Assembly: GCF_041248615.1 (NCBI RefSeq) | Contig: NZ_CP158426.1 | Origin: Escherichia coli | GTDB taxonomy: Bacteria; Pseudomonadota; Gammaproteobacteria; Enterobacterales; Enterobacteriaceae | DNA length: 64,000 nucleotides | Reading direction: 5' to 3' (one strand) | In this document: piece by piece, positions 1 to 64,000 of the stretch | Layout: each line of letters opens with the position of its first letter | Position numbering within the stretch: position 1 is the first letter of the stretch | Notes under the pieces: generated by a model | The model's database searches: none | What the model was told of the DNA's origin: nothing | The model's input: only the letters and a program-made list of their open reading frames with translations | Made by a program: the position numbers and the translations under genes

Positions 1-264
1 CAGTTTTTCCAGATCTGATTTAAGACTCTTCGCCTGATCAACGAAATCAACAATATTCCGTACACCGGTGGCCGTTGCTAACTGGTCTTTATATGCCTGA
101 ATTTGGCTCTCATAATGCTGCGCTGTTTGTATCCAGCGTTGTGCCTCTTTCAGCCATTCGAGCTCACGTAGTGGGTCAGCATCCACCAGAACAGGGATAC
201 CTGCGTGTGCCATCGGGCTGATGATCACACACGCAATAATTAATGCATGAAAACGCCGTTTCAT
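1..264 (-). CDS. virB5: VirB5/TraC-like T4SS minor pilin, N-terminal part only (gene continues beyond window start)
   Basis: Minus-strand ATG at 264 preceded by AGGAG; translation MKRRFHALIIACVIISPMAHA (signal peptide) then coiled-coil-like QAYKDQLATATG; sits directly downstream of virB4; no stop before position 1. Confidence 0.45.
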   Translation of the reverse strand, partial: MKRRFHALIIACVIISPMAHAGIPVLVDADPLRELEWLKEAQRWIQTAQHYESQIQAYKDQLATATGVRNIVDFVDQAKSLKSDLEKL

Positions 265-284
265 CATGAATCTCCTGTGGATTT

Positions 285-3029
285 TCAGAGTGCCTGAGCC
301 AGGTAAGTATCCAGCCATTCATGGGGCTGCATTCCTTCCCGGTAGAGAGAGTCGAAGATTTCCAGGTTGTCGGCGCTGCCGCTCATGACTTTTGTGTACC
401 TGCCGATCCCGGAAAGATCGAGCGTCACACGTGCAGCAAAACGCTTTATGTCGCCACGTCTAAATTGATTTTTTACCACTACGTACTGACGGGCCTGAGG
501 ATCCAGGGCTTTCACGACGTCGAACACTTCCGGCTCAAACTTCATTCCGTCGACATAGTGTTCCCTGTCAGCACTGGGGTTGGCTGCCAGGATCTGCGTG
601 CCGCACTGCTCAATCACGGCAGGCGCAATTTCATCCCTGATGATCTCCGCCGGGGACTGTGTTCCAACAACCAGCATCCCGTTTAGCTTGCGGATAGTTT
701 TCAGTCGGTTATAGGCGAAATCCTTAAAAACCGGATCCCGTAGCCATTTCCAGAACTCATCCATGAAGATAACCAGTCGACGTCCGTCGAGTAGGCTGGT
801 AATGCGGTACAGCAGATAAAAGGAGATCGGTGCGCAGATATTCGTATCGTCAAGAAACTCTGTGCCGTCAATGCCAAAGTTATCGCAGCGACTGATATCG
901 AAGGTGTCTGATGCGTTATCAAACACCCAGCCAAACTCGCCACCCTGCGCCCACTGTGACAGGCGAATACTCAGGCCATTCTCCTGGGCTTCTCGGGTCG
1001 CAGGCTCCGGAAGATTCTCCAGTAAACGGGTGATCCCATGAATACGGTACTGTGGTTCATTACCGATCACCGCCAGTATGGCATCATTTAGACGTCGTTC
1101 ATTGCGGGGCGTGATGGTCGCACCGTTACGCGTACACAGCAGTTTCATCAGCTGACTGATAAAACTGATATTGCGTTTCGTGGGCGATAGCGAAAATGGG
1201 TTCCACCCGGTGGGCTCTCCATGTGTAATACGGTAATAACGGCCTTGCAATGCCCGGATATTCATTTCAGCGCCACGATCCTTATCCAGATAAACGGTTG
1301 TCAGTCGTTTGGTTTTTGCGTCGGGAGAAAAACTCTCCGTACGGCTATATTTCTGCTGCATGTTTTCCAGAAACGTCATGAGCATGGTTTTACCCGAACC
1401 GTTGGTACCGAGAATGCAGGTACTGGCTGGATTCTTCTCGTTGAATTCATCCTTATCCGCCAGCGTATTGTGAAGGTTCAGATAGTATCCATCCCCTGAT
1501 GGGGCACGCAGTAAGGCCATCGCATCCCCCCAGGGCGCATTATCGCGCTTGCCGGGATAGAAATTGTGTAGCGAAGCCAGCTCGACAAAATTCTGACTGC
1601 TCAGCTCACCCTTGCGGGGCCGCAAATGATAATTGCCAGGCAGTTGCGCCATATACCCGGCTGAAAGAGAAAGCGCGGCGGGAACCGATATAATGCCGAG
1701 GTTGTTCAGGGCATTGCTGATTTCGCTGGTATCGGCTACCAGACTATCCAGCGTCTGGGAAAACACCATGATGGAAAAATGGTGTTTTCCATACGCAATT
1801 TTTCCCGATGTCAGCAGGTCAAGCGCCACATCCAGATCCAGCCGCTGAGACACCGCATCATCATCTGAACTCATTAACAGACGTCGGGTGCGTTTGATGG
1901 CCTTCCGGGCTTCTTCCCGTGACATGCAGGTGTAGGACTGTGTGATGACATAATCACAGGGGGCATAAAGCAGAGAATCCATCATTCCAGTTGCTGTTTC
2001 TTCAGGGAACTCTTTAACTTCCAGACCCCGGAAATACTGGGTGCCGCCGGTATGGTTTATCTGTCCAGACTCCCCGGAGAAAAACAGCGCCGCCGATCCC
2101 ATGACGGAATATGCAGGAGCACGGGTGACGCGGATCCTGCGCCATTGGTGCGTCAAGAGATACTCGTAAAAGGATAACTGGGAGGAGAATACCGCCTGTT
2201 CTTCGCTGAAAGTACCAAGAGAGTGTGCGGCGTAGCGTGACAGAGCGGTATCGAGGGTACCTTTAATTTCCAGCATCCCCTGCAACACACCGTCAAGCTC
2301 TTTCAGTTTCTGGCCGTCTTTCATACGCCGGTGTCCGGCTTTTTCCAGACTGGCAAAAGGGCGGTAGCAGGCAGTCAGGAACAAGCGGTTACGGCGAAAC
2401 GGGTTAGCCTCCAGCGAGGCATAATACAGACGGCTGACTTCATCAGCGTAAGGGTTGCCGGATACCTTATGTAGCGAATCGGTAAATGGCTCCCTTACGT
2501 TATGGATATAGAAGGTGACCGGCATCCCCTCGAAAGAGCGGATAATTCCGTGCAACTGGTTACGGTCAATATTGAGCGTTTCTTCTGATTCACAATCGAA
2601 CGGAGTGCCCGTCAGTTCCCAGGTACAGTAGAGGTCACTATTGGGTGAGCGGACGACATGTTGATGAATATGCGATGAATACGGAATGTATTTCCTGAGC
2701 GTGGCACTCTGATTCAATTTCATGACGTTGAGAAACTCCGTGATATCAACAGCATCATGCTCAATGGGCATAAATGCTGTTGCGCCAAATAGACGGTTTG
2801 CCGCAGGTTTTCCTCTTGCCCTGAGCCAGACGGCTATCAGGCTGAACCGCATGGGTTCATTCTTGGTAAGCGATTTCATCAGCAGAAATTCAATCGGGAG
2901 TAGGGCGAGGAAAGCGACGGAGGTCCAGACAGCAATGATGATGGTGATACCCGTGACAGCCAGTAGAGGCACCATCGGCACTCCCCATAGTGCCGCCGGA
3001 CGTCTCATTGCCTTAAGCAGCTTTGCCAT
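285..3029 (-). CDS. virB4: VirB3-VirB4 fusion, T4SS ATPase
   Basis: 914-aa ORF; N-terminal membrane segment (VirB3-like), Walker A GTNGSGKT, CagE/TrbE/VirB4-like length and layout. Confidence 0.85.
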   Translation of the reverse strand: MAKLLKAMRRPAALWGVPMVPLLAVTGITIIIAVWTSVAFLALLPIEFLLMKSLTKNEPMRFSLIAVWLRARGKPAANRLFGATAFMPIEHDAVDITEFLNVMKLNQSATLRKYIPYSSHIHQHVVRSPNSDLYCTWELTGTPFDCESEETLNIDRNQLHGIIRSFEGMPVTFYIHNVREPFTDSLHKVSGNPYADEVSRLYYASLEANPFRRNRLFLTACYRPFASLEKAGHRRMKDGQKLKELDGVLQGMLEIKGTLDTALSRYAAHSLGTFSEEQAVFSSQLSFYEYLLTHQWRRIRVTRAPAYSVMGSAALFFSGESGQINHTGGTQYFRGLEVKEFPEETATGMMDSLLYAPCDYVITQSYTCMSREEARKAIKRTRRLLMSSDDDAVSQRLDLDVALDLLTSGKIAYGKHHFSIMVFSQTLDSLVADTSEISNALNNLGIISVPAALSLSAGYMAQLPGNYHLRPRKGELSSQNFVELASLHNFYPGKRDNAPWGDAMALLRAPSGDGYYLNLHNTLADKDEFNEKNPASTCILGTNGSGKTMLMTFLENMQQKYSRTESFSPDAKTKRLTTVYLDKDRGAEMNIRALQGRYYRITHGEPTGWNPFSLSPTKRNISFISQLMKLLCTRNGATITPRNERRLNDAILAVIGNEPQYRIHGITRLLENLPEPATREAQENGLSIRLSQWAQGGEFGWVFDNASDTFDISRCDNFGIDGTEFLDDTNICAPISFYLLYRITSLLDGRRLVIFMDEFWKWLRDPVFKDFAYNRLKTIRKLNGMLVVGTQSPAEIIRDEIAPAVIEQCGTQILAANPSADREHYVDGMKFEPEVFDVVKALDPQARQYVVVKNQFRRGDIKRFAARVTLDLSGIGRYTKVMSGSADNLEIFDSLYREGMQPHEWLDTYLAQAL

Positions 3030-3039
3030 AGATAACCTC

Positions 3040-3333
3040 TCAGCTCATCAGCAGTGCGCCGATTTCACTGCCTCCACCAATCAGGATGCCGCCAATGATG
3101 ATGTAGGCGCACTGGGACAGGCTTTCGCCTTTCCAGAGTGTCTTGTAACCTACCCAGATCACGGCCACGGTAATGGTGATGGCCGCCAGGCCATTAAGGC
3201 CGGTGGCGACTTTTTCCATCACGGTATTTGCGCGTTGAAAGCCATCGGCAAAAACCGGAGGTACAGAACAAACGATGAGTGCAAATGCGGAAACATGACT
3301 GAAAGCGGCCTTAAGTTTGCAGCAAAGTGTCAT
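3040..3333 (-). CDS. virB2: VirB2-like pilin
   Basis: 97-aa ORF with signal-like N-terminus and two hydrophobic segments, placed between virB1 and virB3/4. Confidence 0.55.
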   Translation of the reverse strand: MTLCCKLKAAFSHVSAFALIVCSVPPVFADGFQRANTVMEKVATGLNGLAAITITVAVIWVGYKTLWKGESLSQCAYIIIGGILIGGGSEIGALLMS

Positions 3334-4088
3334 TATTCTTTCTCCTCACGGGGTGACAGGGAGAGGCTCCGGCGCAATGACGGCGTAGAGATCTTTTCTA
3401 TGGCAATTTTCTTCTGGCGGAATTTTGAGGGGACGCCACGAACCACGCCCTTCGGCCAGATCACGCAGGGACGTAACTGGTCACCTGCAGGCGTAGGCTT
3501 CAGGAACGGCGGGGGTGTCAATTTATCCTCGTGGGTTCCGGGTACGGCATAGTGGGGAGCAGCAGCGTAACCGATTCGTTGCACATAGCTGGTTCCGGAA
3601 AAAGCCGCTTCCGGCTGTTCTCCGGTACGGAAATTGCCGGAGTAGTAGCAACTCAGTGCTCTTTTCAGCGAGCCGCCGCGTCGGTAACAGTCGTTGAGGA
3701 TGTGTTCGAAAACAGACAAATTGGTACAGGGATCAAGCAGCTCAGAGGCTGTCACACCGTAATGATGGAAATTGGTGCTGGTAATTTGCATCAGCCCCAC
3801 AGAATAACGGCGGCTCTGCGCCATAAGGCGACCTATGATTCGCTCGGCTCTTTCCCGGCTGGTGGGCTGATGAGAAATGATTTTATTGTGACCGAAGGTG
3901 CCTGAGCCCTTTGGGATAATTTCGGCGATCGCATAAGGGTTAAAATTGGACTCCACCCTTACGACGTCGAGTGCTGTGGACGGATGAATGCTGGTGGCAC
4001 ACTGCATGGCCACCGCCAGAAAGGCAGATGTGGAAAGCATAGTAGCCTCGGGAATGCGGGCAGCGTACATAGCCAAAGAACCATGCAT
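3333..4088 (-). CDS. virB1: VirB1-like lytic transglycosylase
   Basis: 251-aa ORF with SLT-type motifs (VESNFNPYA, GLMQI); first gene of the virB cluster; true start may be internal. Confidence 0.7.
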   Translation of the reverse strand: MHGSLAMYAARIPEATMLSTSAFLAVAMQCATSIHPSTALDVVRVESNFNPYAIAEIIPKGSGTFGHNKIISHQPTSRERAERIIGRLMAQSRRYSVGLMQITSTNFHHYGVTASELLDPCTNLSVFEHILNDCYRRGGSLKRALSCYYSGNFRTGEQPEAAFSGTSYVQRIGYAAAPHYAVPGTHEDKLTPPPFLKPTPAGDQLRPCVIWPKGVVRGVPSKFRQKKIAIEKISTPSLRRSLSLSPREEKE

Positions 4089-4677
4089 GCTGAGGGAAAC
4101 TTGAAGGGGTAATGTGTGGTTTCGAGATTGTGAGCACTTTGCGCCGGATTTCCGAAGCCATAATAAAGGGTTTCATGAGATATTCTTTACAGGGCTTTTG
4201 ATTCGGGTAAATGCGGCACTAATGTTTTTGAAGTAGATGTTTTATTTCAGCGTGTCTGTTGAAAATTCAAGACCGACAAAATGATGTCACTTGGTTTTAT
4301 CTGGATAGTCTCTAATCAAAATAATAATTAATGGGTCACATCCCAATTCTGCATTCCGATTTCAACGGGTCAGCGAGAACATTCAGCGGCACACTGAATT
4401 AAGGTTGTGTGATAGCCTGATATAAATTATTAAAGAACGGTGCTCGACCAGGCTGAATAAATGCCTAACTGTCAGGTCGATGAGCAGAAACACTATCAGG
4501 ATGGATTTAATTAATATAAATTGGAATGATAAAGTGAAAATGAAATGATAAGAGTTTTTCGGGGATGAATTTTAGTAGTGTAAGGGGAGGGGGATATAAT
4601 CGATGATTGTGTTTGTACTAATAGTGAAATATAAAGACGTGCGGGGTTTTAATTCCCTGCACGCCTTACTGTTAACA

Positions 4678-4887
4678 TTAGCGTTTACGTCGTTCAAGCA
4701 TTTCCTGGCATTCTCTACACGTTGTTACTCCTGGCAGAGTGTGCCTCCGCTTTTCAGGAATTGGTCTACCGCAGAACTGACAGTGATACAGGGAAGGTGT
4801 TGCTGCTGGTTTGAAACGGCTTTGTTCAATCATTTCCTCCAGACGTTGCTCATTGAATTCCTGGTCGCGATCAACTTCGTCAGGCAT
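4678..4887 (-). CDS. traR: TraR/DksA-family C4 zinc-finger protein
   Basis: Translation MPDEVDRDQEFNEQRLEEMIEQ...CQFCGRPIPEKRRHTLPGVTTCRECQ; CxxC...CxxC motif; start taken at the internal Met of the 88-aa ORF. Confidence 0.7.
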   Translation of the reverse strand: MPDEVDRDQEFNEQRLEEMIEQSRFKPAATPSLYHCQFCGRPIPEKRRHTLPGVTTCRECQEMLERRKR

Positions 4888-4888
4888 A

Positions 4889-5461
4889 TCATGTCCTCCT
4901 GTCTGTCCTTCCCTGCTCGCAAAATGTGATTCGGTTACACACAACAGTGAGTGAGGGGGGATTGGGCTCTGAGGCTAACTCTTCGGTGATCTGCATCATG
5001 ATGTTAATTGCTTCATTAGCATCAGGACTTTTCCCTTTTAACGCCTTCCATCGGCACCATATTGTGGCATCCATGGTTTCATCAGGAAGAGGTGAGCGTC
5101 CATACGGTACAGAGATGCCCTGTAATCTGCGGTTGAAACAGACATCGTTGGAAGTAAGACCAAAATAATGCTTTAGTAAGGCTATAGATCCACCTAACCG
5201 GATCGCCCGATTAATTTGCTGATGATGCTGGGTTTCAGTACGTGCTCTTTCCAGCTGTTTGCGTAAAATGTCATGGTGAATTTTGACTGTAATAAATGAT
5301 GCGGGAGAGTGGCAGATGTTCAATAATACATCAAGTGGTAACTGACTGATTTCGTTTATTTCTTCAAGAGTAAATCCAAGTGTTTCACCATAAGATAAGT
5401 CACCATCCTTCAATGCATAAATTACATCCGTGAGTACGTAATAATTCAGCAAGGGAAACAT
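4889..5461 (-). CDS. Hypothetical protein (element-associated)
   Basis: 190-aa ORF directly between alpA and traR on the same strand; no motif recognised. Confidence 0.4.
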   Translation of the reverse strand: MFPLLNYYVLTDVIYALKDGDLSYGETLGFTLEEINEISQLPLDVLLNICHSPASFITVKIHHDILRKQLERARTETQHHQQINRAIRLGGSIALLKHYFGLTSNDVCFNRRLQGISVPYGRSPLPDETMDATIWCRWKALKGKSPDANEAINIMMQITEELASEPNPPSLTVVCNRITFCEQGRTDRRT

Positions 5462-5478
5462 AAGTTATCTCTCTTATC

Positions 5479-5664
5479 TTAGCGGTTAGCTAATTTACAA
5501 TTAATCCATTCGTCAATCTCCGACTCGAGCCAGGCTACGCTGGCTGGGCCGATTTTTATTGAGAGTGGGAAACGCTTGTCTTTCATATACAGATAGATTT
5601 GTGAGCGTTTAAGACCTGTTTTTTGCTCGACCTGTCTGAGGCGTAATAATTGATGAGATGGCAT
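5479..5664 (-). CDS. alpA: AlpA-family transcriptional regulator / excisionase-like
   Basis: 61-aa ORF; LRLRQVEQKTGLKRSQIYLYMKDKRFP matches the AlpA HTH pattern as I recall it. Confidence 0.75.
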   Translation of the reverse strand: MPSHQLLRLRQVEQKTGLKRSQIYLYMKDKRFPLSIKIGPASVAWLESEIDEWINCKLANR

Positions 5665-5798
5665 TTGTTCCTCCAGGGGCTTATGGCATTGCTATCATAA
5701 AGGAACACAGAATGATGTTTAGATAAAGACAGTGAACCCGTATTACGACATTATTCACCCGTAATACGGATCTCAGAGCTATATACACGAAGGATGTA

Positions 5799-6752
5799 CT
5801 ACTTCACCGTAGTTTTAAACGATAAAGGGGAGCCACGCTCCAGCGCCGTTTTTAGCGTATCACCGCTGAGATGATCGGTGATACCATCAGAGATTGCCCA
5901 TTCCTCAAATATAGACAAGAGTTTGTAGGGTTGTTTCACCAGAGGGCGTATATCATCATTATGATAACAGGCTAGCCAGAACAGCCGGGATAAGGGCGTA
6001 GATATTCTCGTCGGAGATAACTTGGGGTTTTTGTCACTGGTTAGCTTTTCTATCAATCTCTCAATTTCAACACATTTGATAACGAAAAAAGCATCTTGTG
6101 GCAAGTCATGCATTGGGAAGTAGCATGGATCCGCATAGTCCCGCTTTTCATTCCGCAAGGAAGACTCTTTTATTATAGAGGTGGTTTCATTCGATAAGTA
6201 TTTTATCTTGCTCTGAATTTGTTCTTTCCATGATATTTTATTGAAAAGTAAGAAAAGTTCATTTCCACTCGTAACAGTGATGCCAAAATTAATGGTGTCA
6301 GGATTATCAATAGGTAGTGGCATGCTGAGCGAGTCTGCTAGATATCTTTGTATGATAATGTATTCAAATCCAAATAGGTTTGTGTCCAAAATATTCCTGC
6401 GAGATGAAAAGTAATCTCCTTCAGTAGATATGATAAGGTTCCTATTATTTTTGAAACAATGTTTATCAAGAAAGCAGAGTCTCTTTAGCTCTGAATTGTC
6501 CAAGGTAGATATTTTTACTTTTTCTCCATTTTTAGTTATTTTTCGTAATGTCACCGGAGACTGGAAGTAAATGGATAGATTGATTTGCCCATACAGTGCA
6601 CAGCGATATATTGTACTTTCTGTAATTGAAGTATCGAATGTCTCATTAATCACTTGCACAGCTTCGTGTATTGTTAACCAGTTTTTTGCCATAAGCTTGA
6701 GATTGCTATTCCAGGACATAAGTGATTTTCCTTCATTTATTTTCTTTGGCAA
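5799..6752 (-). CDS. Hypothetical protein, possible N-terminal HTH
   Basis: 317-aa ORF, AT-rich; N-terminus LTIHEAVQVINETFD...TIYRCA resembles an HTH; remainder unrecognised. Confidence 0.4.
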   Translation of the reverse strand: MPKKINEGKSLMSWNSNLKLMAKNWLTIHEAVQVINETFDTSITESTIYRCALYGQINLSIYFQSPVTLRKITKNGEKVKISTLDNSELKRLCFLDKHCFKNNRNLIISTEGDYFSSRRNILDTNLFGFEYIIIQRYLADSLSMPLPIDNPDTINFGITVTSGNELFLLFNKISWKEQIQSKIKYLSNETTSIIKESSLRNEKRDYADPCYFPMHDLPQDAFFVIKCVEIERLIEKLTSDKNPKLSPTRISTPLSRLFWLACYHNDDIRPLVKQPYKLLSIFEEWAISDGITDHLSGDTLKTALERGSPLSFKTTVK

Positions 6753-6987
6753 TTATCTGATGCCATAAGTTAATTGATTGCTATCAATGTGAGAAATACC
6801 TCAGCGTTTATAGACATGCGAGGTTCAGAAAAATAAATTATCTTATTGATATTTCTTCTTTATAGCTTGTAAGTGGTAGTCGCCAATGATGCAAGGGAAA
6901 GGGTCTTTATGGGCATATATCCTATCCGTTAATTTCAACCATGTTCTGTTGTCCAGAGTCAGAATACATCTAACTCTGGATACGTTT

Positions 6988-8037
6988 TCACCAGTGATAA
7001 CTTATCCCTGTATCAAGTTTATCTGCACAGTCAATCCCTGCAGGGCTATTTCTGACGTTATTAAATTTATAATCTAAAAATATCTGCATATTTTTGTTGA
7101 AGTAGTAGCTAAAGCCTATTTCTTCATAATCCAGCACTCGGGTTCGTTGGCCAGCGATTGTTTGCGTCAGGTGAGTGTAACCAATGTTGGGCTGAAATCT
7201 GTCGGTCAGCATATACTTAGCCAGGGCTTCATAGCTGAAGGAGTTGGTATTATTGTTGCGAGGTTGGGGGTTGATAGCATTATTACTCTGCGTGAAAACA
7301 GTGGCCAGATAAAGTTTTTTGCTCTGGTACTTGACCCCCTCTGCGAAAGTTCGAATATTTTTTTTGTAACCGGCATTTTGTTGCTGTGAAAATGTGGTCT
7401 CGGAAGATGACGCAGCAAAAATTGCACTGAGCTTTGGCGTAAAGAACCAGGACAGCGAAGTACCAATACCATTGCCGTTCTGTTGTCTTAAGGTACGATT
7501 CTCGTTGTTACTTTTGAACTGGTATTGCATCGCTAATTTCACTGTCTGTTGAAAGACCGAAAATTTTTTTCGCCACGTAATAAGATCAAGGGCTCGGCCA
7601 CGCATGAAGTTGTCAATGTAGTTATAGGACATTTCCCTGAATAAGGGAGAGCGGTCTGTTATTGAGGTAACGTCGTACAGTACCCCCCAGTTCCGACCGA
7701 TATCAAGGCTTCCCCAGTACGGGTTGTCTACACCCAGAAACGCTAGCCGGGTTGCATTTCTGCTGGCATCTGATGCACTAACCGTATATTCCCAATGAGC
7801 GTAGGTTTGCCAGTTGTGGGTAAGTTCATGCTTCCCAATCAACCCAAAATAGAGATAGCTACGATCGCCATCATCTTTTATGTTATTACTGGTAAAACGT
7901 CTCGCAATAATAGTGCCATAAAAATCGAGACTTTTACCGTCCTGGTTCAGAACGTTGACCGCAAAAGAGTAGGGTGAGAAGAGTAGTGTGATTGATATAA
8001 AATAATAGCGTAAGTAATGCAATGTCATGATAAACAT
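6988..8037 (-). CDS. Outer-membrane porin-like beta-barrel protein
   Basis: 349-aa ORF with signal peptide (LLFSPYSFA), alternating amphipathic strands rich in Y/G/N/T, aromatic C-terminus. Confidence 0.55.
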   Translation of the reverse strand: MFIMTLHYLRYYFISITLLFSPYSFAVNVLNQDGKSLDFYGTIIARRFTSNNIKDDGDRSYLYFGLIGKHELTHNWQTYAHWEYTVSASDASRNATRLAFLGVDNPYWGSLDIGRNWGVLYDVTSITDRSPLFREMSYNYIDNFMRGRALDLITWRKKFSVFQQTVKLAMQYQFKSNNENRTLRQQNGNGIGTSLSWFFTPKLSAIFAASSSETTFSQQQNAGYKKNIRTFAEGVKYQSKKLYLATVFTQSNNAINPQPRNNNTNSFSYEALAKYMLTDRFQPNIGYTHLTQTIAGQRTRVLDYEEIGFSYYFNKNMQIFLDYKFNNVRNSPAGIDCADKLDTGISYHW

Positions 8038-8133
8038 CCCTAAAGATGGCTCAGCATCTGAATGGTGGCAGGGTGGACAATTTACCGCGACATATGCTCA
8101 TTGCTTAAATCCAATGGAATGAGATTATTATCG

Positions 8134-8970
8134 TTATGCTGAAGCGTTTTGTTTATGGCTAAAATAACTGATGATGCCATTAGAAATGGCGGATGCAATT
8201 TTGTTGCGGAATGCTGTTGTGCCTAATAATTTCTCCTCCTGTGGGTTGGTGATAAAAGAGGTTTCAATCAGGACAGATGGGATATAGGGTGATTTAAGTA
8301 CGGCAAAAGCTGCCTGTTCTGTATGGTTTGAATGCATATGGTGGACAGGAGAAATATGGTGAACTATATGTGATCCCAGTAAAAGACTTTCCCTGATGGT
8401 TTCAGTCTGTTCAAGATCGAAGATGATTTTGTCGAGATACTTGTCTCTGTGAATGATTCGTTTTCCTGCAATATTATCAGCAGCATTCTCACTTTTAGAT
8501 AGATACCTTGCCATAGCGCTGCTGGCTCCCCGTGTTGAAAGTGCAAAAACGGAAGCGCCATGGGCTGCAGGACTTGCGAAACCATCGGCGTGAATGGACA
8601 TAAATAGATCGGCTTTGTGTGCGTGAGCAATCTGTACGCGATCGTATAGTGGAATAAATGTGTCATCCGATCGCGTCTGGAGTGCATTAATACCGTGGCT
8701 ATTGAGAATGGCTTTTATCTTAGAGGTAATATCCAGTACTACATGTTTTTCCAGCGATCCTTCACAACCCACTGCGCCGGAATCAATACCCCCGTGTCCA
8801 GGATCTAGCATTATCGTAAATTTGCTACGCCCATTTGTTGGGAGGGAGGAATGCTTATGACTTAGCTGAGGTCGCATATGTGCATATGTCAGCGGTATAG
8901 CCAGTGTATTGGCTGCGAGGGCCGCTAAACCAGTAAGAATAAGTTTTCGCCGGGTAATGTTGGTGTTCAA
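8134..8970 (-). CDS. N-acetylmuramoyl-L-alanine amidase (AmiA/AmiC-like)
   Basis: 278-aa ORF; Tat-like signal RRKLILTGLAALAA; amidase_3 motifs (DPGHGG, SIHADG, ETSFITN). Confidence 0.8.
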   Translation of the reverse strand: MNTNITRRKLILTGLAALAANTLAIPLTYAHMRPQLSHKHSSLPTNGRSKFTIMLDPGHGGIDSGAVGCEGSLEKHVVLDITSKIKAILNSHGINALQTRSDDTFIPLYDRVQIAHAHKADLFMSIHADGFASPAAHGASVFALSTRGASSAMARYLSKSENAADNIAGKRIIHRDKYLDKIIFDLEQTETIRESLLLGSHIVHHISPVHHMHSNHTEQAAFAVLKSPYIPSVLIETSFITNPQEEKLLGTTAFRNKIASAISNGIISYFSHKQNASA

Positions 8971-9412
8971 TGTTGACGCCTCATGCTGAATGATTTGTTA
9001 TGTTATAACGTTATGAATTATTTAAGGTCGAGGACTTGAATGTTATTTTTTGTTGCTTCGGGTTACTTAATATTAATCATTGGAAAATCACGAGGCTCCC
9101 AATGTATTGATAAATTGGATTTTTAATACCCATCACTACCTCTCATCGCTTGAATCATGATGACATCAGGCGTCCAGGTATGATCGTAATCTGCAAGAGC
9201 ACTGCTGATTAGCCTTTGTCCCATCTGTTTACTTTAAATCCTGAATTATCAAACAGGACAATGGAGTCCTGCTGGAAACATATTGATATAGATCCTTTCA
9301 AAAGATAATTATTCTCATTATTATTGGTTATGTTATAACGTAACAATTGAGGGTGTGCCGAGATTTAGAATGAGTCTATCCATTATTCGATGACTTATTC
9401 TGGGGAGGAATT

Positions 9413-10795
9413 ATGTCAACTGAACATATCAAAGAAGAAAAACTCAACATTGGTGCTGTGCTGGCTGTATCACTTAGTACAGTGATTGCGATGCTGGACA
9501 GCACTATCGCAAATGTTGCCTTACCTGTTATTGGCAAAGATTTTGCCGTCTCAGAAGCTGCATCCATCATGATAATCAATGCTTACCAGTTTGCTGTGGT
9601 CGCTTCATTGCTGGTATTCGCTGCATTGGGAGGCAAAATAGGTAACAAACGTATTTTTATTCTTGGAGTGATTTTTTTTGCGCTTTCCTCGTTAGGATGT
9701 GCACTTTCTGAAACACTGATGATGCTGACGGCTTTTCGCGTCATTCAGGGCTTTGGGGCTGCGGCCATTCTAAGTGTGAATGCGGTGTTGATTAAAGAGA
9801 TCTATCCTGCCCGGTTGTTAGGTCGTGGATTGGGGATTAATGTAATGGTGGTCTCTGTTTCCGCAGCGGCGGGCCCGTCAATTGCTTCAGCTATTATGTC
9901 AGTTGCGAACTGGAACTGGTTGTTTTCTATTAATGTACCGATCGCTTGTATTTCATTGCTGCTCTGTATTGTATCGTTCAAATCGACGCAACGTACCGAA
10001 AACCGGTTTGATAAAGCGGGTGCGTTGCTGGTTTTCCTGACGTTCGCTTCGTTTTCAACGATGATGCTGGGTCTGGCGAGGAACAACGTGTTAGACGTTA
10101 TCCCAAGCTCGATTATTCTTGTCGTGCTGGCAATCACTTTGTATCTGAATCAAAAAAGAAAGATTACTGATGCTTTGATCCCGGTTGCGATATTTCGCAA
10201 CAGGACATTTTCTCTGTCGTTATTAATGTCTTTGTTATCATATAGTACGCAGTTACTGGCATATGTCTCCTTACCATTTTATTTTCATAATGTATTAAAC
10301 CGCAATGTCGTTGAAATTGGCATGCTGTTAACGGCATGGCCGCTGGCGACAATGTTGACGTCATTGGTCGCGGGTGAACTAATCAAAAAGTTCGAGCCCA
10401 ACCTGGTAGCATTTACCGGACTATTACTACTTTTGATAGGCACTCTTTTAATGACATGGCTGCCCGTACAACCCTCGAATCTGCAGATCCTCTGGCGGAT
10501 CGCTATTTGTGGTTTTGGTTTTGGACTATTCCAGTCCCCTAATAATTTTCTCATTATGACTTCGGTCCCACATGAAAATAGCGGTATTGCCAGCGGATTA
10601 TTAGGCAGTTCACGTCTGATTGGGCAGATTATTGGTTCTGTGCTGGTGGCGTTTTTCTTTAATAACTTTGGGCGTAATGTAACAAATATTAGTCTTTTTG
10701 CCGGAGCATTGTTCTCATTTATGTCTCTGGCGGTGAGTTATCTCCGCTATAAATCTGCTTCTCATGACGTTGGTTTTGTTAAGAAAGTAATATAA
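9413..10795 (+). CDS. MFS transporter (drug:H+ antiporter-like)
   Basis: 460-aa ORF with about 14 hydrophobic segments and an MFS signature-like loop (GKIGNKR). Confidence 0.8.
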   Translation: MSTEHIKEEKLNIGAVLAVSLSTVIAMLDSTIANVALPVIGKDFAVSEAASIMIINAYQFAVVASLLVFAALGGKIGNKRIFILGVIFFALSSLGCALSETLMMLTAFRVIQGFGAAAILSVNAVLIKEIYPARLLGRGLGINVMVVSVSAAAGPSIASAIMSVANWNWLFSINVPIACISLLLCIVSFKSTQRTENRFDKAGALLVFLTFASFSTMMLGLARNNVLDVIPSSIILVVLAITLYLNQKRKITDALIPVAIFRNRTFSLSLLMSLLSYSTQLLAYVSLPFYFHNVLNRNVVEIGMLLTAWPLATMLTSLVAGELIKKFEPNLVAFTGLLLLLIGTLLMTWLPVQPSNLQILWRIAICGFGFGLFQSPNNFLIMTSVPHENSGIASGLLGSSRLIGQIIGSVLVAFFFNNFGRNVTNISLFAGALFSFMSLAVSYLRYKSASHDVGFVKKVI

Positions 10796-10854
10796 GTCTT
10801 TCAATAAAATAATCATGTGATGCTATTAAATTACAATTCATTTAACTCATTGAG

Positions 10855-11943
10855 GTGCTAAGTATGCTTAATGGAAAAATATTATTCTCATTATTCATAT
10901 CATCGATAATATTATTATCAACGGCAAGCTATGCCAATAGTAGTGAGGTGAGTAAGACGATAAATGACCAAAATATGAAAAATACTGAAGAAATACCCAT
11001 AAAATTCAACCGTATTATTATCACCGGCAATTGCCCCTTTGGTGTAATTATGGCAAATGATTTGGCATATAAACATGTTGTGGGCGTAGGACCTTGGGCT
11101 TTTCTGCATTCAAACATGAAACTTCTCAAGGATATGAAGCCAGATATCGACCGTATCACTACTGACTTTATTAATAAAGACTATGTTGTAAATATGGAAT
11201 CCTTACTAAATTTACAACCAGATATTATTTACTATTATGGTAAAAGTCAGAATGATAATCTGCAGCGGGCAGGGATCCCAACTATTAATCTTGATGCTGG
11301 TGGTGACACGAAATTTGAGCCAGTAGTAACGCAAACGTATTGGGAAAACGAATTTAACCAGACGCTTGGTTTACCTCACAGTCACAAATTTTCGGATGCA
11401 TGGAAGAGAAGCCTCAATGAGGCAAAACCATATGCCGAGAAGATCAAATCACAACATATTCGGGCATTATATCTTGAGCAGAGTGATGGGAAAGAGCTCA
11501 AGGTGAGTGGGCCGAAAACATATGGTGATACCTATCTTAAGATGGCGGGGATGGAAAATGTAGCAAGTGATCTGGTGGTAAAAGGGGATGCTGGCAGGTA
11601 CATTAATGTTTCAATGGAGCAAATAATTCAGTGGGATCCCGATGTTGTATTTGTGGTCTTTGGTAGCGCGAAGGATATTCTTAATAATAAAAATCCCGGG
11701 CAAGATTGGCATAATGTTAAAGCATTCAAAGATGGGAAAATATTTTCTACACCCGTAGGACTACATAATTGGGGAGGATTGTCTGCTGAGACTTCGCTAT
11801 TACCATTGTTTATGATTAATAAATTTAACCCTGACTATATAACAGATGCAGAATTGAAAGTTGCAACGCGGTTACACTATAAAAAAGTGTTTGATTATGA
11901 AATTCCGGACGCGCTATTAACCGATGAGTTAAGACAGCGGTAA
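10855..11943 (+). CDS. ABC importer substrate-binding protein (siderophore/heme/B12-type)
   Basis: 362-aa ORF with signal peptide, directly upstream of FecCD-type permease and ATPase genes. Confidence 0.7.
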   Translation: MLSMLNGKILFSLFISSIILLSTASYANSSEVSKTINDQNMKNTEEIPIKFNRIIITGNCPFGVIMANDLAYKHVVGVGPWAFLHSNMKLLKDMKPDIDRITTDFINKDYVVNMESLLNLQPDIIYYYGKSQNDNLQRAGIPTINLDAGGDTKFEPVVTQTYWENEFNQTLGLPHSHKFSDAWKRSLNEAKPYAEKIKSQHIRALYLEQSDGKELKVSGPKTYGDTYLKMAGMENVASDLVVKGDAGRYINVSMEQIIQWDPDVVFVVFGSAKDILNNKNPGQDWHNVKAFKDGKIFSTPVGLHNWGGLSAETSLLPLFMINKFNPDYITDAELKVATRLHYKKVFDYEIPDALLTDELRQR

Positions 11944-11986
11944 TAAAGTAATTCGGCGAATAGGTTTTTATTTTTAAAGGTTAGTT

Positions 11987-13000
11987 ATGCAGGAAAGACA
12001 AAAATACCGCATGCTGATGTGGATTTCAATCGTATTGTTACTGATTGTGGCTATGATTTCTTTGTTCATAGGTCGCTATACATTATCTATCCCCGAAATA
12101 ATGACGGAGGTATTACATGATAATGGTCACCGTTGTTTGAGCGCAGGATTCTCGGTTATATGCAATCTACGGTTGCCAAGGATTATTGCCGTCATGATGG
12201 TAGGGGCAGGGCTATCAGTAGCAGGCGTGACGTATCAAGCGGTGTTGCGAAATGCACTGGCTAGCCCGGATGTGCTCGGTACATCTTCCGCCGCAGCGTT
12301 CGGCGCAGCACTTGGGATACTGCTAGGTTTTCCACTACAACTCAGCGCTTTTTCCTCTTTCTTCTTTGGCATTGTCAGCCTTTTATGCGTGATGGGACTT
12401 TGCCATTTCAAGAAAAACAATGGGGAGCTCACGACTATCCTGTCGGGCATCATAGTGGCTTCGGTGTTTATGTCTTTTGTATCAATCATTAAATATGTTG
12501 CCGATCCACAGGACGAACTCCCGGCTATCGTCTTCTGGCTTATGGGGAGTTTCGCTTCTCTGGTCAAAGAGCAGGTTTATGGACTCATCCCGCTATACAT
12601 CATTTGTTATCTGGCTATTTACAAACTTCGATGGAAAATCAATGTGTTGTCTTTGGGAAATGATGAGGCCAAAATTGCTGGAATGAACCCACAATTGTTG
12701 AATACAGTTTTGCTAATCACAGCCTCAATTTTGGTGGCAGCATCAGTCACCATCGCTGGCGTGGTGGGCTGGGTTGGTCTGGTTATCCCGCATCTGGTTA
12801 GAACGCTGGTCGGGTACAACCATAGCAAGCTGATCCCGGCTTCGGCTGTATGTGGTGCGTTGTTTTTATTGGTCATCGACAACATTGCCAGGACCCTGAC
12901 TTACGCAGAGATCCCCATTGGAATACTTACTGCTCTGGTTGGTGCGCCTTTATTTGCTGTACTGTTCATCATGAGTAACCGATATGATCGAAGTGAATAA
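11987..13000 (+). CDS. ABC importer permease, FecCD/BtuC family
   Basis: 337-aa polytopic ORF with GWVGLVIPHLVR-type motif. Confidence 0.8.
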   Translation: MQERQKYRMLMWISIVLLLIVAMISLFIGRYTLSIPEIMTEVLHDNGHRCLSAGFSVICNLRLPRIIAVMMVGAGLSVAGVTYQAVLRNALASPDVLGTSSAAAFGAALGILLGFPLQLSAFSSFFFGIVSLLCVMGLCHFKKNNGELTTILSGIIVASVFMSFVSIIKYVADPQDELPAIVFWLMGSFASLVKEQVYGLIPLYIICYLAIYKLRWKINVLSLGNDEAKIAGMNPQLLNTVLLITASILVAASVTIAGVVGWVGLVIPHLVRTLVGYNHSKLIPASAVCGALFLLVIDNIARTLTYAEIPIGILTALVGAPLFAVLFIMSNRYDRSE

Positions 13001-13739
13001 TCTGACGTTCGCATTCAAAAAGAGTAAAACTGCCTTTAACAATATCAGCTTCTCCATTGATGAAGGTGAGGTACTGTGCGTATTAGGACCGAATGGTGTT
13101 GGCAAAACAACATTGCTTAAAACGGTTACCGGTCTGTATCAACCGGTTAGTGGCTCATGTCATATTGGCCGAGTGGGAAACCGGAAAGCTCGTATGGCGT
13201 ATGTCCCGCAGGCCAAACGTGTTCACTTTTCTTACAATGTACTCGATTTCATCTCCTTTGGGTGCCCATTACGGGGCGGAATGCTGGCATCTCCTGGGGC
13301 GAGGGACATCGAAAAAGCGGCGCGAATATTGTCGGGACTTGGCGCTTCATATCTTGCAACCAAAGACGTTAACCAGATAAGTGGAGGTGAACTACAGATG
13401 TGCTACATCGCGAAGGCGCTGGTCTCAGAGCCGGACATCCTTGTGCTTGATGAACCTGAATCAAATCTTGATTTTAATAATCAGTCTCTCATTATCAATT
13501 GGTTGCACACGTTGTCGCGAGAGAAAAAAGTTACTATTATCCTGAATACGCACTTCATCAATCATGCAAATAACATTGCAGATAAATGTTTGCTAATGGG
13601 AAAAGATAGTTACTGTTTTGGAACAACACAGAGTGTCTTACAAGAGTCTCTCCTCGCCGATTATTTCCATGTTCCCGTTAAACGCTGTCATTTTGAACAC
13701 AAAGGAATACAGAAAGAATCATTTATTGTTGCAGTGTGA
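12984..13739 (+). CDS. ABC importer ATP-binding protein
   Basis: Walker A GPNGVGKTT, signature LSGGELQM, Walker B LVLDEP; overlaps permease stop (coupled). Confidence 0.85.
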   Translation: MIEVNNLTFAFKKSKTAFNNISFSIDEGEVLCVLGPNGVGKTTLLKTVTGLYQPVSGSCHIGRVGNRKARMAYVPQAKRVHFSYNVLDFISFGCPLRGGMLASPGARDIEKAARILSGLGASYLATKDVNQISGGELQMCYIAKALVSEPDILVLDEPESNLDFNNQSLIINWLHTLSREKKVTIILNTHFINHANNIADKCLLMGKDSYCFGTTQSVLQESLLADYFHVPVKRCHFEHKGIQKESFIVAV

Positions 13740-13934
13740 TAGGTAGCCAATATCGCAGAGAAAATAAGAATTGAGGAATTGTTTATTGCGAAACCGTGCG
13801 AGTAGATGGTAATTCTGGTAGGAATATCATTTACGATTGATCAATTTTCCCACGGACTATATGCGATAAAATAACTTTGTCGATGCATGAAATAGCAGCT
13901 TCATTTTGTTAAAAGTAATAATAAAGGTGTAATT

Positions 13935-14552
13935 ATGATTAAAAAATTCGTTGAAGAATATCTTAATCAGATCTACATAAAAAAATACTCAATTATTACT
14001 ATTAATTCTCTTGATGAAGCTTCAATTATATCTAATATGCCTCATTGTTGGGAGCGTGATTTTCTGAAAAGAGAGCTGCATCTTCGAAGTGATATTGTAT
14101 TGAAAGCTAGAAGTAAAATAACCCCCTTCAAATGGTCTTCTGTAAATGGTAATAATGAAGATCTTAAGGCTTTATCCAATAGGTATAATATTAGCAATGG
14201 GGTGACTTTTGTTATAAAAATAAAACATGATGTCGTGATCTTCACGATGTACTACAATGAGGATGATGAGGATTTCATAAGATACTACTCTAGAAAGAAA
14301 CATAAAATATTGTATGATGTTATGAGTCTTTTTGAATCCCATTATGAACAAACACCCAAACATGTATTCACTGTACGAGAAAAGGAAGTTATGAATTTGC
14401 TGAAGTTTGGAAAAACTTATATTGAAATAGCATTTATTCTTGGTGTAAGTGAAAGGACCGTCAGATTTCATATCAATAATATTCTTGATAAATTGAATGT
14501 GACATCAGTTCGTTATGCGATCTTTAAAGCAGCTTCCGAAGGTTTGATCTGA
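13935..14552 (+). CDS. LuxR-family transcriptional regulator
   Basis: 205-aa ORF; C-terminal LuxR HTH (REKEVMNLLKFGKTYIEIAFILGVSERTVRFHINNILDKLN); AT-rich N-terminal domain. Confidence 0.7.
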   Translation: MIKKFVEEYLNQIYIKKYSIITINSLDEASIISNMPHCWERDFLKRELHLRSDIVLKARSKITPFKWSSVNGNNEDLKALSNRYNISNGVTFVIKIKHDVVIFTMYYNEDDEDFIRYYSRKKHKILYDVMSLFESHYEQTPKHVFTVREKEVMNLLKFGKTYIEIAFILGVSERTVRFHINNILDKLNVTSVRYAIFKAASEGLI

Positions 14553-14883
14553 CAAGGTTTTCCTTGTCAGATCATCTATCAATGACGATAGAATTCTGAA
14601 AGGCGTAATCTCAAGCCATCGGTATCAAATCCATGCGCCCGAATGTGTTCTTCTGGGGTCCAAAATTGTCTGAGCTCCTTTGGTTTTGCACCAATGGACA
14701 AGATTCTGTGAGGTATATCGGACAATGCCTCACCTATAGCATGAATTGTCGTTCCTTCTAGGTATGGTTAACCTAGCCGGTTTATTACTACATGTCGTGG
14801 CAACTCCAGCGGAGTACATAATAGTCCATTCAGCATTGTTACTTTTTGTGAACTAGACTGGAAAAGAACTGGGTCAAATCACA

Positions 14884-16188
14884 TTAAATGAAGATACGTA
14901 GGCCGACCGCCGCCAGATGATCTGATACATTATATGACGCATCAGTGTTACCGCTTGCTTTCTCATAACCGTATTCAATATAGGTCACTGCGTTTTTCCC
15001 CAGCCAGTAATCGGTACCCAGCGTGGTGGACTGGAAGTGTTGACCGTCCATCGCATCACCGCCTTCGGTCCAGTCAAAGTTGGCATAGACGCTCCACTCA
15101 GGGGTAATTTTGAACTGTGAGGCATATTCCAGACCCAGAATCGTTTCTTGGTCGTTAGTCTGTTTGCTGGCGCCGCTGGTTGCTGCCTGAACGTCATCAA
15201 CTTTGTTGATATAGTAAGTCGCTTGCGCGCCGTTATACCAGGTGAAACTATCAAAGCTGGTTGTGTACTTAGCGTTCATCCCCATCGAATAGGTATTACC
15301 GTCATATGAAGGGCCGGTCACCGTTGTAACTGGAACAGTACCACCGTGCGGACCTATGGGCACATCCGTGGTTATGGTACCCTGATTGACAGAATAGTTG
15401 TTATAAGCTGCCGTACCGGAAAGTGAGAAACCATTATCGAAGCGATATTGTGCTGCTAACGCAGCGCCGCCGTGAACAGTCGCGGAACCATCGTGGTACG
15501 CATCATGCATATCCGGTCCGTTGCCGTAACCGCTGCCAAAACCAATTTTATCGACATCGTCATTCCCTTGGCCCATTACACCCACCGTGAAGGCCTTGGT
15601 GTTGTAATAATAAATAACAGCCGAGTTAATAATATCGGTCGACATACCAGTGGTATCATGTTTGGCTTTGCCACCGTATGCATAGGTGGTATCAATTCCC
15701 AGCCCCCAGTCGGTTGGGGAATATTGCTTACCGAAAGTCACCACCCCATATTCATCATTACCTATCCCCGCATACGCCTGACGGGTATAAACATCGTTAC
15801 CCTGATTATCAGTTGCGGAATCCAGACCGTGTATGCCAGTTTCATAATAACCTGCTGCGTAATAGCCTTTGTCATTAATATTGTGTCGTAGTGCGACACC
15901 CAGACGTGAGTCGTTGTTTTGTATATTATGTTCTACACTGTGCGCTGAATCGTTCTTTGCCATGAGACGTAAGGATCCCATAACTGAAATGGCTGTATCA
16001 TCATTTTGATAAATCATCTCCCCCTTGGTCTGTGTAGCAGTATATGCTGGAGCCGTATGTTCCCCGCTACTCACCTGTGCACAGGCAGGTGCGACTATTG
16101 CTGCAGTAATAAGCGGAGCAACAATAAATGGTTTAAGTCTTATATATTTTACGTGCATAGAAACCCCATGATCATTGTTTAAGTTCAT
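14884..16188 (-). CDS. Outer-membrane beta-barrel protein (porin-like)
   Basis: 434-aa ORF, likely start at internal MHVKYIRLKPF (16158); signal peptide, G/Y/T-rich strands, C-terminal ...GLRIFI. Confidence 0.5.
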   Translation of the reverse strand: MNLNNDHGVSMHVKYIRLKPFIVAPLITAAIVAPACAQVSSGEHTAPAYTATQTKGEMIYQNDDTAISVMGSLRLMAKNDSAHSVEHNIQNNDSRLGVALRHNINDKGYYAAGYYETGIHGLDSATDNQGNDVYTRQAYAGIGNDEYGVVTFGKQYSPTDWGLGIDTTYAYGGKAKHDTTGMSTDIINSAVIYYYNTKAFTVGVMGQGNDDVDKIGFGSGYGNGPDMHDAYHDGSATVHGGAALAAQYRFDNGFSLSGTAAYNNYSVNQGTITTDVPIGPHGGTVPVTTVTGPSYDGNTYSMGMNAKYTTSFDSFTWYNGAQATYYINKVDDVQAATSGASKQTNDQETILGLEYASQFKITPEWSVYANFDWTEGGDAMDGQHFQSTTLGTDYWLGKNAVTYIEYGYEKASGNTDASYNVSDHLAAVGLRIFI

Positions 16189-16370
16189 TTTTAGAGTGTT
16201 TTTTAAATATGGAGAGTCTATTAAAAGCTTTTGAATATAAAATAAAACTGTCAGTTCTGACAGGAGTGTTTTTTATTTTCAATTAAATTATTAAGCATTT
16301 TTTCGGAGATGTGGGTTTTTTACACGGTATTAGCGAAACGGTTTGCCATGTAGTTTGGACAAAGTAAAAA

Positions 16371-16400
16371 GCCGCATCAGTCTGCACTGATGCGGCTTTG
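16371..16400. terminator. Hairpin terminator downstream of island integrase
   Basis: Perfect 11-bp stem GCCGCATCAGT/ACTGATGCGGC with 4-nt loop, flanked by A-run and T-run. Confidence 0.55.
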
Positions 16401-16422
16401 ATTTGTCAGGGTGACTAAATCA

Positions 16423-17694
16423 CTAGCCAGCTTGAAGCGTCGTTTTTCCTCTCCCCAGTATGTAGGGCGGTACATAGGATTTGCGGCAAGTATCCAGATA
16501 ATCCGACCACCACTGCATCATTGCCTTTCTTGCTTCCAGATGCTCTGCTCTGTGAATATATGCCTGGCGTACGGAGTTACGTTCCTGGTGGCTCATTTGC
16601 CGTTCAACAGCATCCTGTGACCATATACTGGATTCCATAAGGGCACTGCATGCCATTGTCCTGAAACCGTGACCACAGATTTCCATTTTCGTATCCCAGC
16701 CCATCAGGCGTAGCGCCTTGTTCACCGTATTTTCACACATGGGTTTATACGGATTATGGTCCCCGGGGAACACGAGTGCATTATCTCCTGAGATATCCTT
16801 AATCTTTTTCAAGATCGCGATCGACTGTTGTGAGAGGGGTACGATATGAGGCCTGCGCATTTTGGCACCACGACCAGAGTAACGCACGCCTTCAATAGCT
16901 TCGCGCGTGGCGGGTATTGTCCAGACCTGGTTTCCGAAATCAATTTCATGCCAGCGGGCAAAACGCAATTCACTCGAGCGAATGAACAGATGCAGTGTTA
17001 GCAGGATGGCAAGGCGAGTGAGTTCACGGCACTGCTGAAAACTCTCAATGCTCTCAAGCAGTTCTGGAAGACGCTCCAGTGGTAGAGCGGGGTAGTGTCG
17101 TTTTACTGGTGGAGCCGTCACTCCGTCAAGGTTTGCTGCCGGATTAAAATCGATTAATCCATGATGCACGGCGTAGCGCATGATATTCCGGAGGTGCTGG
17201 CGTGTACGGGATGCAACTTCCAGGAGACCCTTTTCCTCAATTCCTTTTAATAAAGTGATGAAATGGCGGGGTTTCAGTTCTGAAACTGACATGGTGCCAA
17301 TGACTGGGAAGATATGATTATTCATGCTGGCGAGCAAACGGTCGGCGGTGTTCTCTGACCATTTTTTATTGCTCTTGTGCCATGCAAGTGCAACGTTTCT
17401 AAACACTTTCTTTGGCATGCGAGAACTGCGTTCGGCTGCTCGCTGCTCTGCTGGATTGATGTTCAGTACCAGCATTTTGCGAATACCTTCACGTTGACTA
17501 CGGGCGTCTGAGAGGGAGATGACTGGGTAGGCACCGAGTGCAATACGTGATTCTTTACCCTTAATACGGTACTTGAGATACCAGTGACGTGAACCGCCAG
17601 GTTTGACCAAGAGATACAGACCGTGGGAATCGGAAACTTTAAAGGGTTTATCAGATGGTTTGAGACTGCGGATTTTGGTGTCGGTAAGAGACAT
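16423..17694 (-). CDS. Tyrosine integrase, P4/CP4-57 type
   Basis: 423-aa ORF; N-terminus MSLTDTKIRSLKPSDKPFKVSDSHGLYLLVKPGGSRHWYLKYR is typical of P4-like integrases; adjacent to tRNA 3' end. Confidence 0.9.
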   Translation of the reverse strand: MSLTDTKIRSLKPSDKPFKVSDSHGLYLLVKPGGSRHWYLKYRIKGKESRIALGAYPVISLSDARSQREGIRKMLVLNINPAEQRAAERSSRMPKKVFRNVALAWHKSNKKWSENTADRLLASMNNHIFPVIGTMSVSELKPRHFITLLKGIEEKGLLEVASRTRQHLRNIMRYAVHHGLIDFNPAANLDGVTAPPVKRHYPALPLERLPELLESIESFQQCRELTRLAILLTLHLFIRSSELRFARWHEIDFGNQVWTIPATREAIEGVRYSGRGAKMRRPHIVPLSQQSIAILKKIKDISGDNALVFPGDHNPYKPMCENTVNKALRLMGWDTKMEICGHGFRTMACSALMESSIWSQDAVERQMSHQERNSVRQAYIHRAEHLEARKAMMQWWSDYLDTCRKSYVPPYILGRGKTTLQAG

Positions 17695-17855
17695 ATGGGG
17701 TCACTCCATAATAGAACGAACCGGACCCCAGATTTGACCACCAATTTTTCCCGATGCGGAGGATAAAATCAAAATGCATCAGGAGAAGTTTTCACGCTAA
17801 GCTGTTGTATTAAAACCATAGAGGCATTAATGAATGCTGCACGAAAACAAGAATT

Positions 17856-17931
17856 TGGCTCCTCTGACTGGACTCGAACCAGTGACATACGGATTAACAG
17901 TCCGCCGTTCTACCGACTGAACTACAGAGGA
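17856..17931 (-). tRNA. tRNA-Asn (anticodon GTT)
   Basis: Reverse complement reads TCCTCTGTAGTTCAGTCGGTAGAACGGCGGACTGTTAATCCG...GGTTCGAGTCCAGTCAGAGGAGCCA; 76 nt cloverleaf. Confidence 0.9.
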
Positions 17932-18031
17932 ATCGTGTGAACGGGGCGCATATTACTTAGCGGTACCTTGTCTGTCAACACTAAATTTCATAAGCCATTT
18001 CAATTGGTTAATTAATCTGCAAAGTTGTTAA

Positions 18032-18868
18032 TTAATGAACATTCGTCGCCGAAAACGAGTCTGTATCATTAGCGTGATGCAGTCTCTGCAAAGGATCTTG
18101 TTGATAAAATTGGCAGAAACGTTGCCACAATGAAGGGAAACGAGGAGCAAAAAGTTCTGGGGCGCTAAAGAAATATTCAGAAAGTACGGCAAAACACTCA
18201 GCAGGATCACTGGCAGCATAAGCATCGATGCTCGCCGCATTCTCGCCAACTAATTCGATTTCTTCCTGAATGTTGTTCATTGCAGCATGAAGATCGTGTT
18301 CCCAGCTAGCAACCTCACGCAACGGAATAAAGGGAACTCCGCTGGCGCGATCGCCGTTACGGGTGTCCAGCTTATGAGCGACTTCATGAATAATCAGGTT
18401 AAAACCAGAAGCATCAAAAGAATCTTGTATATCCAACCAGTTCAAAACGATAGGCCCTTGCTGCCAGCTCTGACCTGACTGAACAATACGTTGGTTATGC
18501 ACCAGACCGATATCGTCTTCCCATTCGTCATCGACCACAAATGGCGCAGGATAAATTAAGACTTCATGAAAACCATCCAGCCATTCCAGTCCTAACTCCA
18601 GAACGGGCAGGCAAAATAGAAGTGCTATCCGGCAGCTTCTTAATGAATCCAGTTCAAAGCCCTGTAAAGGAACAAGCCGCTTTTGCTGTAAAAAACGTTC
18701 GGCAAGAGTGACTAATTTGCTTTGTTCCTGTTCCGTCAGACACGTTAAAAGGGGGATCGATAGTGCTTCCTGCCAGGGAAGGGCAGTTTGATGTGCTGAT
18801 TCTTGTACTTTCCAGGGCCACTTAATCATCGTTTTGCTCGCAAACTCGTCACTTGAACAAAATTGCAC
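18032..18868 (-). CDS. mtfA: MtfA (Mlc titration factor A, zinc peptidase)
   Basis: 278-aa ORF; HEVAHKLD zinc-binding motif; sequence matches my recollection of E. coli YeeI/MtfA. Confidence 0.85.
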
Positions 18869-18922
18869 GGACAGGGACTGTTAAAATGCCAAATTTCCTG
18901 GCATCATGGCAACCATCTGAAC

Positions 18923-19012
18923 GGAGAGATGCCGGAGCGGCTGAACGGACCGGTCTCGAAAACCGGAGTGGGGGCAACTCCACCGGGGGTTCAAATCCCC
19001 CTCTCTCCGCCA
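18923..19012 (+). tRNA. serU: tRNA-Ser (anticodon CGA), serU-like; 3' half is attL
   Basis: GGAGAGATGCCGGAGCGGCTGAACGGACCGGTCTCGAAAACC...GGGGGTTCAAATCCCCCTCTCTCCGCCA; long variable arm; 90 nt. Confidence 0.9.
18951..19012 (+). repeat. attL (3' portion of tRNA-Ser)
   Basis: 62 bp matching 60161-60222 with two substitutions. Confidence 0.8.
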
Positions 19013-19057
19013 AAATTCAATCACTTACACATCATTAAGTCAGTGACAAAAATCACA

Positions 19058-19090
19058 CTTGGAATTACTTGGAATATTTTCTTGGAATAT
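19058..19090. repeat. Three direct CTTGGAAT repeats in the attL arm (putative Int/Xis arm sites)
   Basis: CTTGGAATTACTTGGAATATTTTCTTGGAATATTTTC overlapping the int 3' end. Confidence 0.4.
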
Positions 19091-20090
19091 TTTCAGGTAA
19101 CGGGACATCAAGTGTTGGTGAAACTTTAACCTTCCTGTCATAGATTAGCACTTGCCCTTCGGTTTTGTGACCAGAGAAAAGTTGCTTATCCCGGCTGCTT
19201 CCTTCATAGTCTGAAATTCCTTTCGCCTTCAGATCATGAAAGGTGAAGTCGGTTAAAATACCTGAAATTTTTCCAGCACGATTTCTTGCATCTACCCACA
19301 TTTCGTTAAAGCCTTTGTACATATATCGGTTGCCGTATTGATTGCTGATCACATAGGCAGATTTTGGTAACTGTTTTGCTTTTTCGATCGCTGCCTGTAA
19401 TCGTGGACTCCATGCTTTTATCTGTTTTTTTCCGGTTTTCCCTTGCTGGATGAATATCCCGTCGTTTCCAATCTGTTCCCATTTCAGCGATAACACATCG
19501 GAAACCCTCGCTGCACACAGATAGGCAATTTCCATTGCGATAAAAACAGGAAGAGGTGCAACGCTTAATACTGCCTGGTATTCTTTGTCGGTTACATATC
19601 GTTCGCGGTTTTTGGCCTTGAATTTACTTACACCTGCACATGGGTTAGCCTTCACGTACCCTCGCTCATACCCCCAACTGTAAACACGGGACATACTGCT
19701 TTTTTCATGGTTGGCTTGCGTTTTACTCTGCTCCCCTCTTTTGTCCATGTATCGACGGATGTGTTCTGGTTTTATGGAATCCGCTGGTACCTTACCGAAT
19801 ACGGCAAGCAACTTTTTTTGATGTTGCAGATAATCTTTTTGTGTTCTTGGACTAAGGTCACTGTAATAGGCGCTGGCGAGGAATTTTTCCCACAAGCGAC
19901 CGAATGTCATTGCACGATCGCGATTATTTACAGTTTCCTCATACTTTTTCCATAAAGCAGCTAAACCATCCTTGATGGCGGTTAGTGTGACAGATTCTCT
20001 GGATGTTGGTTTCCATACATAACTATATTTATTTGGGTATACATTTGGAGGTAATTTTTCGTGTTCAGGATTTTTCCTTCGTCTTCCCAT
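19065..20090 (-). CDS. Phage tyrosine integrase
   Basis: 341-aa ORF adjacent to attL; C-terminal catalytic region with conserved R...H..R...Y spacing. Confidence 0.9.
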   Translation of the reverse strand: MGRRRKNPEHEKLPPNVYPNKYSYVWKPTSRESVTLTAIKDGLAALWKKYEETVNNRDRAMTFGRLWEKFLASAYYSDLSPRTQKDYLQHQKKLLAVFGKVPADSIKPEHIRRYMDKRGEQSKTQANHEKSSMSRVYSWGYERGYVKANPCAGVSKFKAKNRERYVTDKEYQAVLSVAPLPVFIAMEIAYLCAARVSDVLSLKWEQIGNDGIFIQQGKTGKKQIKAWSPRLQAAIEKAKQLPKSAYVISNQYGNRYMYKGFNEMWVDARNRAGKISGILTDFTFHDLKAKGISDYEGSSRDKQLFSGHKTEGQVLIYDRKVKVSPTLDVPLPENIPRKYSK

Positions 20091-20293
20091 CAGATCGCAC
20101 CAAAATTCGGCTCTACCTCGCGTGGTGGTAAAGTTTTATTGCAGGTAAATAGATCCCGGCTGACAATCGGTTTGCCACTACGATTGGTATAGAACGGAAG
20201 CCCGTTTTCCATTAACCATTTTCGCTGGTGGCTTGCATATTTGCAGCCCGTTAATATTAGCAATTCATCTTCGGTTAAAAATAAGCTGCTCAT
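20090..20293 (-). CDS. Excisionase-like protein (DUF4224-like)
   Basis: 67-aa ORF upstream of and overlapping int; LTEDELLILTGCKYASHQRKWLMENGLPF pattern. Confidence 0.6.
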   Translation of the reverse strand: MSSLFLTEDELLILTGCKYASHQRKWLMENGLPFYTNRSGKPIVSRDLFTCNKTLPPREVEPNFGAI

Positions 20294-20351
20294 AGCTATA
20301 TCTCATAACCGCCGCTAACTATATACGGTTAGCGGCAATTAGGGTTGAACA

Positions 20352-22793
20352 TTAAAAATCAGCCTGACTCGGGATCAGTTTTTGCCAGATAGCTGAAACG
20401 TATTTTGCCTGGTAACGAGCGTCATCAAGTGCATTATGGCGCTCACCTTCGAATGGAATAGCCGTTCTGGCATCGAAGTCTATGGCTTTCCCCAGCTCAA
20501 CGATTGTGCGTACATCGCGATCGTTGTAGTAACGCCACGGGCAGGGGATCCCCTGCCGTTCGTATGAACGGCGCAAAATCGTGTTGTCGAAGTTGGCTCC
20601 ATTTCCCCAAACCTGAACAAAAAATTCACCGGAGTTTTCGTCGATAAATTCCCGCAATTGTAACAGTGCATCATCTAACGGGATTTCATCGGTCATAATG
20701 GCAGATTGCGCTTCGCGTGATTGCTTAAGCCACCATTTAATGGTGTCCCGATCAATGACTCCGCCAGCAGTTTCCAGATCGATAGTCTTACTAAATTCCG
20801 GTCCCATATCTCCGGTTTGCGGATCGAAAAATATTGCACCTATTGAGATGATCGGGGCATCAGGATTTTTTCCCATGGTTTCAAGGTCGATCATTAGATG
20901 GTCACACGTCCTGCTGGTGGATGTGATTTCGTGATGACCGTTCACCTTAATTGGGTGATCTGCCGTCTCGCCAGTTTTATTATCGCTGGCGTGATGCTGA
21001 TTGCCGCCAGGGTTCTCCTTGTGTGGATGTTCAGCGCCTTCCATTTCCTCCGGATCATTTTCCTGAACTTCAACCTGATTCTCTTCATCGAATGTTTCCT
21101 GGTATGTTGCGTCGCCCATCACCGCGCCACAATCAGGGCAGTTGCCGCCACCGCTCTGACCGCAGGCGGTGCAGACTTTTTCCGGTTCCTGTTGCGCTAC
21201 TGGTTCGGATTGTTTCGTTTCTGGCTCGTTTTGTAACGCATTTGGGCTGTTTTGTTCCGCTTTTTGGTCGTTCCGTTCCGATTCATGCTGGTTCTGGTTC
21301 ACAGAATCGCGAGTCTGGATCCCCTTGACCCATTTCGGATCATTAGGGTCGCTAATCCCCTCAACAAATTCACCACGCGATACAGCAAGTAACTTATCGG
21401 CGTCAGGCTGGCTGATATTGGCTGCCTGCATAATTTTGTTTACTTCGTCAGCGGTGACTTTTACTTGGTTAGCGGAACTCACCTGCGACTGAGCATCCAG
21501 CGACTGCGCGTTCTGGCCATGTTCAGTTGTATCCGGTTCCATTGTTTCAGTTGTTGCCTGTTCACCTGCCATTGCGTCAGATGGTTGTGGTTTTTCTTCT
21601 TCTGTTTCACGCTCAGTAACCACCTCGCGGTTAATTTCTTCCAGGATATCTTTTTCCGGCGTATGCCGGGCAGCTGTGAGAGTTTCCTTGCTGGGGTTCT
21701 CGTGATCAGTTTCCGTCAAATAGGCGTTGATATACCCCTGAAGGCGTCCCGGGTAGTGATAAAATTCAGGGTGTGCGCTTCGGATAAGTGCAAAAATAGC
21801 GGCGCGGGAATAGTCCAGAATACCCGGGGTTGCACGAAGTGCTGCGGACCATTCTTTGAACGGACTTTCTTTGTTCAGGACTACTTCTTTTGCGCGACGA
21901 TAAACGCTGCCCGGAATTTCATAAATATTAAAATCCATCGGAAGTGTGGCTGCTGCAATCTCCACATCCAGTGTGTCGAGGGTGTGTACTAAATTCGGAT
22001 TGCGATCGGTTTTGTTCCCACCGCCAGCATTAGCACCGGAAGCCGTGCGGGTGATGCGTGAAACACGATTTCCTTTCATCCACTCTTTTGTCAGCAGACC
22101 CCGATCAGTGTAGTCAGCGTCCAGGTATGCTTCGAAAAAAGCAGTTATTAGTCCCAGGTCTGAATTACCAGGATTAGGGAAAACTTTGTCAGTGTCACGA
22201 ACCAGTTTGTGGAGGTCGCGAATCTCCAGCGAGTCGAGCAGACTGGTTTTATGCGAAATAGCCAGGGCAGTAACAGCCGGTAGTTCTTCAGCCCGTGCAA
22301 TGTGTAATGCCTGGAGTTCGTCGCGTGAAACGTGCGTTACTGGTTTTTCGCTGCCGTGTTGAGCAAGCCAACGAATGGGCAGTTCCTGACCGGAGACAGG
22401 CAGAAGCATGCTCTCCTCAATCTCAGTCATGTCTTCGCCGTTGATGTTGGTATTGTCAGTGCTGGCTGGTTTGTCCTGAACAGAGGGGGAAGGGCCGATA
22501 AATGTCATTGTGATGCCATCTTTCCCGCCTTTTTCATAGCGGTTGCAGAATTCAGTATCAAACACGCCTTCTGGCGGAAGGTCGTCAACAACGGGCAAAT
22601 TGACGCGGACGGGTTTTTTAAAGTCGTCTTCATCATAATCGTTGTCATCCATTGCGGTAATGCAGCGGGAGATTGCAACAGATAATTTTTTTGCTGTAGT
22701 CCAGTAAAAACCACCTTTAATTCCCAGGCGTTTTCTTACTTTGTCATTTTTTGCTTCGCAATATAGTGCAAATTCTTCTTTATCAGTGCTCAT
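20352..22793 (-). CDS. Large early protein with C-terminal DnaQ-like 3'-5' exonuclease domain (intact YdfE-like)
   Basis: 813-aa ORF; C-terminal MIDLETMG ... WGNGANFD ... HNALDDA (DEDDh motifs); central [16 protein letters not shown] zinc ribbon; acidic low-complexity linker. Confidence 0.7.
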
Positions 22794-22886
22794 TATTGGT
22801 AAACCTCATCACAGATTTAAGGGTGAACAAATCTCTGCCATTGCTGACATATAAGAATGAAACTGGATATTTATTACGGTGCTGTT

Positions 22887-23078
22887 TTAAAATCCTGCCG
22901 GGATTTCGTTATTATCCTGGTGAATAACTTTATCGACCGGATAACAGTTGCCTGGAATTTTCTGTTCGGTTGCTGCTGCCATACATTCCTGCTTTGTTCT
23001 GTGAACACTGACTGCAATATCAACTGGCCCTCCGGAAACAAGAAAAACCGTCAGAATAAGTGCAAATACTGGATTCAT
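22887..23078 (-). CDS. ydfD: YdfD-like small protein (63 aa)
   Basis: Start at MNPVF with AAGGA RBS; hydrophobic N-terminus; 4-bp overlap with dicB stop; position matches the Qin ydfD slot. Confidence 0.5.
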   Translation of the reverse strand: MNPVFALILTVFLVSGGPVDIAVSVHRTKQECMAAATEQKIPGNCYPVDKVIHQDNNEIPAGF

Positions 23079-23263
23079 TGTGCACATCCTTTTGGCATCA
23101 GACGTAAACGGGCCAGCATTGAAACAATGCATACTTTATTTAATAACTCCCGTTCGTGTTTTCTTTTGTTAATGGCATCTTCAGTAAATACAGGATTACT
23201 GATAGTGACACCAATTTCAAAACAACCTTCAGACGTATTAACGTTTGGTAATAACGTTTTCAT
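23075..23263 (-). CDS. dicB: DicB cell-division inhibitor (62 aa)
   Basis: MKTLLPNVNTSEGCFEIGVTISNPVFTEDAINKRKHERELLNKVCIVSMLARLRLMPKGCAQ, close to E. coli DicB as I recall it; GAGGG RBS. Confidence 0.75.
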   Translation of the reverse strand: MKTLLPNVNTSEGCFEIGVTISNPVFTEDAINKRKHERELLNKVCIVSMLARLRLMPKGCAQ

Positions 23264-23432
23264 TATCGCGCCCTCAACAATGAGTTTTGTGATGCGGTGC
23301 CTGGTGCCTCCAGGTGACGTTAACCAGTTAACAATTAACGCCGGATACAGAGAATCCACCCATAACACTGTTTTTGGTTTTAACTGTTCCGCGTGCGCTT
23401 AGCCGCATTCACCGCATCACAAAATTCACTTT

Positions 23433-23490
23433 AAAAAGGGCGGCAGAGCAGTCACGGAGTAAAACTGATACCGCCAAACGTCACCAGAAA
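23433..23490 (-). ncRNA. dicF: DicF small RNA
   Basis: Minus strand reads TTTCTGGTGACGTTTGGCGGTATCAGTTTTACTCCGTGACTGCTCTGCCGCCCTTTTT, matching DicF from memory, with intrinsic terminator; lies between ydfC and dicB. Confidence 0.7.
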
Positions 23491-23830
23491 ATTGATAACA
23501 GAGGGCGTTGCAGCGGGGTTGTCACTTAAGCGTATGGTCAACCTGACAACCCGGTGTCCTCAACGGGGAAGGAATAACCCCGCCATACTTACCGCCGCGC
23601 CATTTCGCGGAGTGCCACAACCGGAAGCGCACGGTCGACGAAAATTTAACGACAGGCTATCTATGAACCAGCTACCTCGCCGTGCGCTTTCGCGTTATGG
23701 TCTGACTTTTCAGGGAAATATCCTTTCAGTAAACTGTCAGTGCCGGATGCTCACCCGTGTCCGGCGCACGCACTCCACCTCACCCGTGGAGAACTCCTTA
23801 ATTACCAACCTTAGCTTCGTTGGTTAGCTA

Positions 23831-24049
23831 TTAACGCGGGTATGTAATCATTCTGGCAATGCTTAATGCCGCTGCTTTTTCCAGATTGGTGATATCCTGC
23901 TCCAGAGCGGACAGATTTTCAGCCTGCTTAGCCCTGGCTTCATTAGCCCATTTCAGATCCTGCGCTGCATTAATTTTCTGGCGCATCCACTCATAAAGTT
24001 CATCATCGGTATAGTCTGGCGCGATTATGACGGGTTCTCGTTTCTGCAT
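23831..24049 (-). CDS. ydfC: YdfC-like protein (72 aa)
   Basis: 72-aa ORF in the expected operon position. Confidence 0.55.
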   Translation of the reverse strand: MQKREPVIIAPDYTDDELYEWMRQKINAAQDLKWANEARAKQAENLSALEQDITNLEKAAALSIARMITYPR

Positions 24050-24078
24050 ACTGATTCCTCGCGGTGCTACTTCGCTTA

Positions 24079-24207
24079 TCAGCCGTTAGATTTTGCCGAG
24101 CTGGAAAGCGCCTGTTTAAACTCACTGAAGCTGAGAGCTTCTTCGCCTTCGGCAAGGTCTTCGAAGTATTCTTCGTAAGCCTTTTCCATGATTGTGTCGA
24201 AATCCAT
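24079..24207 (-). CDS. ydfB: YdfB-like small protein (42 aa)
   Basis: Hand-translated MDFDTIMEKAYEEYFEDLAEGEEALSFSEFKQALSSSAKSNG; too short for the ORF track. Confidence 0.45.
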   Translation of the reverse strand: MDFDTIMEKAYEEYFEDLAEGEEALSFSEFKQALSSSAKSNG

Positions 24208-24208
24208 A

Positions 24209-24364
24209 TCACTCACCTGAGTTTCTTTCCAGCCAGCGACGGGCACCATTTTCGGTTTTAAACGTTTTGCTTTTGGTATACGTCATCGCGGTGAACGTGC
24301 CGTCCTGGTTGGGAAACACGCCGTACACCAGAGATTCGTTGTTGCCAAGATCGATAGTATCCAT
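24209..24364 (-). CDS. ydfA: YdfA-like protein (51 aa)
   Basis: Internal start MDTIDLGNNESLVYGVFPNQDGTFTAMTYTKSKTFKTENGARRWLERNSGE. Confidence 0.55.
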   Translation of the reverse strand: MDTIDLGNNESLVYGVFPNQDGTFTAMTYTKSKTFKTENGARRWLERNSGE

Positions 24365-24550
24365 GCTGACCTCATTTCCCCTTAACGCCGGGGTAGCGGA
24401 ACAAAAACCTGCTGCATAGTTATTAAAGTTGAACCCTGCCGTCATGTTCTTACGCCTCGGGCTGGCTACTTAACCCCTGACCACTGCCTGGTAACTCGAA
24501 GTATTGCCCTGCATTCTGTGGGGCGGGGTGGGTTGGTATGAAAAGAAGGA

Positions 24551-24586
24551 TACCCATAGGTATTTAAAAAGTAAATACCCATGGGT
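24551..24586. promoter_or_regulatory. Paired operator-like palindromes upstream of the early-left operon
   Basis: TACCCATAGGTA (24551-24562) and TACCCATGGGTA (24575-24586), 24 bp apart. Confidence 0.45.
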
Positions 24587-24629
24587 AACTTTTTGCGGTG
24601 TCTTAACTGGTGACTAGTTGTTTGGTGAG

Positions 24630-25049
24630 CTATGATGCGTTTTGTGCTTTCTTTTTACGGATTTCTTCGTAGATCATATTGTAATACTGTTTTTTCTCTT
24701 CAAGAGTTTTTAATAAGTTATCCGCTTCACTTTCTGGCAGTTCGTCTAAGAGATCTAAAAAAATACGTTGTCGTGGCGTTAGAACCCTTGTTTCATAACT
24801 GGAGGCTGTGTTCGTTGATGATGAAACGATACCATCCATCCATCCCCGGGGTAACCCAAAGGACTCTTCGATAATCTCCACCATATCATCAGCGATCCGT
24901 TTTTTTCCCTTTTTCCCCTCTGGGTACAACATTCTTGATACATAAGAAGGCTCGCGCCCGATCTTTCTGGCCACGTTAACCGCTTTACCATCGCATTTCT
25001 CATCACGAATTTTGATGAGTTGCTGTCGTCTAAATTCATATTTGTCCAT
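24630..25049 (-). CDS. Prophage repressor (DicA/RacR-like HTH protein)
   Basis: 139-aa ORF divergent from cro-like gene; HTH AVNVARKIGREPSYVSRML; C-terminal LPESEADNLLKTLEE. Confidence 0.65.
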   Translation of the reverse strand: MDKYEFRRQQLIKIRDEKCDGKAVNVARKIGREPSYVSRMLYPEGKKGKKRIADDMVEIIEESFGLPRGWMDGIVSSSTNTASSYETRVLTPRQRIFLDLLDELPESEADNLLKTLEEKKQYYNMIYEEIRKKKAQNAS

Positions 25050-25149
25050 AGGTAAATAATAGATGCGATTACCGCAAGGTAAACAACCTGTGGGTATTGA
25101 CTTTTGTTTACCTGCGGGTATTCTTTACTGTGTTTACTAAGGAGTAGCT
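25050..25149. promoter_or_regulatory. Divergent immunity promoter/operator region
   Basis: Inverted repeats built on GGTA/TACC half-sites (GGTAAATAATAGATGCGATTACC; AGGTAAACA...TGTTTACCT); TTGACT-16 nt-TATTCT promoter-like; AGGAG RBS before 25150. Confidence 0.5.
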
Positions 25150-25431
25150 ATGGAAGAATTAAGAATATTTCTCAATTCTCTTTCGTCAGATGAACAGCGT
25201 ATGTTTGCATGCGAGTGTGGTACCAGCATCGGTTATCTAAGAAAGGCATTGAGTAAAGGTCAAGTGTTAGGGGCATCGTTATGTGTCCTTATTGAGCGAG
25301 CCAGTAATGGTGAAGTTACACGTCAGCAACTAAGGCCTTTTGATTGGATGAATATTTGGCCCGAGCTGGAAGATACCAAAACGTTAACACAACCACTTTC
25401 TAGGAGCTTGATTCATGAAAATCAAGCATGA
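25150..25431 (+). CDS. Cro-like HTH regulator (YdaS-family-like)
   Basis: 93-aa ORF, first rightward gene; HTH-like CGTSIGYLRKALSKGQ. Confidence 0.55.
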   Translation: MEELRIFLNSLSSDEQRMFACECGTSIGYLRKALSKGQVLGASLCVLIERASNGEVTRQQLRPFDWMNIWPELEDTKTLTQPLSRSLIHENQA

Positions 25432-25840
25432 ACACATCCGCATGGCGATGAATGCCTGGGCGCATCCGGACGGTGAAAAAGTTCCGGCAGCTGAAATAAC
25501 CAGGGCTTATTTTGAACTGGGTATGACGTTCCCAGAACTGTATGACGACAGCCATCCGGAAGCCCTGGCTCGCAATACCCAGAAAATTTTCCGCTGGGTA
25601 GAGAAAGACACCCCTGATGCAGTTGAAAAAATTCAGGCGTTGTTACCAGCGATCGAAAAGGCAATGCCACCTTTGCTGGTGGCCAGAATGCGCAGCCACA
25701 GTTCAGCTTATTTTCGGGAACTGGTGGAGACGCGGGAGCGACTGGTGAGAGACGCTGATGATTTTGTCGCAGTGGCAATCGCCGGTTTCAATCAGATGAA
25801 CCGTGGTGGCCCGGCAGGAAATGCTGTGGCAGTACATTGA
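25415..25840 (+). CDS. YdaT-like protein (cII-position gene)
   Basis: 141-aa ORF beginning MKIKHEHI, which I associate with YdaT. Confidence 0.5.
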   Translation: MKIKHEHIRMAMNAWAHPDGEKVPAAEITRAYFELGMTFPELYDDSHPEALARNTQKIFRWVEKDTPDAVEKIQALLPAIEKAMPPLLVARMRSHSSAYFRELVETRERLVRDADDFVAVAIAGFNQMNRGGPAGNAVAVH

Positions 25841-27000
25841 CTGACAATAGCCATATCGAATCGCTTCCGGCAACTCGTGAGGAAAAAGATTCGGTATCAG
25901 AAGAGGTGAGTATGGCTAACGCCTGGCTCAGATTATGGCATGACATGCCAAATGACCCTAAGTGGCGAACAATTGCCAGGGTGTCAGGGCAGCCAATTGC
26001 AACAGTGATGGCAGTGTATATCCACCTCCTGGTGAGCGCGTCACGAAATGTCACGCGAGGTCACATTGATGTCACGACAGAAGATTTGGCAAGTGCGCTC
26101 GACGTGACAGAAGAGGTAATTGATTCAATTTTGCAGACGATGCAGGGGCGGGTACTTGATGGTGATTTAATCACTGGATGGGAAAAACGCCAGGTGCTTA
26201 AAGAGGACAACGGCAATATTTCGCAAACCGCAAAATCTCCTGCAGAGCGCAAGAGGGCGCAGCGAGAGAGGGAAAGAAAGCGGGAACAAAATGGCGATTG
26301 TCACGGCGCGTCACGAAATGTCACGCACATGTCACGACGAGTCACGACAGATAAAGATACAGATAAAGATACAGATAAAGATACAGATACAGATCAAGAA
26401 GATCAAAACACTATGGTCCATGGCGTAAAAAACGCCACGAACCAGGCAGGGGATGTTCAGACCGTCAATCTTGGTCAGCCAGCAGGCACGACACCGGAAG
26501 CCGATTCAGCGTATGCGCTGAAAGCCGATTCGGGCGCTGTGCAGCAGGTGATGACCGCAAGGCCGGAGCAATCACACCAACTGCAGCAGCCTGAAGCCGA
26601 TTCCGCCATTCAGCGGGAAGCCGATCGGGTAGTCCCGGAAAACACCGGGCAGCCTGTGGGACGAGTAGATTATCCGGATGTGTTCGAACAGGTCTGGCGG
26701 GAATACCCGTTGCGTGCTGGGGCAAACCCGAAGAAATCCGCTTTCAGTGCTTGGAAGGCCAGATTACGCGAGGGGGTGCCACCAGAGGCCATGCTGGATG
26801 GTGTGAGGCGTTACGCAAGATACCTGGCGGCTACCGGGAAAACGGGAACGGAATTTGTTCAGCGAGCGACGACGTTTTTTGGACCGGACCGGAATTTTGA
26901 AAACCCCTGGTTTCTCCCGGTAAGCAGTACGAACAACCAGCGTTGTGTGAATCATATTTCTGAACCGGATACCGAAATTCCACCGGGCTTCAGGGGGTAA
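25837..27000 (+). CDS. Replication initiator (O-like N-terminus, DUF1376/YdaU-like C-terminus)
   Basis: 387-aa ORF; N-terminal ANAWLRLWHDMPNDPKWRTIARVSG; iteron arrays inside the coding sequence; DKDT repeats. Confidence 0.7.
   Translation: MTDNSHIESLPATREEKDSVSEEVSMANAWLRLWHDMPNDPKWRTIARVSGQPIATVMAVYIHLLVSASRNVTRGHIDVTTEDLASALDVTEEVIDSILQTMQGRVLDGDLITGWEKRQVLKEDNGNISQTAKSPAERKRAQRERERKREQNGDCHGASRNVTHMSRRVTTDKDTDKDTDKDTDTDQEDQNTMVHGVKNATNQAGDVQTVNLGQPAGTTPEADSAYALKADSGAVQQVMTARPEQSHQLQQPEADSAIQREADRVVPENTGQPVGRVDYPDVFEQVWREYPLRAGANPKKSAFSAWKARLREGVPPEAMLDGVRRYARYLAATGKTGTEFVQRATTFFGPDRNFENPWFLPVSSTNNQRCVNHISEPDTEIPPGFRG
26040..26385. repeat. Phage origin: two GTCACG iteron arrays plus 3x12-bp AT-rich repeats
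   Basis: GTCACG at 26040, 26050, 26060 (GTCACA), 26071 and at 26300, 26310, 26320, 26331, 26341 (10-11 bp phasing); GATAAAGATACA x3 at 26350-26385. Confidence 0.65.
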
Positions 27001-27040
27001 GTGTGTATTTCTGGTCATGAGGTAATTTTCAGGAGGGCTT

Positions 27041-27463
27041 GTGGCAAAAGTTTTTACACAAGAAGAGCGGGAAAAAATTAAAGGGCAGGTTCTTGAACTC
27101 GTACGCCAGAGTGGGCGCGAGACGTTACGACAACTGGAAGCTAAAACTGGGGCAACAAGATATCTGATGAGCGTTCTGGCCAGAGAGCTGGTTGCCAGTG
27201 GCGATGTATACAACTCTGGTTACGGGTTATTCCCGTCTGAACAGGCGCGTAAGGACTGGCAAAATGCCCGTAAAAAGCTCTCAAGGGCAAAGCTGAAGAA
27301 ACCATCTGCGGTTGATCCGGACCTTATCTGGTCATTACCTGATGGAGAAATACGTCGTTACGACAGGCGTCATAATATAATTTGTACTGAGTGTCGTAAA
27401 AGCGAAGTTATGCAGCGGATATTGTCGTTTTATCAGGGGGATGTTCGGTATTTTTTGAAGTGA
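27041..27463 (+). CDS. Hypothetical protein, possible winged-helix
   Basis: 140-aa ORF after the replication gene; C-terminal CxxC; function unclear. Confidence 0.45.
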   Translation: MAKVFTQEEREKIKGQVLELVRQSGRETLRQLEAKTGATRYLMSVLARELVASGDVYNSGYGLFPSEQARKDWQNARKKLSRAKLKKPSAVDPDLIWSLPDGEIRRYDRRHNIICTECRKSEVMQRILSFYQGDVRYFLK

Positions 27464-27701
27464 CGAGATTAAAGTGCATTAGTTCAGATGTAAATTGACA
27501 TTTTGTGGCACAGGGTAGAGCTAGCGTGGTTGTCCGCTTTGTGCCAAAAGCAGACATTGATAACATTGAGATATGTTAATTTATAGGGAGCAGCTCAAGG
27601 CCCACTGGAACTTCCAGTTTTTGCCCCTGAAACCGTTCCCAATGAGCACTTCCATCTGAAGACTGCGCAGTCTTAGTTTTCGTTGCCTTTAGTTTATCCC
27701 T

Positions 27702-29036
27702 TTATGATACCGATAAAAACTTTGTTGCAATTTCTGCTGCCGTTTTCTCCATGCTGGGATATACAGTGCTTTCGGATATATTAAGCTGCGCCAGCTCTTC
27801 CAGAATTTTATTTTTGTTCGCTATCTCCACTCTGTTAAGAGGAAACTCAGCATCTGTTTCCGGTAAAATGGGATCAAGTCCGAACAGAAGAAAAGCTCCT
27901 GCCTGAGATTGTATGCGTTCATTATTTATTTTAGCCTTAAGGAAAACAACTTTCCTTAAGTCATCAGGAATTATTCTGTTTCTGAAATATGATTTTTCAT
28001 TCTGTATAAGGTCTGCAAGTTTATCCGTGAGTTCAGATAACTCCATATTACCTTTTCTGGAATCAGAGGAGGACAATTTTTCCAACTCTTCGTAAGATAA
28101 AAGTGATAAGTTTGCTATACAGCTCACTGTATCTGAGTCGAAATATTTAATTTTCTTTCTATTTGTTGAAAACGAAATCACCTGTCCGTTTTCATCGGGG
28201 TTCGAACAGCAAGCAAAATATAATGCTATCAGTGGGTTAGATGTAATGTCTAAGAGTCTTGTAGGCAAGCCATAATGCTGCATGCGGACAAGTTTATCAA
28301 TCGTAAATTTATCCTCCTTAAATTCATTTGGTCTTGCGCTGAGTATTTCACGTACTAAATCAGATTCTGAAGCAAGATGCCTGTACGTCCCGTTTTGATT
28401 TTTTCTGTAAAGAGAGGGGACAAGCTCATATGAGCTTTTAGAGTGTCCACGATAAAAGGTAATGAGACCATCACGAAAGTTTTTCTTTATGAAATTAAGA
28501 TAATCTATAATATTCTCGACTACTGGGTATGTTTGTTTTTTTAATTTGATTGTACCTTTCAGTTGGCTATTTTGTTTGTTTAAACCAAGTGATTCCAGAA
28601 CAATATTTAAATCCTTATTTTTTACTGCCCAATGTGTACGACTTAACCCGAAAGATCCTAGCCCTAGGGTTTCTTTATATAATGTCGTTTGGGGATTCGT
28701 TATTTCTCCAAAATTATGATTAATCTTGAAAGAAAATAAAATATCGCCACCATCTTTACGTAAGTTTCTTATTTCCCCAAGTCTGATCCTGATGTACTTG
28801 TTTGTATCATATTCATCATCTTTTGTATAAGTTTCGGTCATGAACAATACTGGTAGCTTGGCGAGTTCTCTTAAGGTATCGGGTCTTATTGGTGTTAATT
28901 TACTGTAAATATCGCTTGGGGTGCCTTCCAGCATGCGGGACATCGAGAATCTTTCCTCGCCTTCTTTAAGCCCAGGGTCCATACACGGCCAGCGGTCAAA
29001 AACGTCCGGTTCTCCGGCCATGATTAAGCTAAACAT
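27702..29036 (-). CDS. FRG-domain protein (candidate anti-phage/abortive-infection moron)
   Basis: 444-aa ORF on the opposite strand to neighbours, in ~1.9 kb AT-rich block; motifs FYRGHS, LVPSLYR, QHYGLPTRLLDITSNPLIALYFA fit the FRG domain as I recall it; palindromic hairpin at its 3' end. Confidence 0.6.
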   Translation of the reverse strand: MFSLIMAGEPDVFDRWPCMDPGLKEGEERFSMSRMLEGTPSDIYSKLTPIRPDTLRELAKLPVLFMTETYTKDDEYDTNKYIRIRLGEIRNLRKDGGDILFSFKINHNFGEITNPQTTLYKETLGLGSFGLSRTHWAVKNKDLNIVLESLGLNKQNSQLKGTIKLKKQTYPVVENIIDYLNFIKKNFRDGLITFYRGHSKSSYELVPSLYRKNQNGTYRHLASESDLVREILSARPNEFKEDKFTIDKLVRMQHYGLPTRLLDITSNPLIALYFACCSNPDENGQVISFSTNRKKIKYFDSDTVSCIANLSLLSYEELEKLSSSDSRKGNMELSELTDKLADLIQNEKSYFRNRIIPDDLRKVVFLKAKINNERIQSQAGAFLLFGLDPILPETDAEFPLNRVEIANKNKILEELAQLNISESTVYPSMEKTAAEIATKFLSVS

Positions 29037-29324
29037 CGCAATCTCCTAAATTTACTTGCTAAAGTCAGTGTACTTTTATCATGTTGCTTCATTGTGTATG
29101 AAAGTAACATTGGTTGTCCATGCTCGTTTGTCTCTCATAATTCACAAATTTGCGAATATTTTTTATAAAAAATTCAAAACAGATAGGTTGACACAATCAA
29201 AATTCACAAAGGGCACCTGCTTCTAATGTGGTTACGGCCCGATCATACGGGCAATGTCTTTCCATTATTGAAAACTCCGGGATCAACCATGATATATGAA
29301 GTCTCTTGCTATCCAGTTAAGTAA

Positions 29325-29615
29325 ATGTCTGCTTCTCGCTCAAAGCGGGCTAGAAGGTTAGCTTGCGTCGGACTTGGCGTATTTAAAGAAGTGCTGGTGG
29401 TGACAGGTTATTATGTTCCATTTCTACAGAACAAAATCACAGAAACTATACCCAATAGTTGTATTGAATCACTGACGAGACATCCTCATATTTATCAGGA
29501 CTGGTGTACGTCCAATACAGGAGGTTGTGGTGCTGGTTCTCAAATGTGCGCTGGCTATTGCTGCTGTAATGGCAATTTATTGCCTTGCTGTTGTTCTTAT
29601 GGATCGCCTTTCTGA
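29325..29615 (+). CDS. Possible small Cys-rich protein (uncertain)
   Basis: 96-aa ORF ending GGCGAGSQMCAGYCCCNGNLLPCCCSYGSPF; no convincing RBS; divergent from the FRG gene. Confidence 0.25.
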   Translation: MSASRSKRARRLACVGLGVFKEVLVVTGYYVPFLQNKITETIPNSCIESLTRHPHIYQDWCTSNTGGCGAGSQMCAGYCCCNGNLLPCCCSYGSPF

Positions 29616-29830
29616 TTGATTTTATATTGGCGAGGTGACGTGAGTTAAGTAGAATTGCTGCGGGTGCTTGAGGCTATCTGCCTCAGGCATGAACACCAAA
29701 GGCAGATAGAGAAAAGCCCCAGTTAACATTACGCGTCCTGCAAGACGCTTAACATTAATCTGAGGCTCAATCTATGAACGGCAAATCTAGGTTAGCCTCT
29801 TACGTGCCGAAAGGCAAGGAGAAGCAGGCT

Positions 29831-29986
29831 ATGAAGCAGCAAAAGGCGATGTTAATCGCCCTGATCGTCATCTGTTTAACCGTCATTGTGACGGCACTGG
29901 TAACGAGGAAAGACCTCTGCGAGGTACGAATCCGAACCGGCCAGACGGAGGTCGCTGTCTTCACAGCTTACGAACCTGAGGAGTAA
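29831..29986 (+). CDS. hokD: Hok/Gef-family type I toxin (HokD-like), with overlapping mok frame from 29774
   Basis: MKQQKAMLIALIVICLTVIVTALVTRKDLCEVRIRTGQTEVAVFTAYEPEE; upstream leader stem-loop CTATCTGCCT...AGGCAGATAG. Confidence 0.85.
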   Translation: MKQQKAMLIALIVICLTVIVTALVTRKDLCEVRIRTGQTEVAVFTAYEPEE

Positions 29987-30129
29987 GAGACCTGGCGGGG
30001 GAGAAATCCCTCGCCACCTCTGATGTGTCAGGCATCCTCAACGCACCCGCACTTAACCCGCTTCGGCGTTTTTTCCGTTGATTAACTCTAGTTATTAGAG
30101 AACCGAACTTTTATTGATGGGGCAGGGAG

Positions 30130-30522
30130 ATGAAGAAACTTGTTTTAGTCGCAGGTGTAATGATTGCAACAGTAATGTTGGGAGGGTGTGCAGCAAAGGT
30201 CGATCCAGCGTTGAAAGCAGAAGCAATGAAGCCACTAACATGTAATGATGAAAAGCAATGTGACTTTTATTGGAAACGAGCGCAATTCTGGTTGGCTAAT
30301 AATTCCTCATGGAAAATTCAAACGGCGACAGACACGCTAATTTCCACTTATAATCCCTCTCCAAATAGTCCATTCCTCGCTTATCAAGTGAGTAAAATGC
30401 CAAATGAAGATGGATCCTCAAGAATTTTCATCAAGCCTTTTTGCGATAATATGTTTGGCTGTCAACCAAACCCCTATCAGGCAGTTGTTTCCTTTAAAAA
30501 CTTCGTTAAAACAGGGCAGTAG
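30130..30522 (+). CDS. Prophage lipoprotein
   Basis: 130-aa ORF with lipobox LGGC after a hydrophobic signal; Cys-containing mature part. Confidence 0.6.
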   Translation: MKKLVLVAGVMIATVMLGGCAAKVDPALKAEAMKPLTCNDEKQCDFYWKRAQFWLANNSSWKIQTATDTLISTYNPSPNSPFLAYQVSKMPNEDGSSRIFIKPFCDNMFGCQPNPYQAVVSFKNFVKTGQ

Positions 30523-30720
30523 TGTATAGCTTGGACGATAAATTATTAGTGAAAACGCCGTAAACCCTCACCCAATGTGGACTAAGCCTATCAAACATGA
30601 CTGTGATGATTAGTCCGTAGTTGTTGCCTATGAAATCTGGATTGAGTCAGGGTTTAATCCAATAATTATTCTATCGTTCCTTTACAAGTCTGGTATATTA
30701 CTTTCAGTTTGTTTTAGCAT

Positions 30721-30747
30721 ACCCGCTTCGGCGGGTTTTGTTTTTTC
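30721..30747 (+). terminator. Intrinsic terminator
   Basis: ACCCGC-TTCG-GCGGGT hairpin followed by TTTGTTTTTT. Confidence 0.5.
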
Positions 30748-30818
30748 CTGGCATTCTGGTTTACAATTCGCACGCCAGCCTGAACAACTGGCACCTGCTG
30801 CGCCAGCAGAGACAACCG

Positions 30819-31097
30819 ATGGCGCACGATACCAAATTACACAATTCTGATGATTCTGCCGTCTTTGCCAGCAGGCACGGGCGACGTTCCCGCACTTTCA
30901 AATCTGACTGGTTCCAGCATGATCCATGTACTGAAGAACAGGCCGAATGGCTAATTCATAACTATCGCAGACGCGGATACGAGATTAAGAAAGCCCTCAG
31001 CCTCGATTATCGTCACTGGATAATCTATGTCAGGCTCCCTTATTCCGAACGCCCACCGCGCCCATCCCGCACATACCAGCAACGGATCTGGAGGTAA
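30819..31097 (+). CDS. Hypothetical protein (92 aa)
   Basis: Start at internal Met MAHDTKLH after the terminator; basic C-terminus. Confidence 0.35.
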   Translation: MAHDTKLHNSDDSAVFASRHGRRSRTFKSDWFQHDPCTEEQAEWLIHNYRRRGYEIKKALSLDYRHWIIYVRLPYSERPPRPSRTYQQRIWR

Positions 31098-31170
31098 CGT
31101 GCGGATATTACTTCGACCTGTTCTGGTACCGGAACTCGGGCTGGTGGTCCTTAGGCCGGGCCGTGAATCC

Positions 31171-32154
31171 ATGCAAGTATTTCATAACCCTCGAGTGCTG
31201 GTGGAGCCTGAACCGAAAAGCATGCGCGGTCTGCCGTCCGGAGTCGTCCCTGCCGTTCGCCAGCCGCTGGCGGAGGATAAATCATTACTGCCATTTTTCA
31301 GCGATGAGCGGGTGATTCGTGCTGCTGGCGGCGCTGGGGCACTGTCTGACTGGCTGTTGCGTCATGTCAAATCCTGCCAGTGGCCTCATGGTGACTATCA
31401 TCACAGTGAAATCGTCATACATCGTTACGGTACCGGCGCGATGGTGTTGTGCTGGCACTGCGACAACCAGTTGCGTGACCAGACATCCGAATCACTCGGG
31501 CAACTTGCTCATCAAAACCTGTCAGCATGGATGATTGACGTCATACGCCATGCAATGAATGGCACGCAGGAGCGGGAATTGTCGCTGGCTGAATTATCCT
31601 GGTGGGCGGTCTGCAATCAGGTGGCGGACGCGCTTCCGGAGGCAGTATTACGTCGTTCTCTGGGGTTACGTGCGGAAAAAATCCGCTCCTTGTACCGCGA
31701 AAGCGACATCGTACTGGGAGAGCAGACCGCCACCAGCATACTGAAGCAGCGCACAAAAAATCTTGCGCCGTTGCCTCATGCCCACCAGCAAAACCCGCCA
31801 CAGGAAAAGACGGTGGTCAGCATTGCCGTTGATCCGGAGTCACCGGCTCAGTATCTCCAGCGCCAGAAACCACAACGGGAAGAGATGCCTGTATACACGC
31901 GTTGGGTAAAAACGCAGAAATGCATGACGTGCGGTAATCAGGCAGATGATCCGCATCACATCATTGGTCATGGACTGGGAGGGATGGGAACAAAGGCTGA
32001 TGATTTGTTTGTTATTCCGCTGTGCCGTAAATGTCATAACGAACTGCACGCCGGGGTAAAAGATTTTGAAGAAAAACACGGCAGCCAGCTGTTGTTGCTG
32101 ATTCGTTTTTTAATGCACGCGAGAAATTCGGGTGTCCTGAAGTGGAAAGCATGA
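31171..32154 (+). CDS. DUF968-family protein (YdfU-like)
   Basis: Start at MQVFHNP; C-terminal CxxC...HH..CRKCHNELH zinc-binding/HNH-like motif; upstream of rusA and Q. Confidence 0.6.
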   Translation: MQVFHNPRVLVEPEPKSMRGLPSGVVPAVRQPLAEDKSLLPFFSDERVIRAAGGAGALSDWLLRHVKSCQWPHGDYHHSEIVIHRYGTGAMVLCWHCDNQLRDQTSESLGQLAHQNLSAWMIDVIRHAMNGTQERELSLAELSWWAVCNQVADALPEAVLRRSLGLRAEKIRSLYRESDIVLGEQTATSILKQRTKNLAPLPHAHQQNPPQEKTVVSIAVDPESPAQYLQRQKPQREEMPVYTRWVKTQKCMTCGNQADDPHHIIGHGLGGMGTKADDLFVIPLCRKCHNELHAGVKDFEEKHGSQLLLLIRFLMHARNSGVLKWKA

Positions 32155-32520
32155 ATGACTGAACGCATAGAATTTGTTTTGCCTTACCCGCCGACGGTGA
32201 ATACCTACTGGCGACGTCATGGCAATACGTATTTCATCTCGGAAGCCGGAAAGCGTTATCGCCGTGATGTGGCGCTAATTGTTCGCCAGCAGCGGCTGAA
32301 ATTAAGCCTGTCCGGAAGGCTGGCGATAAAGATTATTGCAGAGCCACCGGATAAGCGCCGCCGCGACCTGGACAATATCCTGAAGGCACCACTGGATGCG
32401 CTGACGCATGCCGGACTACTTATAGACGACGAGCAGTTTGATGAAATCAATATTGTGCGCGGTCAGCTCGTTCCTGGTGGGCGGCTGGGGATAAAAATCA
32501 CAGAACTGGAGTGCGCATGA
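32155..32520 (+). CDS. rusA: RusA Holliday-junction resolvase
   Basis: 121-aa ORF MTERIEFVLPYPPTVNTYWRRHG...DLDNILKAPLDALTHAGLLIDD. Confidence 0.85.
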   Translation: MTERIEFVLPYPPTVNTYWRRHGNTYFISEAGKRYRRDVALIVRQQRLKLSLSGRLAIKIIAEPPDKRRRDLDNILKAPLDALTHAGLLIDDEQFDEINIVRGQLVPGGRLGIKITELECA

Positions 32521-33206
32521 ATAACCAGTATTTACAGTTTGTGCGTGAGCAGCTCATTATCGCCACCGCTGATTTGAGTGGGGCAACAAAAGGTCAGCTT
32601 GAAGCCTGGCAAGAGAATGCCATGTTCGATACAGGGCGTTACAGGCGAAAAAAAATCCGGTACCGCGATGAAGTGACTGGAAAAATGATAACGCGGGATA
32701 ATCCACCAATCCCGGGAAAGCAATCGCTGGCGAAGGGGACGTCAATTCCTCTGGTCAGTCCGGTTGAGTTTTCGACATCATCGTGGCGGCGGGCTGTTCT
32801 GTCTCTTGAAGAACATCATAAAGCCTGGTTGTTGTGGTGTTACAGCGGGAGTATTTGTTGGGAATATCAGATCGCGATAACACAGTGGGCGTGGAATGAA
32901 TTTAATACTCAATCCGGTACCAGAAAAATTGCAGGGAAAACGCAGGAACGCCTGAAAAAATTAATCTGGCTGGCGGCGCAGGCAGTAAAAGCAGAACTTT
33001 TTGGTGGGGAAGGTTATGAATACCAGGAGCTGGCATTACTGGCGGGAGTGACAACTAAAAACTGGTCCAAAACATTTACTCGTCACTGGGTTGCAATGAA
33101 ACACATTTTTCACCGACTTGATAGTGAGGCTTTATTGTTTGTAATGAGAACACGTTCAAAACAAAAGGCGGCATTTTCAAAGCAAAGTATTGCAAAAGTA
33201 GATTGA
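32511..33206 (+). CDS. Late-gene antiterminator Q-like protein
   Basis: 231-aa ORF after rusA and before tR'-like terminator, tRNAs and lysis genes; family assigned by position and length. Confidence 0.6.
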   Translation: MRMNNQYLQFVREQLIIATADLSGATKGQLEAWQENAMFDTGRYRRKKIRYRDEVTGKMITRDNPPIPGKQSLAKGTSIPLVSPVEFSTSSWRRAVLSLEEHHKAWLLWCYSGSICWEYQIAITQWAWNEFNTQSGTRKIAGKTQERLKKLIWLAAQAVKAELFGGEGYEYQELALLAGVTTKNWSKTFTRHWVAMKHIFHRLDSEALLFVMRTRSKQKAAFSKQSIAKVD

Positions 33207-33273
33207 AAGGCATATATTTCATGCAAATCTGATATTTTGCCGATTTTGTACGTGATGGCAAAAGCAAACAAAA

Positions 33274-33295
33274 CCCGCCCACAAGCGGGTTTTTT
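33274..33295 (+). terminator. tR'-like intrinsic terminator after Q
   Basis: CCCGC-CCACAA-GCGGG hairpin followed by TTTTTTG. Confidence 0.55.
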
Positions 33296-33401
33296 GTGCC
33301 ACTTATCTCGGATAGACATGGTGAATGCGCTAGTGGAGGAGATAAGGGTGATTTTTGAATGCTTGCAACATTGATTTCGTAACGTTATTATCCTGCGCCC
33401 G

Positions 33402-33477
33402 GCCCTTTAGCTCAGTGGTGAGAGCGAGCGACTCATAATCGCCAGGTCGCTGGTTCAAATCCAGCAAGGGCCACCAG
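33402..33477 (+). tRNA. tRNA with CAT anticodon (Met or Ile2, ileZ-like)
   Basis: GGCCCTTTAGCTCAGTGGTGAGAGC...CTCATAATCGC...GGTTCAAATCCAGCAAGGGCCACCA. Confidence 0.8.
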
Positions 33478-33478
33478 C

Positions 33479-33555
33479 CGCCACTAGCTCATCAGGAAAG
33501 AGCGTCAACCCTTTAAGTTGAGTGTGCGAGGTTCGAGTCCCCGGTGGCGGTCCAG
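33479..33555 (+). tRNA. tRNA-like gene, anticodon ambiguous (loop CCTTTAA, nominal TTT)
   Basis: 7-bp acceptor stem CCGCCAC/GTGGCGG, D and T arms present, CCA end; atypical C at position 33; T-stem has one A-C mismatch. Confidence 0.5.
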
Positions 33556-33556
33556 T

Positions 33557-33633
<77 letters not shown>

Positions 33634-33635
33634 AT

Positions 33636-33711
<76 letters not shown>

Positions 33712-33916
33712 TTAGAGTCTTTCAGTCTGCGATGATGGGAAATCCCGGAGTGACTGAAAGACGTTTAAGTTATGAATGATCGCTTTTTTTGCAAAATTGC
33801 TGTGCAGAAATACTAACCTTCGGGCAGGCGATCATTCATAAGCACTCTGCTTTTATTCCGATTAACTGTGGGTGGTTTGTTGGATAGAGTGCTTCCCTTA
33901 CTGTATATATCGTTTC

Positions 33917-33940
33917 GCCCGCTTTTGCGGGTTTTTCTTT
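33917..33940 (+). terminator. Intrinsic terminator upstream of holin
   Basis: GCCCGC-TTTT-GCGGG hairpin plus TTTTTCTTTTC. Confidence 0.5.
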
Positions 33941-34001
33941 TCAAATCCCTTTCATTTCTCAGTGTAAAACTACGCCATCCGTTATTTGCGGAGGTGAGGC
34001 T

Positions 34002-34217
34002 ATGAAATCCATGGACAAAATTTCAACGGGCATTGCCTACGGCACCTCCGCAGGCAGTGCTGGCTACTGGTTTTTACAGTGGCTTGATCAGGTCAGTCCG
34101 TCACAGTGGGCTGCGATTGGTGTACTGGGGAGTCTGGTTCTGGGCTTCCTGACTTATCTGACAAATCTGTACTTCAAAATCAGAGAAGACAAGCGTAAGG
34201 CTGCACGGGGAGAGTAA
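34002..34217 (+). CDS. Holin, phage 21 S-like pinholin (dual start MKSM/MDKI)
   Basis: 71-aa [32 protein letters not shown]...; two TM segments; GAGG RBS. Confidence 0.8.
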
Positions 34218-34221
34218 TTCA

Positions 34222-34572
34222 ATGACTCAAAACTATGAACTGATTGTGAAAGGGATCCGCAATTTTGAGAATAAAGTTACGGTAACTTTAGCGTTACGGG
34301 ACAAAAAACGCTTTGACGGCGAAATTTTTGACCTGGACATCTCGCTGGACCGTGTTGAAGGTGCCGCGCTGGAGTTTTATGAGGCAGCAGCCAGAAGGAG
34401 CATCAGACAGGTCTTCCTGGATGTTGCTGCCGGGTTATGTGAAGGGGATGAGCAGTCGCCGGAAAAGCGCCCCGTAATTTTAGAGGCGCAGAATGTGTGG
34501 ATAACCTACAAAGGAAAGCTACCAGGAAGAATTACTGGTTCTCTGAAGACTCCTCCGGAATCACAACCTTAA
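34222..34572 (+). CDS. YdfR-like protein between holin and endolysin
   Basis: 116-aa ORF in the slot YdfR occupies in Qin as I recall; no catalytic motif. Confidence 0.45.
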   Translation: MTQNYELIVKGIRNFENKVTVTLALRDKKRFDGEIFDLDISLDRVEGAALEFYEAAARRSIRQVFLDVAAGLCEGDEQSPEKRPVILEAQNVWITYKGKLPGRITGSLKTPPESQP

Positions 34573-34635
34573 GTCACTGACCGGAACAGATAAACCTGTC
34601 CGTGGGCAGAAACCGATAAATCCTGATAAATATCC

Positions 34636-35169
34636 ATGAACGCAATAATCAGATACGGCCTGTCGGCTGCCGTTCTGGCACTGATTGCCGTCGGTGCGCC
34701 CGCGCCTGATATTCTCGACCAGTTTCTGGATGAAAAAGAAGGTAACCACACAACGGCATACCGCGATGGTTCCGGCATCTGGACCATCTGTCGGGGTGCC
34801 ACGATGGTGGATGGAAAACCCGTTTTTCCCGGTATGAAACTGTCGAAGGAAAAATGCGACCAGGTCAACGCCATTGAGCGTGATAAGGCGCTGGCATGGG
34901 TGGAGCGCAATATTAAAGTACCACTGACCGAACCACAAAAAGCGGGTATCGCGTCATTTTGTCCCTATAACATTGGCCCCGGTAAGTGTTTTCCATCGAC
35001 GTTTTATAAGCGGCTGAATGCTGGTGATCGTAAGGGCGCATGCGAGGCGATTCGCTGGTGGATAAAAGATGGTGGGCGCGATTGCCGCATACGTTCAAAT
35101 AACTGCTATGGACAGGTTATTCGTCGTGACCAGGAAAGCGCATTAGCCTGTTGGGGAATAGATCAGTGA
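34636..35169 (+). CDS. SAR endolysin (T4-type lysozyme fold)
   Basis: 177-aa ORF; N-terminal SAR-like [18 protein letters not shown]; EG..T catalytic region ([22 protein letters not shown]). Confidence 0.85.
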
Positions 35170-35633
35170 GCAGAGTCGCCGCGATTATTTATGCTCTGGT
35201 TATCTGCATCATCGTCTGCCTGTCGTGGGCGGTCAATCATTACCGTGATAACGCCATCACCTACAAAGAACAGCGTGATAAAAAAGTCAGTGAGCTGAAG
35301 CAGCTGACCGCCACCATCGCTGACATGCAGCAGCGTCAGCGTGATGTTGCTGCGCTCGATGCAAAGTACTCGAGAGAATTAGCCAATGCGAAAGCTGAAA
35401 ATGAAACTCTGCGCGCTGATGTTGCCGCTGGTCGTAAGCGCCTGCGGGTCAATGCCAGTTGCTCCGCAGCCGTGCGTGAAGCCACCGGACCCACCAGCGT
35501 GGATAATGCAACCAGCCCCAGACTGGCAGACACCGCTGAACGGGATTATTTCACCCTCAGAGAACGGTTGATGACGATGCAGAAGCAACTGGAAGGGGCA
35601 CAGCTATACATTCGTGAGCAATGTCTCAGATAA
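35151..35633 (+). CDS. Rz i-spanin (start may be GTG at 35166)
   Basis: N-terminal TM, coiled-coil body; overlaps endolysin stop. Confidence 0.75.
35386..35571 (+). CDS. Rz1 o-spanin lipoprotein, embedded in Rz in the +1 frame
   Basis: [24 protein letters not shown]... lipobox VVSAC, Pro-rich mature part. Confidence 0.65.
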
Positions 35634-35788
35634 AAACCGGCCAAGGATAATCCGCTAAAGATTCGCCGGTGGCGAAAGAGAGCCAAGGTGTCAACCTACG
35701 CTATTACTTATGATAATGCAACAGACGAAGCGGGACATATTGGCGCATAACAAATCAGTGCAGGCTAACTGCAGGAAGAACTTAGGGC

Positions 35789-36055
35789 GTGAACGTAGAA
35801 AACCTAAGTAACGCACATTACATCTATAACGAGATGAAAGAGCTACAGCGACAGAAAGGTATACTGGAAAGTGGTGCAGGGCTTGGTGTGACAATCCAGT
35901 CTGCCTATCAATATAGTGCTTTTCTTGAGGCCATACGCCCGCATGCAGTTGCTGAACTTAACAGCCGTATTGAGGAAAAGAAATCCGCGCTGGTTAATTT
36001 GGGTGCTTCCTTCTCTATATACGAGCATAATAAGGCGGGTTGGAAACCCGCCTAA
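35789..36055 (+). CDS. Hypothetical protein (88 aa)
   Basis: ORF between lysis cassette and packaging genes; no motif recognised. Confidence 0.35.
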   Translation: MNVENLSNAHYIYNEMKELQRQKGILESGAGLGVTIQSAYQYSAFLEAIRPHAVAELNSRIEEKKSALVNLGASFSIYEHNKAGWKPA

Positions 36056-36060
36056 AGCAC

Positions 36061-36600
36061 TTAGAAACTGCGTGGAGCTGTGGAAAGAATGGATGTCAGT
36101 TCTTCCTTCGATAAATCCCAGCTTCGATTTACAGCGTCAATTTTCTTAAACTCATCAAGCATTGCGTTATAGAGATGTTCTGTACGTGAATGAGTATTGG
36201 CAATGGGCTGTTTCTGTTCGGGGAAGCGATCAATTTTCTGATATGCCTCAATGATACTGAAGTAATCGCATTCATTATGACCGTCGAAACCTGGGAGCTG
36301 AATTTCCCCATCATGTATTTTTAGATGATGGTCACGGACTAATTCTTTTTGCTCGTCATCACTAAGTTTCCTGAAAGCATTGGAAAGTCCGCGGTACATA
36401 TTCAAGACAGCAGTAACAAAATCACGATCTTCTTTACTTGGTTCATCAACATCCAAATGTGAATATTCGGCCTTCATAACCCAATCATTACCAGATGACA
36501 CAGCATATTTTACAAGCTGTGGATCAATATCAGTTTCGATACCTAGGTGGATGGCAATGTCACATAACAAAATGGTATTGATTTTATCCTTAATATCCAT
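36061..36600 (-). CDS. YfbU-family (UPF0304)-like protein, opposite-strand moron
   Basis: 179-aa ORF; resemblance to E. coli YfbU in the C-terminal half is by recollection only. Confidence 0.45.
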   Translation of the reverse strand: MDIKDKINTILLCDIAIHLGIETDIDPQLVKYAVSSGNDWVMKAEYSHLDVDEPSKEDRDFVTAVLNMYRGLSNAFRKLSDDEQKELVRDHHLKIHDGEIQLPGFDGHNECDYFSIIEAYQKIDRFPEQKQPIANTHSRTEHLYNAMLDEFKKIDAVNRSWDLSKEELTSILSTAPRSF

Positions 36601-36738
36601 GAGTTAACCCTCTGAAGTAAAAAGTAATATCTACACCCGTTAGCTCATGAAGTCTATTGATCTGGCTCATATCAGCGGCAAATCTATTTCATGGAGATAC
36701 TCAATGCAGGTCACTTTTGATTTATATAAGGGCGAAAC

Positions 36739-37089
36739 ATGCCAGCACTAATCCCACGAGCCTGCCGTAAACGTGGATGTGCAGGTACAACCACAGACAG
36801 TTCTGGTTACTGCGATAAACATCGTGGCGAAGGATGGGTACAGCATCAGCGCGGACTGAGTCGCCACCAGCGTGGCTATGGCTCGAAATGGGATGCCATA
36901 CGTGCGCGCATACTGAAGCGTGATAATCATCTGTGTCAGAACTGCCTGCGCAATGGGAGAGCCGTTGAAGCCAGAACTGTGGACCACATCATTCCGAAAG
37001 CTCATGGTGGCACGGATGCAGACAGTAACCTGCAGAGTCTGTGCTGGCCCTGTCATAAAGCAAAAACAGCGCGCGAACGCATCAATTGA
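36739..37089 (+). CDS. HNH endonuclease (packaging-associated)
   Basis: CxxC...HIIPKAHGGTDADSNLQSLCWPCHKAK motif; directly upstream of terminase. Confidence 0.8.
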   Translation: MPALIPRACRKRGCAGTTTDSSGYCDKHRGEGWVQHQRGLSRHQRGYGSKWDAIRARILKRDNHLCQNCLRNGRAVEARTVDHIIPKAHGGTDADSNLQSLCWPCHKAKTARERIN

Positions 37090-37237
37090 TAACAGTTCCC
37101 ATCTGTAGGGGAGGGGCGGGTCAAATCTCTGCAACCCTGGCTGCTCAGTACCGCCGCCTGACCCTTCCTCACATCGCCGCAGGTTCGAAAACTTTTTTTT
37201 GGAAATGTGAACAAACGATTGATAGGTAAGACCGATT

Positions 37238-37720
37238 ATGTCAGGACCTCCGAAAACCCCGCCACGCCTGCATTTGATTCGAGGCAACCCCTCAAAGCGC
37301 CCCGTTAAAGACCACAAAAAAACCGCTAAAAAGGATGAAAAAGGTCTTCCTAAAATTCCGCAGCATTTAGGGGCTCAGGGGAAGTACTGGTTCAGGCGAA
37401 TGGCGGAAGAGCTGAATGCGGAAGGGATCATTTCTCAGCTTGATGCGCGTGCGCTCGAGTTGCTGGTGGAAGCCTACACCGAATATCGGCATCACTGCGA
37501 AACACTCGATGTTGAGGGGTATACCTACCGCACGGAAACGCAGAGCGGTGATGTACTGATTAAGGCGCACCCCGCGGCGGCAATGAAAGCGGATGCCTGG
37601 AAGCGGATCCGGGCAATGCTTGCAGAGTTTGGTATGTCACCGGCAAGCCGGGCTAAAGTAAATATCGCCGGACCGGATGATGTTGATCCGCTGGCGGAGC
37701 TTTTAAAAGCGAGAGACTGA
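37238..37720 (+). CDS. Terminase small subunit
   Basis: 160-aa ORF immediately upstream of and coupled to terminase large subunit. Confidence 0.75.
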   Translation: MSGPPKTPPRLHLIRGNPSKRPVKDHKKTAKKDEKGLPKIPQHLGAQGKYWFRRMAEELNAEGIISQLDARALELLVEAYTEYRHHCETLDVEGYTYRTETQSGDVLIKAHPAAAMKADAWKRIRAMLAEFGMSPASRAKVNIAGPDDVDPLAELLKARD

Positions 37721-39477
37721 TGGCAAAAGTGGCTGACGGGATCCGCTACGCCGAACGTGTTGTTGCAGGAGAAATTGTTGCTGGCGAATTTGTCCGCCTG
37801 GCCTGCCAGCGTTTTCTTGATGATCTGAAGTACGGCGAAGAGCGGGGGATTTATTTCAGTGAACCCCGTGCGCAGCACATCCTGAATTTCTACAAATTTG
37901 TGCCTCATGTAAAAGGGGCGCTGGCAGGCCAGCCCATTGAGTTGATGGACTGGCATGTATTTATCCTCATTAATATTTTTGGTTTTGTCATTCCGCTGGT
38001 CAATGAAGAGACCGGGGAAGTTGTCATGCGCAGCGATGGCAGCGGACGTCCGGTGATGGTGCGCCGGTTCCGGACGGCGTACAACGAAGTCGCCCGTAAA
38101 AACGCAAAATCAACTCTGTCATCGGGTATCGGCCTGTATATGACGGGGGCAGATGGTGAAGGCGGAGCTGAGGTGTATTCAGCCGCAACCACGCGTGACC
38201 AGGCCAGAATCGTGTTTGAAGACGCCAAAAATATGGTCAGAAAAGCCCGGTCGACACTCGGGCGGTTGTTTGATTTCAACAAGCTGGCGATTTACCAGGA
38301 GCAGAGCGCATCAAAATTTGAACCGCTTTCTTCGGATGCAAACAACCTGGATGGTCTGAACATCCACTGCGCCATTATTGATGAGCTGCATGCACATAAA
38401 ACTCGTGACGTGTGGGACGTTCTGGAAACGGCAACCGGTGCCCGTCTGCAGTCCCTTTTATTTGGTATCACCACGGCAGGGTTTAACAAGGAAGGGATTT
38501 GTTACGAGCAGCGTGATTACGCCATCAAGGTATTGCGTGGCTATAACAGCGACGTGGAGGGCGCGGTAAAAGACGACTCCTACTTTGCGATTATTTACAC
38601 CCTCGATGAGGGAGATGATCCGTTTGATGAAACGGTCTGGCAGAAAGCGAATCCCGGCCTGGGCATCTGTAAACGCTGGGATGATCTGCGTCGCCTGGCG
38701 AAAAAAGCGAAAGAACAGGTCTCTGCGCGGGTGAATTTTTTTACCAAACACATGAATGTGTGGGTAACAGCAGAGTCTGCCTGGATGGACATGATTAAGT
38801 GGGATAAGTGCGAATACATTGCCCCACGACATGAGCTGAAAACGTATCCCATGTGGGTCGGCGTTGACCTTGCTCATAAGATTGATATCTGTGCGGCGGC
38901 AAAACTCTGGCGAACGGATAACGGGCATGTTCATGCCGATTTTAAATTCTGGCTTCCGGAAGGACGGCTGGAACGATGCTCGCGGCAGCAGGCAGAACTT
39001 TACCGGAAGTGGGCGGAGATGGATAAGCTGATTCTGACGGATGGTGATGTTATCGATCATGCTCAGATAAAAAGTGACTTACTGGAATGGATTGGTGGTG
39101 AAAACCTCAGGGAACTGGGATTTGACCCGTGGAGCGCGATGCAGTTCAGCCTGGCACTGGCTGAAGAAGGGATACCGCTGGTGGAGGTTCCGCAGACGGT
39201 TCGCAATCTGTCAGAGGCCATGAAGGAAACGGAATCACTGGTCTATGCCGGGCGTTTCCATCACAGCAATCATCCGGTCATGAACTGGATGATGTCTAAC
39301 GTTACGGTAAAACCGGACAAAAACGACAATATCTTCCCGAATAAATCCACGCTGGAAGCCAAAATCGACGGCCCTGTTGCGATGTTTACAGCAATGAGCC
39401 GGATGCTGGTCAATGGTGGTGAACCGGAGCTGGATCTGTCTGAACATCTGGTCAGCGTGGGCATCCGCTCGCTTTAA
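37720..39477 (+). CDS. Terminase large subunit
   Basis: 585-aa ORF with ATPase and nuclease-domain motifs (IIDELHA; [10 protein letters not shown]). Confidence 0.9.
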
Positions 39478-39488
39478 CCGAGGTCATT

Positions 39489-39671
39489 ATGTTTCTGATA
39501 ATTCTCGCGCCACTGGTGGGCGTGCTGGGGGCGCTTTTGCTGGCGTATGGTGCCTGGCTGATTTATCCCCCGGCGGGTTTTGTTGTTGCCGGGGTGCTGT
39601 GCCTGTTCTGGTCGTGGCTGGTGGCGCGATATCTCGACCGTACACAGCCGTCTGTCGGCGGAGGTAAATAG
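39489..39671 (+). CDS. Small two-TM membrane protein between terminase and portal
   Basis: 60-aa [29 protein letters not shown]...; abuts portal start. Confidence 0.4.
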
Positions 39672-40912
39672 TGTTCTTTTCGGGATTATTTCAACGAAAA
39701 AGTGATGCGCCGGTGACCACGCCAGCAGAGCTGGCGGATGCCATCGGGTTGTCTTACGACACCTATACCGGAAAGCAGATCAGCAGTCAGCGGGCCATGC
39801 GACTGACGGCGGTTTTTTCCTGCGTCAGAGTGCTGGCAGAGTCGGTCGGGATGTTGCCCTGCAATCTGTATCACCTGAACGGCAGCCTGAAACAGAGGGC
39901 CACCGGCGAACGTCTGCATAAGCTGATCTCCACGCATCCCAATGGCTATATGACGCCGCAGGAGTTCTGGGAGCTGGTGGTCACCTGTCTGTGCCTGAGG
40001 GGAAACTTTTACGCCTACAAAGTGAAAGCATTTGGCGAAGTGGCTGAACTGCTGCCCGTCGATCCCGGTTGTGTGGTACCGAAGCTTAACAGTCGCTGGG
40101 AGCCGGTCTATCAGGTCACATTCCCGGACGGTTCCACGGATGTACTGAGCCAGGAAGATATCTGGCATGTGCGCACGCTGACGCTGGACGGTCTGGTGGG
40201 ACTGAATCCCATCGCCTATGCCCGCGAGGCAATATCGCTGGCAGCAGCGACCGAAGAGCACGGGGCCAGACTGTTCAGCAATGGTGCGGTGACGTCCGGT
40301 GTGTTGCGTACAGAACAGACGCTGTCGGATCAGGCTTATGAGCGCCTGAAGAAAGATTTTGAGGAGCGTCACACCGGGCTTGGCAATGCTCACCGCCCGA
40401 TGATCCTTGAGATGGGGCTGGACTGGAAGTCGATGGCGCTGAACGCCGAGGACAGCCAGTTCCTGGAAACCCGCAAGTTTCAGCTTGAAGAAATCTGTCG
40501 TCTGTTCCGGGTGCCGTTGCACATGGTGCAGAACACCGATCGCGCCACCTTCAACAATATCGAAGAGCTGGGGCTGGGATTTATCAACTATTCACTGGTG
40601 CCGTATCTGACCCGCATCGAACAGCGGATCAACACCGGACTGGTACGAAAAAGTAAGCAGGGCGTTTATTACGCCAAATTTAACGCCGGGGCGTTACTGC
40701 GCGGGGATATGAAGTCCCGTTTTGAAGCCTACGCCACCGGGATCAACTGGGGAATTTACTCTCCCAATGACTGCCGCGACCTGGAAGATATGAATCCGCG
40801 TCCCGGTGGGGATGTCTATCTCACACCGATGAACATGACCACGAAACCCTCCGATGGCAGTAAAGCCGGTAAGCAGAAGGATAACGCCAATGCAGACGAA
40901 ACAACGTCTTGA
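39671..40912 (+). CDS. Portal protein (HK97-like)
   Basis: 413-aa ORF following terminase; portal-like length and position. Confidence 0.85.
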   Translation: MFFSGLFQRKSDAPVTTPAELADAIGLSYDTYTGKQISSQRAMRLTAVFSCVRVLAESVGMLPCNLYHLNGSLKQRATGERLHKLISTHPNGYMTPQEFWELVVTCLCLRGNFYAYKVKAFGEVAELLPVDPGCVVPKLNSRWEPVYQVTFPDGSTDVLSQEDIWHVRTLTLDGLVGLNPIAYAREAISLAAATEEHGARLFSNGAVTSGVLRTEQTLSDQAYERLKKDFEERHTGLGNAHRPMILEMGLDWKSMALNAEDSQFLETRKFQLEEICRLFRVPLHMVQNTDRATFNNIEELGLGFINYSLVPYLTRIEQRINTGLVRKSKQGVYYAKFNAGALLRGDMKSRFEAYATGINWGIYSPNDCRDLEDMNPRPGGDVYLTPMNMTTKPSDGSKAGKQKDNANADETTS

Positions 40913-41540
40913 TGTACCGCTGAGTCTGAAATCTGTCAGTGACTCCGGTGAGTTTGAAGGGTATGGCTCCGTCTTTGGTGTAAAGGACAGCCACGATGAT
41001 GTGGTGATGTCCGGGGCATTTGCTGCTTCCCTGCGGGCGTGGAGTGACAGAAAAGCGTTACCTGCGCTGCTCTGGCAGCACCGCATGGATGAACCCATCG
41101 GTGTTTACACCGAAATGAAGGAAGACGATGTCGGGCTTTACGTCAGGGGACGGTTGCTTATTGATGATGATCCCCTCGCAAAACGCGCACATGCACACAT
41201 GAAGGCCGGTTCGTTAACCGGCCTTTCTATTGGGTACGTCCTGAAAGACTGGGAATACGACCGGAGCAAAGAAGCCTTTCTGCTGAAAGAAATCGACCTC
41301 TGGGAAGTCAGCCTGGTGACGTTCCCGTCTAACGACGAGGCGCGGATCAGCGACGTCAAGAACGCACTGGCCCGCGGGGAAATCCCCGAACAGAAAAAAA
41401 TCGAAAGAGTCCTGCGTGATGTCGGACTCTCCCGTACCCAGGCCAAAGCATTCATGGCCGGGGGCTATGGCGCACTGTCCCTGCGCGACGCTGAGGATGT
41501 GGGCTCTGCACTGAATGCACTGAAAAATCTGAACTTCTAA
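40890..41540 (+). CDS. Prohead protease (HK97-like)
   Basis: Start at MQTKQRL; catalytic-region motifs; overlaps portal 3' end. Confidence 0.8.
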   Translation: MQTKQRLDVPLSLKSVSDSGEFEGYGSVFGVKDSHDDVVMSGAFAASLRAWSDRKALPALLWQHRMDEPIGVYTEMKEDDVGLYVRGRLLIDDDPLAKRAHAHMKAGSLTGLSIGYVLKDWEYDRSKEAFLLKEIDLWEVSLVTFPSNDEARISDVKNALARGEIPEQKKIERVLRDVGLSRTQAKAFMAGGYGALSLRDAEDVGSALNALKNLNF

Positions 41541-41554
41541 TCAGGAGAAATACG

Positions 41555-42760
41555 ATGGCGGTTGATATTAAAGATGTCGAACAGGTCGCGCAGGAGCTGC
41601 AGCAGAAGTTTGACGACTTCAAAGCAAAGAACGACAAGCGCGTGGATGCGATTGAGCAGGAAAAAGGCAAACTTGCCGGGCAGGTGGAAACCCTGAACGG
41701 GAAACTCAGCGAGCTGGAAAACCTCAAAAGCGATCTTGAAAAAGAGCTGCTTGAGCTGAAACGTCCGGCAGGTGGTGCGCAAAATAAACTGGCCACCGAG
41801 CATAAAGAAGCGTTTGTGGGCTTCCTGCGTAAAGGCCGTGAAGATGGTCTGCGCGATCTGGAGCGCAAGGCATTACAGGTGGGCACCGATGAAGACGGCG
41901 GCTATGCCGTGCCGGAAGCACTGGATCGCAACATTCTCACCCTGCTGAAAGATGAAGTGGTGATGCGCCAGGAAGCCACGGTGATCAGCGTTGGTGGTTC
42001 CGACTACAAAAAACTGGTGAATCTGGGCGGCACGGCTTCCGGATGGGTTGGCGAGACTGACGCGCGCTCCCAGACTGCCACCTCAAAACTGGGCCTGATT
42101 GAACCTTTCATGGGGGAAATCTACGGTAACCCGCAGGCCACCCAGAAAATGCTGGATGATGCCTTTTTCAACGTGGAAGCATGGATCAACAGCGAGCTGG
42201 CAACCGAATTTGCCGAACAGGAAGAAATTGCCTTTACCACCGGCGATGGTACCAAGAAGCCGAAAGGGTTCCTGGCGTATGAGTCCACGGATGAAACAGA
42301 CAAGGTCCGGGCGTTCGGCAAACTTCAGCATATTGTATCCGGCGAAGCGACGGCGGTGACCGCAGATGCCATTATCAAACTGATTTACACGCTGCGTAAG
42401 GCACACCGCACTGGCGCGAAGTTCATGATGAACAACAACAGTCTGTTTGCCATCCGTCTGCTGAAAGACAGTGAGGGTAACTATCTGTGGCGTCCGGGGC
42501 TGGAGCTGGGGCAGCCGTCCTCTCTGGCGGGTTACGCTATCGCTGAAAACGAACAGATGCCGGATATTGCCGCTGATGCGAAAGCCATTGCATTTGGTAA
42601 CTTCAAACGGGGTTACACCATCGTTGACCGTATCGGTACCCGCATTCTGCGTGACCCGTACACCAATAAACCGTTTGTCGGTTTTTATACCACCAAGCGC
42701 ACCGGCGGCATGCTGGTCGATTCGCAGGCCATCAAACTGCTGAAGATTGCAGCGGCGTAA
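41555..42760 (+). CDS. Major capsid protein (HK97 fold)
   Basis: 401-aa ORF with N-terminal coiled-coil delta domain then capsid core. Confidence 0.85.
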   Translation: MAVDIKDVEQVAQELQQKFDDFKAKNDKRVDAIEQEKGKLAGQVETLNGKLSELENLKSDLEKELLELKRPAGGAQNKLATEHKEAFVGFLRKGREDGLRDLERKALQVGTDEDGGYAVPEALDRNILTLLKDEVVMRQEATVISVGGSDYKKLVNLGGTASGWVGETDARSQTATSKLGLIEPFMGEIYGNPQATQKMLDDAFFNVEAWINSELATEFAEQEEIAFTTGDGTKKPKGFLAYESTDETDKVRAFGKLQHIVSGEATAVTADAIIKLIYTLRKAHRTGAKFMMNNNSLFAIRLLKDSEGNYLWRPGLELGQPSSLAGYAIAENEQMPDIAADAKAIAFGNFKRGYTIVDRIGTRILRDPYTNKPFVGFYTTKRTGGMLVDSQAIKLLKIAAA

Positions 42761-42766
42761 TCATTC

Positions 42767-43000
42767 ATGGGGCGCAGAAGTGCGCCCCCTGTTCTGACAG
42801 GTGAAAGAATCATGATCCTGAAACAAGATCTGAAATGGTCACCGGACGGTATGCGTGTTGAGATTATTCGGGCCGGTGAGTATGAAGATAAAGAATTACC
42901 CGAACGGGTACGCGAAATTGCCACTGCAGCTGGGATTGTCTCTGATAAGAGAACACCTGTTGCGCGGGGGGCTGATAAGTCTAAAAAACAGCATTCATAG
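42767..43000 (+). CDS. Hypothetical small protein after capsid
   Basis: 77-aa ORF, start uncertain (alternative Met at 42812). Confidence 0.3.
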   Translation: MGRRSAPPVLTGERIMILKQDLKWSPDGMRVEIIRAGEYEDKELPERVREIATAAGIVSDKRTPVARGADKSKKQHS

Positions 43001-43011
43001 AGGTTGCCCAA

Positions 43012-43317
43012 ATGATGCCCACTCTGGAAGAGCTTCGTGTTCAGTGCCGGATTGATGATGACAATGAACAGGAGAATTCTCTTCTTATGATGTATCTGGC
43101 TGCTGCCAGGGAAGAGGCTGAAAAGTTTTTAAACCGGACGCTTTACGATGAAACTGTTTCTGAGCAGGATACGACCGGGCTTGTAATAACACCTCTGATA
43201 AAACTGCGTCTTATGCAACTGGTTGGCTACTGGTACGAGAACAGGGAAATGCAGGATGCAGTGCCTGATTTTTTCTATACCGGACTGCGGATGTATCGAT
43301 TTCATCCCGGAACATAG
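43012..43317 (+). CDS. Head-tail connector (gp6-like)
   Basis: 101-aa ORF in the conserved position. Confidence 0.65.
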   Translation: MMPTLEELRVQCRIDDDNEQENSLLMMYLAAAREEAEKFLNRTLYDETVSEQDTTGLVITPLIKLRLMQLVGYWYENREMQDAVPDFFYTGLRMYRFHPGT

Positions 43318-43325
43318 GAGGATTC

Positions 43326-43664
43326 ATGCAGGCAGGAAGATTACGTGATCGTGTGGTTATTCTGAATGCCACCACCGTTCGGTCTCCGTCAGGGCACCCT
43401 GTGGAAACAATGACGGAGGGGGCAACCATATGGGCAGAAGTTAAGGGGATCAGTGGCAGGGAGAGAATATCCGGAGGCGCAGAAACTGCTCAGGCTACAG
43501 TGAGGGTCTGGATGAGATTCCGGCGAGATGTAACAGCAACTTCATGTCTGAAAGTGCTGACTGGTGCATTCAAAGGCGCGATTCTGAGTATAGACGGTCC
43601 GCCGATACCGGATGCTCGTGCCACACGGCTTGAGATACTCTGTTCTCAGAAGGGGAATGTGTGA
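43326..43664 (+). CDS. Head closure protein
   Basis: 112-aa ORF in conserved order. Confidence 0.65.
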   Translation: MQAGRLRDRVVILNATTVRSPSGHPVETMTEGATIWAEVKGISGRERISGGAETAQATVRVWMRFRRDVTATSCLKVLTGAFKGAILSIDGPPIPDARATRLEILCSQKGNV

Positions 43665-44110
43665 TGGATTTCAGTCTTGATTTTTCAGGTCTGGCGGATA
43701 TTGCACGGGATCTGGAGACGCTCAGCAGGGCAGAAAATAATAAGGTACTGCGCGATGCCACCCGTGCCGGTGCTGAAGTTATGCGGGATGCAGTTGTTGA
43801 ACGTGCGCCGGAGCGAACCGGGAAACTGAAGAAAAATGTGGTTGTTCTCACTCAGCGTTCAAAGCGTCGCGGGGAAATTATCTCGGGTGTCCACATTCGT
43901 GGACGGAATCTGCGAACCGGAAACAGTGATAACAGCATGAAAGCCAGTGATCCCCGAAATGCGTTTTACTGGCGCTTTGTGGAGCTGGGAACGATAAACA
44001 TGCCCGCGCATCCGTTCATTCGCCCGGCTTTCGATACGACAGAGGAACTGGCAGCACAGATTGCCATACAGCGAATGAATCAGGCTATTGATGAGGTCTT
44101 AAGTAAATGA
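43661..44110 (+). CDS. HK97 gp10-like tail/neck component
   Basis: 149-aa ORF, overlapping stop/start with neighbours. Confidence 0.6.
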   Translation: MMDFSLDFSGLADIARDLETLSRAENNKVLRDATRAGAEVMRDAVVERAPERTGKLKKNVVVLTQRSKRRGEIISGVHIRGRNLRTGNSDNSMKASDPRNAFYWRFVELGTINMPAHPFIRPAFDTTEELAAQIAIQRMNQAIDEVLSK

Positions 44111-44451
44111 GAGAGACCACACTGTATTCCCTGCTGTCTCAACTGGCCGGAGGACAGGTTTATCCTTATGTGGTCCCGCTGACGGAGGGAAAGCCTGCGG
44201 TATCTCCGCCATGGCTGGTATTTTCTGTGGTGTCTGACACTGCGTCTGATGTGCTTGATGGTCAGGCTGAATCCAGAATTACCGTGCAGATCGATGTCTG
44301 GGCAACAGTACCTGATGACGCAGATGATATCCGTGAGCAGGCGCTTGATGCGGTAAGGCAACTTGCACCCTCCGTTATTTCTAAAACTCAGGGTTATGAT
44401 CCTGATTCCCGTCTGAGCAGAGCCACGCTTGAATTTCAGGTAATAGCCTGA
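44107..44451 (+). CDS. Tail completion protein
   Basis: 114-aa ORF preceding major tail gene. Confidence 0.55.
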   Translation: MRETTLYSLLSQLAGGQVYPYVVPLTEGKPAVSPPWLVFSVVSDTASDVLDGQAESRITVQIDVWATVPDDADDIREQALDAVRQLAPSVISKTQGYDPDSRLSRATLEFQVIA

Positions 44452-44472
44452 GGTCGTTAATGATTTTACCCA

Positions 44473-44498
44473 CCCGCCGCTGGCGGGTTTTTTATTTT
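44473..44498 (+). terminator. Strong hairpin plus T-run upstream of major tail gene
   Basis: CCCGCC-GCT-GGCGGG then TTTTTTATTTT. Confidence 0.5.
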
Positions 44499-44510
44499 CA
44501 GGAGACGAGT

Positions 44511-45215
44511 ATGTCCTCTAATTTTGAGCGTTCGCAACTGACGAAAATTATGATTTCGTCTGCACCGGTAACAGCAGAAACCCTGGATTCTGCCAGCTAT
44601 CTTGGCCTGAGCTGTACAATCAAAGAGGTGCAGTTTACCGCAGGACAAAAGCAGGATATTGATGTCACCACGCTGTGTTCTGTTGAGCAGGAAAATATTA
44701 ACGGCCTTGGTGCCGCGTCAGAGATTTCCATGTCAGGCAACTTTTACCTCAATGCTGCCCAGAACGCGTTGCGCAGTGCCTATGACAATGACACCACGTA
44801 TGGCTTTAAAGTTATTTTTCCGTCAGGCAACGGATTTACCTTTATGGCAGAGGTGCGTCAGCATACCTGGTCTGCAGGAACTAATGGTGTTGTGGCTGCA
44901 ACGTTTTCCCTGCGCCTGAAAGGTAAACCTGTGCTGACGACAGAGCCGCTGAAAGTGAAGGTCGATTTAAACAGCACGCTGCAGGTTTCTGCCGGAGCGA
45001 AACTCGAAATGGTGGTTGAGGCTGCCGGTGGTGTGCCGCCTTATTCTTATGTCTGGAAGAAAGGTAGTTCTCCTGTTTCCGGACAGACGGCGGCAACATT
45101 CAGTAAGGCATCAGCAGCATCAGGTGATGCCGGTGCGTATACCTGCGAGATTTCTGATTCAGCAAGCCCTGTTAACAAGGTGACCTCCACTTCCTGCACT
45201 GTTACCGTCAGTTAA
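44511..45215 (+). CDS. Major tail protein with C-terminal Ig-like domain
   Basis: Start MSSNFERS; C-terminal ~90 aa with Ig-like pattern (LQVSAGAKLEMVVEAAGGVPPYSYVWKKG...YTCEISD). Confidence 0.8.
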   Translation: MSSNFERSQLTKIMISSAPVTAETLDSASYLGLSCTIKEVQFTAGQKQDIDVTTLCSVEQENINGLGAASEISMSGNFYLNAAQNALRSAYDNDTTYGFKVIFPSGNGFTFMAEVRQHTWSAGTNGVVAATFSLRLKGKPVLTTEPLKVKVDLNSTLQVSAGAKLEMVVEAAGGVPPYSYVWKKGSSPVSGQTAATFSKASAASGDAGAYTCEISDSASPVNKVTSTSCTVTVS

Positions 45216-45229
45216 TGAGGATAGATGTG

Positions 45230-45601
45230 ATGACTAAAAATATCCGCAATCTGGCACTGGCAACGATGTCGGGGTTTCGCCACAAAACTGTTGATGTGCC
45301 TGAATGGGAAGGGGCAACGGTTGTATTACGGGAACCTTCTGCAGAAGCCTGGTTGCGCTGGCAGGAGATCGTTAAAGCAAAAGATGATGAGACACCGTTA
45401 TCCGTTGCGGAGCGCGCCCGCCGAAATCTGGAGGCAGATGTTGAACTGTTCATTGATGTTCTGTGTGATACCGGACTGCAACCTGTATTTTCAGAGGATG
45501 ATCGTGAACAGGTGATTGCCGTGTATGGCCCGGTGCATGCGCGGCTTCTTCGGCAGTCTCTGGAACTGATCAGTGATGCCGGCGAGGTTAAAAAAAAGTA
45601 G
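45230..45601 (+). CDS. G: Tail assembly chaperone G
   Basis: Start MTKNIRN with GAGGA RBS; ends ...GEVKKK at the slippery A-run. Confidence 0.75.
   Translation: MTKNIRNLALATMSGFRHKTVDVPEWEGATVVLREPSAEAWLRWQEIVKAKDDETPLSVAERARRNLEADVELFIDVLCDTGLQPVFSEDDREQVIAVYGPVHARLLRQSLELISDAGEVKKK
45588..45598 (+). other. Programmed -1 ribosomal frameshift site (G to GT)
   Basis: A-run GTTAAAAAAAAG at end of G; -1 frame opens right after TAA at 45589-45591 and continues to 45903. Confidence 0.55.
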
Positions 45602-45903
45602 AGCTTCCGGGGATGCGTTTTCTGATGATGCTGGCGCTCAGGATGGGGCGCACATTGTCAGAGTTACGCCGGGAAATGTCCGCATCAGAAATCATGATGT
45701 GGGCAGAATTTGACAGGTTCAGCCCGCTGGGTGACGAGCGGGCTGATATCCGGGCTGCCCAGATAGTTTCTGCGGTTTACGGTGCGCAGGGTGTCAAAGT
45801 CCCACTGAATGATGCGCTTCTTCAGTGGGAACAAGAGCAGACAGAAGGCGTCTCAGATCCATTTGCCGGACTGGAAAACGCGCTTTTAATAGTGTCTCAG
45901 TGA
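45592..45903 (+). CDS. T segment of the GT frameshift chaperone
   Basis: -1 frame relative to G; KKVELPGMRFLMMLALRMGRTLSELRREMSASEIMMWAEFDRF... Confidence 0.6.
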   Translation, partial: KKVELPGMRFLMMLALRMGRTLSELRREMSASEIMMWAEFDRFSPLGDERADIRAAQIVSAVYGAQGVKVPLNDALLQWEQEQTEGVSDPFAGLENALLIVSQ

Positions 45904-45911
45904 GTCAACAT

Positions 45912-45932
45912 AACCGCTTCGGCGGTTTTTTT
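45912..45932 (+). terminator. Hairpin plus T-run between GT and tape-measure gene
   Basis: ACCGC-TTCG-GCGGT then TTTTTTT. Confidence 0.45.
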
Positions 45933-45948
45933 CGTCCGGAGAACGAGT

Positions 45949-48900
45949 GTGGCGACATTACGTGAACTGATTATTAAAATCTCGGCAAATTCCCGGTCAT
46001 TCCAGTCAGAGATCTCCCGGGCTTCGCGTATGGGGCAGGATTACTACCGTACCATGCAGAACGGAGGCCGGCAGTCCGCTGCTGCATCCCGTGAAATGCG
46101 GCGTGCACTGGCAGAAGTGACGGATCAGATAAATACAGCTAAATCTTCGGCACTGAATATGGCGGGGGCATTTGCCGGAGCTTTTGCTACCGGTCATCTT
46201 ATTTCTCTCGCCGATGAGTGGAATTCAGTAAATGCCCGTCTGAAGCAGGCTTCACAGTCCAGTGATGATTTTCGGGTATCACAACGTGAATTAATGGCAA
46301 TCAGCCAGAGAACGGGAACGGCGTTTTCTGATAACGCCAGCCTTTTTGCCCGCTCTGCAGCTTCCATGCGGGAGTATGGCTACAGTTCTGAGGAGGTACT
46401 GAAAGTCACCGAGGCGATCTCCACGGGCCTGAAATTATCCGGTGCCAGTACAGCAGAAGCCAGTTCGGTGATCACGCAGTTCAGTCAGGCACTGGCGCAG
46501 GGAGTGCTGCGCGGTGAAGAATTTAACTCTGTGAATGAGAACGGCGATCGTGTTATTCGTGCGCTGGCTGCGGGAATGGGTGTTGCCCGTAAGGATCTGA
46601 AGGCCATGGCGGATAACGGAAAACTGACCGCCGATAAGGTTGTTCCTGCACTGATTAGTCAGCTTGGGGCGTTGCGTGATGAATATGCAGCAATGCCTGA
46701 TACTGTTTCATCCTCTGCAACCAAAGTTGAAAACGCCTTTATGGCCTGGGTTGGTGGTGCGAACGAGGCAAGCGGAGTGACAAAGACACTCACCGGGGTG
46801 TTGAATGGTGTTGCAGACAATATTGATACCGTGGCTGCTGCAGCTGGCGCACTGGTTGCCGTCGGGGTAGCCCGATATTTTGGCAATATGGCGTCGTCTG
46901 CTGGATCTGCAACTGCCGGATTAATTACTGCAGCCAGAAACGAAGTGGCTCTTGCTGAAGCGCAACTTCGGGGGACACAGATAGCAACCGCCAGGGCGCG
47001 TGCGGCGGTTTATCGTGCGCAACAGGCGGTTGTTGCTGCTCGCGGTACCGAAAGGCAGGCCGCAGCAGAAGCGAAGCTGACAGCTGCCCAGGCGTCACTT
47101 ACCCGTAATATTGCGGCCAGAACAGCGGCACAGACAACGCTGAATACTGTCACGTCAGTGGGGAGTCGTCTGTTAAGTGGTGCGCTGGGGTTGGTTGGTG
47201 GTGTGCCGGGACTAGTCATGCTGGGGGCGACGGCCTGGTACACGATGTATCAGAATCAGGAGCAGGCCAGAGAATCTGCACGCCAGTATGCCGCAACAAT
47301 CGACGAAATTCGCCAGAAAACGTCGGCAATGTCGCTTCCTGAAGCGTCAGATAATGAGGAAAAGACGCGGCAGGCACTTGATGAGCAAAACAGGTTAATT
47401 GACGAGCAGAAAAGTAAGATTAAATCCTTACAGGAAAAAATTGCTGGCTATCAGTATGTGCTGGCAAACCCGGGCTGGACAACCGATAACGGTTTTATGA
47501 TTAACCACATGACGTCGGTAAAAACTGTCACAGAAGGGCTTGCAGAAGCAACAAATCAACTGGCAGTTGAACAGTCCCGTCTCACACAAATGCAGGGCAA
47601 AGCGCAATCCATTCAGGATGTGCTTGCCGGGCTGGAGGAGCGACGGGTGGCGTTGATCCGTCAACAGGCCGCGGAACAAAACAAAGCGTATCAGTCCCTG
47701 TTGATCATGAATGGGCAGCATACCGAGTTTAATCGCCTTCTCGGGCTCGGTAATGAATTACTTCAGCAGCGACAGGGGCTGGTGAATGTACCGTTACGGC
47801 TACCACAGGCAACCCTGGATGATAAACAGCAGACCGCACTGAATAACAGCGAGCGCGAACTGGCTCTGTCCCGCCTGAAGGGGGAAGCCCGTGAGCGTGC
47901 CCGCCTGGGTTATGCTGCGGATGATCTCGGCTTTGTGGGAGAGGCGTATCAGACAGCCAGACAGAATTATATCAATAACTCACTGGATGCCTGGCGAAAT
48001 AACCAGGCAAATAAACCCAAAGCGCATAAAAAGACCGAAGCGGAAAAAACAGAAGATATTTATAAACGGCTGATTAAACAGCAAAAAGAACAAATAGCAC
48101 TGGCAGGGCAGAATACTGAACTGGCTAAGATGAAATATCAGGTCAGTCAGGGCGAATTATCAACCCTGTCAGAAGCGCAGAAAAAAACGCTTTTGCAGAA
48201 TGCAGCACTCATCGACCAGAAAAAGATTCGTGAGCAGCTTGCTGCGTATGAGAGCAGTCTGGCGGACAGTAATGCCAGTGCCCGGGCATCTGACGAAGCG
48301 CAGTTGCTGGGATATGGTGAAGGCTCACGGATGCGTGAACGACTCCAGGAAATGTGGAGTATCCGGCAGGCGTTTGAGCAGAAAAATAACGAGCTGCTGA
48401 GACAGTATCAGGCCGGAGAAATTGAAGAAGCCCTGTGGAAACAGGAGAAAGAACTGAATAAAAAATATCTGGAAGAGCGTCTCAGCGATCAGCAGGATTA
48501 TTATGCAAAGGCCGATGCTTTACGTAATAACTGGAATGCCGGACTCCAGGAGGGACTGACCAACTGGGCAGACAGTGCTACCGATTATGCTTCACAGGCG
48601 GCAGATGCTGTCGTTTCCACGATGGACGGGCTGGTATCAAATATTTCCGATGCACTGGCCGGGAATGTTGTGGACTGGAGGAACTGGGGGAGTTCAGTTC
48701 TCCGGGAAGTTTCAAAAATTCTGATGAATGCAGCCATTGTTAACGGACTGAAATCACTCTCCGGTGCCGGAGGGTGGCTTGGTACGGTCGGCGGATGGAT
48801 TTCGGGGGCAGTGGCAAACGCAAAAGGTGGTGTTTACACATCGGCAAATCTGAGTGCTTACAGTAACACTATTGTGGATACACCGACGTATTTTGCTTTT

Positions 48901-49176
48901 GCGAAAGGTGCCGGGTTGATGGGCGAGGCCGGGCCTGAAGCAATCATGCCACTGACACGGGCAGCGGACGGCTCTCTTGGGGTCAGGGCCATTGGAAATG
49001 TGAATGGTGGCGGTGGATTTGTTTATTCTCCCGTGTATCACATCAGCATTCAGAATCAAGGGAGCAATGGCGAGATAGATGCGCGCTCAGCCAGGGGACT
49101 GGTGGATCTGATCGACAGCAGGGTTGTGTCAATTATGCAGTCATCGCGTCGGGATGGAGGATTGTACAGTGCCTGA
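45949..49176 (+). CDS. H: Tail tape measure protein (lambda H-like)
   Basis: 1075-aa ORF, coiled-coil/Ala-Gln-rich, position after G/GT. Confidence 0.9.
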   Translation: MATLRELIIKISANSRSFQSEISRASRMGQDYYRTMQNGGRQSAAASREMRRALAEVTDQINTAKSSALNMAGAFAGAFATGHLISLADEWNSVNARLKQASQSSDDFRVSQRELMAISQRTGTAFSDNASLFARSAASMREYGYSSEEVLKVTEAISTGLKLSGASTAEASSVITQFSQALAQGVLRGEEFNSVNENGDRVIRALAAGMGVARKDLKAMADNGKLTADKVVPALISQLGALRDEYAAMPDTVSSSATKVENAFMAWVGGANEASGVTKTLTGVLNGVADNIDTVAAAAGALVAVGVARYFGNMASSAGSATAGLITAARNEVALAEAQLRGTQIATARARAAVYRAQQAVVAARGTERQAAAEAKLTAAQASLTRNIAARTAAQTTLNTVTSVGSRLLSGALGLVGGVPGLVMLGATAWYTMYQNQEQARESARQYAATIDEIRQKTSAMSLPEASDNEEKTRQALDEQNRLIDEQKSKIKSLQEKIAGYQYVLANPGWTTDNGFMINHMTSVKTVTEGLAEATNQLAVEQSRLTQMQGKAQSIQDVLAGLEERRVALIRQQAAEQNKAYQSLLIMNGQHTEFNRLLGLGNELLQQRQGLVNVPLRLPQATLDDKQQTALNNSERELALSRLKGEARERARLGYAADDLGFVGEAYQTARQNYINNSLDAWRNNQANKPKAHKKTEAEKTEDIYKRLIKQQKEQIALAGQNTELAKMKYQVSQGELSTLSEAQKKTLLQNAALIDQKKIREQLAAYESSLADSNASARASDEAQLLGYGEGSRMRERLQEMWSIRQAFEQKNNELLRQYQAGEIEEALWKQEKELNKKYLEERLSDQQDYYAKADALRNNWNAGLQEGLTNWADSATDYASQAADAVVSTMDGLVSNISDALAGNVVDWRNWGSSVLREVSKILMNAAIVNGLKSLSGAGGWLGTVGGWISGAVANAKGGVYTSANLSAYSNTIVDTPTYFAFAKGAGLMGEAGPEAIMPLTRAADGSLGVRAIGNVNGGGGFVYSPVYHISIQNQGSNGEIDARSARGLVDLIDSRVVSIMQSSRRDGGLYSA

Positions 49177-49510
49177 GCCTGAAGTTTTTAACTGGATCCC
49201 CCGTGAGGGGATGGAGACGACACGAAAGCCATCAGTTATTACGGTAAAGTTTGGTGACGGATATGAACAGCGACGGGCTGGTGGTCTGAATGCGGATCTG
49301 AAAACGTTTAAACCGGTATTTCGTGTCACAGATGAATATTCCCGTGCCGCGCTGGACAGTTTTTTATCCCGTCATGCCGGGATTCGTGCTTTTTTGTGGC
49401 GTCCGCCAAAACACAACAGGACTGTCCGGGTTGTCTGCAGGGAGTGGAGCATTTCGGATAATGCCATGTATACCGATTTTAACTGTACCTTTGAAGAGGT
49501 CACTCACTGA
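49154..49510 (+). CDS. M: Minor tail protein M
   Basis: VKFGDGYEQRRAGGLNADLKTFKPV and FLWRPP resemble lambda M; start among three in-frame Met uncertain. Confidence 0.8.
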   Translation: MEDCTVPEPEVFNWIPREGMETTRKPSVITVKFGDGYEQRRAGGLNADLKTFKPVFRVTDEYSRAALDSFLSRHAGIRAFLWRPPKHNRTVRVVCREWSISDNAMYTDFNCTFEEVTH

Positions 49511-50208
49511 TGCAGGATATACAGCAGGATACACTCAATGAGTGCACTAAAACGGAGCAATCCGCGCTGGTCGTGCTCTGGGAAATTGATCTGACAGAGG
49601 TCGGCGGAGATCGTTATTTCTTCTGTAATGAGCAGAACGAAAAAGGTGAACCAGTCACCTGGCAGGGGCGGCAGTATCAGGCTTATCCCATTCAGGGAAG
49701 CGGATTTGAGATGAACGGCAAAGGAGCCAGTGCAAGGCCAACGCTTAAAGTCTCTAACCTGTACGGCATGGTCACCGGGATGGCGGAAGATCTGCAGAGT
49801 CTGGTCGGCGGAACGGTGGTCCGGCGTAAGGTTTACGCCCGTTTTCTGGATGCGGTGAACTTCGTCAACGGAAACAGTGACGCCGATCCGGAGCAGGAGG
49901 TGATCAGCCGCTGGCGCATCGAACAGTGCAGCGAACTGAGCGCGGTGAGTGCCTCTTTTGTGCTGTCCACACCGACGGAAACGGATGGCGCTGTTTTTCC
50001 GGGGCGCATCATGCTGGCCAACACCTGCACCTGGATCTACCGCGGCGATGAGTGCGGTTATGATGGCCCGGCGGTCGCGGATGAATATGACCAGCCAACG
50101 TCCGATATCACGAAGGATAAGTGCAGCAAATGCCTGAGTGGTTGCAAGTTCCGCAATAATGTCGGCAATTTTGGCGGCTACCTTTCCATTAACAAACTTT
50201 CGCAGTAA
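49510..50208 (+). CDS. L: Minor tail protein L
   Basis: 232-aa ORF with C-terminal Cys cluster, lambda L-like. Confidence 0.9.
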   Translation: MQDIQQDTLNECTKTEQSALVVLWEIDLTEVGGDRYFFCNEQNEKGEPVTWQGRQYQAYPIQGSGFEMNGKGASARPTLKVSNLYGMVTGMAEDLQSLVGGTVVRRKVYARFLDAVNFVNGNSDADPEQEVISRWRIEQCSELSAVSASFVLSTPTETDGAVFPGRIMLANTCTWIYRGDECGYDGPAVADEYDQPTSDITKDKCSKCLSGCKFRNNVGNFGGYLSINKLSQ

Positions 50209-50212
50209 ACCC

Positions 50213-50956
50213 ATGACAGAGACAGAATCAGCGATTCTGGCGCACGCCCGGCGATGTGCGCCAGCGGAGTCGTGCGGCTTCGTGGTGAGAACGCCGGAGG
50301 GGGTCAGATATTTTCCCTGCGTGAATATCTCCGGTGAGCCGGAGGCGTATTTCCGGATGTCGCCGGAGGACTGGCTGCGTGCACAAATGCAGGGGGAGGT
50401 TGTGGCACTGGTCCACAGCCACCCCGGTGGTCTGCCCTGGCTGAGTGAGGCTGACAGGCGGCTGCAGGTGCAGAGTGATTTGCCGTGGTGGCTGGTCTGC
50501 CGGGGGGCGATTCACAAGTTCCGCTGTGTGCCACATCTTACCGGGCGGCGCTTTGAGCACGGGGTGACGGACTGTTACACGCTGTTCCGGGATGCATACC
50601 ATCTGGCGGAAATTGAGATGCCGGATTTTTATCGCGGGGATGACTGGTGGCGTAACGGCCAGAATCTCTATCTTGAAAATATGGAGGCGACTGGTTTTTA
50701 CCGTGTCGCACTGACAGAGGCGCAGCCGGGCGATGTGCTGCTGTGCTGTTTTGGTTCATCGGTGCCGAATCATGCCGCCATTTACTGCGGCGACGGCGAG
50801 CTGCTGCACCATATTCCTGAACAACTGAGCAAACGAGAGAGGTATACCGACAAATGGCAGCGACGCACACACTCCCTCTGGCGTCACCGGGCATGGCACG
50901 CATCTGCCTTTACGGGAATTTACAACGATTTGGCCGCCGCATCGACCTTCGTGTGA
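50213..50956 (+). CDS. K: Tail assembly protein K (MPN/JAB plus NlpC/P60 domains)
   Basis: Start MTETESAILAHARRC; HSHP motif; lambda K-like. Confidence 0.85.
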   Translation: MTETESAILAHARRCAPAESCGFVVRTPEGVRYFPCVNISGEPEAYFRMSPEDWLRAQMQGEVVALVHSHPGGLPWLSEADRRLQVQSDLPWWLVCRGAIHKFRCVPHLTGRRFEHGVTDCYTLFRDAYHLAEIEMPDFYRGDDWWRNGQNLYLENMEATGFYRVALTEAQPGDVLLCCFGSSVPNHAAIYCGDGELLHHIPEQLSKRERYTDKWQRRTHSLWRHRAWHASAFTGIYNDLAAASTFV

Positions 50957-51501
50957 AAACGGGGGCCGAAGCCATCCGGGCGCTGGCCATGCAGATCCCG
51001 GCGTTTCGTCAGAAACTGAGTGACGGCTGGTATCAGGTACGGATTGCCGGGCGTGATGCAGGTGAAACCGAATTGTCTGCCCGTCTTAATGAGCCGCTGG
51101 CAAATGGTGCCGTGATCCACATCGTTCCGCGTCTGGAGGGGGCCAAAAGTGGCGGTGTGTTTCAGGCGGTGCTGGGTGCGGCGCTGATTGCGGTGGCATG
51201 GTGGAACCCTGTAGGCTGGCTGGGGGCCGCGGCTGTATCGGGTATGTATGCAGCAGGGGCCAGTATGATCCTGGGTGGTGTGGCGCAGATGCTGGCACCG
51301 AAAGCCCGGACGCCCACGGCAGCCAGTACAGATAACGGCAAACAGAACACGTATTTCTCGTCACTGGATAACATGGTTGCCCAGGGCAATGTTCTGCCCG
51401 TTCTGTACGGTGAAATGCGTGTGGGGTCGCGGGTGGTATCTCAGGAGATCAGCACGGCAGATGAAGGTGATGGTGGTCAGGTTGTGGTGATTGGTCGCTG
51501 A
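50854..51501 (+). CDS. I: Tail assembly protein I
   Basis: MAATHTLPLASPGMARICLYGNLQRFGRRIDLRVKTGAEAIRALA... close to lambda I as I recall it. Confidence 0.9.
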   Translation: MAATHTLPLASPGMARICLYGNLQRFGRRIDLRVKTGAEAIRALAMQIPAFRQKLSDGWYQVRIAGRDAGETELSARLNEPLANGAVIHIVPRLEGAKSGGVFQAVLGAALIAVAWWNPVGWLGAAAVSGMYAAGASMILGGVAQMLAPKARTPTAASTDNGKQNTYFSSLDNMVAQGNVLPVLYGEMRVGSRVVSQEISTADEGDGGQVVVIGR

Positions 51502-51520
51502 TGAAAAATGTTTTATGTGA

Positions 51521-51547
51521 AACCGCCTGCGGGCGGTTTTGTCGTTT
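51521..51547 (+). terminator. Hairpin plus T-run upstream of J
   Basis: ACCGCC-TGCG-GGCGGT then TTTTGTCGTTT. Confidence 0.4.
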
Positions 51548-51561
51548 ATGGAGCGTGAGGA

Positions 51562-54500
51562 ATGGGTAAAGGCAGCAGTAAGGGGCATACCCCGCGCGAA
51601 GCGAAGGACAACCTGAAGTCCACGCAGTTGCTGAGTGTGATCGATGCCATCAGCGAAGGGCCGATTGACGGTCCGGTGGATGGATTAAAAAGCGTGCTGC
51701 TGAACAGTACGCCAGTGCTGGACAGTGAGGGGAATACCAATATCTCCGGTGTCACGGTGGTGTTCCGGGCAGGTGAGCAGGAGCAGACACCGCCGGAGGG
51801 ATTTGAATCCTCCGGCTCCGAGACGGTGCTGGGTACGGAAGTGAAATACGACACGCCGATCACCCGGACCATCACGTCGGCAAACATTGACCGACTGCGT
51901 TTTACCTTCGGCGTGCAGGCACTGGTGGAAACCACCTCAAAGGGGGACAGGAATCCGTCGGAAGTCCGCCTGCTGGTTCAGATACAACGTAACGGTGGCT
52001 GGGTGACGGAAAAAGACATCACCATTAAAGGCAAAACCACCTCACAGTATCTGGCCTCGGTGGTGGTGGATAACCTGCCGCCGCGCCCGTTTAATATCCG
52101 GATGCGCAGGATGACGCCGGACAGCACCACAGACCAGCTGCAGAACAAAACGCTCTGGTCGTCATACACCGAAATTATCGATGTGAAACAGTGCTACCCG
52201 AACACGGCACTGGTCGGCGTGCAGGTGGATTCGGAGCAGTTCGGCAGCCAGCAGGTGAGCCGTAATTATCATCTGCGCGGGCGTATTCTGCAGGTGCCGT
52301 CGAATTATAATCCGCAGACGCGGCAATACAGCGGTATCTGGGACGGAACGTTTAAACCGGCATACAGCAACAACATGGCATGGTGTCTGTGGGATATGCT
52401 GACCCACCCGCGCTACGGCATGGGGAAACGTCTTGGTGCGGCGGATGTGGACAAATGGGCGCTGTATGTCATCGGCCAGTATTGCGACCAGTCGGTGCCG
52501 GACGGTTTTGGCGGCACGGAGCCGCGCATCACCTGTAACGCTTACCTGACCACACAGCGTAAGGCGTGGGATGTGCTCAGTGATTTCTGCTCGGCGATGC
52601 GCTGTATGCCGGTATGGAACGGGCAGACGCTGACGTTCGTGCAGGACCGACCGTCGGATAAGGTGTGGACCTATAACCGCAGTAATGTGGTGATGCCGGA
52701 TGATGGCGCGCCGTTCCGCTACAGTTTCAGCGCCCTGAAGGACCGCCATAATGCCGTTGAGGTGAACTGGATTGACCCGGATAACGGCTGGGAAACGGCA
52801 ACAGAGCTTGTGGAGGACACGCAGGCCATTGCCCGTTACGGTCGTAATGTCACGAAGATGGATGCCTTTGGCTGTACCAGTCGGGGGCAGGCGCACCGCG
52901 CCGGGCTGTGGCTGATTAAAACGGAACTGCTGGAAACGCAGACCGTGGACTTCAGCGTGGGTGCGGAAGGGCTTCGCCATGTACCGGGGGATGTCATTGA
53001 AATCTGCGATGATGACTATGCGGGTATCAGCACCGGCGGGCGCGTGCTGGCGGTGAACAGCCAGACCCGGACGCTGACGCTCGACCGTGAAATCACGCTG
53101 CCATCCTCCGGTATCACGCTGATAAGCCTGGTTGACGGAAGTGGCAATCCGGTCAGCGTGGAGGTTCAGTCCGTCACCGACGGCGTGAAGGTAAAAGTGA
53201 GCCGTGTTCCTGACGGTGTTGCTGAATACAGCGTATGGGGGCTGAAGCTGCCGACGCTGCGCCAGCGACTGTTCCGCTGCGTGAGTATCCGTGAGAACGA
53301 CGACGGCACGTATGCCATCACTGCCGTGCAGCATGTACCGGAGAAAGAAGCCATCGTGGATAACGGGGCGTACTTTGACGGCGACCAGAGCGGAACGGTG
53401 AACGGTGTCACGCCGCCCGCGGTGCAGCACCTGACTGCAGAAGTCACCGCAGACAGCGGGGAATACCAGGTGCTGGCGCGCTGGGACACGCCGAAGGTGG
53501 TGAAGGGGGTGAGCTTTATGCTTCGCCTGACCGTGGCAGCGGATGACGGCAGTGAGCGGCTGGTCAGCACGGCCAGGACGACGGAAACCACATACCGCTT
53601 CAGGCAACTGGCGCTGGGGCGTTACACGCTGACGGTCCGGGCGGTAAATGCGTGGGGACAGCAGGGCGATCCGGCATCGGTATCGTTCCGGATTGCCGCA
53701 CCGGCAGCGCCGTCGCGGATTGAGCTGACGCCGGGCTATTTTCAGATAACTGCCACGCCGCATCTTGCGGTTTATGATCCGACGGTACAGTTTGAGTTCT
53801 GGTTCTCGGAAAAGCGGATTGCGGATATCAGGCAGGTTGAAGCCAGCGCGCGTTATCTTGGTACGGCGCTGTACTGGATAGCCGCCAGTATCAATATCAA
53901 ACCGGGCCATGATTATTATTTTTACATTCGCAGTGTGAACACCGTTGGCAAATCGGCATTCGTGGAGGCTGTTGGCCAGCCGAGTGATGATGCATCCGGC
54001 TATCTGGATTTTTTCAAAGGCGAGATAGGGAAAACCCATCTGGCTCAGGAGCTGTGGACGCAGATTGATAACGGTCAGCTTGCGCCTGACCTGGCTGAAA
54101 TCAGGACGTCCATTACGGATGTCAGCAATGAAGTCACGCAGACCGTCAATAAGAAACTGGAAGACCAGAGTGCGGCAATTCAGCAGATACAGAAGGTTCA
54201 GGTTGATACAAATAATAACCTGAACAGCATGTGGGCTGTGAAGCTGCAGCAGATGCAGGACGGACGCCTTTATATCGCGGGTATTGGTGCCGGTATTGAG
54301 AATACCCCTGACGGCATGCAGAGTCAGGTGCTGCTGGCGGCGGACAGGATTGCGATGGTTAATCCTGCGAATGGCAACACAAAGCCGATGTTTGTTGGTC
54401 AGGGCGATCAGATATTCATGAACGAAGTGTTCCTGAAATATCTGACGGCTCCCACCATTACCAGCGGCGGTAATCCTCCGGCATTTTCCCTGACACCGGA

Positions 54501-55041
54501 CGGGCGGCTGACGGCGAAAAATGCCGATATCAGCGGTAACGTGAATGCGAACTCCGGGACGCTCAACAACGTCACGATTAACGAGAACTGCCGGGTTCTG
54601 GGAAAACTGTCCGCGAACCAGATTGAAGGCGATCTCGTTAAAACAGTGGGCAAAGCTTTCCCCCGGGACTCCCGTGCACCGGAACGCTGGCCATCAGGGA
54701 CCATTACCGTCAGGATTTATGACGATCAGCCGTTTGACCGGCAGATTGTTATTCCGGCGGTGGCATTCAGCGGCGCTAAGCATGAGAGAGAGCATACTGA
54801 TATTTACTCCTCATGCCGTCTGATAGTGCGGAAAAACGGTGCTGAAATTTATAACCGTACCGCGCTGGATAATACGCTGATTTACAGTGGCGTTATTGAT
54901 ATGCCTGCCGGTCACGGTCACATGACGCTGGAGTTTTCGGTGTCAGCATGGCTGGTAAATGACTGGTATCCCACAGCAAGTATCAGCGATTTGCTGGTTG
55001 TGGTGATGAAGAAAGCCACCGCAGGCATCAGTATCAGCTGA
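51562..55041 (+). CDS. J: Host specificity protein J (central tail fibre)
   Basis: 1159-aa ORF, lambda J-like position and length. Confidence 0.9.
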
Positions 55042-55060
55042 ATTTTATAACCCCAATACG

Positions 55061-55087
55061 GGCGTCAGAAATGACGCCTTTTTTATT
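55061..55087 (+). terminator. Intrinsic terminator after J
   Basis: GGCGTCA-GAAA-TGACGCC then TTTTTT. Confidence 0.55.
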
Positions 55088-55108
55088 GCAGAAAAGCGAG
55101 AGGTAATT

Positions 55109-55708
55109 ATGCGTAAATTATGTGCTGTTATTCTGTCCGCAGTAGTCTGGCTGGTTGCCGCTGGTACGCCAGCGAGCGCAGCAGAGCATCAGTCCACACT
55201 AAGCGCCGGGTATCTTCAGACCCATACTGATATGCCAGGCAGTGATGACCTGAAGGGCATTAACGTGAAATACCGTTATGAATTTACGGACACGCTGGGG
55301 CTGGTGACGTCATTCAGTTATGCCAATGCCAAAGATGAGCAAAAAACGCATTACAGCGATACCCGCTGGCATGAAGATTCAGTGCGTAACCGCTGGTTCA
55401 GCATGATGGCGGGGCCATCTGTACGCGTGAATGAATGGTTCAGTGCTTATGCGATGGCAGGTGTGGCTTACAGCCGTGTTTCGACGTTCTCCGGGGATTA
55501 TCTCCGCGTAACTGACAACAAGGGGAAAACGCACGATGTGCTGACCGGAAGTGATGACGGTCGCCACAGCAACACGTCTCTGGCGTGGGGAGCTGGCGTG
55601 CAGTTTAACCCGACCGAATCCGTGGCCATTGATATTGCTTATGAAGGCTCCGGCAGTGGTGACTGGCGCACTGACGGTTTCATCGTGGGTGTCGGTTATA
55701 AATTCTGA
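55109..55708 (+). CDS. lom: Lom/Ail-family outer-membrane protein
   Basis: 199-aa ORF with signal peptide and 8-strand beta-barrel pattern, C-terminal GVGYKF. Confidence 0.85.
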   Translation: MRKLCAVILSAVVWLVAAGTPASAAEHQSTLSAGYLQTHTDMPGSDDLKGINVKYRYEFTDTLGLVTSFSYANAKDEQKTHYSDTRWHEDSVRNRWFSMMAGPSVRVNEWFSAYAMAGVAYSRVSTFSGDYLRVTDNKGKTHDVLTGSDDGRHSNTSLAWGAGVQFNPTESVAIDIAYEGSGSGDWRTDGFIVGVGYKF

Positions 55709-55734
55709 TTAGCCAGGTAACACAGTGTTATGAC

Positions 55735-55761
55735 AGCCCGCCGGTTCAGGCGGGCTTTTTT
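55735..55761 (+). terminator. Intrinsic terminator after lom
   Basis: AGCCCGCC-GGTTCA-GGCGGGCT then TTTTTT. Confidence 0.55.
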
Positions 55762-55766
55762 GTGGA

Positions 55767-58151
55767 GTGGATATGGCAGCAGTAAAAATCTCAGGTGTGC
55801 TGAAAGATGGTGCGGGAAAACCAATACAGAACTGCACTATTCAACTGAAGGCAAAGCGTAACAGCACCACGGTACTGGTGAACACGGTGGCTTCTGAAAA
55901 TCCGGATGAAGCCGGACGTTACAGCATGGATGTTGAGTATGGCCAGTACAGCGTCACCCTGCTGGTTGAAGGTTTTCCGCCTTCACATGCCGGGACCATT
56001 ACCGTCTATGAAGGTTCCAGACCAGGTACGCTGAATGATTTTCTCGGTGCCATGACGGAAGATGATGTCATGCCGGAGGCATTGCGTCGTTTTGAGGCAA
56101 TGGTGGAAGAAGCGGCACGCAACGCCGAAGCCGCCTCTCAGAGCGCAGCGGCGGCAAAGAAATCCGAAACTGCAGCGGCATCATCGAAGAACGCGGCGAA
56201 AACCTCAGAAACGAATGCAGCTAACAGCGCACAGGCGGCAGCGACCTCACAGACTGCATCGGCAAACTCCGCGACAGCAGCCAAAAAATCAGAAACCAAC
56301 GCGAAAAACAGCGAGACAGCCGCAAAGACGAGCGAAACCAACGCAAAGTCCAGCCAGACGGCAGCGAAGACCAGCGAAACGAATGCCAAAGCCAGTGAAA
56401 CTGCGGCAAAAAACAGCCAGGTTGCAGCAGCCCAAAGCGAGAGCGCGGCAGCCGGTTCTGCGACTTCAGCAGCCGGATCAGCAACTGCTGCGGCTAACAG
56501 CCAGAAAGCTGCGAAGACGAGTGAAACTAACGCAAAGTCCAGCCAGACGGCAGCGAAGACCAGCGAAACGAATGCCAAAGCCAGTGAAACTGCGGCGAAA
56601 AACAGTCAGGATGCTGCAGCCCAAAGCGAGAGTGCCGCAGCTGGTTCTGCAAGTGCGGCGGCTTCTTCTGCCACTGCATCAGCCAACAGTCAAAAAGCTG
56701 CAAAAACCAGTGAAACCAACGCAAAGGCGAGCGAGACTGCGGCGGCTAACTCGGCGAAAGCATCCGCTGCAAGCCAGACGGCTGCAAAAGCAAGTGAAGA
56801 CGCAGCCAGAGAGTATGCAAGCCAGGCTGCGGAGCCGTATAAACAAGTTTTGCAGCCGCTTCCCGATGTGTGGATACCGTTTAACGATTCACTGGATATG
56901 ATTACGGGCTTTTCGCCATCATATAAAAAGATTGTTATTGGCGACGACGAAATAACGATGCCTGGTGACAAGGTTGTTAAGTTTAAACGCGCATCGAAAG
57001 CAACCTATATTAATAAATCTGGTGTACTGACAGAGGCTGCCATTGACGAGCCGCGATTTGAACGTGATGGCCTGCTTATTGAGGGGCAAAGAACTAATCT
57101 TCTGCTTAATTCAACAAATCCATCTAAATGGAATAAGTCAGGCAATCTGGAACTCACAGAAATATCCACGGATTCTTTTAATTTTACTTATGGGAGATTT
57201 ACTGTAAAAGATACTCTTATTGATCAGACAAGTGCGATTAATATCGTAACGGTTTCTGGCAGTAAAGGATTTGATGTCACAGGTGATGAAAAATATGTGA
57301 CCATTTCATGCCGTGTCAGAAGTGATGTTGAAAATATAAGGTGTCGTTTAAGATTTGAACATCATGATGGTTCTACTTACACTTTTTTGGGAGATGCTTA
57401 CCTCAATTTATCAACACTTGTAATTGATAAGACTGGTGGTGCAGCAAATCGTATTATTGCAAAGGCTGTAAAAGATGAGGCTACTGGTTGGATTTTCTAT
57501 CAGGCTACAATTAATGCACTAGATACAGAGAGCATGATTGGTGCGATGGTTCAATATGCTCCAGTAAAAGGTTCAGGCACAGCATCTGGAGACTATCTGG
57601 ATATCGCAACTCCACAAGTGGAAGGTGGATCAAGTGCTTCGTCATTTATTGTAACTGATATAATTGCAAGCACTCGCGCAAGCGATATGGTGACAGTCCC
57701 AATCAAGAATAACCTTTATAATCTTCCTTTTACAGTTCTTTGTGAGGTACATAAGAACTGGTATAAAACGCCAAATGCAGCACCGCGTGTTTTTGATACC
57801 GGCGGTCATCAAACCGGAGCGGCTATTATTCTTGGCTTCGGTCGTTCAACAGATTACGACGGATTTCCTTATTGCGATATAGGTTTGGCTAACAGACGGG
57901 TAAACGAAAACGCATCGCTTGAAAAAATGGTTATGGGGATGCGTGTAAAGTCAGATCAGTCTACGTGCTCAGTAAGTAACGGGCGTATATCCAGCGAAAA
58001 GAAAGCCACATGGTCCTATATTCAGAACACCGCAATTATCCGTATTGGAGGCCAGACTACAGCCGGGTTGCGTCATTTATTTGGTCATGTCAGGAATTTC
58101 AGAATATGGCACAAGGCATTGACTGATGCTCAGGTGGGGGAGTCAATCTAA
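55767..58151 (+). CDS. stf: Side tail fibre (Stf-like) with Ala-rich repeat region
   Basis: N-terminus MAAVKISGVLKDGAGKPIQNCTIQLKAKRNSTTVLVNTV close to lambda Stf; variable C-terminal half. Confidence 0.8.
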   Translation: MDMAAVKISGVLKDGAGKPIQNCTIQLKAKRNSTTVLVNTVASENPDEAGRYSMDVEYGQYSVTLLVEGFPPSHAGTITVYEGSRPGTLNDFLGAMTEDDVMPEALRRFEAMVEEAARNAEAASQSAAAAKKSETAAASSKNAAKTSETNAANSAQAAATSQTASANSATAAKKSETNAKNSETAAKTSETNAKSSQTAAKTSETNAKASETAAKNSQVAAAQSESAAAGSATSAAGSATAAANSQKAAKTSETNAKSSQTAAKTSETNAKASETAAKNSQDAAAQSESAAAGSASAAASSATASANSQKAAKTSETNAKASETAAANSAKASAASQTAAKASEDAAREYASQAAEPYKQVLQPLPDVWIPFNDSLDMITGFSPSYKKIVIGDDEITMPGDKVVKFKRASKATYINKSGVLTEAAIDEPRFERDGLLIEGQRTNLLLNSTNPSKWNKSGNLELTEISTDSFNFTYGRFTVKDTLIDQTSAINIVTVSGSKGFDVTGDEKYVTISCRVRSDVENIRCRLRFEHHDGSTYTFLGDAYLNLSTLVIDKTGGAANRIIAKAVKDEATGWIFYQATINALDTESMIGAMVQYAPVKGSGTASGDYLDIATPQVEGGSSASSFIVTDIIASTRASDMVTVPIKNNLYNLPFTVLCEVHKNWYKTPNAAPRVFDTGGHQTGAAIILGFGRSTDYDGFPYCDIGLANRRVNENASLEKMVMGMRVKSDQSTCSVSNGRISSEKKATWSYIQNTAIIRIGGQTTAGLRHLFGHVRNFRIWHKALTDAQVGESI
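56322..56700 (+). repeat. Tandem duplication (~2 x 189 bp) inside stf
   Basis: Near-identical units starting at 56322 and 56511, encoding KTSETNAKSSQTAAKTSETNAKASETAAKNSQ.AAAQSESAAAGSA. Confidence 0.6.
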
Positions 58152-58432
58152 TGAAAGATTTAACACTCAAATTTGCCGACAGGGCCGACTTTTCGGCCTT
58201 TATGGAGAGTGCCGGCTATTATGATGACGAGTCGATGCAGGATGATATTCTTATTGACGTGATAGGTAACGTGTACAAAGAAACCGGAGAACTTACCGAA
58301 GATGGCGAGCCGGTATGTGTTAAGGAAGACGGATATTTTGTAAACGTGCGCATCATTAATGATGCAAAAAAATCGTCAATATTCGATGAATACGTGGTTG
58401 CTGTTGAGCATCAACTTCGTGGCTGGATGTGA
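58151..58432 (+). CDS. Hypothetical protein (93 aa), coupled to stf
   Basis: ATG overlaps stf stop; acidic protein; unlike known Tfa chaperones to my recollection. Confidence 0.4.
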   Translation: MKDLTLKFADRADFSAFMESAGYYDDESMQDDILIDVIGNVYKETGELTEDGEPVCVKEDGYFVNVRIINDAKKSSIFDEYVVAVEHQLRGWM

Positions 58433-58441
58433 GGAAGAAAA

Positions 58442-59482
58442 ATGGCTACATCGACAGTAATTCCTGAAGACATCAAAACGCTAAAATCCGACGTTAGCAA
58501 ATTAAAAAACGATCAAGGAAGCTACGCAACAAAATCATATGTAGACAATAAAACAACATGGAATAGTTATTGCAATGTAATCTATGATCAAAAGACATTG
58601 CCGACCACTGGAACTATATTTAGCGGTAAGATTCACTTGTCAAATAAGACAGGAGAAACCGAAAACGCTTATAGTGAGATGTACACTAGAAAAAATATTG
58701 ACGGTACAAAAGATACAATGACAAGGATTGTCACACACAATGGAACAAAAGGTATCTTTTGGGATTTTAGCGATCTTTACGGTGGAACATTAATTTTTCC
58801 AGGCAGTGATGGTTACCTTAAGATGGGGAACTGTCTCATGTCGTATGGTGTGCGGGGAAGTAACGCGCTTATTAAGTTTGACTGCACAGACACATTACAA
58901 ATCAAATATGCCAATCATGGGTCAACCATGACAATCAACACACAGGGAACCGCTCATTCTGGCGCTACTACTAGTTTGTGGGGTAACTCTACCCGTCCGG
59001 TTGTATATGAAGTTGGTGCTGATGGTGGCGCTTATATGTTCTATGCGCAGAAAAATACCGATAACACCTATATGTTAAGCGTTAATGGTGCATGTCATGC
59101 CACCGCATTTAACCAGCATTCCGACCGGGATCTGAAAGACAACATTCAGGTGATCGATAATGCAACCGACCGCATCCGTAAAATGAACGGCTATACATAC
59201 ACGCTTAAAGAAAACGGTATGCCCTATGCTGGTGTCATTGCACAGGAAGCTCTGGAAGCAATCCCAGAAGTTGTAGGTTCCGCAATGAAATATCAGGACG
59301 GTGCAAGCGGATCGGAAGGTGAAGAAGGTGAACGTTATTACACAGTAGATTATTCTGGTGTTACTGGCTTGCTTGTTCAGGTAGCCAGAGAGTCAGACGA
59401 CAGAATAACAGCACTGGAAGAAGAAAACGCAGAATTAAGACAAAGATTATCTGCAATTGAGGCGGCGCTTGCGTCTAAATAA
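58442..59482 (+). CDS. Tail fibre/tailspike-like protein with C-terminal intramolecular chaperone (S74-like) domain
   Basis: C-terminal DRDLKDNIQVIDNATDRIRKMNGYTYTLKENGMPYAGVIAQEALEAIPEVV...RITALEEENAELRQRL. Confidence 0.65.
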   Translation: MATSTVIPEDIKTLKSDVSKLKNDQGSYATKSYVDNKTTWNSYCNVIYDQKTLPTTGTIFSGKIHLSNKTGETENAYSEMYTRKNIDGTKDTMTRIVTHNGTKGIFWDFSDLYGGTLIFPGSDGYLKMGNCLMSYGVRGSNALIKFDCTDTLQIKYANHGSTMTINTQGTAHSGATTSLWGNSTRPVVYEVGADGGAYMFYAQKNTDNTYMLSVNGACHATAFNQHSDRDLKDNIQVIDNATDRIRKMNGYTYTLKENGMPYAGVIAQEALEAIPEVVGSAMKYQDGASGSEGEEGERYYTVDYSGVTGLLVQVARESDDRITALEEENAELRQRLSAIEAALASK

Positions 59483-59488
59483 TATCAA

Positions 59489-59511
59489 GGGGCCGAGCGC
59501 CCCGTTTTATT
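59489..59511 (+). terminator. Intrinsic terminator after tail fibre gene
   Basis: GGGGC-CGAGC-GCCCC then GTTTTATT. Confidence 0.45.
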
Positions 59512-59812
59512 GGGTAGGATGAAAATGGATATAACACCTTTCCTTCATGCGCTTTGTGCTGTGGCTGCGCAGCTACTGATTGGTCTTTTTACCGGGAACT
59601 GGGCTTACGGGGCGATAGCCGGTTGTACGTTCTTCATTGCGCGTGAACACACCCAGGCAGAATATCGCTGGATTGAAATGTTTGGGCATGGCAAGAGGAT
59701 TAACATGCCGTGGTGGGGCGGTTTTGATCCGCGCGTGTGGGATGTGGCAAGCCTGATGGATTTTGCTGTGCCGGTGGTGGCGTGTCTGCTGATCTGGATG
59801 TTGATCCGTTAA
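59510..59812 (+). CDS. Small membrane protein at prophage right end
   Basis: 100-aa ORF with 2-3 hydrophobic segments; last ORF before attR. Confidence 0.4.
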   Translation: MGRMKMDITPFLHALCAVAAQLLIGLFTGNWAYGAIAGCTFFIAREHTQAEYRWIEMFGHGKRINMPWWGGFDPRVWDVASLMDFAVPVVACLLIWMLIR

Positions 59813-60160
59813 ATATAAAAAGTAAAAAGCCGCAGTAACTTGTCATGATAGGATACTGCGGCTGGCTGGTTAACTTTCGATAGTGCGAGTATTGAATGAT
59901 TTCCAGCCGTTACCGATTTTATATAACTGCAGTGGAATTATTCAACACACAGGCAAAACGGAATAAGCTGAGAAAAAAGCGTGCTTACCCAATCTGGGGT
60001 AAATCACGTCTGAATGACACCTGAAAACAGGTGGTGGCCTCAAGAAGGCTTGGAATATTCTTCTTTAATGTTATGTAATTTATTGATTTTTCGTGTACGA
60101 TTTTAAGACATTTATTCCAAGAAAAGTTTTTAACTCTTTGATTTTTCGACTCTGTATCAT

Positions 60161-60222
60161 CGGTCTCGAAAACCGGAGTAGGGGCAACTCTACCGGGGGT
60201 TCAAATCCCCCTCTCTCCGCCA
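60161..60222 (+). repeat. attR (displaced 3' fragment of tRNA-Ser)
   Basis: 62 bp matching attL/tRNA 3' half with two substitutions (GAGTAGGGG...CTCTACC versus GAGTGGGGG...CTCCACC). Confidence 0.8.
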
Positions 60223-60776
60223 CTTTATCAATGACTTATCTCCCGATTTCCCGCCTTGCTTTTCCTAAACAGAACAATCGTAGAATATTCTTGAAGGGTT
60301 AGATCGTCACTGTTTTCTGTTCGATACTGTGACATTCAGCACTTGATTCGCTATGGATCTGACAGGAAGCTTTCGAGCGAAAATCTGCAGTTATTCAGTC
60401 GTTTTCTTATCGGTCACCATTATTCTTTTAGACATTGATCCTACAAAGCTGCCGCAAAGTTGGTGGTGGGAACTGAAGTTGCGTAGAGAAGGGGGCAATA
60501 ATTGAGCAAAAAAAGGAACGCGGCCGTCAGATTAAAGCCGCGGGACAAAGTCCATAATTTCCAAGAGTTGTTGAATTTCCCAGCTTTTTTGAAAGCCTTT
60601 GTATCATACTAACAAGTAAAAAAGGTTTAAATACCAAAATTAACCTATATTTCTGGTTAGCTTTACCATGACAGATGACTTGCTCCTGGAGACATTGGCG
60701 CAGCCAGTCTGTATTGGTGAGTTGTGTATTTATTGTTCGCCGTTTTCTCAGTTTTTTCTACAGACATAATAAAAAA

Positions 60777-60806
60777 GACACGTCTCAAGCATGAGCGTGT
60801 CTGAGT
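60777..60806 (-). terminator. Putative zinT terminator
   Basis: Imperfect hairpin GACACGTCTC...GAGCGTGTC followed on the minus strand by a T-run. Confidence 0.4.
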
Positions 60807-60890
60807 TTGTCTTATTTATTTGTCTTGGTAAATTATTGTCGTTACTACCAGGCACTATTCTGTTAAATAATTGAAGTCAGCGCAAAAAAA

Positions 60891-61541
60891 TCAATGAGAC
60901 ATCATTTCCTCGACCACTTCTTCGCTACTCAACTGATACGGATAATACGTTGGCCAGTTTTCCATTTCATTCAATAAAGATTGCTGTGAATCATTACCCA
61001 TAAAAATGTGAAAATGAGATGATTTTCGTGGTGCAATTATATGATCGCTAAATTGAATATATTTAGGGGCTTTGCTTTCAGGATCTTTACATTCGAATAA
61101 GTAACGAACGCCTTTCTTGCCTGATTTATAGGTGAGTATTTTGTATCCCTCGTAATCATATTTACAGGATATTGTTGAATTATTTCTATGGAATTCAACA
61201 ATGCCGTCCTCAATGCCAATCATCTCGATATCTGTCACATAACCTTTGCGATAATAATCTTTAATTTCAGCAAATGTTTTAGTTTTATCTGCATCCGCTT
61301 TCTTCTGAAAGACGGGGTCAAGTTTGCCACTTTGCAGTAAAGGATAAACGGATTGCCAGACTCCATCCCAGTCACTTAGCGTTCGGTTTTGTACATTGGC
61401 ATCATCAAAAACACCATTAGCAGCTTTTTGTTCGACCTCTGTTAAGGGTTTGCCGTGTGAGTGATGACCATGCGAAAAGGCAGGAGCGCTAACAATAAAG
61501 ACACCTAAAGCAACAGCCAGTTTATGAAGACGAATCGCCAA
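60891..61541 (-). CDS. zinT: ZinT (YodA) periplasmic zinc/cadmium-binding protein
   Basis: 216-aa ORF; signal peptide and His-rich HGHHSHGKP metal site. Confidence 0.85.
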
Positions 61542-61797
61542 AACAGTTTCCTCCAGAGTTAATGTATATGATGTGTAATGTTATATTGTAACATATAACA
61601 AAATGCAACAACTCTTAGGAGACAAGAGAATAGTTCTCTCAGGTGTGCTTAGCTATCTTATTGAAATAAAATAAATTATGTCGATGATTTGAGGTTGATG
61701 ACAAACGAAACATAACTTGATGCGATCTGTGTGGGCCGGATAGGGCGCTCGCGCCGCATCCGGCAGGGATAACGCGTACTTTGTCGGCAATATGAAG

Positions 61798-62433
61798 TTA
61801 TAGAGATAATTTGTTGTGAACCTGCTTGCGTAACCGGTTGAAAAAGGAAAGCAACTTCTTATACCGTAAGGCTAAAAGCAGTACCGCCAGCCCAGCGTAG
61901 ATGAGTGGCTGCGGTGAAATAATCTTCACTGACCACAGATAATGTATTGGGGCCAGGATCGCGACAAGATAGACGAAGTTATGCAACTGTTGCCAGTGTT
62001 TACCGAGTTTTCGCTGCATCGCCTGGGTTGAAGTAAACGCTAAAGCAAGCAAAATAACCCAGCTGATAATTCCTAACGTTAAATAAGGCCGGGTAATTAA
62101 CTCCTTACCTAATAACGCCAGATTATTCACGCCCAGCTCCAGTAATGCGTAACTGGTTAAATGCAGTGTCGCCCAGGCAAAGCACCATAAGCCTAACAGG
62201 CGGCGAGTGCGTATCAATAACGGCTGTTTTGCGTAGCGTGCCAGAGGTGTGATTAACAAGGTCGCCAGCAAAAATTTCAGTGCAGTGCGACCAGTAAAAT
62301 GCTGAATATCTTTCACCGGATCGGCACCCAATCCACCGTGATTAATCGCCCAGACCAGCCAGAGAAACGGCAACAATCCGGCAAGATGCAGGCAAACTTT
62401 CAGCCATGTCACCTGTTTTGCTGTCAGACGCAT
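61798..62433 (-). CDS. msrQ: MsrQ (YedZ) heme-binding membrane subunit
   Basis: 211-aa polytopic ORF, stop abutting msrP start. Confidence 0.85.
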
Positions 62434-63444
<1,011 letters not shown>

Positions 63445-63546
63445 TCACACTTTTTTGTCGTTAGCCAGCAAGAGCCGTTTACTGTTAATCTGTCAGGGAG
63501 TGTCCTCCCTAACAGTAGCAGAGAGCTGCTTTTACATATTTATGCA

Positions 63547-63960
63547 TTAACTGCCACGATAGGTTGAATACCCATATTGGCTAAGTAATAAAGGCACATG
63601 ATAATGCTCGTTCACTTTATTAATATGAAATTCAACGGGGATCTCAGGGAAGAAACTTTCAAGATTTTGTTTCTTGAAATAGTCCCCGGTTTTAAATACG
63701 ACACGGTAATCGCCCGTAGTCGCAGTTTGCTCGGGCCACAGTGCCTTAATTCGTCCATCCTTATCTGTTTTGGCGGTATTAAGTTGTAACCAGCCGTTAT
63801 CCGCTTTCTTTTCAAGAGTGACTGTCACGTCGGCAGCGGGTTTTCCTGTTTGCTGGTTCAAAATGTGCACGCTAAGAATGTTTTGTTGTGCAGCATAGAC
63901 CAAAGAAGGTAATGAAAATGCAGCCGTTACTACGGAGAGTACTAAATAACGCTTTAACAT
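63547..63960 (-). CDS. hiuH: HiuH (YedX) 5-hydroxyisourate hydrolase, transthyretin-like
   Basis: 137-aa ORF with signal peptide and C-terminal YRGS. Confidence 0.85.
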
Positions 63961-64000
63961 GTTTATATCCTTGTCATGTGAATGAGTTTTGAGGATAGCG

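Follow-up and report, generated by a model that had tools for sequence, protein, structure and literature searches.

A YfbU-family gene antisense between the lysis and packaging genes of an Escherichia coli lambdoid prophage: a very probable moron with a possible role in phage defence

Results

Gene content between the lysis and packaging modules

The window analysed here, a stretch of 64,000 nucleotides of Escherichia coli DNA, is 100% identical to positions 2115672-2179671 of the chromosome of E. coli NRZ14408 (NZ_LT599825.1). According to the RefSeq annotation, its counterpart in that record is a lambdoid prophage lying beside tRNA-Ser/mtfA, the integrase of which is annotated as frameshifted. 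An earlier note, made from the sequence alone, had placed an 88-aa ORF on the plus strand and a 179-aa ORF on the minus strand between Rz/Rz1 and the HNH-terminase block. We confirmed both the coordinates and the flanking genes, and the features of the region are as follows.

34002-34217: P21-type holin
34222-34572: YdfR/DUF1327
34636-35169: lysozyme
35151-35633, plus strand: Rz (Pfam Phage_lysis, 1.6e-49), left conserved flank of the cargo slot
35386-35571: Rz1, nested within Rz
35710-35811, plus strand: very basic small ORF of 33 aa overlapping the start of the 88-aa gene; status as a gene uncertain
35789-36055, plus strand: 88-aa gene, GTG start, on the late strand
36033-36053, minus strand: GC-rich hairpin AGGCGGGTT-GGA-AACCCGCCT, probable intrinsic terminator of the YfbU-like transcript
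36061-36600, minus strand: 179-aa YfbU-family gene, ATG start, member of a mobile subfamily of about 180 aa and very probably moron cargo
36601-36738, minus strand: 5' region of the YfbU-like gene, holding the next four features
36608-36613, minus strand: Shine-Dalgarno sequence AGAGGG
36624-36629, minus strand: weak -10-like element TATTAC (sigma-70-like)
36646-36651, minus strand: weak -35-like element TTCATG, with a spacer of 16 to TATTAC
36650-36657, minus strand: invariant ATAGACTT block
36739-37089, plus strand: HNH endonuclease (Pfam HNH, 1.9e-16), first gene of the packaging block and right conserved flank of the slot
37238-37720: P27-type small terminase
37720-39477: large terminase

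In the identical record, the 88-aa CDS is named 'hypothetical protein' and the 179-aa CDS already bears the label 'YfbU family protein'. The 33-aa ORF had no Pfam match; Citrobacter phage Chris1 and Klebsiella phage ST101-KPC2phi6.3 have annotated small ORFs at a like position. Among 5426 complete E. coli genomes, 306 carry the 1.1-kb segment, ST131 clinical isolates included, and it is also present in two phage records. A literature search on the phage records vB_EcoS-689R5 and 611R1 gave no relevant paper.

The 179-aa protein has a full-length YfbU fold and belongs to a distinct subfamily

Neither of the two ORFs is a chance ORF. The 88-aa protein matched phrog_5415 with an E-value of 2e-38 and the 179-aa protein matched phrog_6084 with an E-value of 5.6e-82. 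For the latter, the YfbU/UPF0304 family that the earlier note had put forward was borne out by an HMM check, which gave 44.3 bits against Pfam YfbU (PF03887 / UPF0304) for a cut-off of 25 (E-value 2.5e-11, residues 47-172). A profile built from 113 members of the subfamily also found YfbU in the PDB with an E-value of 1e-16. The AlphaFold2 model computed with the same 113-sequence alignment reached a pLDDT of 94.7, and the two-domain helical YfbU fold was found to span the whole protein. Superimposition with the structures of the E. coli chromosomal YfbU (b2294; PDB 1WPB and 4LR3), with which the 179-aa protein shares both Pfam family and overall fold, gave 176-177 aligned columns and TM-scores of 0.66-0.74. 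Beyond YfbU, no solved structure resembled this fold, and structure is therefore no guide to the activity of the protein.

In spite of this similar architecture, the two proteins are clearly different. BLASTP aligned K-12 YfbU with the 179-aa protein at 21% identity only (E-value 0.022), and their N-terminal domains could not be aligned by sequence. The NCBIfam equivalog describing chromosomal YfbU (NF003936) scored 33.7 bits, below its cut-off of 90. In the 113-sequence alignment, the conserved positions of the subfamily are W40, G104-F105-D106-G107-N108-N109-E110, N135-S/T136-H137, Y144 and M147; the motifs GFDG(N/H)NE and N(S/T)H are replaced in chromosomal YfbU by GFDAATE and NAQ, the latter with a glutamine for H137. 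The conserved D106/N108-N109/E110/H137 cluster is missing from chromosomal YfbU. The genomic settings also differ, since K-12 yfbU stands in the housekeeping context hxpA-yfbU-yfbV next to ackA-pta, whereas the 179-aa gene lies in a prophage between Rz and HNH. Low identity, failure at the equivalog cut-off and prophage context together rule out that the 179-aa gene is an orthologue of chromosomal yfbU. An exhaustive search retrieved 495 representative clusters of homologues at an E-value of 1e-3 or below, which are mostly 175-190 aa long and aligned over their full length. Altogether, these data define the 179-aa protein as a full-length YfbU-fold protein from a distinct subfamily carried by mobile elements.

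The Rz-terminase junction is a variable cargo slot

Related prophages were retrieved by a search with the Rz-to-TerS segment, and their near-identical flanks enclosed different contents. The slot is empty in NZ_CP182203, where 42 bp separate Rz from HNH; elsewhere it is occupied by an opposite-strand iss, by an opposite-strand GNAT acetyltransferase together with a 66-aa ORF, or by an 89-aa ORF. On the right side, all four comparison loci lose homology exactly at the start codon of HNH (36739). On the left side, the boundary with prophages carrying other cargo fell at the end of Rz (35603/35632) or at 35773. The Rz-terminase junction is a recombination hot spot.

The slot between Rz and the packaging block is the one that holds bor on the lambda map. 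Both bor and iss encode an outer-membrane lipoprotein conferring serum resistance. Lambda bor and the iss of E. coli prophages lie just downstream of Rz in the same opposite-strand orientation as the YfbU-like gene, and each of them is likewise a separate cassette, found in some related prophages and missing from others. Their sequence, fold and likely role are nevertheless unrelated to those of YfbU.

The base composition of the cargo sets it apart from its surroundings, with a GC content of 0.391 for the YfbU-like gene and 0.384 for its 5' region, compared with 0.52-0.54 in the flanks (0.53 for Rz, 0.54 for HNH and TerS) and 0.50 for the prophage. By the Juhala/Hendrix definition of a moron, as summarised in PMC3594210, the 179-aa gene shows most of the expected traits: absence from related phages at the same position, deviant base composition and a terminator hairpin of its own. 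The earlier note had called both genes accessory and had described opposite-strand genes at module junctions as typical morons. The moron reading holds for the 179-aa gene, with its presence or absence among relatives, its low GC and its own hairpin. The 88-aa gene, on the late strand, is accessory but lacks the features of an independent transcription unit. We conclude that the 179-aa gene is, with high confidence, a self-contained prophage moron in the Rz-HNH slot, and as such a well-supported and fairly ordinary example of prophage cargo.

One could also imagine that a gene so placed serves the phage life cycle, either as a regulator of packaging or lysis or as an accessory factor travelling with the HNH-terminase block. 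The position beside the terminase genes is indeed highly conserved, and in one locus (L007) the block of homology with the window takes in HNH as well as the YfbU-like gene and the intergenic region. However, the YfbU-like gene is altogether missing from some related prophages in which Rz, HNH and terminase are near-identical, and is thus dispensable. Moreover, the gene is found with at least four types of terminase, including the lambda-type GpA/Nu1 without HNH, and relatives occur on plasmids without phage genes nearby. Being antisense to the late transcript, it would also have low expression at the very time of packaging and lysis. A function in the phage life cycle thus appears quite unlikely to us.

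The antisense position is conserved across divergent prophages

A scan of IMG/VR identified 162 viral contigs with relatives of the YfbU-like gene. The best 80 of these 162 contigs were analysed, and 79 had a recognisable YfbU-like gene, corresponding to 29, 17 and 6 protein clusters at 90%, 70% and 50% identity, respectively. Within the best 80 of 162, the lysis genes were antisense to the YfbU-like gene in 62 of 62 loci and the terminase/HNH genes in 55 of 56, and the YfbU-like gene lay between lysis and terminase in each of the 45 loci having both markers. The single exception (L106) has the YfbU-like gene oriented as HNH and terminase. These loci form two deep clades, the second one being only 27-39% identical to the 179-aa protein. 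The sample was drawn with an enterobacterial alignment (A4) and is skewed towards enterobacterial lambdoid prophages, because the search patterns and the marker proteins both came from such prophages. Homologues at 82%, 62% and 53% identity were likewise antisense between lysis and terminase in prophages with differing lysis cassettes and terminase types. The antisense slot of the YfbU-like gene is thus conserved across divergent prophages.

Putative expression signals of the YfbU-like gene

Comparison of eight divergent loci showed that approximately 95 nt proximal to the ATG of the YfbU-like gene are kept and that the distal part is variable. The weak -35-like and -10-like elements came from this kind of comparative alignment alone, and a sigma-70 consensus scan called no minus-strand promoter for the gene. 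We propose that TTCATG/TATTAC could be a putative weak promoter.

At the other end, the hairpin at 36033-36053 has a GC-rich stem of 9 bp located 8 nt past the stop codon and is followed on the minus strand by UUAUUAU. Its fold energy is -17.6 kcal/mol, with a z-score of -3.1. Of 12 homologous loci examined, 10 have a comparable GC-rich hairpin with a different stem sequence past the stop codon, and in two of the homologous loci (L011 and L075) a run of six T directly follows the hairpin. Judging from these sequence features, the hairpin is probably the intrinsic terminator of the YfbU-like transcript.

The 88-aa gene is an independent neighbour

The match of the 88-aa protein (p88) to phrog_5415 joins residues 1-76 to positions 1-76 of a profile of 76. 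Its homologues fall into 276 clusters, almost all of 76 aa, from prophages of Citrobacter, Salmonella, Klebsiella and E. coli; weaker ones (32-47% identity) belong to virulent phages, where they accompany other small genes in the vicinity of replication genes. The homologues of Citrobacter phage Chris1 and Klebsiella phage ST101-KPC2phi6.3 stand after the lysis genes on the late strand with no YfbU-like gene nearby, and the DNA homology of the window with Chris1 stops at 36015. Residues 77-88 are a lineage-specific extension, the last 12 codons running into the terminator hairpin of the YfbU-like gene. This 12-residue C-terminal extension comes from the recombination joint.

AlphaFold2 modelled the 88-aa protein as a helical hairpin (pLDDT 81.5), with a tail that stays below 50 and is predicted to be disordered. 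The core contains a conserved loop, GxGLGVTIQSxYQD. No Pfam family was matched, and a fold search with the model returned only generic helical hairpins, all with E-values above 0.8; the matches to T4 UvsY and to the ING4 dimerisation domain were accordingly dismissed as not meaningful. We identified neither a promoter nor a terminator belonging to the 88-aa gene. As a low-confidence guess, its product may be a small factor that binds another protein.

One would wonder whether the two ORFs constitute a two-gene module, such as a toxin-antitoxin pair or a defence gene with its self-immunity partner. They converge at a distance of 5 bp, the 88-aa ORF runs into the terminator of the other gene, and a p88-family gene stands beside the YfbU-like gene in 36 of 36 viral loci whose YfbU-like protein shares 88% identity or more with the query. 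This association, however, does not extend further. An HMM search among the best 80 of 162 contigs detected a p88 homologue in none of the 44 more divergent viral loci, and homologues of the YfbU-like gene at 53-82% identity have unrelated neighbours. Conversely, the p88 family is common without a YfbU-like gene in prophages of Citrobacter, Salmonella and Klebsiella and in virulent phages, and in several loci p88 is truncated beside an intact YfbU-like gene. Besides, convergent genes cannot be co-transcribed. Since co-occurrence is restricted to close relatives, we rejected the two-gene module as very improbable and consider the two genes as independent neighbours.

Both genes have been maintained

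Could the two ORFs be decaying remnants devoid of function? The frameshifted integrase would agree with this idea, as would the occasional truncated or IS-disrupted copies, illustrated by one IMG/VR viral contig in which the YfbU-like gene is split by an insertion encoding a transposase, and the junction-derived, predicted disordered extension of the 88-aa protein. Yet the 179-codon frame is unbroken in homologues from 99% down to about 50% identity, with saturated synonymous change, and the dN/dS ratio of the gene is 0.13-0.15, as estimated from two pairs whose synonymous sites are unsaturated. The 179-aa gene is thus under purifying selection. Its Shine-Dalgarno sequence, upstream block and probable terminator are conserved as well, and the 76-aa family of the 88-aa protein is kept down to 32% identity in virulent phages. 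With such evidence of maintenance, we regard decay as extremely improbable.

Relatives of the YfbU-like gene on other mobile elements

YfbU-family genes are also common on plasmids, for example in Kosakonia (49% identity), Raoultella, Bacillus and Xanthomonas, on small plasmids of Acinetobacter and on about 270 plasmids of Enterococcus. In a P2/HP1-like Yersinia phage, seen at two different chromosomal sites, the cargo ends with a relative of 31% identity. Some relatives have defence genes as neighbours. A 244-aa relative sits between two restriction-modification systems, Mrr with a methyltransferase and Eco29kI with a methyltransferase, and in one Enterobacteriaceae prophage the same slot holds a YfbU-like gene together with a Ser/Thr kinase (PD-T4-6 models, E-value 4e-30) and a PP2C phosphatase. 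One distant relative was found in an ordinary chromosomal neighbourhood. Neighbours vary among the homologues of the 179-aa gene, and no conserved partner gene emerged from their comparison. Neither the 179-aa nor the 88-aa protein was matched by PADLOC with its 2023 database, a null result that carries little weight because this database predates Kamadhenu.

Discussion

What could be the benefit for a lambdoid prophage to carry such a gene? The earlier note had considered the function of the YfbU family to be unknown. This view is now partly superseded, since a member of the fold is a phage-defence protein, Kamadhenu (PMC11381338, PMC12184496), and chromosomal YfbU has been linked to MazF-dependent death (PMC2646832). 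Kamadhenu (pUCCL624_130) is a YfbU-fold protein of 180 aa encoded by a Lactococcus plasmid, which acts as a single-gene abortive-infection defence (PMC11381338, PMC12184496). It makes cells strongly resistant to Skunavirus and Ceduovirus phages, and the phenotype is one of abortive infection (PMC11381338). In all escape mutants the change lies at G22 of a Sak-like single-strand annealing protein (PMC12184496), and phage DNA replication, transcription and translation are unaffected (PMC13064643).

The 179-aa protein resembles Kamadhenu by its length of about 180 aa, its YfbU fold and its organisation as a single gene without a required partner. On the other hand, the carrier of Kamadhenu is a plasmid of a Gram-positive bacterium and that of the 179-aa gene a lambdoid prophage of a Gram-negative one, and the fixed antisense position in a late operon is peculiar to the YfbU-like gene, with no counterpart on the Kamadhenu plasmid. 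The proposed link between the two is drawn from family, fold, size, single-gene layout and carriage by mobile elements. No Lactococcus plasmid was among the matches listed for plasmid tblastn searches with the query, the subfamily consensus, E. coli YfbU and an Enterococcus homologue, and nothing named Lactococcus was among the 120 matches listed for the profile search. A full-text literature search for 'YfbU' brought up no work on a homologue from an E. coli prophage.

By analogy with Kamadhenu, we propose that the 179-aa gene could be expressed in the lysogen from its own weak promoter and act alone as an abortive-infection defence against superinfecting phages, a reading to which we give slightly less than an even chance. 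The gene would be transcribed in the lysogen from the putative promoter described above, and its product alone would abort the infection, as Kamadhenu does. The recombination functions of the invading phage, namely its single-strand annealing protein, may set its sensitivity. Because the gene is head-on to the Q-antiterminated late operon, its expression should fall in the lytic phase that follows prophage induction, and such silencing at induction would spare the burst of the carrier prophage itself. The orientation bias observed among viral loci is consistent with selection against a sense-oriented abortive-infection gene, which would reach high expression late in the lytic cycle of its own prophage.

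HepS, from the Salmonella prophage Gifsy-1, offers a working model for this proposal. It is a single protein, constitutively produced and inactive until a phage cue, that then causes abortive infection, and its carrier prophage also has to avoid self-targeting (PMC13043305). In the case of HepS, this is achieved by a non-triggering variant of the tail tip and not by gene orientation (PMC13043305).

Several observations speak against a defence role. The YfbU family has many members, among them a housekeeping chromosomal gene, and the best-known cargo of the slot, bor/iss, is a serum-resistance lipoprotein. The frameshifted integrase, the copy split by a transposase gene and the distant relative in an ordinary chromosomal context were also counted against this explanation.

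Another hypothesis is that the 179-aa gene is a lysogenic-conversion gene acting on host physiology, either on stress survival or death after DNA damage, or on fitness or virulence. Supporting this idea, chromosomal YfbU was reported to be selectively made after induction of MazF, and cells deleted for yfbU were spared the MazF-dependent death that follows DNA damage (PMC2646832). Furthermore, iss occupies the same slot in other E. coli prophages, and the cassette is carried by the 306 complete genomes mentioned above, with ST131 clinical isolates among them. However, the 21% identity with chromosomal YfbU and the differences at polar positions conserved in the subfamily (GFDGxNE for GFDAATE, H137 for Q) speak against it, and yfbU is already present in every E. 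coli. In addition, the sole mobile member of the fold to have been tested is anti-phage, and the strict antisense place in the late operon fits a product harmful during lytic growth. An action on host physiology is thus a minority possibility in our view.

Going beyond the single gene, one could assume that the YfbU-like proteins of about 180 aa make up a widespread and so far unrecognised class of abortive-infection systems, each consisting of one protein, in Enterobacteriaceae prophages. Their near-invariant head-on placement would then provide self-immunity, Q-antiterminated late transcription shutting the defence down on induction of the carrier, the conserved D106/N108-N109/E110/H137 cluster would form an effector or ligand site, and sensitivity would depend on the annealase of the infecting phage. 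This extended version is speculative and, taken as a whole, we consider it unlikely.

The present work adds to the RefSeq label the anatomy of the hot spot, the antisense slot kept across divergent prophages, the separation of the subfamily from chromosomal YfbU, and the hypothesis of a defence gene with self-silencing. Should the gene not be involved in defence, the Rz-terminase junction would still have been cleanly described as a recombination hot spot. The antisense position suggests a simple and testable idea of how an abortive-infection gene could be carried harmlessly through the prophage's own lytic cycle. If the 179-aa protein does act in defence as Kamadhenu does, a single-gene anti-phage system not yet listed and missed by PADLOC 2023 would be present in about 5% of complete E. 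coli genomes, ST131 clinical lineages among them, which would be relevant to host range in phage therapy and to catalogues of defence systems. It would also offer a tractable E. coli/lambdoid genetic model to address the biochemical activity of the YfbU fold.

Borders and integrity of the prophage

The DNA that precedes the prophage in the window contains the following features.

1-4040, VirB-type type IV secretion genes
16423-17694, a second tyrosine integrase
17856-17931, tRNA-Asn

Altogether, the genes in 1-17931 are evidence of an integrative element or island directly adjoining the prophage. Two genes of the prophage itself were also noted.

19040-20090, minus strand, prophage integrase, frameshifted according to the RefSeq annotation
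20352-22793, minus strand, 813-aa "exonuclease" with an Exonuc_VIII (RecE-like) region and a C-terminal Rv2179c-like 3'-5' exonuclease domain

Since its integrase is annotated as frameshifted, the prophage carrying the YfbU-like gene may be defective. Despite this frameshift, near-identical lysis-to-packaging DNA is contained in two deposited phage records. Concerning the exonuclease, the annotated genes of the prophage do not include an annealase of the RecT, Red-beta, Erf or Sak type. An exonuclease without an annotated annealase is of interest here, because it is in an annealase that escape mutations fall for Kamadhenu, the YfbU-fold abortive-infection protein from a Lactococcus plasmid (PMC12184496).

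Late region and the lysis-terminase slot

Three further features were noted in the late region and tail genes.

33401-33710, plus strand, four clustered tRNA genes (Ile, Lys, Thr, Gly), with the Q antiterminator on one side and the holin on the other
35710-35811, plus strand, putative, very basic 33-aa ORF overlapping the start of the 88-aa gene
56307-56744, plus strand, tandem duplication of about 189 bp within the tail-fibre gene, the copies being 84% identical

Citrobacter phage Chris1 and Klebsiella phage ST101-KPC2phi6.3 have annotated small ORFs in a position like that of the 33-aa ORF; the 33-aa sequence itself gave no match with family profiles. The slot between the lysis and terminase genes holds additional or alternative cargo in two comparison prophages.

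L009/L010/L065, about 6990-8488, another enterobacterial prophage: Ser/Thr kinase and PP2C phosphatase beside a YfbU-like gene
L003, 2162-3092, E. coli CREC-36: opposite-strand GNAT acetyltransferase and a 66-aa late-strand ORF

The kinase matched the defence models PD-T4-6, mad6 and Stk2 (E-values from 4e-30 to 8e-34), and the same prophage has a HicAB pair upstream of its holin gene. No PADLOC match was obtained for the CREC-36 cargo.

YfbU-family relatives

In a copy 99% identical to the YfbU-like gene (L074 4543-6279, IMG/VR UViG_2711768076_000009), a 1.2-kb insertion interrupts the gene after about codon 87; it encodes a 326-aa transposase, which we take to be IS5/InsH-like. Another relative occurs in L025.

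L025, 5423-10961, region encoding, among others, a YfbU-family protein of 244 aa that is extended at its N-terminus

Its gene is flanked by Mrr_cat and a methyltransferase on one side and by an Eco29kI-type restriction enzyme and a methyltransferase on the other, which is a defence-island context. In addition, a 172-aa YfbU-family gene is present on about 270 Enterococcus plasmids, directly followed by a 170-aa ORF without assigned function and surrounded by transposases (for example L108 3001-4038, E. faecium Aus0085 plasmid p3). These two genes could constitute a two-gene variant.

A second candidate defence gene

Finally, the prophage encodes a FRG-domain protein.

27702-29036, minus strand, 444-aa FRG-domain protein between the replication genes and hokD

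It matched the PADLOC candidate defence family PDC-S15 (E-value 7e-99). In addition to the YfbU-like gene, it is the second candidate defence moron of this prophage.

Follow-up and report, generated by a model that had tools for sequence, protein, structure and literature searches.

A gene for a predicted two-helix membrane hairpin that appears to be inherited with the portal gene in Proteobacteria phages

Among the described phage proteins closest to the one considered here, gpW of phage lambda is a soluble alpha/beta protein, and DUF1056 (PF06341) comprises small proteins encoded between the large terminase subunit (TerL) and portal genes of Gram-positive phages. Morons have a promoter and a terminator of their own and a foreign composition. 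In phage T4, genes 40 and 20 are not known to lie side by side. The T4 portal initiator gp20 depends on gp40/YidC, which provides a precedent for membrane-bound portal initiation (PMC9958956).

The nearest described relatives form the PHROGs family phrog_502, which is labelled 'membrane protein' and placed in the category 'moron, auxiliary metabolic gene and host takeover'. Its catalogued members include phiP27 L37 and SfII_03, both annotated as 'putative integral membrane protein', as well as ST64B sb3 and Azospirillum phage Cd gp30. Both gene and family have been catalogued before, and the gene is of ordinary occurrence: the copy described here is 92-100% identical to many catalogued copies, and hundreds of database entries are identical to it. 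Our search of the literature found no description of a strict family-wide coupling of this gene to the portal gene or of a function for it.

The window analyzed, a 64,000-nucleotide stretch of Escherichia coli DNA, contains a prophage of the phiP27/SfII/ST64B type, with the module found in phiP27, SfI/SfII/SfIV, ST64B and phi467. Its TerL-portal junction was matched in 1946 of 5426 complete E. coli genomes and was 100% identical in many chromosomes.

The hairpin gene and its conservation

The original prediction described a 60-aa open reading frame (ORF) with two transmembrane (TM) segments located in the TerL-portal junction and ending in a stop codon that overlaps the start of the portal gene. 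Coordinates, hydropathy and the AlphaFold2 model all agree with this description. The elements of the junction are as follows.

37720..39477, + strand: large terminase subunit TerL (PF03354 + PF20441, phrog_9), the usual 5′ neighbour; Pfam and PHROGs
39480..39483, + strand: Shine-Dalgarno (SD) sequence GAGG of the hairpin ORF, 5 nt 5′ of the ATG; read from the sequence
39489..39671, + strand: hairpin ORF, 60 aa, member of phrog_502; sequence, ORF translation and profile match
39660..39665, + strand: portal SD sequence GGAGGT, within hairpin codons 58-59; sequence
39669..39673, + strand: stop/start overlap TAGTG (hairpin TAG, portal GTG); sequence
39671..40912, + strand: portal protein gene (PF04860), the constant 3′ partner of the hairpin; Pfam

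The ORF starts with the ATG at 39489, 11 nt after the TerL stop codon (TAA, 39475-39477), and ends with the TAG at 39669-39671; the portal GTG begins on the final base of this stop codon, at 39671. It lies on the same strand as the late packaging/head operon around it. The portal product matches PF04860 with an E-value of 5e-108. The TAGTG overlap is taken as a signal of translational coupling from hairpin to portal.

The mean Kyte-Doolittle hydropathy over 19 residues exceeds 1.6 at approximately residues 1-24 and 28-47 of the protein. AlphaFold2, supplied with 106 homologs, predicted helices at residues 2-25 and 27-51 with a pLDDT of 82. Together with conservation, these predictions divide the protein into four parts.

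39492..39563, + strand: helix 1/TM segment 1, residues 2-25, with conserved P8, G11, G14 and G21; hydropathy, AlphaFold2 and conservation
39564..39578, + strand: tight turn YPPAG, residues 26-30, the signature motif of the family, predicted periplasmic; alignments and AlphaFold2, topology by the positive-inside rule
39570..39629, + strand: TM segment 2, residues 28-47, with invariant G35 and a CLxWSW motif; hydropathy, AlphaFold2 and conservation
39630..39668, + strand: variable, polar and basic C-terminal tail, residues 48-60, predicted cytoplasmic; alignment

Basic residues precede helix 1 in those family members that have N-terminal extensions, and R/K follow helix 2 in all members; both features fit an N-in/C-in hairpin. 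This is the topology predicted by the positive-inside rule, with a short basic tail in the cytoplasm. Near the C-terminus G58 and G59 are invariant in the enterobacterial alignment A1, and in the window copy their codons spell the portal SD. The product of the ORF is thus predicted to be an inner-membrane helical hairpin of about 60 aa.

With the hairpin protein only insignificant hits were obtained in Pfam and NCBIfam; in particular, DUF1056 was not matched by the window hairpin at E<=1. Pfam assigned no family to 106 relatives, gpW and DUF1056 included, the latter being absent from their hits at E<=0.01. The best hit of a PDB sequence search was a tetraspanin TM helix (E 0.39). Foldseek against PDB gave V-ATPase subunit e as the best hit (E 1.8), a two-helix hairpin being too simple for an informative fold search.

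The open frame itself says little about coding. A stop-free run of at least 60 codons was found in 52% of mononucleotide shuffles of 39478-39671, so ORF length is no evidence for the gene and the case has to rest on comparative data. Residues 1-55 of the protein aligned to positions 3-57 of the 58-position phrog_502 profile with an E-value of 1.6e-27, and the profile was also hit by 106 of 106 diverse representatives of the family. A word-indexed search recovered 163 homologs with 58-98% identity across Enterobacterales, nearly all of them 59-61 aa long. A profile search of 1.84 billion representatives gave 286 clusters at 50% identity, nearly all of 50-70 aa, and with a second profile 1328 clusters were obtained at the 90% level, their names pointing to Burkholderiales, Azospirillum, Reyranellaceae and uncultured Caudovirales. 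With more than 1300 protein clusters, the family nevertheless has neither a Pfam entry nor a structure. In the alignment of the 106 representatives the mean column identity is 23%, G21 and G35 are invariant, and the core reads G-x-x-G-A-x-L-x-x-Y-G-A-W-L-I-Y-x-P-A-G-x-I-V-x-G. Phages whose hosts are gamma-, beta- or alphaproteobacteria keep the frame, the length and the hairpin motif even where identity falls to about 25-30%.

Variable sites were distributed over codon positions 1, 2 and 3 as 13, 5 and 18. Among close variants dN/dS of the hairpin was 0.36. Over 112 non-redundant loci its range was 0.29-0.47; in these pairs the adjacent portal gave 0.06-0.43. These values point to purifying selection on the hairpin ORF, weaker than that on the portal. 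In pairs with portal amino acid identity of 0.75-0.9, pS was 0.15 for the hairpin and 0.51 for the adjacent portal; this low value suggests either a recombination boundary inside the portal gene or an extra constraint on synonymous sites of the hairpin. RNA structure within the ORF, including the 'terminator' annotated in SfII, folded no better than shuffles (z=0.01), and Rfam contained no family matching within the ORF.

These data bear directly on the suggestion that this might be a spurious ORF in a short, GC-rich spacer from which no protein is made. Apart from the frequency of equally long frames in shuffles, that reading can call on overlapping ORFs in other frames and on the lack of annotation in several reference genomes (SfV, SfIV, PY54). 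It does not account for a frame, length, motif and hydropathy that are conserved family-wide down to about 25% identity, for the excess of variation at codon position 3 with dN/dS below 1, for a good SD at the right spacing or for a confidently predicted AlphaFold2 hairpin, and there is neither an RNA structure nor an Rfam element to explain the conservation otherwise. We consider a spurious ORF extremely improbable and drop this part of the original prediction. The comparison of terminase-portal junctions proposed with it found the frame conserved wherever the ORF exists, which favours a real gene. Absence of the ORF, or a frame that is not conserved, in homologous phages had been named as evidence against it. 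The ORF is indeed absent in HK022-type relatives, which shows only that the gene is not universal; elsewhere the frame is conserved. Overall, the comparative data identify the ORF as a genuine protein-coding gene of the very large phage family phrog_502.

How general the gene is was judged from 12 phages, sampled from the 1486 records that contain a homologous portal. A hairpin was present in five of them: Azospirillum Cd (gp30, E=3e-20), vB_EcoS-813R8, Ralstonia YO102_2, Klebsiella Kp4875-4 and, with a weak match, Vibrio K265. No hairpin was found in HK022, Providencia PSTRCR_117lys, Moraxella Mcat13, KpF5, Pseudomonas BR178a, NatCom_3357 and Streptococcus Javan255. It was missing only from portal lineages at or below about 39% identity. 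The statement that the junction is normally tight is therefore true of part of the portal family only. The gene is widespread in Proteobacteria phages and not universal, and it is not essential to HK97-type assembly as such, since HK97/HK022-type relatives do without it.

Annotation of the family is uneven. PY54 (L002, AJ564013) has an unannotated hairpin of 63/65 aa at 2295/2301-2492 with TAATG and TGATG overlaps. In SfIV (KC814930) the gene at 2376-2483 is likewise unannotated; the SfIV genome paper lists TerL as orf-2 and portal as orf-3. SfV (L183, NC_003444) contains an unannotated 53-aa hairpin ORF at 2289-2450, apparently overlooked owing to a portal start placed too far 5′: the annotated GTG at 2392 overlaps the hairpin ORF by 59 nt. 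Judging from vB_EcoS-813R8, the SfV portal probably starts at the GTG about 11 nt 5′ of the hairpin stop. Several ON4706xx records of E. coli phages name the hairpin 'head-tail joining protein W'. A 92%-identical copy is present in OR844959.1 (H12), a 1764-bp record of 'Enterococcus phage Efm 3-10', which is probably mislabelled or a contaminant.

Linkage to the portal gene

In distant members of the family (about 30-45% identity) the PF04860 portal followed immediately in all seven cases with an identifiable 3′ gene, and the gene on the 5′ side, where present, was always a phrog_9 TerL. The pairing of hairpin and portal holds with S78-type (HK97-type) and S49-type proteases alike. To extend this we used an Azospirillum-led profile, which retrieved 80 divergent viral contigs; the hairpin is present in every one of them. 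The portal was directly 3′ of the hairpin in 79 of the 80 loci. Stop and start codons overlapped at 73 of 80 unique hairpin-portal junctions, by 1 nt at 60 of them (TGATG 42, TAATG 11, TAGTG 7) and by 4 nt (ATGA-type) at 13. An SD core within 18 nt of the hairpin stop was present at 31 of the 80 junctions.

The distance from TerL to the hairpin is variable in these loci, up to 2 kb. Cargo between the two includes an opposite-strand methyltransferase, a 4HBT thioesterase, an M50 peptidase and a seven-tRNA array; between hairpin and portal cargo was found in one case only (L162). Since cargo sits 5′ of the hairpin, insertions are evidently tolerated there and almost never between hairpin and portal. 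No hairpin-portal fusions were seen among the 80 loci: seven apparent long ORFs proved to be maximal-ORF artefacts overlapping the TerL 3′ end. A hairpin-specific motif at the portal N-terminus (MxGLFGSLA/MFFSGLF) was also considered and rejected, as two portals of hairpin-less Firmicutes phages have a similar N-terminus.

The tRNA array, made up of seven genes (Asn, Met, Thr, Glu, Arg, Gln, Leu), separates TerL from the hairpin-portal pair at 1640-2432 of a metagenomic phage contig (L139); just 5′ of it is a 189-aa ORF with an ADPPY motif and no Pfam hit. Another locus (L160, 2611-5007) has a portal ORF of 798 aa, in which an insertion of about 345 aa splits the PF04860-like region, profile positions 2-290 and 266-394 mapping to residues 3-295 and 640-771; the insertion could be an intein or an inserted domain. 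In Streptococcus phage Javan255 (L092, 872-2357) toxin-antitoxin-like genes fill the TerL-portal junction, and TerL appears split, with a 56-aa 'terminase large subunit' fragment 3′ of the insertion. Gram-positive phages, too, have an insertion hotspot at the TerL-portal junction.

Co-divergence was analyzed over 103 non-redundant loci, giving 4512 locus pairs. Hairpin identity correlated with portal identity with r=0.90, and the partial correlation given TerL was 0.86; between hairpin and TerL, given portal, it was -0.03. Where TerL identity exceeded 80% and portal identity was below 50%, the hairpins of a pair averaged 26% identity. In the reverse case, with portal above 80% and TerL below 50%, the average was 90%.

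Mosaic phages define the exchanged unit more closely. SfII and SfV share 96.7% identity in TerL, with differences confined to the last ~19 residues, and only 29.5% in the hairpin and 27.2% in the portal. Between the window and SfII the identities are 36% for TerL, 92% for the hairpin and 99% for the portal, and in spite of the low overall value both TerL proteins share the C-terminal tail ...GIRSL. The exchanged unit therefore consists of the TerL C-terminal tail, the hairpin and the portal; in the window its first part is the following.

39436..39477, + strand: last 13 codons and stop of TerL, swapped with hairpin and portal independently of the TerL body; protein and DNA alignment

Recombination breakpoints lie about 15-19 codons 5′ of the TerL stop in the window, SfII (L184) and SfV (L183). 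TerL bodies and C-terminal tails are shuffled independently, the tail staying with the portal type. In lambda and T3/T7 TerL docks to the portal through its extreme C-terminus, and the behaviour of the tail would be consistent with the same role here.

Hairpin and portal thus appear to form one inheritance and expression unit, because they lie on the same strand, the hairpin lacks both a promoter and a terminator of its own, its stop overlaps the portal start, and its divergence tracks portal and not TerL. Their co-segregation could come from adjacency alone, because the hairpin is flanked by the portal-specific TerL tail on one side and the portal on the other, and any exchange in which these two stay matched would carry it along. 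That this is a real late gene and part of the portal unit we regard as highly probable.

Candidate roles of the hairpin

The likeliest role is that of a portal accessory, because the protein would be made together with the portal and is kept with each portal lineage. As the best explanation we infer a late inner-membrane partner or accessory of the portal in head assembly or packaging, and give this roughly an even chance. Hairpin and portal would be translated together from the late operon through stop/start coupling. At the cytoplasmic membrane the hairpin might then hold or nucleate either the portal ring or the portal-terminase docking step, whether in prohead initiation or in packaging. 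A specific T4-like mechanism of this kind, with the hairpin as membrane partner of the portal or packaging vertex, is put forward only tentatively. More doubtful is the wider proposal that the hairpin is a dedicated portal membrane anchor or nucleator in a large branch of HK97-fold Proteobacteria phages, co-adapted in each portal lineage. If true, prohead assembly initiated at the membrane, as conceived for T4, would also apply to ordinary temperate phages, and there would be a handle on how exactly one portal vertex is set and terminase docking localised. Against a portal role are the frequency of stop/start overlaps throughout phage late operons, the many homologous portals that go without a hairpin (in 7 of 12 portal-first phages) and the cytoplasmic parts of the hairpin able to touch the portal, which are very short and variable.

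The tight junctions could also mean that the ORF is mainly a translational-coupling leader, in which termination and reinitiation set portal output relative to TerL and the peptide is largely incidental. Such a leader would explain why stop and start overlap at 73 of 80 unique junctions when a canonical SD core precedes the portal start at only 31 of 80. It would also agree with the C-terminal GG, invariant in alignment A1 and encoded here by the portal SD, in a tail that is otherwise variable. A leader needs no set sequence, yet G14, G21, YxPAG, G35, WS and two hydrophobic helices are kept across more than 100 clusters with 23% mean identity and dN/dS below 1. HK022 and Providencia couple TerL straight to portal without a hairpin, so a leader is not required, and the window portal has a strong SD of its own. 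We consider this explanation very unlikely.

The hairpin might instead be a late host-directed membrane protein that merely lies beside the portal and acts in superinfection exclusion or immunity (like T4 Imm and HK97 gp15), in depolarisation or in lysis timing. The original prediction allowed for this in suggesting a moron. Other genes of the prophage are as follows.

34002-34217: P21-type holin, PF04971 (1.4e-35); Pfam
34002-35633: complete lysis cassette of holin, lysozyme, Rz and Rz1
35386-35571: Rz1 lipoprotein ORF embedded in Rz
36061-36600, - strand: YfbU-domain ORF, 179 aa, PF03887 (2.5e-11); Pfam

The N-terminus of the cassette lysozyme is hydrophobic and SAR-like. Genes for an HNH endonuclease and TerS are also found 5′ of TerL. 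The YfbU-domain ORF, located between the lysis and packaging modules, has a low GC content (0.39; GC3 0.34) and looks like a genuine moron; it served as an internal contrast for the composition of the hairpin. GC3 is 0.656 for the hairpin, 0.674 for the portal and 0.344 for this opposite-strand ORF of the same prophage. The only promoter-like site on the + strand has its -10 hexamer 3′ of the hairpin ATG, there is no terminator between hairpin and portal, and promoter and terminator counts were at or below shuffle expectation. None of the 5027 defence models of PADLOC-DB was hit at E<=1 by the window, SfV and Cd hairpins; the PY54 hairpin gave E=0.44. A weak match to a holin family (0.0038) was obtained for one of 106 members. 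A holin was rejected as the identity of the hairpin, which lies outside the lysis cassette and has no significant holin-family hit, in a prophage with its own P21-type holin; because the lysis cassette is complete, a holin role for the hairpin is unnecessary.

A host-directed function would suit a small protein with two TM segments, an architecture shared by many exclusion, holin and antiholin proteins. It would also suit the filing of the family by PHROGs under moron and host takeover, the many homologous head modules that do without a hairpin, a dN/dS above that of the portal and the single weak holin-family hit. Against it, the lack of a promoter and terminator of its own makes expression from a repressed prophage unlikely, composition is native, defence models are unmatched, holin families are unmatched at a significant level, and a complete holin/endolysin/spanin cassette is present elsewhere in the prophage. 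The deep co-divergence with the portal, with real cargo placed 5′ of the hairpin, is unlike mobile host-directed cargo. We judge a host-directed role unlikely and, on the same evidence, do not retain the moron reading; the hairpin should count as neither moron nor noise. If the hairpin acts on the portal, as in the preferred portal-accessory role, HK97-like phage assembly would include a membrane step; otherwise the hairpin is simply a small late membrane protein that occurs commonly.

Comparison with known systems

Like the hairpin, HK97 gp15-type morons and T4 Imm-type exclusion proteins are small inner-membrane proteins encoded in or next to structural operons. Unlike morons, the hairpin gene has no promoter or terminator of its own, has native GC3, co-diverges with the portal and matches no defence model. 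Class II holins and pinholins (phage 21 S) resemble it in their length of about 60-70 aa, two TM helices and N-in/C-in topology; unlike them, the hairpin is encoded in the packaging/head operon and not in a lysis cassette.

The lambda gene for gpW is similar in being a small gene between TerL (terminase A) and portal (B). Identity with gpW was rejected, as the hairpin has no Pfam gpW hit at E<=1 and two hydrophobic helices are predicted for it, and the 'head-tail joining protein W' label is a positional mis-annotation.

T4 gp40 and membrane-bound gp20 share with the proposed role of the hairpin the concept of a phage membrane factor acting on the portal at the inner membrane (PMC9958956). The portal family and head module of T4 differ from those of the hairpin phages, no relationship in sequence is expected, and the likeness is one of concept only. 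From phrog_502 the window hairpin shows no difference: it has the same length, the same two-helix form and the same position between TerL and portal.

Follow-up and report, generated by a model that had tools for sequence, protein, structure and literature searches.

Intrinsic-terminator-like hairpins between the structural genes of a lambdoid prophage of Escherichia coli

Lambdoid late operons are the textbook example of more than 20 kb of genes served by a single promoter and a single antiterminator, and the question raised by the prophage described here is why such an operon should hold structures resembling transcription terminators between its genes. The prophage lies in a 64,000-nt stretch of an Escherichia coli genome (contig NZ_CP158426.1), referred to below as the window. 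A sequence-only reading of this DNA had pointed to strong GC hairpins followed by T-runs before the major tail, tape-measure and J genes, after J, after lom and at 30721, and had proposed that within a Q-antiterminated operon they could be read through and act as mRNA-stabilising or processing elements. All six are present and fold better than shuffled sequences. By anatomy the late-operon hairpins are intrinsic (Rho-independent) terminators of the canonical kind, pointing in the direction of late transcription, and from this anatomy we infer termination, read-through and 3′ ends at these sites. The hairpins themselves are already known, being annotated in HK97-like phages and in one case identical in lambda, and the window adds no new kind of element. 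What is added here is a split between core sites and sites in accessory-gene ("moron") slots, a quantified depth of conservation at the site before the major tail gene, and the point that the downstream genes would be inexpressible without read-through.

The prophage extends from about 24 kb to 60.7 kb of the window and is 99.2% identical to phage vB_EcoM-606R7. Its tail region is 100% identical to that of E. coli SMS-3-5 and was found in 902 of 5,426 complete E. coli genomes. It is a mosaic in which an HK97-type head and tube module is joined to lambda-type L-K-I-J genes that share 92-94% nucleotide identity with lambda (94% over 51256-54058, a stretch that reaches into J). Pfam matches were obtained for the Q antiterminator, the HK97-fold capsid, tail completion, the tail chaperones G and T, the tape measure, I, J and Lom, and the Q gene call agrees with the RefSeq annotation of the 98.8% identical SMS-3-5 prophage. 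The genes needed for the argument are as follows.

32511 to 33206, + strand: antiterminator Q gene (Pfam PF06323 Phage_antiter_Q, E = 8.6e-92), directly upstream of the late operon
44107 to 44451, + strand: tail completion / tail terminator gene (PF11367 and RefSeq), last gene of the head-neck block
44511 to 45215, + strand: major tail (tube) protein gene of the HK97 gp12 family, 72% identical to HK97 gp12
45949 to 49176, + strand: tape measure protein gene (PF06120, PF20155, PF09718), GTG start
51562 to 55041, + strand: tail tip attachment protein J gene (six J-specific Pfam domains), ATG at 51562
55109 to 55708, + strand: lom, an Ail/Lom outer-membrane protein gene (PF06316, E = 5e-128), with a terminator on each side

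The hairpins do lie, as the sequence-only reading had it, inside an operon headed by a Q gene. The start of the tube gene at 44511 is backed by an SD and by the N-termini of homologues in a protein alignment. An N-terminally extended tail ORF (ATG 44460, 251 aa), which would have placed the hairpin before the tube gene within coding sequence, was rejected: the SD stands 7 nt before 44511, homologues start M-S-S/A, and the upstream stretch is unconserved as protein. The annotation of BP-4795 uses such an extended ORF.

A permissive hairpin scan was only mildly enriched (29 versus 18.7, and 23 versus 21.2), and a stricter one was therefore written, demanding a stem of dG <= -8 kcal/mol and, within the 6 nt that follow it, no fewer than 5 T. 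Over the structural operon of about 22 kb (37238-59500) the strict scan returned six sites on the + strand and none on the - strand, compared with a mean of 0.26 and a maximum of 2 in 100 dinucleotide shuffles. Five of the six are intergenic, gaps making up 570 of 22,744 nt (2.5%); the sixth, at 50601-50626, lies inside K, has a mismatched stem and is probably due to chance. Seen from the side of the gaps, the structural operon has six of 45-67 nt, all of which hold a hairpin and five of which hold a T-run as well.

44472 to 44498, + strand: terminator A, upstream of the major tail gene; ACCCGCC-GCT-GGCGGGT (44472-44488) followed by TTTTTTATTTT (T6ATTTT), then the SD AGGAG and the ATG at 44511
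45912 to 45932, + strand: terminator B, before the tape-measure gene; AACCGC-TTCG-GCGGTT (45912-45927), 7 T in total (45926-45932)
51519 to 51547, + strand: terminator C, before J; (G)AAACCGCC-TGCG-GGCGGTTT(T) (51519-51540) followed by GTCGTTT; -16.1 kcal/mol, z = -3.0
55060 to 55085, + strand: terminator after J, before lom; GGGCGTCA-GAAA-TGACGCCT (55060-55079) followed by TTTTTT; z = -3.9
55735 to 55762, + strand: terminator after lom; AGCCCGCC-GGTTCA-GGCGGGCT (55735-55756) followed by TTTTTT; -18.6 kcal/mol
42769 to 42788, + strand: hairpin after the major capsid gene; GGGGCGCA-GAAG-TGCGCCCC, 8 nt past the stop codon, without a T-run
30721 to 30747, + strand: terminator in the early-right region; ACCCGC-TTCG-GCGGGT (30721-30736) followed by TTTGTTTTTT; -13.1 kcal/mol, z = -3.6

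The six hairpins of the sequence-only reading fold at -8.5 to -18.6 kcal/mol, with z = -2.3 to -3.9 against shuffles, and have stems of 6-9 bp with 4-7 G-C pairs and loops of 3-6 nt. At least 5 T in 6 nt follow the stem at the five late-operon sites, at 30721 and at a further hairpin at 33917; the hairpin after the capsid gene falls short of this. Four of the five intergenic sites begin 17-26 nt past the upstream stop codon, clear of the terminating ribosome. The sites mark the borders between blocks of closely packed, overlapping genes, namely head-neck / tube and chaperones / tape measure-M-L-K-I / J / lom / fibres, and genes inside blocks overlap while those following hairpin sites are not translationally coupled to the preceding gene. 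A search of the window against Rfam 15 placed no family at any hairpin, its only matches being sok, DicF and six tRNAs.

The sequence-only reading had also remarked on shared TTCG or GAAA tetraloops. This holds in part: TTCG occurs twice, GAAA once and TGCG, of the UNCG class, once, but the hairpin that it had put first, site A, has a GCT triloop. The 12-mer CCGCTTCGGCGG occurs exactly twice, where the expected number is 0. Of 41 distinct hairpins compared at a single junction in different species, 24 have UNCG loops. Shared loops are therefore no sign of ancestry; they reflect the tendency of short terminators in general to have very stable loops. The idea that the hairpins form a REP-like repeat or share an ancestor was rejected, as only CCGCTTCGGCGG recurs and the same minimal design appears in unrelated species, which points to convergence.

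The position of the sites bears directly on how the downstream genes can be transcribed. In the late operon of the window only 11-30 nt separate a hairpin from the next start codon, too few to hold a promoter, and the tube, tape-measure and J genes, which are essential, must be transcribed by polymerase that has passed the terminators. The read-through that the sequence-only reading had suggested is thus obligatory before the major tail, tape-measure and J genes. In a consensus promoter scan, promoter-like sites were no commoner than in shuffles and none fell in the short gaps. In lambda, Q-modified polymerase reads through downstream terminators by an established mechanism, and here too the read-through is presumably by Q-modified polymerase, because strong terminators in series would otherwise abolish tail production. 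Polymerase that takes up Q at the late promoter would then ignore the terminators in lytic growth, and the operon would stay one unit.

If the sites are passed in lytic growth, what has kept them? The depth of conservation was followed at site A, which begins 20 nt past the stop codon of the tail-completion gene and ends its stem 22 nt ahead of the major-tail ATG, in a gap of 59 nt. A GC hairpin and T-run directly before the tube-gene SD was found in 10 of 10 phages from Escherichia, Klebsiella, Salmonella, Morganella, Cronobacter, Burkholderia and Halomonas, whose tube proteins are 37-100% identical to that of the window; the stems differ and the gaps measure 52-61 nt. For a wider sample, one genome per species was scanned with the tube-protein alignment, giving 66 prophage loci, in 59 of which the site A homologue passed a strict test (dG <= -7). 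Two more narrowly fail it, so that about 61 of 66 (about 92%) of these loci, from Enterobacterales, Halomonadaceae and Burkholderia phages, carry the element. The five loci where the hairpin is missing are all from Xenorhabdus and have a compact junction. Conservation, on which the sequence-only reading had made its proposal depend, was thus found in 59-61 of 66 loci at site A, and before HK97-type J in every one of the 80 contigs described below.

The geometry of the element is equally constant. In the survey 19-26 nt, with GGAG among them, lie between the stem and the start codon, the median gap between the tail-terminator and tube genes is 59 nt, as in the window, and the spacer between stop codon and hairpin has a median length of 18 nt, contains 4.4% G and is unstructured. 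The homologues comprise 42 distinct hairpin sequences. Pairs were counted in an ungapped, loop-anchored alignment fitted to each hairpin, so that the shuffle and slid-register controls outweigh the raw percentages: among the 41 distinct tetraloop hairpins canonical pairing reaches 98.8% over the inner six base pairs, where a single position shows as many as four pair types, and overall pairing is 0.872, against 0.681 in column shuffles (maximum 0.726) and 0.25-0.57 in slid registers. The loops of these 41 are UNCG in 24 and GNRA in 5, and positions T18-T22 of the T-run are invariant or nearly so. MAFFT with RNAalifold, applied to 65 sequences of the 52 nt ahead of the tail gene, found no consensus structure, the loops of 3-6 nt having been put out of register; MAFFT still inserted gaps into fixed site A 28-mers, and the close relatives in IMG/VR, at 97-100% identity, were too similar for a covariation test. 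The comparison shows selection at site A on the T-run as well as on pairing, in dozens of species.

Terminators are not spread evenly over these loci. Throughout 405 kb of surveyed sequence, + strand terminators cluster at four places that are constant with respect to the tube gene (behind the capsid gene, just ahead of the tube gene, behind tube genes that are short, and ahead of the tape-measure gene) and occur almost nowhere else; over the 66 loci there are 144 on the + strand against 43 on the - strand, the latter scattered.

A possible though somewhat unlikely explanation is the one first proposed for the window, in which RNase E would cut the U-rich tract after read-through and the hairpin would block 3′-to-5′ exonucleases, giving each block its own half-life and setting protein ratios post-transcriptionally. 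The hairpins bracket the two most abundant virion genes, being found after the capsid gene in most relatives as well as in the window, HK97 and lambda, and after the tube gene in HK97 and in the Klebsiella, ECP1 and Cronobacter phages. The U-rich tract that adjoins the stem is similar to the sequences favoured by RNase E. The hairpin after the capsid gene, present in 8 of 8 phages compared and in most of 58 prophages, often lacks a T-run (it has one in only about a third to a half of prophages, by a heuristic and noisy classification), which would suit a pure exonuclease barrier. Yet such a barrier needs no T-run, and at site A the run is kept in about 61 of 66 relatives; that it is nearly constant there and often missing after the capsid gene suggests that site A is more than an exonuclease block. 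Placed where it is, site A would moreover shield the upstream low-copy neck genes and not the downstream tube gene, after which the window has no hairpin, and the same design precedes the low-copy tape-measure and J genes.

The intercistronic mRNA-stabilising hairpins of the REP elements in malEFG are a known case of such a function. The window's hairpins are like them in being stable, in lying between cistrons and in that they could block 3′ exonucleases, and the T-run-less one after the capsid gene fits best. They differ in that REP elements form a repeated family, whereas these are unique short sequences, most of them with a conserved T-run.

The fixed spacing would also suit a role in translation, in which the hairpin isolates the ribosome-binding site and the U-tract recruits ribosomal protein S1, so that the first gene of each block has independent strong initiation. 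The stem-to-start distance with its intervening GGAG, the G-depleted, unstructured spacer upstream of the hairpin, and the lack of coupling at genes after sites, when within-block genes overlap, all fit. We nevertheless consider this very unlikely: the identical design precedes the low-abundance tape measure and J as well as lom, it is indistinguishable from that of ordinary terminators, and five relatives express the tube gene without the site A hairpin.

The sites fall into two classes. Those before the major tail gene and before J form a core class, which is conserved together with the module itself, and the others (before the tape-measure gene, on both sides of lom, and at 30721) are accessory-slot, or moron, terminators, which appear and disappear along with inserted DNA. 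Site C lies in the 60-nt gap between I (stop at 51501) and J (ATG at 51562). Its counterpart was followed in contigs with an HK97-type J, a protein whose N-terminal 200 residues are 35% identical to those of the window's J: a GCCACC-loop-GGTGGC stem with a T-run stands 10-18 nt before the start codon in 80 of 80, with varying loops. As these contigs are 94-100% alike, they count as one lineage beside that of lambda and the window.

Morons carry their own promoter and terminator, leading to expression from repressed prophages, and the gene 15 slot of HK97 is where the term was first defined (PMC3594210). Site B occupies exactly that slot, between the tail chaperone genes and the tape-measure gene, in a 45-nt gap between the T stop (45903) and the tape-measure GTG (45949). 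In 7 of 80 close relatives an insert of 475 nt with a GC content of 0.37 (neighbours 0.50-0.53) lies between T and an identical hairpin B, and has two small ORFs, one for a membrane peptide and the other for a zinc-ribbon peptide. HK97 has in this slot the YebO-like gp15, unrelated to the 475-nt insert and again followed by a terminator, and Klebsiella, Salmonella and Halomonas phages have other small genes there, with a terminator after each. Across junctions, a terminator precedes the tape-measure gene in 0 of 19 that are compact, 9 of 18 with short gaps and 15 of 21 with gene-sized room. The T/tape-measure junction of the window is an empty moron slot with a terminator; it is unlike a moron in holding the terminator only, with no gene and no room for a promoter. 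The notion that hairpins serve as joints in mosaic recombination was also looked at: two homology breakpoints lie flush with site B; others, for example at 43315, do not, and a paper on lambdoid mosaicism has nothing on breakpoints.

The remaining accessory sites follow the same pattern. In the nin-like early-right region, the terminator at 30721 stands upstream of DUF968-RusA-Q and closes an AT-rich accessory insert; the insert (30075-30797) has a GC content of 0.41 against 0.51 in its neighbours, and SMS-3-5 has neither the insert nor a hairpin there. The gene lom, a classical accessory gene, has a GC content of 0.53, slightly lower than the 0.57 of its neighbours, and is without a counterpart between J and stf in HK97; the terminator distal to it stands 11 nt before the tail-fibre ORF. 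A terminator at the 3′ end of the accessory DNA, as in morons, is found at 30721, at 45912 (in the relatives with cargo) and at 55735, and lom and the insert closed by the 30721 hairpin both have the form of such a cassette. No cargo is associated with site A or with the J-proximal site, which sets these two apart from morons, and no accessory gene adjoins site A in any relative examined.

It might be argued from site B that the terminators are functionless leftovers, which came with accessory genes later lost and persist since Q makes them harmless. The empty slot of the window, the relatives that hold cargo there beside the identical hairpin, the pair of breakpoints flush with site B and the variable insert ended by the 30721 site are what such a history would leave. 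As a general account we find this improbable: site A is never found with cargo, has been retained by about 92% of the 66 species and has undergone compensatory changes in its stem, and the presence of the J-proximal site in 80 of 80 contigs would go unexplained.

The GenBank record of HK97 (NC_002167 / AF069529) annotates "putative" terminators at the following places, four of which (after the major head gene, before the major tail subunit, before the tape-measure gene and before J) are junctions that hold a hairpin in the window too.

HK97: annotated terminator after the major head gene
HK97, 6692-6719: annotated terminator at the tail terminator / major tail subunit junction
HK97: annotated terminator after the tube gene
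HK97, 8398-8422: annotated terminator after the gene-15 moron, before the tape-measure gene
HK97: annotated terminator before I
HK97, 15107-15129: annotated terminator before J

HK544 (JQ086374) similarly labels a "rho-independent terminator" after the major head, before the major tail and before the tape-measure gene. At the tail gene HK97 has, like the window, a CCCGCC/GGCGGG stem and the downstream CAGGAGAC, although its loop is AGAT and that of the window GCT. Its sites before the tape-measure gene and before J, unlike those of the window, follow accessory genes (gp15; gp22/23) and have unrelated stems. It also has a hairpin after the tube gene, where the window has a gap of 14 nt and none, and it lacks a lom with two terminators. 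In lambda the I/J hairpin is identical base for base to site C (lambda 15463-15485), and hairpins likewise stand after J, after lom and after the major capsid gene E; the one after lom is a homologue (19612-19633) and the one after J (18920-18935) is of different sequence. Unlike the window, lambda has no gap and no hairpin at U/V (7 nt) or T/H (overlap).

These comparisons matter for the proposal that the sites are leaky attenuators, at which Q-modified polymerase would stop at a small fixed frequency, producing a stepwise fall from capsid to tube to tape measure to J. The order of the sites does match declining virion copy number. Inefficient terminators that balance expression are documented for T7 and were seen in phage LUZ7 (10.1101/2022.03.18.484859). 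Phage L is a P22-like phage with predicted intrinsic terminators inside a single-promoter antiterminated late operon, at the border of a gene module; for its authors the roles of such terminators "are not known", and they suggest partial termination, or the stopping of transcription begun without antitermination (10.1101/2020.10.05.325894). Phage L differs from the window in being a podovirus with a terminator at the end of the procapsid module, and there is no homology. The sites in the window look strong and not weakened, with GC stems, UNCG loops and 6-8 T, and lambda makes the same kind of tail without sites at U/V or T/H. In lambda, moreover, Q-modified polymerase passes consecutive terminators efficiently. 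Attenuation at these sites is accordingly of low probability in our view.

The reading that we favour, at a probability of about one half, is that the sites have been selected for stopping unmodified polymerase in the lysogen, with bypass by Q in lytic growth. Unmodified polymerase could have started at the promoters of accessory genes or at stray internal ones, or could have leaked through the terminators that follow Q, and internal promoters have been mapped inside a prophage capsid cluster (PMC7067206). The structural genes would thereby be kept silent in the lysogen, while accessory transcripts (lom, the cargo at T/tape-measure and the insert at 30.1-30.8 kb) would gain defined 3′ ends; as a secondary effect, late mRNA cut nearby would end in a protective hairpin. 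The moron-slot class fits this role well. The main weakness of the lysogen-termination reading lies at site A, which has no accessory gene or known promoter upstream. In addition, a block against leak-through would be expected to put terminators before the lysis genes and not before the tail tube gene, and five Xenorhabdus prophages manage without site A.

For site A, and maybe site C too, one may ask instead whether it is a dedicated, anciently conserved cis-regulatory RNA element that sets the ratio of head to tail expression and is not just a passive insulator. It might act, for example, as a checkpoint to which even antiterminated polymerase is subject, or as a processing or Hfq-binding site, which would yield a stable head-neck mRNA or a small RNA derived from its 3′ end. 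The comparative signature of site A (the occupancy of about 92%, fixed geometry, G-depleted spacer, T-run and compensatory changes) is compatible with such a role, which we consider unlikely.

The question of terminator function has now become directly testable, through simple deletions and through existing Term-seq data for EHEC prophages, available for EHEC Sakai (PMC7547250; GEO GSE143631) together with dRNA-seq and with Hfq and RNase E crosslinking; a literature search found no 3′-end map of the late transcripts of lambda or HK97. The Sp prophages of O157 Sakai have tube proteins about 73% identical to that of the window and a hairpin of the same type, an example being AACCCGC-CGCGT-GCGGGTT followed by T6 in BP-4795. 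The answer has a bearing on phage engineering and on how prophages silence their structural proteins. Some host defences sense phage structural proteins.

Three hairpins lie beyond those that the sequence-only reading had listed, namely the one after the capsid gene (42769-42788) and those at 33917-33932 and 33270-33293, and a further bidirectional one was noted after the tail-fibre genes.

33917 to 33942, + strand: terminator before the holin gene; GCCCGC-TTTT-GCGGGT (33917-33932) followed by TTTTCTTTTC; z = -3.7
33270 to 33293, both strands: bidirectional hairpin (A-run / T-run) after Q, 64 nt past the Q stop; -19.2 kcal/mol, found by the strict scan on either strand
59489 to 59503, both strands: bidirectional hairpin after the last tail-fibre gene (fibre stop at 59482)

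The pre-holin terminator follows four tRNA genes (33401-33707) and stands 60 nt before the holin gene (34002). The hairpin after Q is a candidate tR′-type terminator, and that at 59489-59503 is a candidate for the end of the late operon.

At the 66 related prophage loci (L093-L158, one genome per species), the spacer between the stop codon of the tail-terminator gene and the hairpin preceding the major tail (tube) gene measures 18 nt in the median. Despite its sequence not being conserved, it shows a strong depletion of G (A 0.33, C 0.39, G 0.04, T 0.25). This composition may avoid pairings that compete with the stem, or may keep the region unstructured. Five of these loci, all Xenorhabdus prophages (L144, L149, L150, L152 and L153), lack a terminator before the tube gene and have a compact junction. 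They constitute one sub-clade within the same tube-gene family and provide natural "deletion mutants" of the tube-gene terminator that can be used for comparison. In phage BP-4795 (AJ556162; L085 2372-3217), the major tail gene as deposited overlaps the preceding gene and spans the terminator hairpin. This deposited start lies ~130 nt too far upstream; both the homologs and the SD sequence indicate that the gene begins at locus position 2501.

A contrasting element follows the major capsid gene:

Window 42769-42788: strong hairpin GGGGCGCA-GAAG-TGCGCCCC, 8 nt 3′ of the major capsid stop codon, without a T-run.

This position is occupied by a hairpin in nearly all relatives, but whereas the site before the tube gene is terminator-like, here a T-run is often absent, being found in only one-third to one-half of the relatives.

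The slot between T and the tape-measure gene carries cargo in 7/80 close relatives, in the form of a two-ORF insert with a GC content of 0.37:

L057 (close relative) 3394-3795: low-GC two-ORF insert, also present in L013, L017, L040, L042, L060 and L071.

One ORF specifies a 57-aa membrane peptide, the other a 55-aa zinc-ribbon peptide, and in these relatives the insert ends at the same hairpin that is found at window 45912. Salmonella phage SP-016 harbours in the same slot a 111-aa zinc-ribbon gene with the same terminator core, which is possibly the unsplit form of the insert genes.

Downstream of the antiterminator gene Q, the order of elements is similar to the late promoter-tR′-tRNA layout of Stx phages, with the tRNA genes flanked by two terminators (window 33270-33293, the first and bidirectional, and 33917-33932). 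Further along, with the lysis genes on one side and the HNH/terminase genes on the other, the window contains ~1.1 kb of DNA that is extra relative to the SMS-3-5 prophage (35634-36738, GC 0.42). The features of these two regions are:

Window 33401-33707: four tRNA genes, between Q and the lysis cassette.
Window 36061-36600, minus strand: 179-aa ORF with a YfbU domain, inside the extra DNA.
Window 36052-36034, minus strand: hairpin 3′ of the YfbU-domain ORF and belonging to it.

The ORF and its own hairpin form an accessory cassette that lies within the late operon in reverse orientation. Of the large gaps in the late operon, only the 148-nt one between the HNH endonuclease and small terminase genes (window 37090-37237), the expected location of cos in HK97-like phages, lacks a terminator-like hairpin.

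At the far end of the tail genes lies a hairpin where the late operon probably has its true end:

Window 59489-59503, both strands: bidirectional GC hairpin GGGGCCGAGCGCCCC, 7 nt 3′ of the last tail-fibre gene.

The window has an intact tail-fibre gene (55767-58151), which in the SMS-3-5 prophage (L001 31774-35379) is split by an IS3-family element. Lastly, because Rfam matches to the sok antisense RNA (window 29662-29836, adjoining a hok/mok ORF at 29774-29986) and the DicF sRNA (window 23438-23489) are present, the prophage backbone is Qin/Kim-like.

Follow-up and report, generated by a model that had tools for sequence, protein, structure and literature searches.

A predicted programmed -1 frameshift at an A_AAA_AAG-TAG signal in an HK97-type G/GT tail assembly chaperone locus of Escherichia coli

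Examination of the window, that is, the whole 64,000-nucleotide stretch of Escherichia coli DNA analysed here, revealed a phage tail assembly chaperone gene, G, that ends on an A_AAA_AAG heptamer and is overlapped there by a second reading frame, T, lying in the -1 register. Several independent lines of evidence support a frameshift interpretation of this arrangement, and we consider it highly probable that T is expressed through G/GT-class programmed ribosomal frameshifting in the -1 direction. The locus falls within the HK97-type G/GT chaperone family and carries the A_AAA_AAG+TAG signal found in the ECs1801 cluster.

The G and T frames and their overlap

The genes of the locus are ordered as tail tube, G, T, and tape measure, followed by lambda-like M, L, K, I, and J genes, and the two open reading frames found between the tube and tape measure genes are those looked for in the G/GT class. 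Relatives within the clade, referred to below, were sampled in two scans of viral contigs of 80 loci each, with the contigs partly shared between scans. The features of the locus and of the overlap are as follows.

44511..45215, + strand: major tail (tube) protein with a C-terminal Ig-like domain, a RefSeq CDS with weak matches to Phage_TTP_11 and Phage_tail_2 and matches also to Ig_2 and Ig_3
45230..45601, + strand: G, tail assembly chaperone of 123 aa by standard decoding, ending at TAG and identical to RefSeq CDS WP_000164661.1
45589..45591, + strand: -1-frame stop TAA immediately 5' of the heptamer, formed within GTT AAA or ATT AAA in the clade
45590..45597, + strand: A8 run holding the first six bases of the heptamer, and a possible minor site of RNA polymerase slippage
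45592..45598, + strand: slippery heptamer A_AAA_AAG, the proposed -1 shift site, computed to lie in X_XXY_YYZ phase with G
45599..45601, + strand: 0-frame stop TAG adjoining the heptamer, a candidate 'shifty stop' with a putative stimulatory role
45598..45903, + strand: T segment, the -1 codons following the shift, with base 45598 read twice; 101 sense codons and TGA
45949..49176, + strand: tape measure protein of 1075 aa, matching PF06120 (1e-93), PF20155 (3e-57), and PF09718 (2e-13)

The start of G is most likely ATG 45230, which has GAGGA 8 nt on its 5' side and is also the RefSeq start, in place of the ATG at 45215 given by the open reading frame finder. Searched against Pfam, the product was found to belong to PF06222 Phage_TAC_1, the HK97 gp13 family, with E = 2e-58 and a score of 195.9 bits (cut-off 25) over model positions 1-124 of 124, and HK97 gp13 itself scores 203.3 bits on the same model. 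G also matched phrog_344, tail assembly chaperone, and a solved structure, PDB 2OB9, entitled 'Tail assembly chaperone', at E = 3e-49. No match of G to PF06894 Phage_TAC_2, the family of lambda G, was found at E values up to 0.01, and no NCBIfam model matched G, T, or GT.

In the 0-frame, the 3' end of G reads GGC GAG GTT AAA AAA AAG TAG, encoding GEVKKK and the stop. The first-pass annotation, which had G ending with these residues on an A-run, was correct to the base, with the eight A at 45590-45597 and the TAG at 45599-45601. It had also described a -1 frame opening right after a TAA and running for 312 nt, and this too was borne out, as the frame is open from 45592, directly after the TAA at 45589-45591, to the TGA at 45901-45903, giving 312 nt including the stop and 103 sense codons. 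G occupies frame 2 and T frame 1 (mod 3), and the two overlap by exactly 7 nt. Because the heptamer is flanked by a -1-frame TAA on one side and the 0-frame TAG on the other, a productive -1 shift is restricted to the 7 nt of the heptamer. The TAA is probably a by-product of the codons in which it is embedded.

The arrangement exceeds chance expectation. The + strand of the 64-kb window contains 12 copies of AAAAAAG and two runs of eight or more A. Stretches open for 100 codons or more, on either strand of the window, contained 141 in-phase X_XXY_YYZ heptamers, and that at 45592-45598 was the sole efficient motif located 0 nt from a 0-frame stop with a 100-codon -1 extension.

Joining 45230..45598 to 45598..45903 produces a GT protein of 224 aa, in which GEVKKK is followed directly by VELPGMRF at the junction. 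The -1 frame belongs to PF06223 Phage_tail_T (E = 4e-19; 69.3 bits against a cut-off of 25.9, over model positions 1-69 of 73), a family that also takes in the HK97 T part and lambda T, the latter with a score of 54.1 bits. When compared with PHROG 14766, a profile of 224 positions, G aligned at positions 1-121 and the -1 frame at positions 123-220 in colinear order. As the profile spans G and then the -1 frame, its members represent the fused protein.

Among the clade relatives, variable sites in the T region numbered 29, 24, and 54 at the first, second, and third codon positions of the -1 frame, respectively, and this excess at third positions indicates that the T frame is under coding selection. 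Coding selection was evident in both the G and the T frames.

Conservation of the -1 relationship and of the shift site

The segment is 100% identical to a prophage of E. coli SMS-3-5. Of 5,426 complete E. coli genomes, 900 contain the locus, which is also present, at 96-99% identity, in 11 sequenced phages, including phi467 and Evi. More diverged homologues were sought by tblastn with the GT fusion as query, a match in two pieces being taken to mark a change of frame. Such two-piece matches were obtained with HK97 (61.5% identity over GT), Stx phages (approximately 63%), Aeromonas phage AsXd-1 (64%), Klebsiella phages (approximately 58%), mEp390 (52%), and Burkholderia phages (36-38%). The first-pass annotation had set loss of the -1 frame among relatives against its own reading; the frame was instead kept across the HK97, Stx, Klebsiella, Aeromonas, and Burkholderia phages. 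In the HK97 record, the two parts are joined in a CDS annotated as 'translated due to a -1 frameshift', and joined frameshift CDSs are likewise present in the records of KS9 and Bcep176.

The -1 relationship is maintained in these diverged relatives despite differences in both sequence and shift site. G of Stx2a_WGPS6 ends in AGA AAA AAG TAG, with the same heptamer and abutting TAG as the window. In Bcep176 and phiE125, an in-phase A_AAA_AAG is found 30-33 nt ahead of the stop. The shift site is A_AAA_AAA within an A7 run in KS9, G_GGA_AAG in mEp390, and the non-canonical CGG GAA AAG in HK97 and AsXd-1.

Within the clade, A8 and TAG are invariant while the flanking codons vary, save in two contigs with A9 and two with A7, and in one of the scans the run length was 8 in 80 of 80 loci. 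Those with A9 (L163 and L164) arose through a G to A change at the Z position of the heptamer, which becomes A_AAA_AAA, while the A7 contigs (L134 and L140) have G thrown into the +1 frame. Homopolymer runs are prone to indels, and the A7 contigs could be taken to favor a decayed locus, in which an ancestral single GT gene has been broken by a 1-nt indel in the A-run and the tail module is defective. Against this, A8 and TAG are found in all the remaining copies examined, isolated phages (phi467 and Evi, for example) included, the locus is present in hundreds of complete E. coli genomes as enumerated above, the two-frame layout is ancestral across the phage groups found by tblastn, and both frames are under coding selection. 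We regard the probability of decay as close to nil.

The A8 run raises a further alternative, that the main route to GT is transcriptional slippage, with an extra A added by RNA polymerase at 45590-45597 to give A9 mRNAs that encode GT continuously. The existence of natural A9 variants is in keeping with this proposal, as is the finding that longer A-runs gave higher efficiency in the magnesium chelatase cassettes of Antonov et al. (PMC3711429). Selection against slippage-prone runs is typically seen from 9 nt, yet 8 As are productive in some IS elements, and an A8 in human apoB leads to about a tenth corrected product (PMC1088944). The product would be the same as that of ribosomal slippage, making this route compatible with the reporter data; since the two processes give the same junction peptide, mass spectrometry cannot separate them. 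Nonetheless, the run of the window falls short of the 9 nt at which selection typically appears (PMC1088944), and homologues having G/GT possess only 6-7 As, as in the Stx homologue (AGAAAAAAG) and three Burkholderia phages (Bcep176, GGAAAAAAG; phiE125, GCAAAAAAG; KS9, A7), or no run at all, as in mEp390 and HK97. The homologue sites are all in the ribosomal X_XXY_YYZ phase, which transcription would not need, and the A6 cassette of the Stx type already reaches 7%. An A/T run of at least 9 that is conserved irrespective of phase, the pattern looked for with transcriptional slippage, was not what was found. We therefore consider it very unlikely that transcriptional slippage is the main route, while slippage on A8 may be a minor contributor.

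RefSeq annotates 'phage tail assembly chaperone' and 'phage tail assembly protein T' as separate CDSs, and includes no 224-aa GT. T is treated as a CDS of its own from the ATG at 45613 in RefSeq and in most phage records, and in one phage record T is broken into fragments. The start codon in question is the following.

45613..45615, + strand: ATG from which RefSeq begins a stand-alone T CDS (45613-45903)

This annotation corresponds to an alternative in which T is an independent gene that begins at ATG 45613, or at Met 45625 or 45628, possibly by termination-reinitiation, with no fusion being made. In its favor, the ATG lies 11 nt past the stop of G and is present in most relatives, and the PF06223 match begins at residue 30 of the -1 frame, so the whole domain would be retained in a protein started there. 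However, the codon is not conserved, being replaced by ATT (L156 group), ATA (L138 and L163), or GTG (L048), and absent in the Stx homologue. GGGG adjoins the ATG directly with no spacer and would not be a usable Shine-Dalgarno (SD) sequence. T is thus a second open reading frame without a conserved start of its own and without a spaced SD sequence, as in the G/GT class. The residues between the heptamer and ATG 45613 show conservative substitutions, V[AE][LIM]PG[MI]. In addition, G and T form a single polypeptide in PHROG 14766 and in the three phage records with joined CDSs, and the T region of lambda is described solely as part of gpGT (PMC5009743). An independent T gene is, in our estimation, extremely unlikely, and ATG 45613 most likely encodes a Met inside GT. 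An FLMM motif kept in relatives includes the Met codons at 45625 and 45628, where weak internal initiation may occur.

Proposed decoding and candidate stimulators

For the preferred reading, a programmed -1 ribosomal frameshift, we propose the following events. Most ribosomes would translate G from 45230 to 45601 and stop at the TAG, yielding the 123-aa chaperone, while a few per cent would slip back by one base on A_AAA_AAG at 45592-45598. The slip could be a tandem event in which the P-site tRNA-Lys moves from AAA to AAA and the A-site tRNA-Lys from AAG to AAA. Alternatively, with the A site occupied by TAG, which is decoded slowly, the P-site tRNA-Lys might move from AAG to AAA, in the manner of the 'shifty stop' effect reportedly described by Weiss et al. 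in 1987. By either route, the ribosome would go on to read GTA GAG CTT in the -1 frame and continue to 45903, producing the 224-aa GT (...GEVKKKVELPGMRF...).

An efficiency in the low per cent range would be expected for the shift in this phage. In E. coli, the bare A_AAA_AAG heptamer gives 0.29% frameshifting, a value that rises to 4.3% when the IS911 stimulators are present and to 39% with the pseudoknot of IS3 (PMC4066793 Table S3). Antonov et al. in 2013 reported a 41-member 'phage tail assembly chaperone' cluster resembling HK97, of which two cassettes were tested in E. coli (PMC3711429). The cassette of the Stx type, with A_AAA_AAG and TAG, supported 7% -1 frameshifting in a GST-MBP reporter (PMC3711429), and that of the mEp390 type, with G_GGA_AAG, supported 6% +/- 0.61 (PMC3711429 Table S2). 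Since the native Stx-type cassette reaches 7% versus 0.29% for the bare heptamer, context must help. A useful level of GT at the site in the window would likewise be expected to require stimulators beyond the heptamer, and the candidates are the abutting TAG, a GAGG, and a predicted hairpin. The latter two, and a smaller element inside the hairpin, are located as follows.

45584..45587, + strand: SD-like GAGG, a possible weak modulator 4 nt upstream of the heptamer
45605..45674, + strand: predicted extended hairpin of 70 nt, a candidate clade-specific stimulator starting 7 nt past the heptamer
45634..45651, + strand: inner hairpin GCGCUC-N6-GGGCGC, with 7 pairs conserved across the family and a covariation term of -0.33

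The TAG following the heptamer does not vary among clade members, and the Stx homologue has it as well. Most clade members retain the GAGG, but the L156 group has lost it (GAA GTT ATT) and the Stx homologue lacks it. The spacing rule for such SD elements is 6-17 nt upstream (PMC4066793), which places the GAGG of the window, at 4 nt, on the edge.

The extended hairpin was predicted at -31.7 kcal/mol with z = -2.68 in an 82-nt segment, and 0 of 200 shuffled sequences were as stable. Its predicted stems pair 45605-45609 with 45670-45674 and 45615-45618 with 45666-45669, and its start falls inside the spacing of 4-10 nt past the heptamer that is looked for in a dnaX/IS911-type signal. Clade variants gave similarly negative values, with z = -3.49 for L156 and z = -2.91 for L163. 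No compensatory pairs were found in the hairpin within the clade, where the few substitutions are mostly pair-breaking, and the hairpin is not conserved in the Stx or HK97 homologues. Shorter segments of 37-62 nt past the stop folded no better than shuffled sequences. The sole part of the structure that survives in the Stx and HK97 homologues is the inner hairpin, which overlies the conserved peptide ALR[ML]GR and, at 36 nt from the heptamer, is too far away for a classical stimulator. Variability is low from 45610 to 45790, which reaches well past the hairpin and coincides with a mosaic jump in identity, seen in L163 as a change from approximately 76% in G to 95-100%; on account of this jump and of the extent beyond the hairpin, we did not credit the low variability to RNA structure. 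A separate hairpin returned by alifold, with the A-run in its loop, was set aside, as the window sequence pairs poorly and the structure would in any case be opened by a ribosome positioned there.

We also considered a composite signal, in which RNA polymerase slippage on A8 or A9 acts along with ribosomal slippage, with the hairpin and TAG as stimulators, and the combination sets the level of GT. Such a composite appears unlikely to us. If it were true, the G:GT ratio would be unlike the 30:1 of lambda, and run length would tune the ratio or, as with A7, break it.

Relation to known systems and consequences for tail assembly and annotation

The frameshift of G/GT-class tail assembly chaperones was reportedly treated by Levin in 1993 and by Xu, Hendrix, and Duda in 2004. 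The first-pass annotation had called the GT fusion analogous to lambda G/GT, and this was sustained with regard to gene order and the PF06223 T part. It required correction with regard to the closest relative, which is HK97 gp13/gp14, the G of lambda being a member of PF06894.

HK97 gp13/gp14 resembles the window in having PF06222 and PF06223 proteins, a GT that is 61.5% identical as found with tblastn, the same position between the tube and tape measure genes, and the -1 relationship. HK97 differs in its shift site, CGG GAA AAG, where the 49-nt overlap contains no canonical in-phase heptamer, and in the 128-aa length of its G. Furthermore, a moron (gp15) separates T from the tape measure gene in HK97, whereas in the window this interval contains only a terminator-like hairpin.

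The signal itself is closest to that of ECs1801 from the Sakai/Stx prophage, which has the same families, a GT approximately 63% identical, and an in-phase A_AAA_AAG followed directly by TAG, and which belongs to the Phage_TAC cluster of Antonov et al.; its products are 124 and 226 aa, as compared to 123 and 224 aa in the window. Sharma et al. in 2014 classified cluster A_AAA_AAG_25, the tail assembly chaperone cluster of ECs1801 with 53 genes and products of 124 and 226 aa, as a true case (PMC4066793 Table S4). That cluster has no conserved SD and a conserved downstream hairpin (PMC4066793). The Stx/ECs1801 locus differs from the window in its A6 run (AGA AAA AAG) versus A8, in lacking a -1-frame TAA ahead of the heptamer so that the overlap is 22 nt rather than 7, in having no ATG that matches 45613, and in a predicted downstream structure unlike that of the window.

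With lambda G/GT, the window has in common a PF06223 T and the gene order and, as predicted, a low-level -1 shift near the end of G and a G:GT ratio of importance for tail assembly. The G of lambda belongs to PF06894 (9e-62), and no alignment of window G with lambda G was obtained by BLASTP at E values up to 10, nor was similarity between the T parts found by this method; the T parts of the window and lambda are linked by profile methods only. The lambda heptamer is G_GGA_AAG, located 15 nt ahead of the stop of G, and its T frame is 144 codons long compared to 103 in the window.

The same A_AAA_AAG heptamer and the same shift-prone tRNA-Lys are used in dnaX and in IS911 and IS3, whose products and biology are unrelated to those of the window. 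In these systems, frameshifting of 4-50% is reached with proven stimulators, namely an SD approximately 10 nt 5' of the heptamer and a stem-loop or pseudoknot 5-6 nt past it, whereas the window has a candidate GAGG 4 nt upstream and a candidate hairpin for which covariation support was not found.

In lambda, where the ratio of gpG to gpGT is approximately 30:1, the tape measure protein is bound through the G part and the major tail protein through the T domain; virions contain neither gpG nor gpGT, and conservation of this arrangement is widespread among long-tailed phages (PMC5009743). By analogy with lambda, many copies of G and the G part of the few GT would coat the tape measure protein encoded at 45949-49176, presumed here to be the partner of the G domain. 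The T domain would then recruit the tube protein encoded at 44511-45215, its presumed partner on the lambda model, and polymerization would begin. Both G and GT would be expected to be absent from the finished virion, as in lambda.

Much of this is already known. G/GT is a textbook case, the HK97 version is annotated, and a homologous signal has been both catalogued and tested with reporters. As the window holds a 63%-identical relative of that signal, this type of signal in the family was already known; the scientific gain is small, and the practical value lies in annotation. The joined GT CDS is missing from RefSeq, an omission that could be corrected in approximately 900 E. coli genomes, and the stand-alone 96-aa 'tail assembly protein T' now in RefSeq is probably never made as such. 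The locus would also provide a compact natural test case, with its two stops confining the overlap to 7 nt and with A6, A8, and A9 variants existing in nature, in which the contributions of the abutting stop, of run length, and of ribosomal versus transcriptional slippage could be separated.

Variation of the A-run and of T among related loci

The A8 run at window positions 45590-45597, which includes the first six bases of the slippery heptamer A_AAA_AAG, differs in length in four of the related loci. Two viral contigs, L134 and L140, carry A7 at the equivalent position (approximately 1561-1567 of each locus), which shifts G into the +1 frame to give a 160-residue product and leaves T no longer reachable by a -1 shift. 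These shortened runs are either homopolymer assembly errors or the mark of decayed prophages. The run is lengthened to A9 in L163 and L164, where it reads GTT AAA AAA AAA TAG.

Compared with the window (locus positions 1201-1900, equivalent to 45230-45900), L163 and L164 are mosaic, with an abrupt change where G meets T. They are 66-80% identical to the window across G and 95-100% identical over 45610-45790, and upstream of G their identity was at the random level in an ungapped comparison. The GenBank record of phage vB_EcoM-606R7 (L002) divides the T region (1877-2204) between a pair of short coding sequences that overlap, each labelled "tail assembly chaperone", and this split suggests an indel or a sequencing error within T in that record.

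The lambda frameshift site and a T_TTT_TTC heptamer in the window

The 82 nt lying 3' of the G_GGA_AAG heptamer in lambda (L172, 1217-1298) were predicted to fold with an energy of -36.4 kcal/mol (z = -3.45), and none of 200 shuffled sequences was as stable. The predicted structure begins 8 nt 3' of the heptamer. Within the window, another in-phase heptamer was found in the head-tail connector open reading frame (43012-43317):

43269-43275, T_TTT_TTC, 39 nt upstream of the stop codon

The -1 frame from this heptamer continues through the head closure gene (43326-43664). Since the head closure gene has its own ATG, the open -1 frame is probably a coincidence of neighbouring genes.

Hairpins and the tube protein flanking G and T

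Three further features were located around G and T:

44472-44497, terminator-like hairpin ACCCGCC-GCT-GGCGGGT, followed by a T-rich stretch
44970-45212, in-frame C-terminal Ig-like domain of the tail tube protein (Ig_2 and Ig_3 matches)
45912-45932, hairpin resembling an intrinsic terminator, AACCGC-TTCG-GCGGTT, with a trailing T7 run

The first hairpin lies downstream of the tail completion gene, which ends at 44451, and ahead of the tube gene, whose start in RefSeq is 44511; were the start predicted by the ORF finder (44460) used instead, the hairpin would fall within the open reading frame. Lambda V likewise has an Ig-like C-terminal domain.

The other hairpin lies midway through the late tail operon, in the 45-nt gap separating the T stop codon from the start of the tape measure gene. 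At the equivalent position, HK97 carries a moron with putative terminators on both sides.

Follow-up and report, generated by a model that had tools for sequence, protein, structure and literature searches.

An old pair of nine-heptad blocks in the heptad-array shaft of a lambda-type side tail fibre of Escherichia coli

Introduction

The proximal coiled coil (PCoil) of the Escherichia coli prophage fibres EPclA and EPclB lies directly after the PfN domain (PF08400) and is rich in Ala and Ser and almost free of large hydrophobic residues; its heptad pattern is loose, and small residues occupy the core positions (Ghosh et al., 2012, PMC3368898). By CD, SEC-MALLS and rotary-shadowing EM, PfN-PCoil fragments proved to be trimeric and alpha-helical in that study, whose authors also noted that one PCoil differs in length from another by a multiple of seven residues. 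That the length of this domain varies in heptad quanta has been known since that publication in 2012.

In the Ur-lambda side tail fibre (gpStf), a collar and a linker are followed by a long proximal coiled coil, residues 102-393 of the trimer, in a full-length model that combined cryo-EM/cryo-ET data with AlphaFold3 (PMC12617516). The fibre of the T5-like phage DT57C consists of LtfA and LtfB, with LtfB attached via LtfA, and a three-helix coiled coil begins at residue T40 of LtfA (PMC10713586). The N-terminus of LtfA-type fibres attaches via the LtfC collar, with inserting strands, and lambda Stf ends in a gp37-like distal part that binds OmpC and depends on Tfa. T4 fibritin (gpwac) is also a trimeric coiled-coil fibre, and its length and segments vary among related phages (work cited within PMC10713586 and PMC3797505).

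We analysed an in-frame repeat in a side tail fibre gene (stf) that lies in a stretch of 64,000 nucleotides of E. coli DNA, called the window here. An initial annotation had described this repeat as a recent duplication in the fibre shaft that could alter fibre length, reach or host range.

Results

The side tail fibre gene and its neighbours

The identification of stf as a genuine side tail fibre gene was borne out. The product matched PF08400 over aa 5-134 (E = 1e-66) and, over aa 3-95, the 94-aa Stf chain of the Ur-lambda tail tip (PDB 9e7m, E = 8e-49), which was also the top Foldseek match and to which the collar is ~88% identical over these residues. The gene directly follows J, whose product has seven J domains, and lom, in the order of a lambdoid tail cluster and at the position that stf occupies in Ur-lambda (Table 1). 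The phrog_1419 'tail protein' profile matched Stf from end to end (1-793/793), and the identical gene of strain 201609 is annotated as 'prophage tail fiber N-terminal domain-containing protein' (WP_077251782.1).

Downstream, the phrog_1361 gene and a second fibre gene form a cassette shared with the LtfA-type fibres of T5-like phages; the phrog_1361 gene is likewise found behind the homologous fibre gene of phage IdasGreatGrand and of the Tequintavirus vB_Si_CECAV_FGS017. The second fibre protein contains a Peptidase_S74 domain (PF13884, aa 227-278, E = 6e-14) and matched phrog_4563, tail fiber (E = 3e-208).

The distal region of Stf matched NCBIfam GTA_spike_fiber over aa 437-638 and was modelled by AF2 with a pLDDT of ~90. 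Foldseek matches included the Pa193/E217 tail fibre, pentraxin, CBM40, LNS domains and BoNT Hc, and this region is probably the receptor (carbohydrate) binding part. A gp37-like tip with the Tfa assembly chaperone, as in lambda, was not found in this gene or after it: the distal part is predicted to consist of tandem ConA-like lectin domains, and the phrog_1361 gene and the S74-chaperone fibre gene follow in place of tfa. The rods of EPclA and EPclB, in contrast, are followed by collagen repeats and a PfC domain (PMC3368898). Stf of the window is thus a lambda-type side tail fibre (PF08400 family) by its N-terminal family only, and its distal module differs. That N-terminus, a StfN domain, also sets it apart from fibres held by the LtfC collar.

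Table 1. Features of the side tail fibre locus (positions in the window).
Feature	Position	Strand	Basis or remark
J	51562-55041		1159 aa
Lom	55109-55708		
Side tail fibre gene stf, 792 aa	55773-58151	+	ORF list; mechanical ORF start is GTG at 55767
StfN collar domain, aa 1-95, attaches fibre to tail tip	55773-56057	+	PF08400, 9e7m
Predicted coiled-coil shaft, unbroken heptad array, aa 108 to ~352	56094-56828	+	Consensus [K/A]-x-S-[E/Q/A]-[T]-[A/N]-A
Repeat unit A	56322-56510	+	63 aa = 9 heptads
Longest A/B-identical run, 68 nt	56340-56407 (partner 56529-56596)	+	
Repeat unit B	56511-56699	+	63 aa = 9 heptads
Partial third copy, 45 nt, ~2 heptads like the unit start	56700-56744	+	Tandem Repeats Finder array runs to 56744
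Conserved junction PLPDVWIPFNDSL, rod end and module-exchange boundary	56856-56894	+	Motif in most related proteins
Distal region, aa ~437-792	57081-58148	+	Predicted tandem concanavalin-A/LamG-like jelly rolls
93-aa gene, phrog_1361	58151-58432	+	E = 2e-46; accompanies this fibre type without exception
Second fibre protein, 346 aa, C-terminal intramolecular chaperone domain	58442-59482	+	PF13884, phrog_4563

The heptad array of the shaft

Counted over aa 108-359 (nt 56094-56849), the shaft comprises 36 heptads in one register, the last of them degenerate and running into the junction at nt 56856. Ser occupies position 3 and Ala position 7 in 32 of the 36 heptads each, so that Ser and Ala hold 3/4-spaced heptad positions, and the periodicity of Ala peaks at 7.00. 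The Ala/Ser/Thr-rich character noted initially was confirmed, with 36% Ala, 18% Ser and 11% Thr (65% together), and only 4 of 248 residues are large hydrophobic ones. In the AF2 monomer model most of the shaft was helical, but its pLDDT stayed under 50; the model is thus hardly informative for the rod and was of use for the distal domain only.

Because the 36 heptads are unbroken and the homologues in Ur-lambda Stf, EPclA/EPclB and DT57C LtfA are coiled coils, we infer that the shaft is the trimeric alpha-helical proximal coiled coil of Stf; in position it corresponds both to residues 102-393 of lambda Stf and to the PCoil of EPclA/EPclB. A weak heptad-motif match from a PDB sequence search, to an unmodelled 'N-terminal triple helical bundle' in the Klebsiella phage depolymerase DpK2 (7LZJ, residues 130-172), is supportive only.

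The array of the window is much longer (~250 aa, against ~110 aa for the PCoil of EPclA/EPclB) and more regular, and we found no mention of a nine-heptad higher-order repeat in the available sections of PMC3368898. It also differs from the Ur-lambda shaft in sequence and length, and the related lambda-type alleles examined have no 189-bp repeat. T5-like shafts have heptads of the KTSETNAK type in common with it, but their internal repeats are their own, arranged differently and without the A and B units. T4 fibritin, with hydrophobic cores and loop-separated segments, has no sequence relationship to the unbroken Ala/Ser array seen here.

Repeat units A and B

Tandem Repeats Finder reported an array of period 189 at 56307-56744 (2.3 copies, 84% matches, 0 indels, score 617). 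The two full units, 2 x 189 bp or 2 x 63 aa, are in frame with stf ((56322-55773) mod 3 = 0), as the initial annotation had stated; its start coordinate was correct and its end, 56700, was one base too long. In line with a partial third copy after unit B, two 21-nt windows, with their starts at 56504 and 56525, each gave a lag-189 identity of 0.81, which reaches position 56545. In a literature search we found no published description of this specific 63-aa unit.

Units A and B are the same at 58 of 63 amino acids (92%), the five changes including V/D, and at 162 of 189 nucleotides (85.7%). The description 'near-identical' therefore fits the protein and not the DNA, in which 27 positions differ; these touch 22 codons, 17 of them synonymously. 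The mismatches are unevenly spread, with 17 in the last 49 nt and 10 in the first 140 nt (Fisher p = 1e-5). Chance likeness arising from the low-complexity heptad background was considered and ruled out by a lag scan, as identity was 85.7% at lag 189, 42-58% at other multiples of 21 and ~32% out of register. Antisense ORFs overlap the repeat at 56138-56578, 56221-56484 and 56527-56724, and were taken as by-products of the Ala-codon-rich sense strand.

Age and spread of the two-unit form

The divergence of A from B was high at synonymous sites (dS = 0.72) and low at nonsynonymous ones (dN = 0.044), and the resulting dN/dS of 0.06 indicates strong purifying selection on both units. Between orthologous units of other prophages the median dS was 0.12 for A and 0.15 for B. 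By part, the first 46 codons gave a dS of 0.37 between A and B, and in the last 17 codons dS had reached saturation.

We compared 41 two-unit loci, which include the window and strain 201609 with its identical gene. Identity between A and B within a locus was 85.2%, whereas the medians were 94.7% among A units and 95.2% among B units. Average-linkage clustering placed all 41 B units and 40 of the 41 A units in separate groups. Nearest neighbours were A with A and B with B even inside the well-conserved first 140 nt, where A-B identity (91.4%) was lower than A-A (95.0%) and B-B identity (95.7%), and each of the two tail types, A and B, is conserved among alleles. Concerted evolution as the chief cause of the likeness of A and B was rejected, since A-B identity over the first 140 nt was 92.1% within loci and 91.7% between loci (permutation p = 0.01); it is occasional, as in loci L036 and L021, and not dominant. 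In L036 the A unit has been homogenised and is 94.7% identical to its own B unit.

The two-unit layout was found in ~968 of 5,426 complete E. coli genomes (~18%), counting those in which window positions 56050-56950 were covered colinearly over at least 80%, a level that a single-copy allele, reaching only 79%, would miss; this census was built on coverage thresholds and sampled rows and not on parsing every gene. The isolated phages 2G7b, HannyBb, Tritos, PhiR63_1 and ev207 are colinear across the repeat, and two units are present in 108 of the 120 closest protein clusters. The two-unit form is the commonest allele of this fibre family, and the A/B repeat is ordinary: it is widespread and conserved, and the fibre gene that contains it is common and annotated. 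In genomes that match stf at all, the number of matching places was 2 at the median and 13 at most. When a synthetic A-B-B query was run against the 5,426 genomes, the 30 best rows held two-unit loci only, with a span of 901 nt, and no three-unit allele.

Length alleles

As the initial annotation had anticipated, the number of units varies among related prophages, and the variation is always in whole heptads. Some alleles have a single unit, some have none, and others differ by further multiples of seven residues. Taking the PLPDVWIPFNDSL junction as anchor, differences from the modal spacing of 258 residues were -105, -63, -56, -28, -14 and -7 aa, a list confined to alleles whose difference is a multiple of 7, as other length classes also exist. 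The largest of these other classes (245) was seen directly to be explained by a different junction sequence, and the same cause is assumed for the remaining 6 proteins in 5 length classes. At the DNA level the span differences were -21, -84, -189 and -315 nt. A single distal-module cluster occurred on rods that are 105 residues (~15.5 nm) apart.

Rarer arrangements were also found. In the L040 class the second unit ends in an A-type tail, and in P0048 the units are of 63 and 49 aa. The single-copy allele of phage IdasGreatGrand carries A-type markers at its 5' end, where two (positions 2 and 17) are informative, and 14 of 14 B-type markers at its 3' end, with the switch across the 68-nt run. 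This is what a deletion by crossover between A and B predicts. Together with the 68-nt run common to A and B and the homogenised A unit of L036, it points to recombination as the likely mechanism, with the 68-nt run as a likely substrate. The same pattern could also be ancestral, in which case the 5' changes would have occurred in B and those at the 3' end in A.

Discussion

Origin of the two blocks

The A/B pair is an old feature. We consider it highly probable that the shaft is a heptad-array rod of the PCoil kind in which an old unequal-recombination event produced the nine-heptad blocks A and B, since kept by purifying selection. The rod is encoded by successive 21-bp units that each specify one heptad, and between these, unequal homologous recombination or slippage in register would add or remove whole-heptad blocks. 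Because changes come in such blocks, the products would stay in frame and in the register of the coiled coil. A single event long before the divergence of the present alleles would have given A and B, and the same process would account for the rarer one-block, no-block and other heptad-multiple alleles. Each block would add ~63 x 0.148 nm = ~9.3 nm to a rod of roughly 37 nm, and a longer rod would place the distal module, the probable receptor-binding part, at a greater distance from the tail tip.

The initial annotation had called the duplication recent, which would make the units young copies from ongoing repeat expansion in this lineage. The 92% identity of the protein units and the identical 68-nt run are in line with such an origin, and L036 indicates that recent homogenisation or re-duplication can happen. 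Recent origin was nevertheless rejected, and is very improbable here, because the dS of A and B, 0.72, exceeds the 0.12-0.15 seen for orthologous units, nucleotide identity is only 85.7%, the markers that tell A from B are common to 40 of the 41 two-unit loci, and the layout occurs in ~18% of complete genomes; the best matches to the A-B-B query add no three-unit allele. It had also been suggested that the second unit might be an assembly artefact and the true gene have one unit. Repeats can indeed be mis-assembled, but nothing in the data pointed that way, and this reading merits practically no credence: E. coli SMS-3-5 carries the 901-nt stretch with 100% identity, the phage isolates and hundreds of complete genomes that were assembled independently are colinear with it, and the units differ at 27 positions, with no identical run longer than 68 nt. 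A run of this length is shorter than an ordinary sequencing read.

A tentative alternative, less probable than an old event followed by divergence but deserving some weight, is that two stf alleles from different prophages, which had diverged beforehand, gave rise to the array by unequal crossover, so that much of the A/B difference, especially in the two-heptad tails, predates the event. The clustering of mismatches in the last 49 nt and the saturated dS of the last 17 codons fit this, as do the several stf-matching places per genome and the tails combined otherwise in the L040 class and P0048; given how the mismatches crowd the last 49 nt, the A tail may have been acquired from another allele and not by divergence after a simple duplication. 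No donor allele with only an A-type tail was identified, however, and the lower A-B than A-A or B-B identity in the first 140 nt makes the event old under either origin. It is quite improbable that the units are not interchangeable spacers and that each presents a specific surface of its own, such as one on which the 346-aa or the 93-aa protein could dock. Strong purifying selection on both units, the conservation of each tail type and the three-gene cassette shared with the T5-like lateral fibre gene speak for it; LtfB of DT57C attaches via LtfA (PMC10713586). Against it stand the functional one-unit phage IdasGreatGrand, which has the same cassette, and alleles that have neither unit but belong to the distal-module cluster of the window; the T5-like homologue combines this cassette with another shaft sequence, and docking is thus more likely in the shared distal half.

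Rod length, reach and exchange of the distal module

An effect of an extra unit on reach, which the initial annotation had proposed, is plausible on structural grounds. Host specificity is more likely set by the lectin-like distal module, which is exchanged independently of shaft length. A bolder idea, which we regard as unlikely, is that the alleles with 0, 1 and 2 blocks are selected length quanta that set the reach of a possibly branched fibre to the depth of the host O-antigen or capsule, or else that the A-type and B-type tails are docking surfaces of the rod. The repeat has little significance alone, as the length behaviour of such rods is already published, but no-block, one-block and two-block alleles on otherwise similar fibres form a natural set for relating rod length to adsorption through O-antigen or capsule.

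The PLPDVWIPFNDSL junction is a swap point of distal modules between temperate lambdoid and virulent T5-like phages, and is relevant to the engineering of fibre chimeras. From this motif onwards (query 1085-2360), the lateral tail fibre (LTF) gene of the T5-like phage vB_Si_CECAV_FGS017, a Salmonella Tequintavirus, is 92.7% identical in nucleotide sequence, and the N-terminal 40 aa of the Tequintavirus homologue are unrelated.

The nine-heptad repeat in the coiled-coil rod of the side tail fibre is real, in-frame, old and widespread. The stf gene lies directly 3′ of lom and the J tip-attachment gene. Its product has a PF08400 domain ('prophage tail fibre N-terminal'; E = 1e-66), residues 1-95 align with the Ur-lambda Stf chain in the tail-tip structure 9e7m (E = 8e-49), and the phrog_1419 profile covers it end to end (1-793/793 positions); the label 'side tail fibre gene' in the initial annotation is therefore correct. 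An identical, annotated stf gene is found in E. coli strain 201609, to which the window is 99.86% identical over the prophage tail region. The prophage/chromosome junction, however, spans ~221 nt in the window and ~995 nt, including yodB, in 201609 (L001:12905-13899), and the window must therefore come from a different strain.

Features of the stf region (window positions)
Feature	Coordinates	Length	Remarks
Prophage tail region	47767-60669		compared with strain 201609
stf	55773-58151	792 aa	ORF from ATG
Period-189 array	56307-56744		Tandem Repeats Finder
Unit A	56322-56510	189 bp	register of the initial annotation
Longest A/B identical run	56340-56407	68 nt
Unit B	56511-56699	189 bp	register of the initial annotation
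Partial third copy	56700-56744	45 nt
Conserved motif at end of rod	56856-56894		PLPDVWIPFNDSL junction
Distal region	57081-58148		aa 437-638 named GTA_spike_fiber
Cassette shared with Tequintavirus	58151-59482		phrog_1361 gene (93 aa), then second fibre gene
Second fibre protein	58442-59482	346 aa	C-terminal Peptidase_S74 intramolecular chaperone domain, aa 227-278
Prophage/chromosome junction	60670-60890	~221 nt

An in-frame tandem repeat of 189 bp

Tandem Repeats Finder reported a period-189 array of 2.3 copies with 84% matches and no indels (score 617). Units A and B are alike at 162/189 nucleotides and 58/63 residues, with V/D among the five replacements, and the repeat keeps the reading frame of the enclosing ORF, bearing out the tandem in-frame duplication proposed initially, although its end had been placed one base too far. 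A 21/42-bp periodicity is also present in this region. A lag scan gave 85.7% identity at 189, 42-58% at other multiples of 21 and ~32% out of register. Since identity at lag 189 far exceeds that at other in-register lags, the repeat is real and stands far above the low-complexity background.

The repeat lies in a shaft of 36 heptads that run in one unbroken register from residue 108, with Ser at position 3 and Ala at position 7 in 32/36 heptads each. The intervals between these fixed small residues are 4 and 3, like those of coiled-coil core positions, and the Ala periodicity peaks at exactly 7.00. Ala, Ser and Thr make up 65% of the shaft, and large hydrophobic residues only 4/248. Most of the shaft was helical, at low confidence, in an AF2 monomer model, and the heptad motif also occurs within the unmodelled N-terminal triple helical bundle of the depolymerase DpK2. 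One unit of 63 residues is exactly nine heptads and, at the standard coiled-coil rise of ~0.148 nm per residue, would lengthen a ~37-nm rod by about 9.3 nm, which lends structural support to the earlier suggestion that unit number alters fibre length.

In Ur-lambda, Stf is a trimeric fibre whose residues 102-393 have been termed the 'proximal coiled-coil domain'; they are located within the virion, in a full-length model that merges cryo-EM/cryo-ET data with AlphaFold3 predictions (PMC12617516). For related E. coli prophage fibres, CD, SEC-MALLS and rotary-shadowing EM show that PfN-PCoil fragments form alpha-helical trimers, and the PCoil region measured 16 nm, in agreement with ~0.148 nm per residue (PMC3368898). 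LtfA of phage DT57C forms a three-helix coiled coil starting at residue 40 (PMC10713586). From this homology, we infer that the stf shaft is a trimeric coiled coil.

This shaft region is the PCoil domain of Ghosh et al. (2012), who demonstrated a trimeric alpha-helical rod and observed length differences between PCoil domains in multiples of seven (PMC3368898). Although a literature search found no description of this nine-heptad repeat, nor was any mention found in the available portions of PMC12617516, PMC3368898 and PMC10713586, the repeat is one instance of this published length behaviour, in an annotated gene and in known phages.

The two-unit repeat is old and widespread

Among 5,426 complete E. 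coli genomes, 968 have a colinear match over at least 80% of window positions 56050-56950, among them UTI89 and SMS-3-5, the latter 100% identical; a single-unit allele would reach only 79%. Where a genome matched stf at all, the number of matching places had a median of 2 and a maximum of 13. Phage isolates also align colinearly through the repeat (2G7b, HannyBb, Tritos, PhiR63_1 and ev207), and two units are present in 108 of the 120 closest protein clusters.

The duplication had been described as recent, a view contradicted by this spread, by synonymous divergence and by the grouping of units across loci. The units differ at 27 nucleotides, with synonymous change in 17 of the 22 affected codons (dS = 0.72, dN = 0.044, dN/dS = 0.06, Nei-Gojobori). 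Median dS between the window's units and the orthologous units of other prophages was 0.12 (A) and 0.15 (B). Across 41 two-unit loci (IMG/VR loci, strain 201609 and the window), median identity was 85.2% for A-B within a locus, and 94.7% (A-A) and 95.2% (B-B) between loci. On clustering, all 41 B units separated from 40 of the 41 A units, and this separation was also seen in the well-conserved first 140 nt. The duplication is therefore older than the diversification of present alleles, whatever its origin. An assembly artefact is likewise excluded by the A/B divergence, the grouping across the 41 loci, the recurrence of the layout in many genomes, phages and loci, and the shortness of the longest identical run (68 nt).

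In a single locus (L036:2998-5376, IMGVR_UViG_2802429226_000012) the A unit falls among the B units, with an A-B identity of 94.7%. Gene conversion within the array or re-duplication is the likely cause, and this locus shows that homogenisation of units does occur occasionally.

Copy number and shaft length vary

Unit number differs among related prophages. One-unit alleles were found in phage IdasGreatGrand and in protein clusters P0052-P0057 and P0110. The best 60 matches to a single-unit query among E. coli genomes comprised 56 two-unit, 3 single-copy and 1 intermediate rows; two of the single-copy rows (H180, H181) share record length and coordinates and are perhaps one assembly, leaving two or three genomes. 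Loci L051-L061 carry neither unit and have a shaft 105 residues shorter, and cluster P0048 has units of 63 and 49 residues. Further shaft changes were of -7, -28 and -56 residues, and DNA spans differed by -21, -84 and -315 nt; all these are multiples of seven residues. Some length classes differ by non-multiples of seven: the largest (245) was seen directly to have a different junction sequence, which is assumed to be the cause in the remaining 6 proteins (5 length classes). When a synthetic A-B-B query was run, its best matches included no three-unit allele. The stf ORFs of loci L007, L027 and L062 (393, 392 and 241 aa) stop within or soon after the coiled-coil region, resembling the frameshifted stf of laboratory lambda.

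The single unit of IdasGreatGrand is A-type at its 5′ diagnostic positions and B-type in its 3′ tail (14/14 positions). This pattern would be expected if A and B had recombined by unequal crossover, inside the shared stretch that includes the 68-nt run, to leave a single-unit allele; alternatively, it may represent the ancestral state. The A/B differences themselves are clustered: the last 49 nt hold 17 of them, the first 140 nt 10 (p = 1e-5). An unequal crossover of alleles that had already diverged may thus have given rise to the array, as an alternative to a duplication whose copies then diverged evenly.

The distal module and its T5-like relatives

Residues ~437-792 of the stf product are predicted with high confidence to form tandem concanavalin-A/LamG-like jelly rolls, with structural matches to Pseudomonas phage tail fibres, pentraxin, CBM40 and toxin receptor-binding domains, which suggests carbohydrate binding. 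NCBIfam names part of this region 'phage head spike fiber domain', a misleading label in a tail fibre. The two-unit rod is paired with at least eight distal-region clusters (below ~60% identity), and one distal cluster is carried by both the long and the 105-residue-shorter rod. Such exchange independent of rod length makes the distal module the most likely seat of specificity; the rod would then serve as a chassis that varies in length. A putative effect of the repeat on host range or reach, as initially suggested, is plausible.

From the PLPDVWIPFNDSL junction onwards, the distal half of stf is 92.7% identical in nucleotides to the lateral tail fibre (LTF) gene of a Tequintavirus, a virulent T5-like phage of Salmonella (110 kb; L082:2959-7328). 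The cassette that follows is common to both. These similarities point to a recent exchange of modules between temperate lambdoid and T5-like phages, and hint that the prophage's side fibre could have branches, like the DT57C fibre made of LtfA and LtfB. Lambda's tfa is absent downstream of stf. The T5-like LTF shaft (L082:2959-5301, aa ~40-360) has the same KTSETNAK-type heptads and repeats of its own, with three AAAAKVSETNAK... blocks, and higher-order heptad repeats are thus a general feature of such rods.
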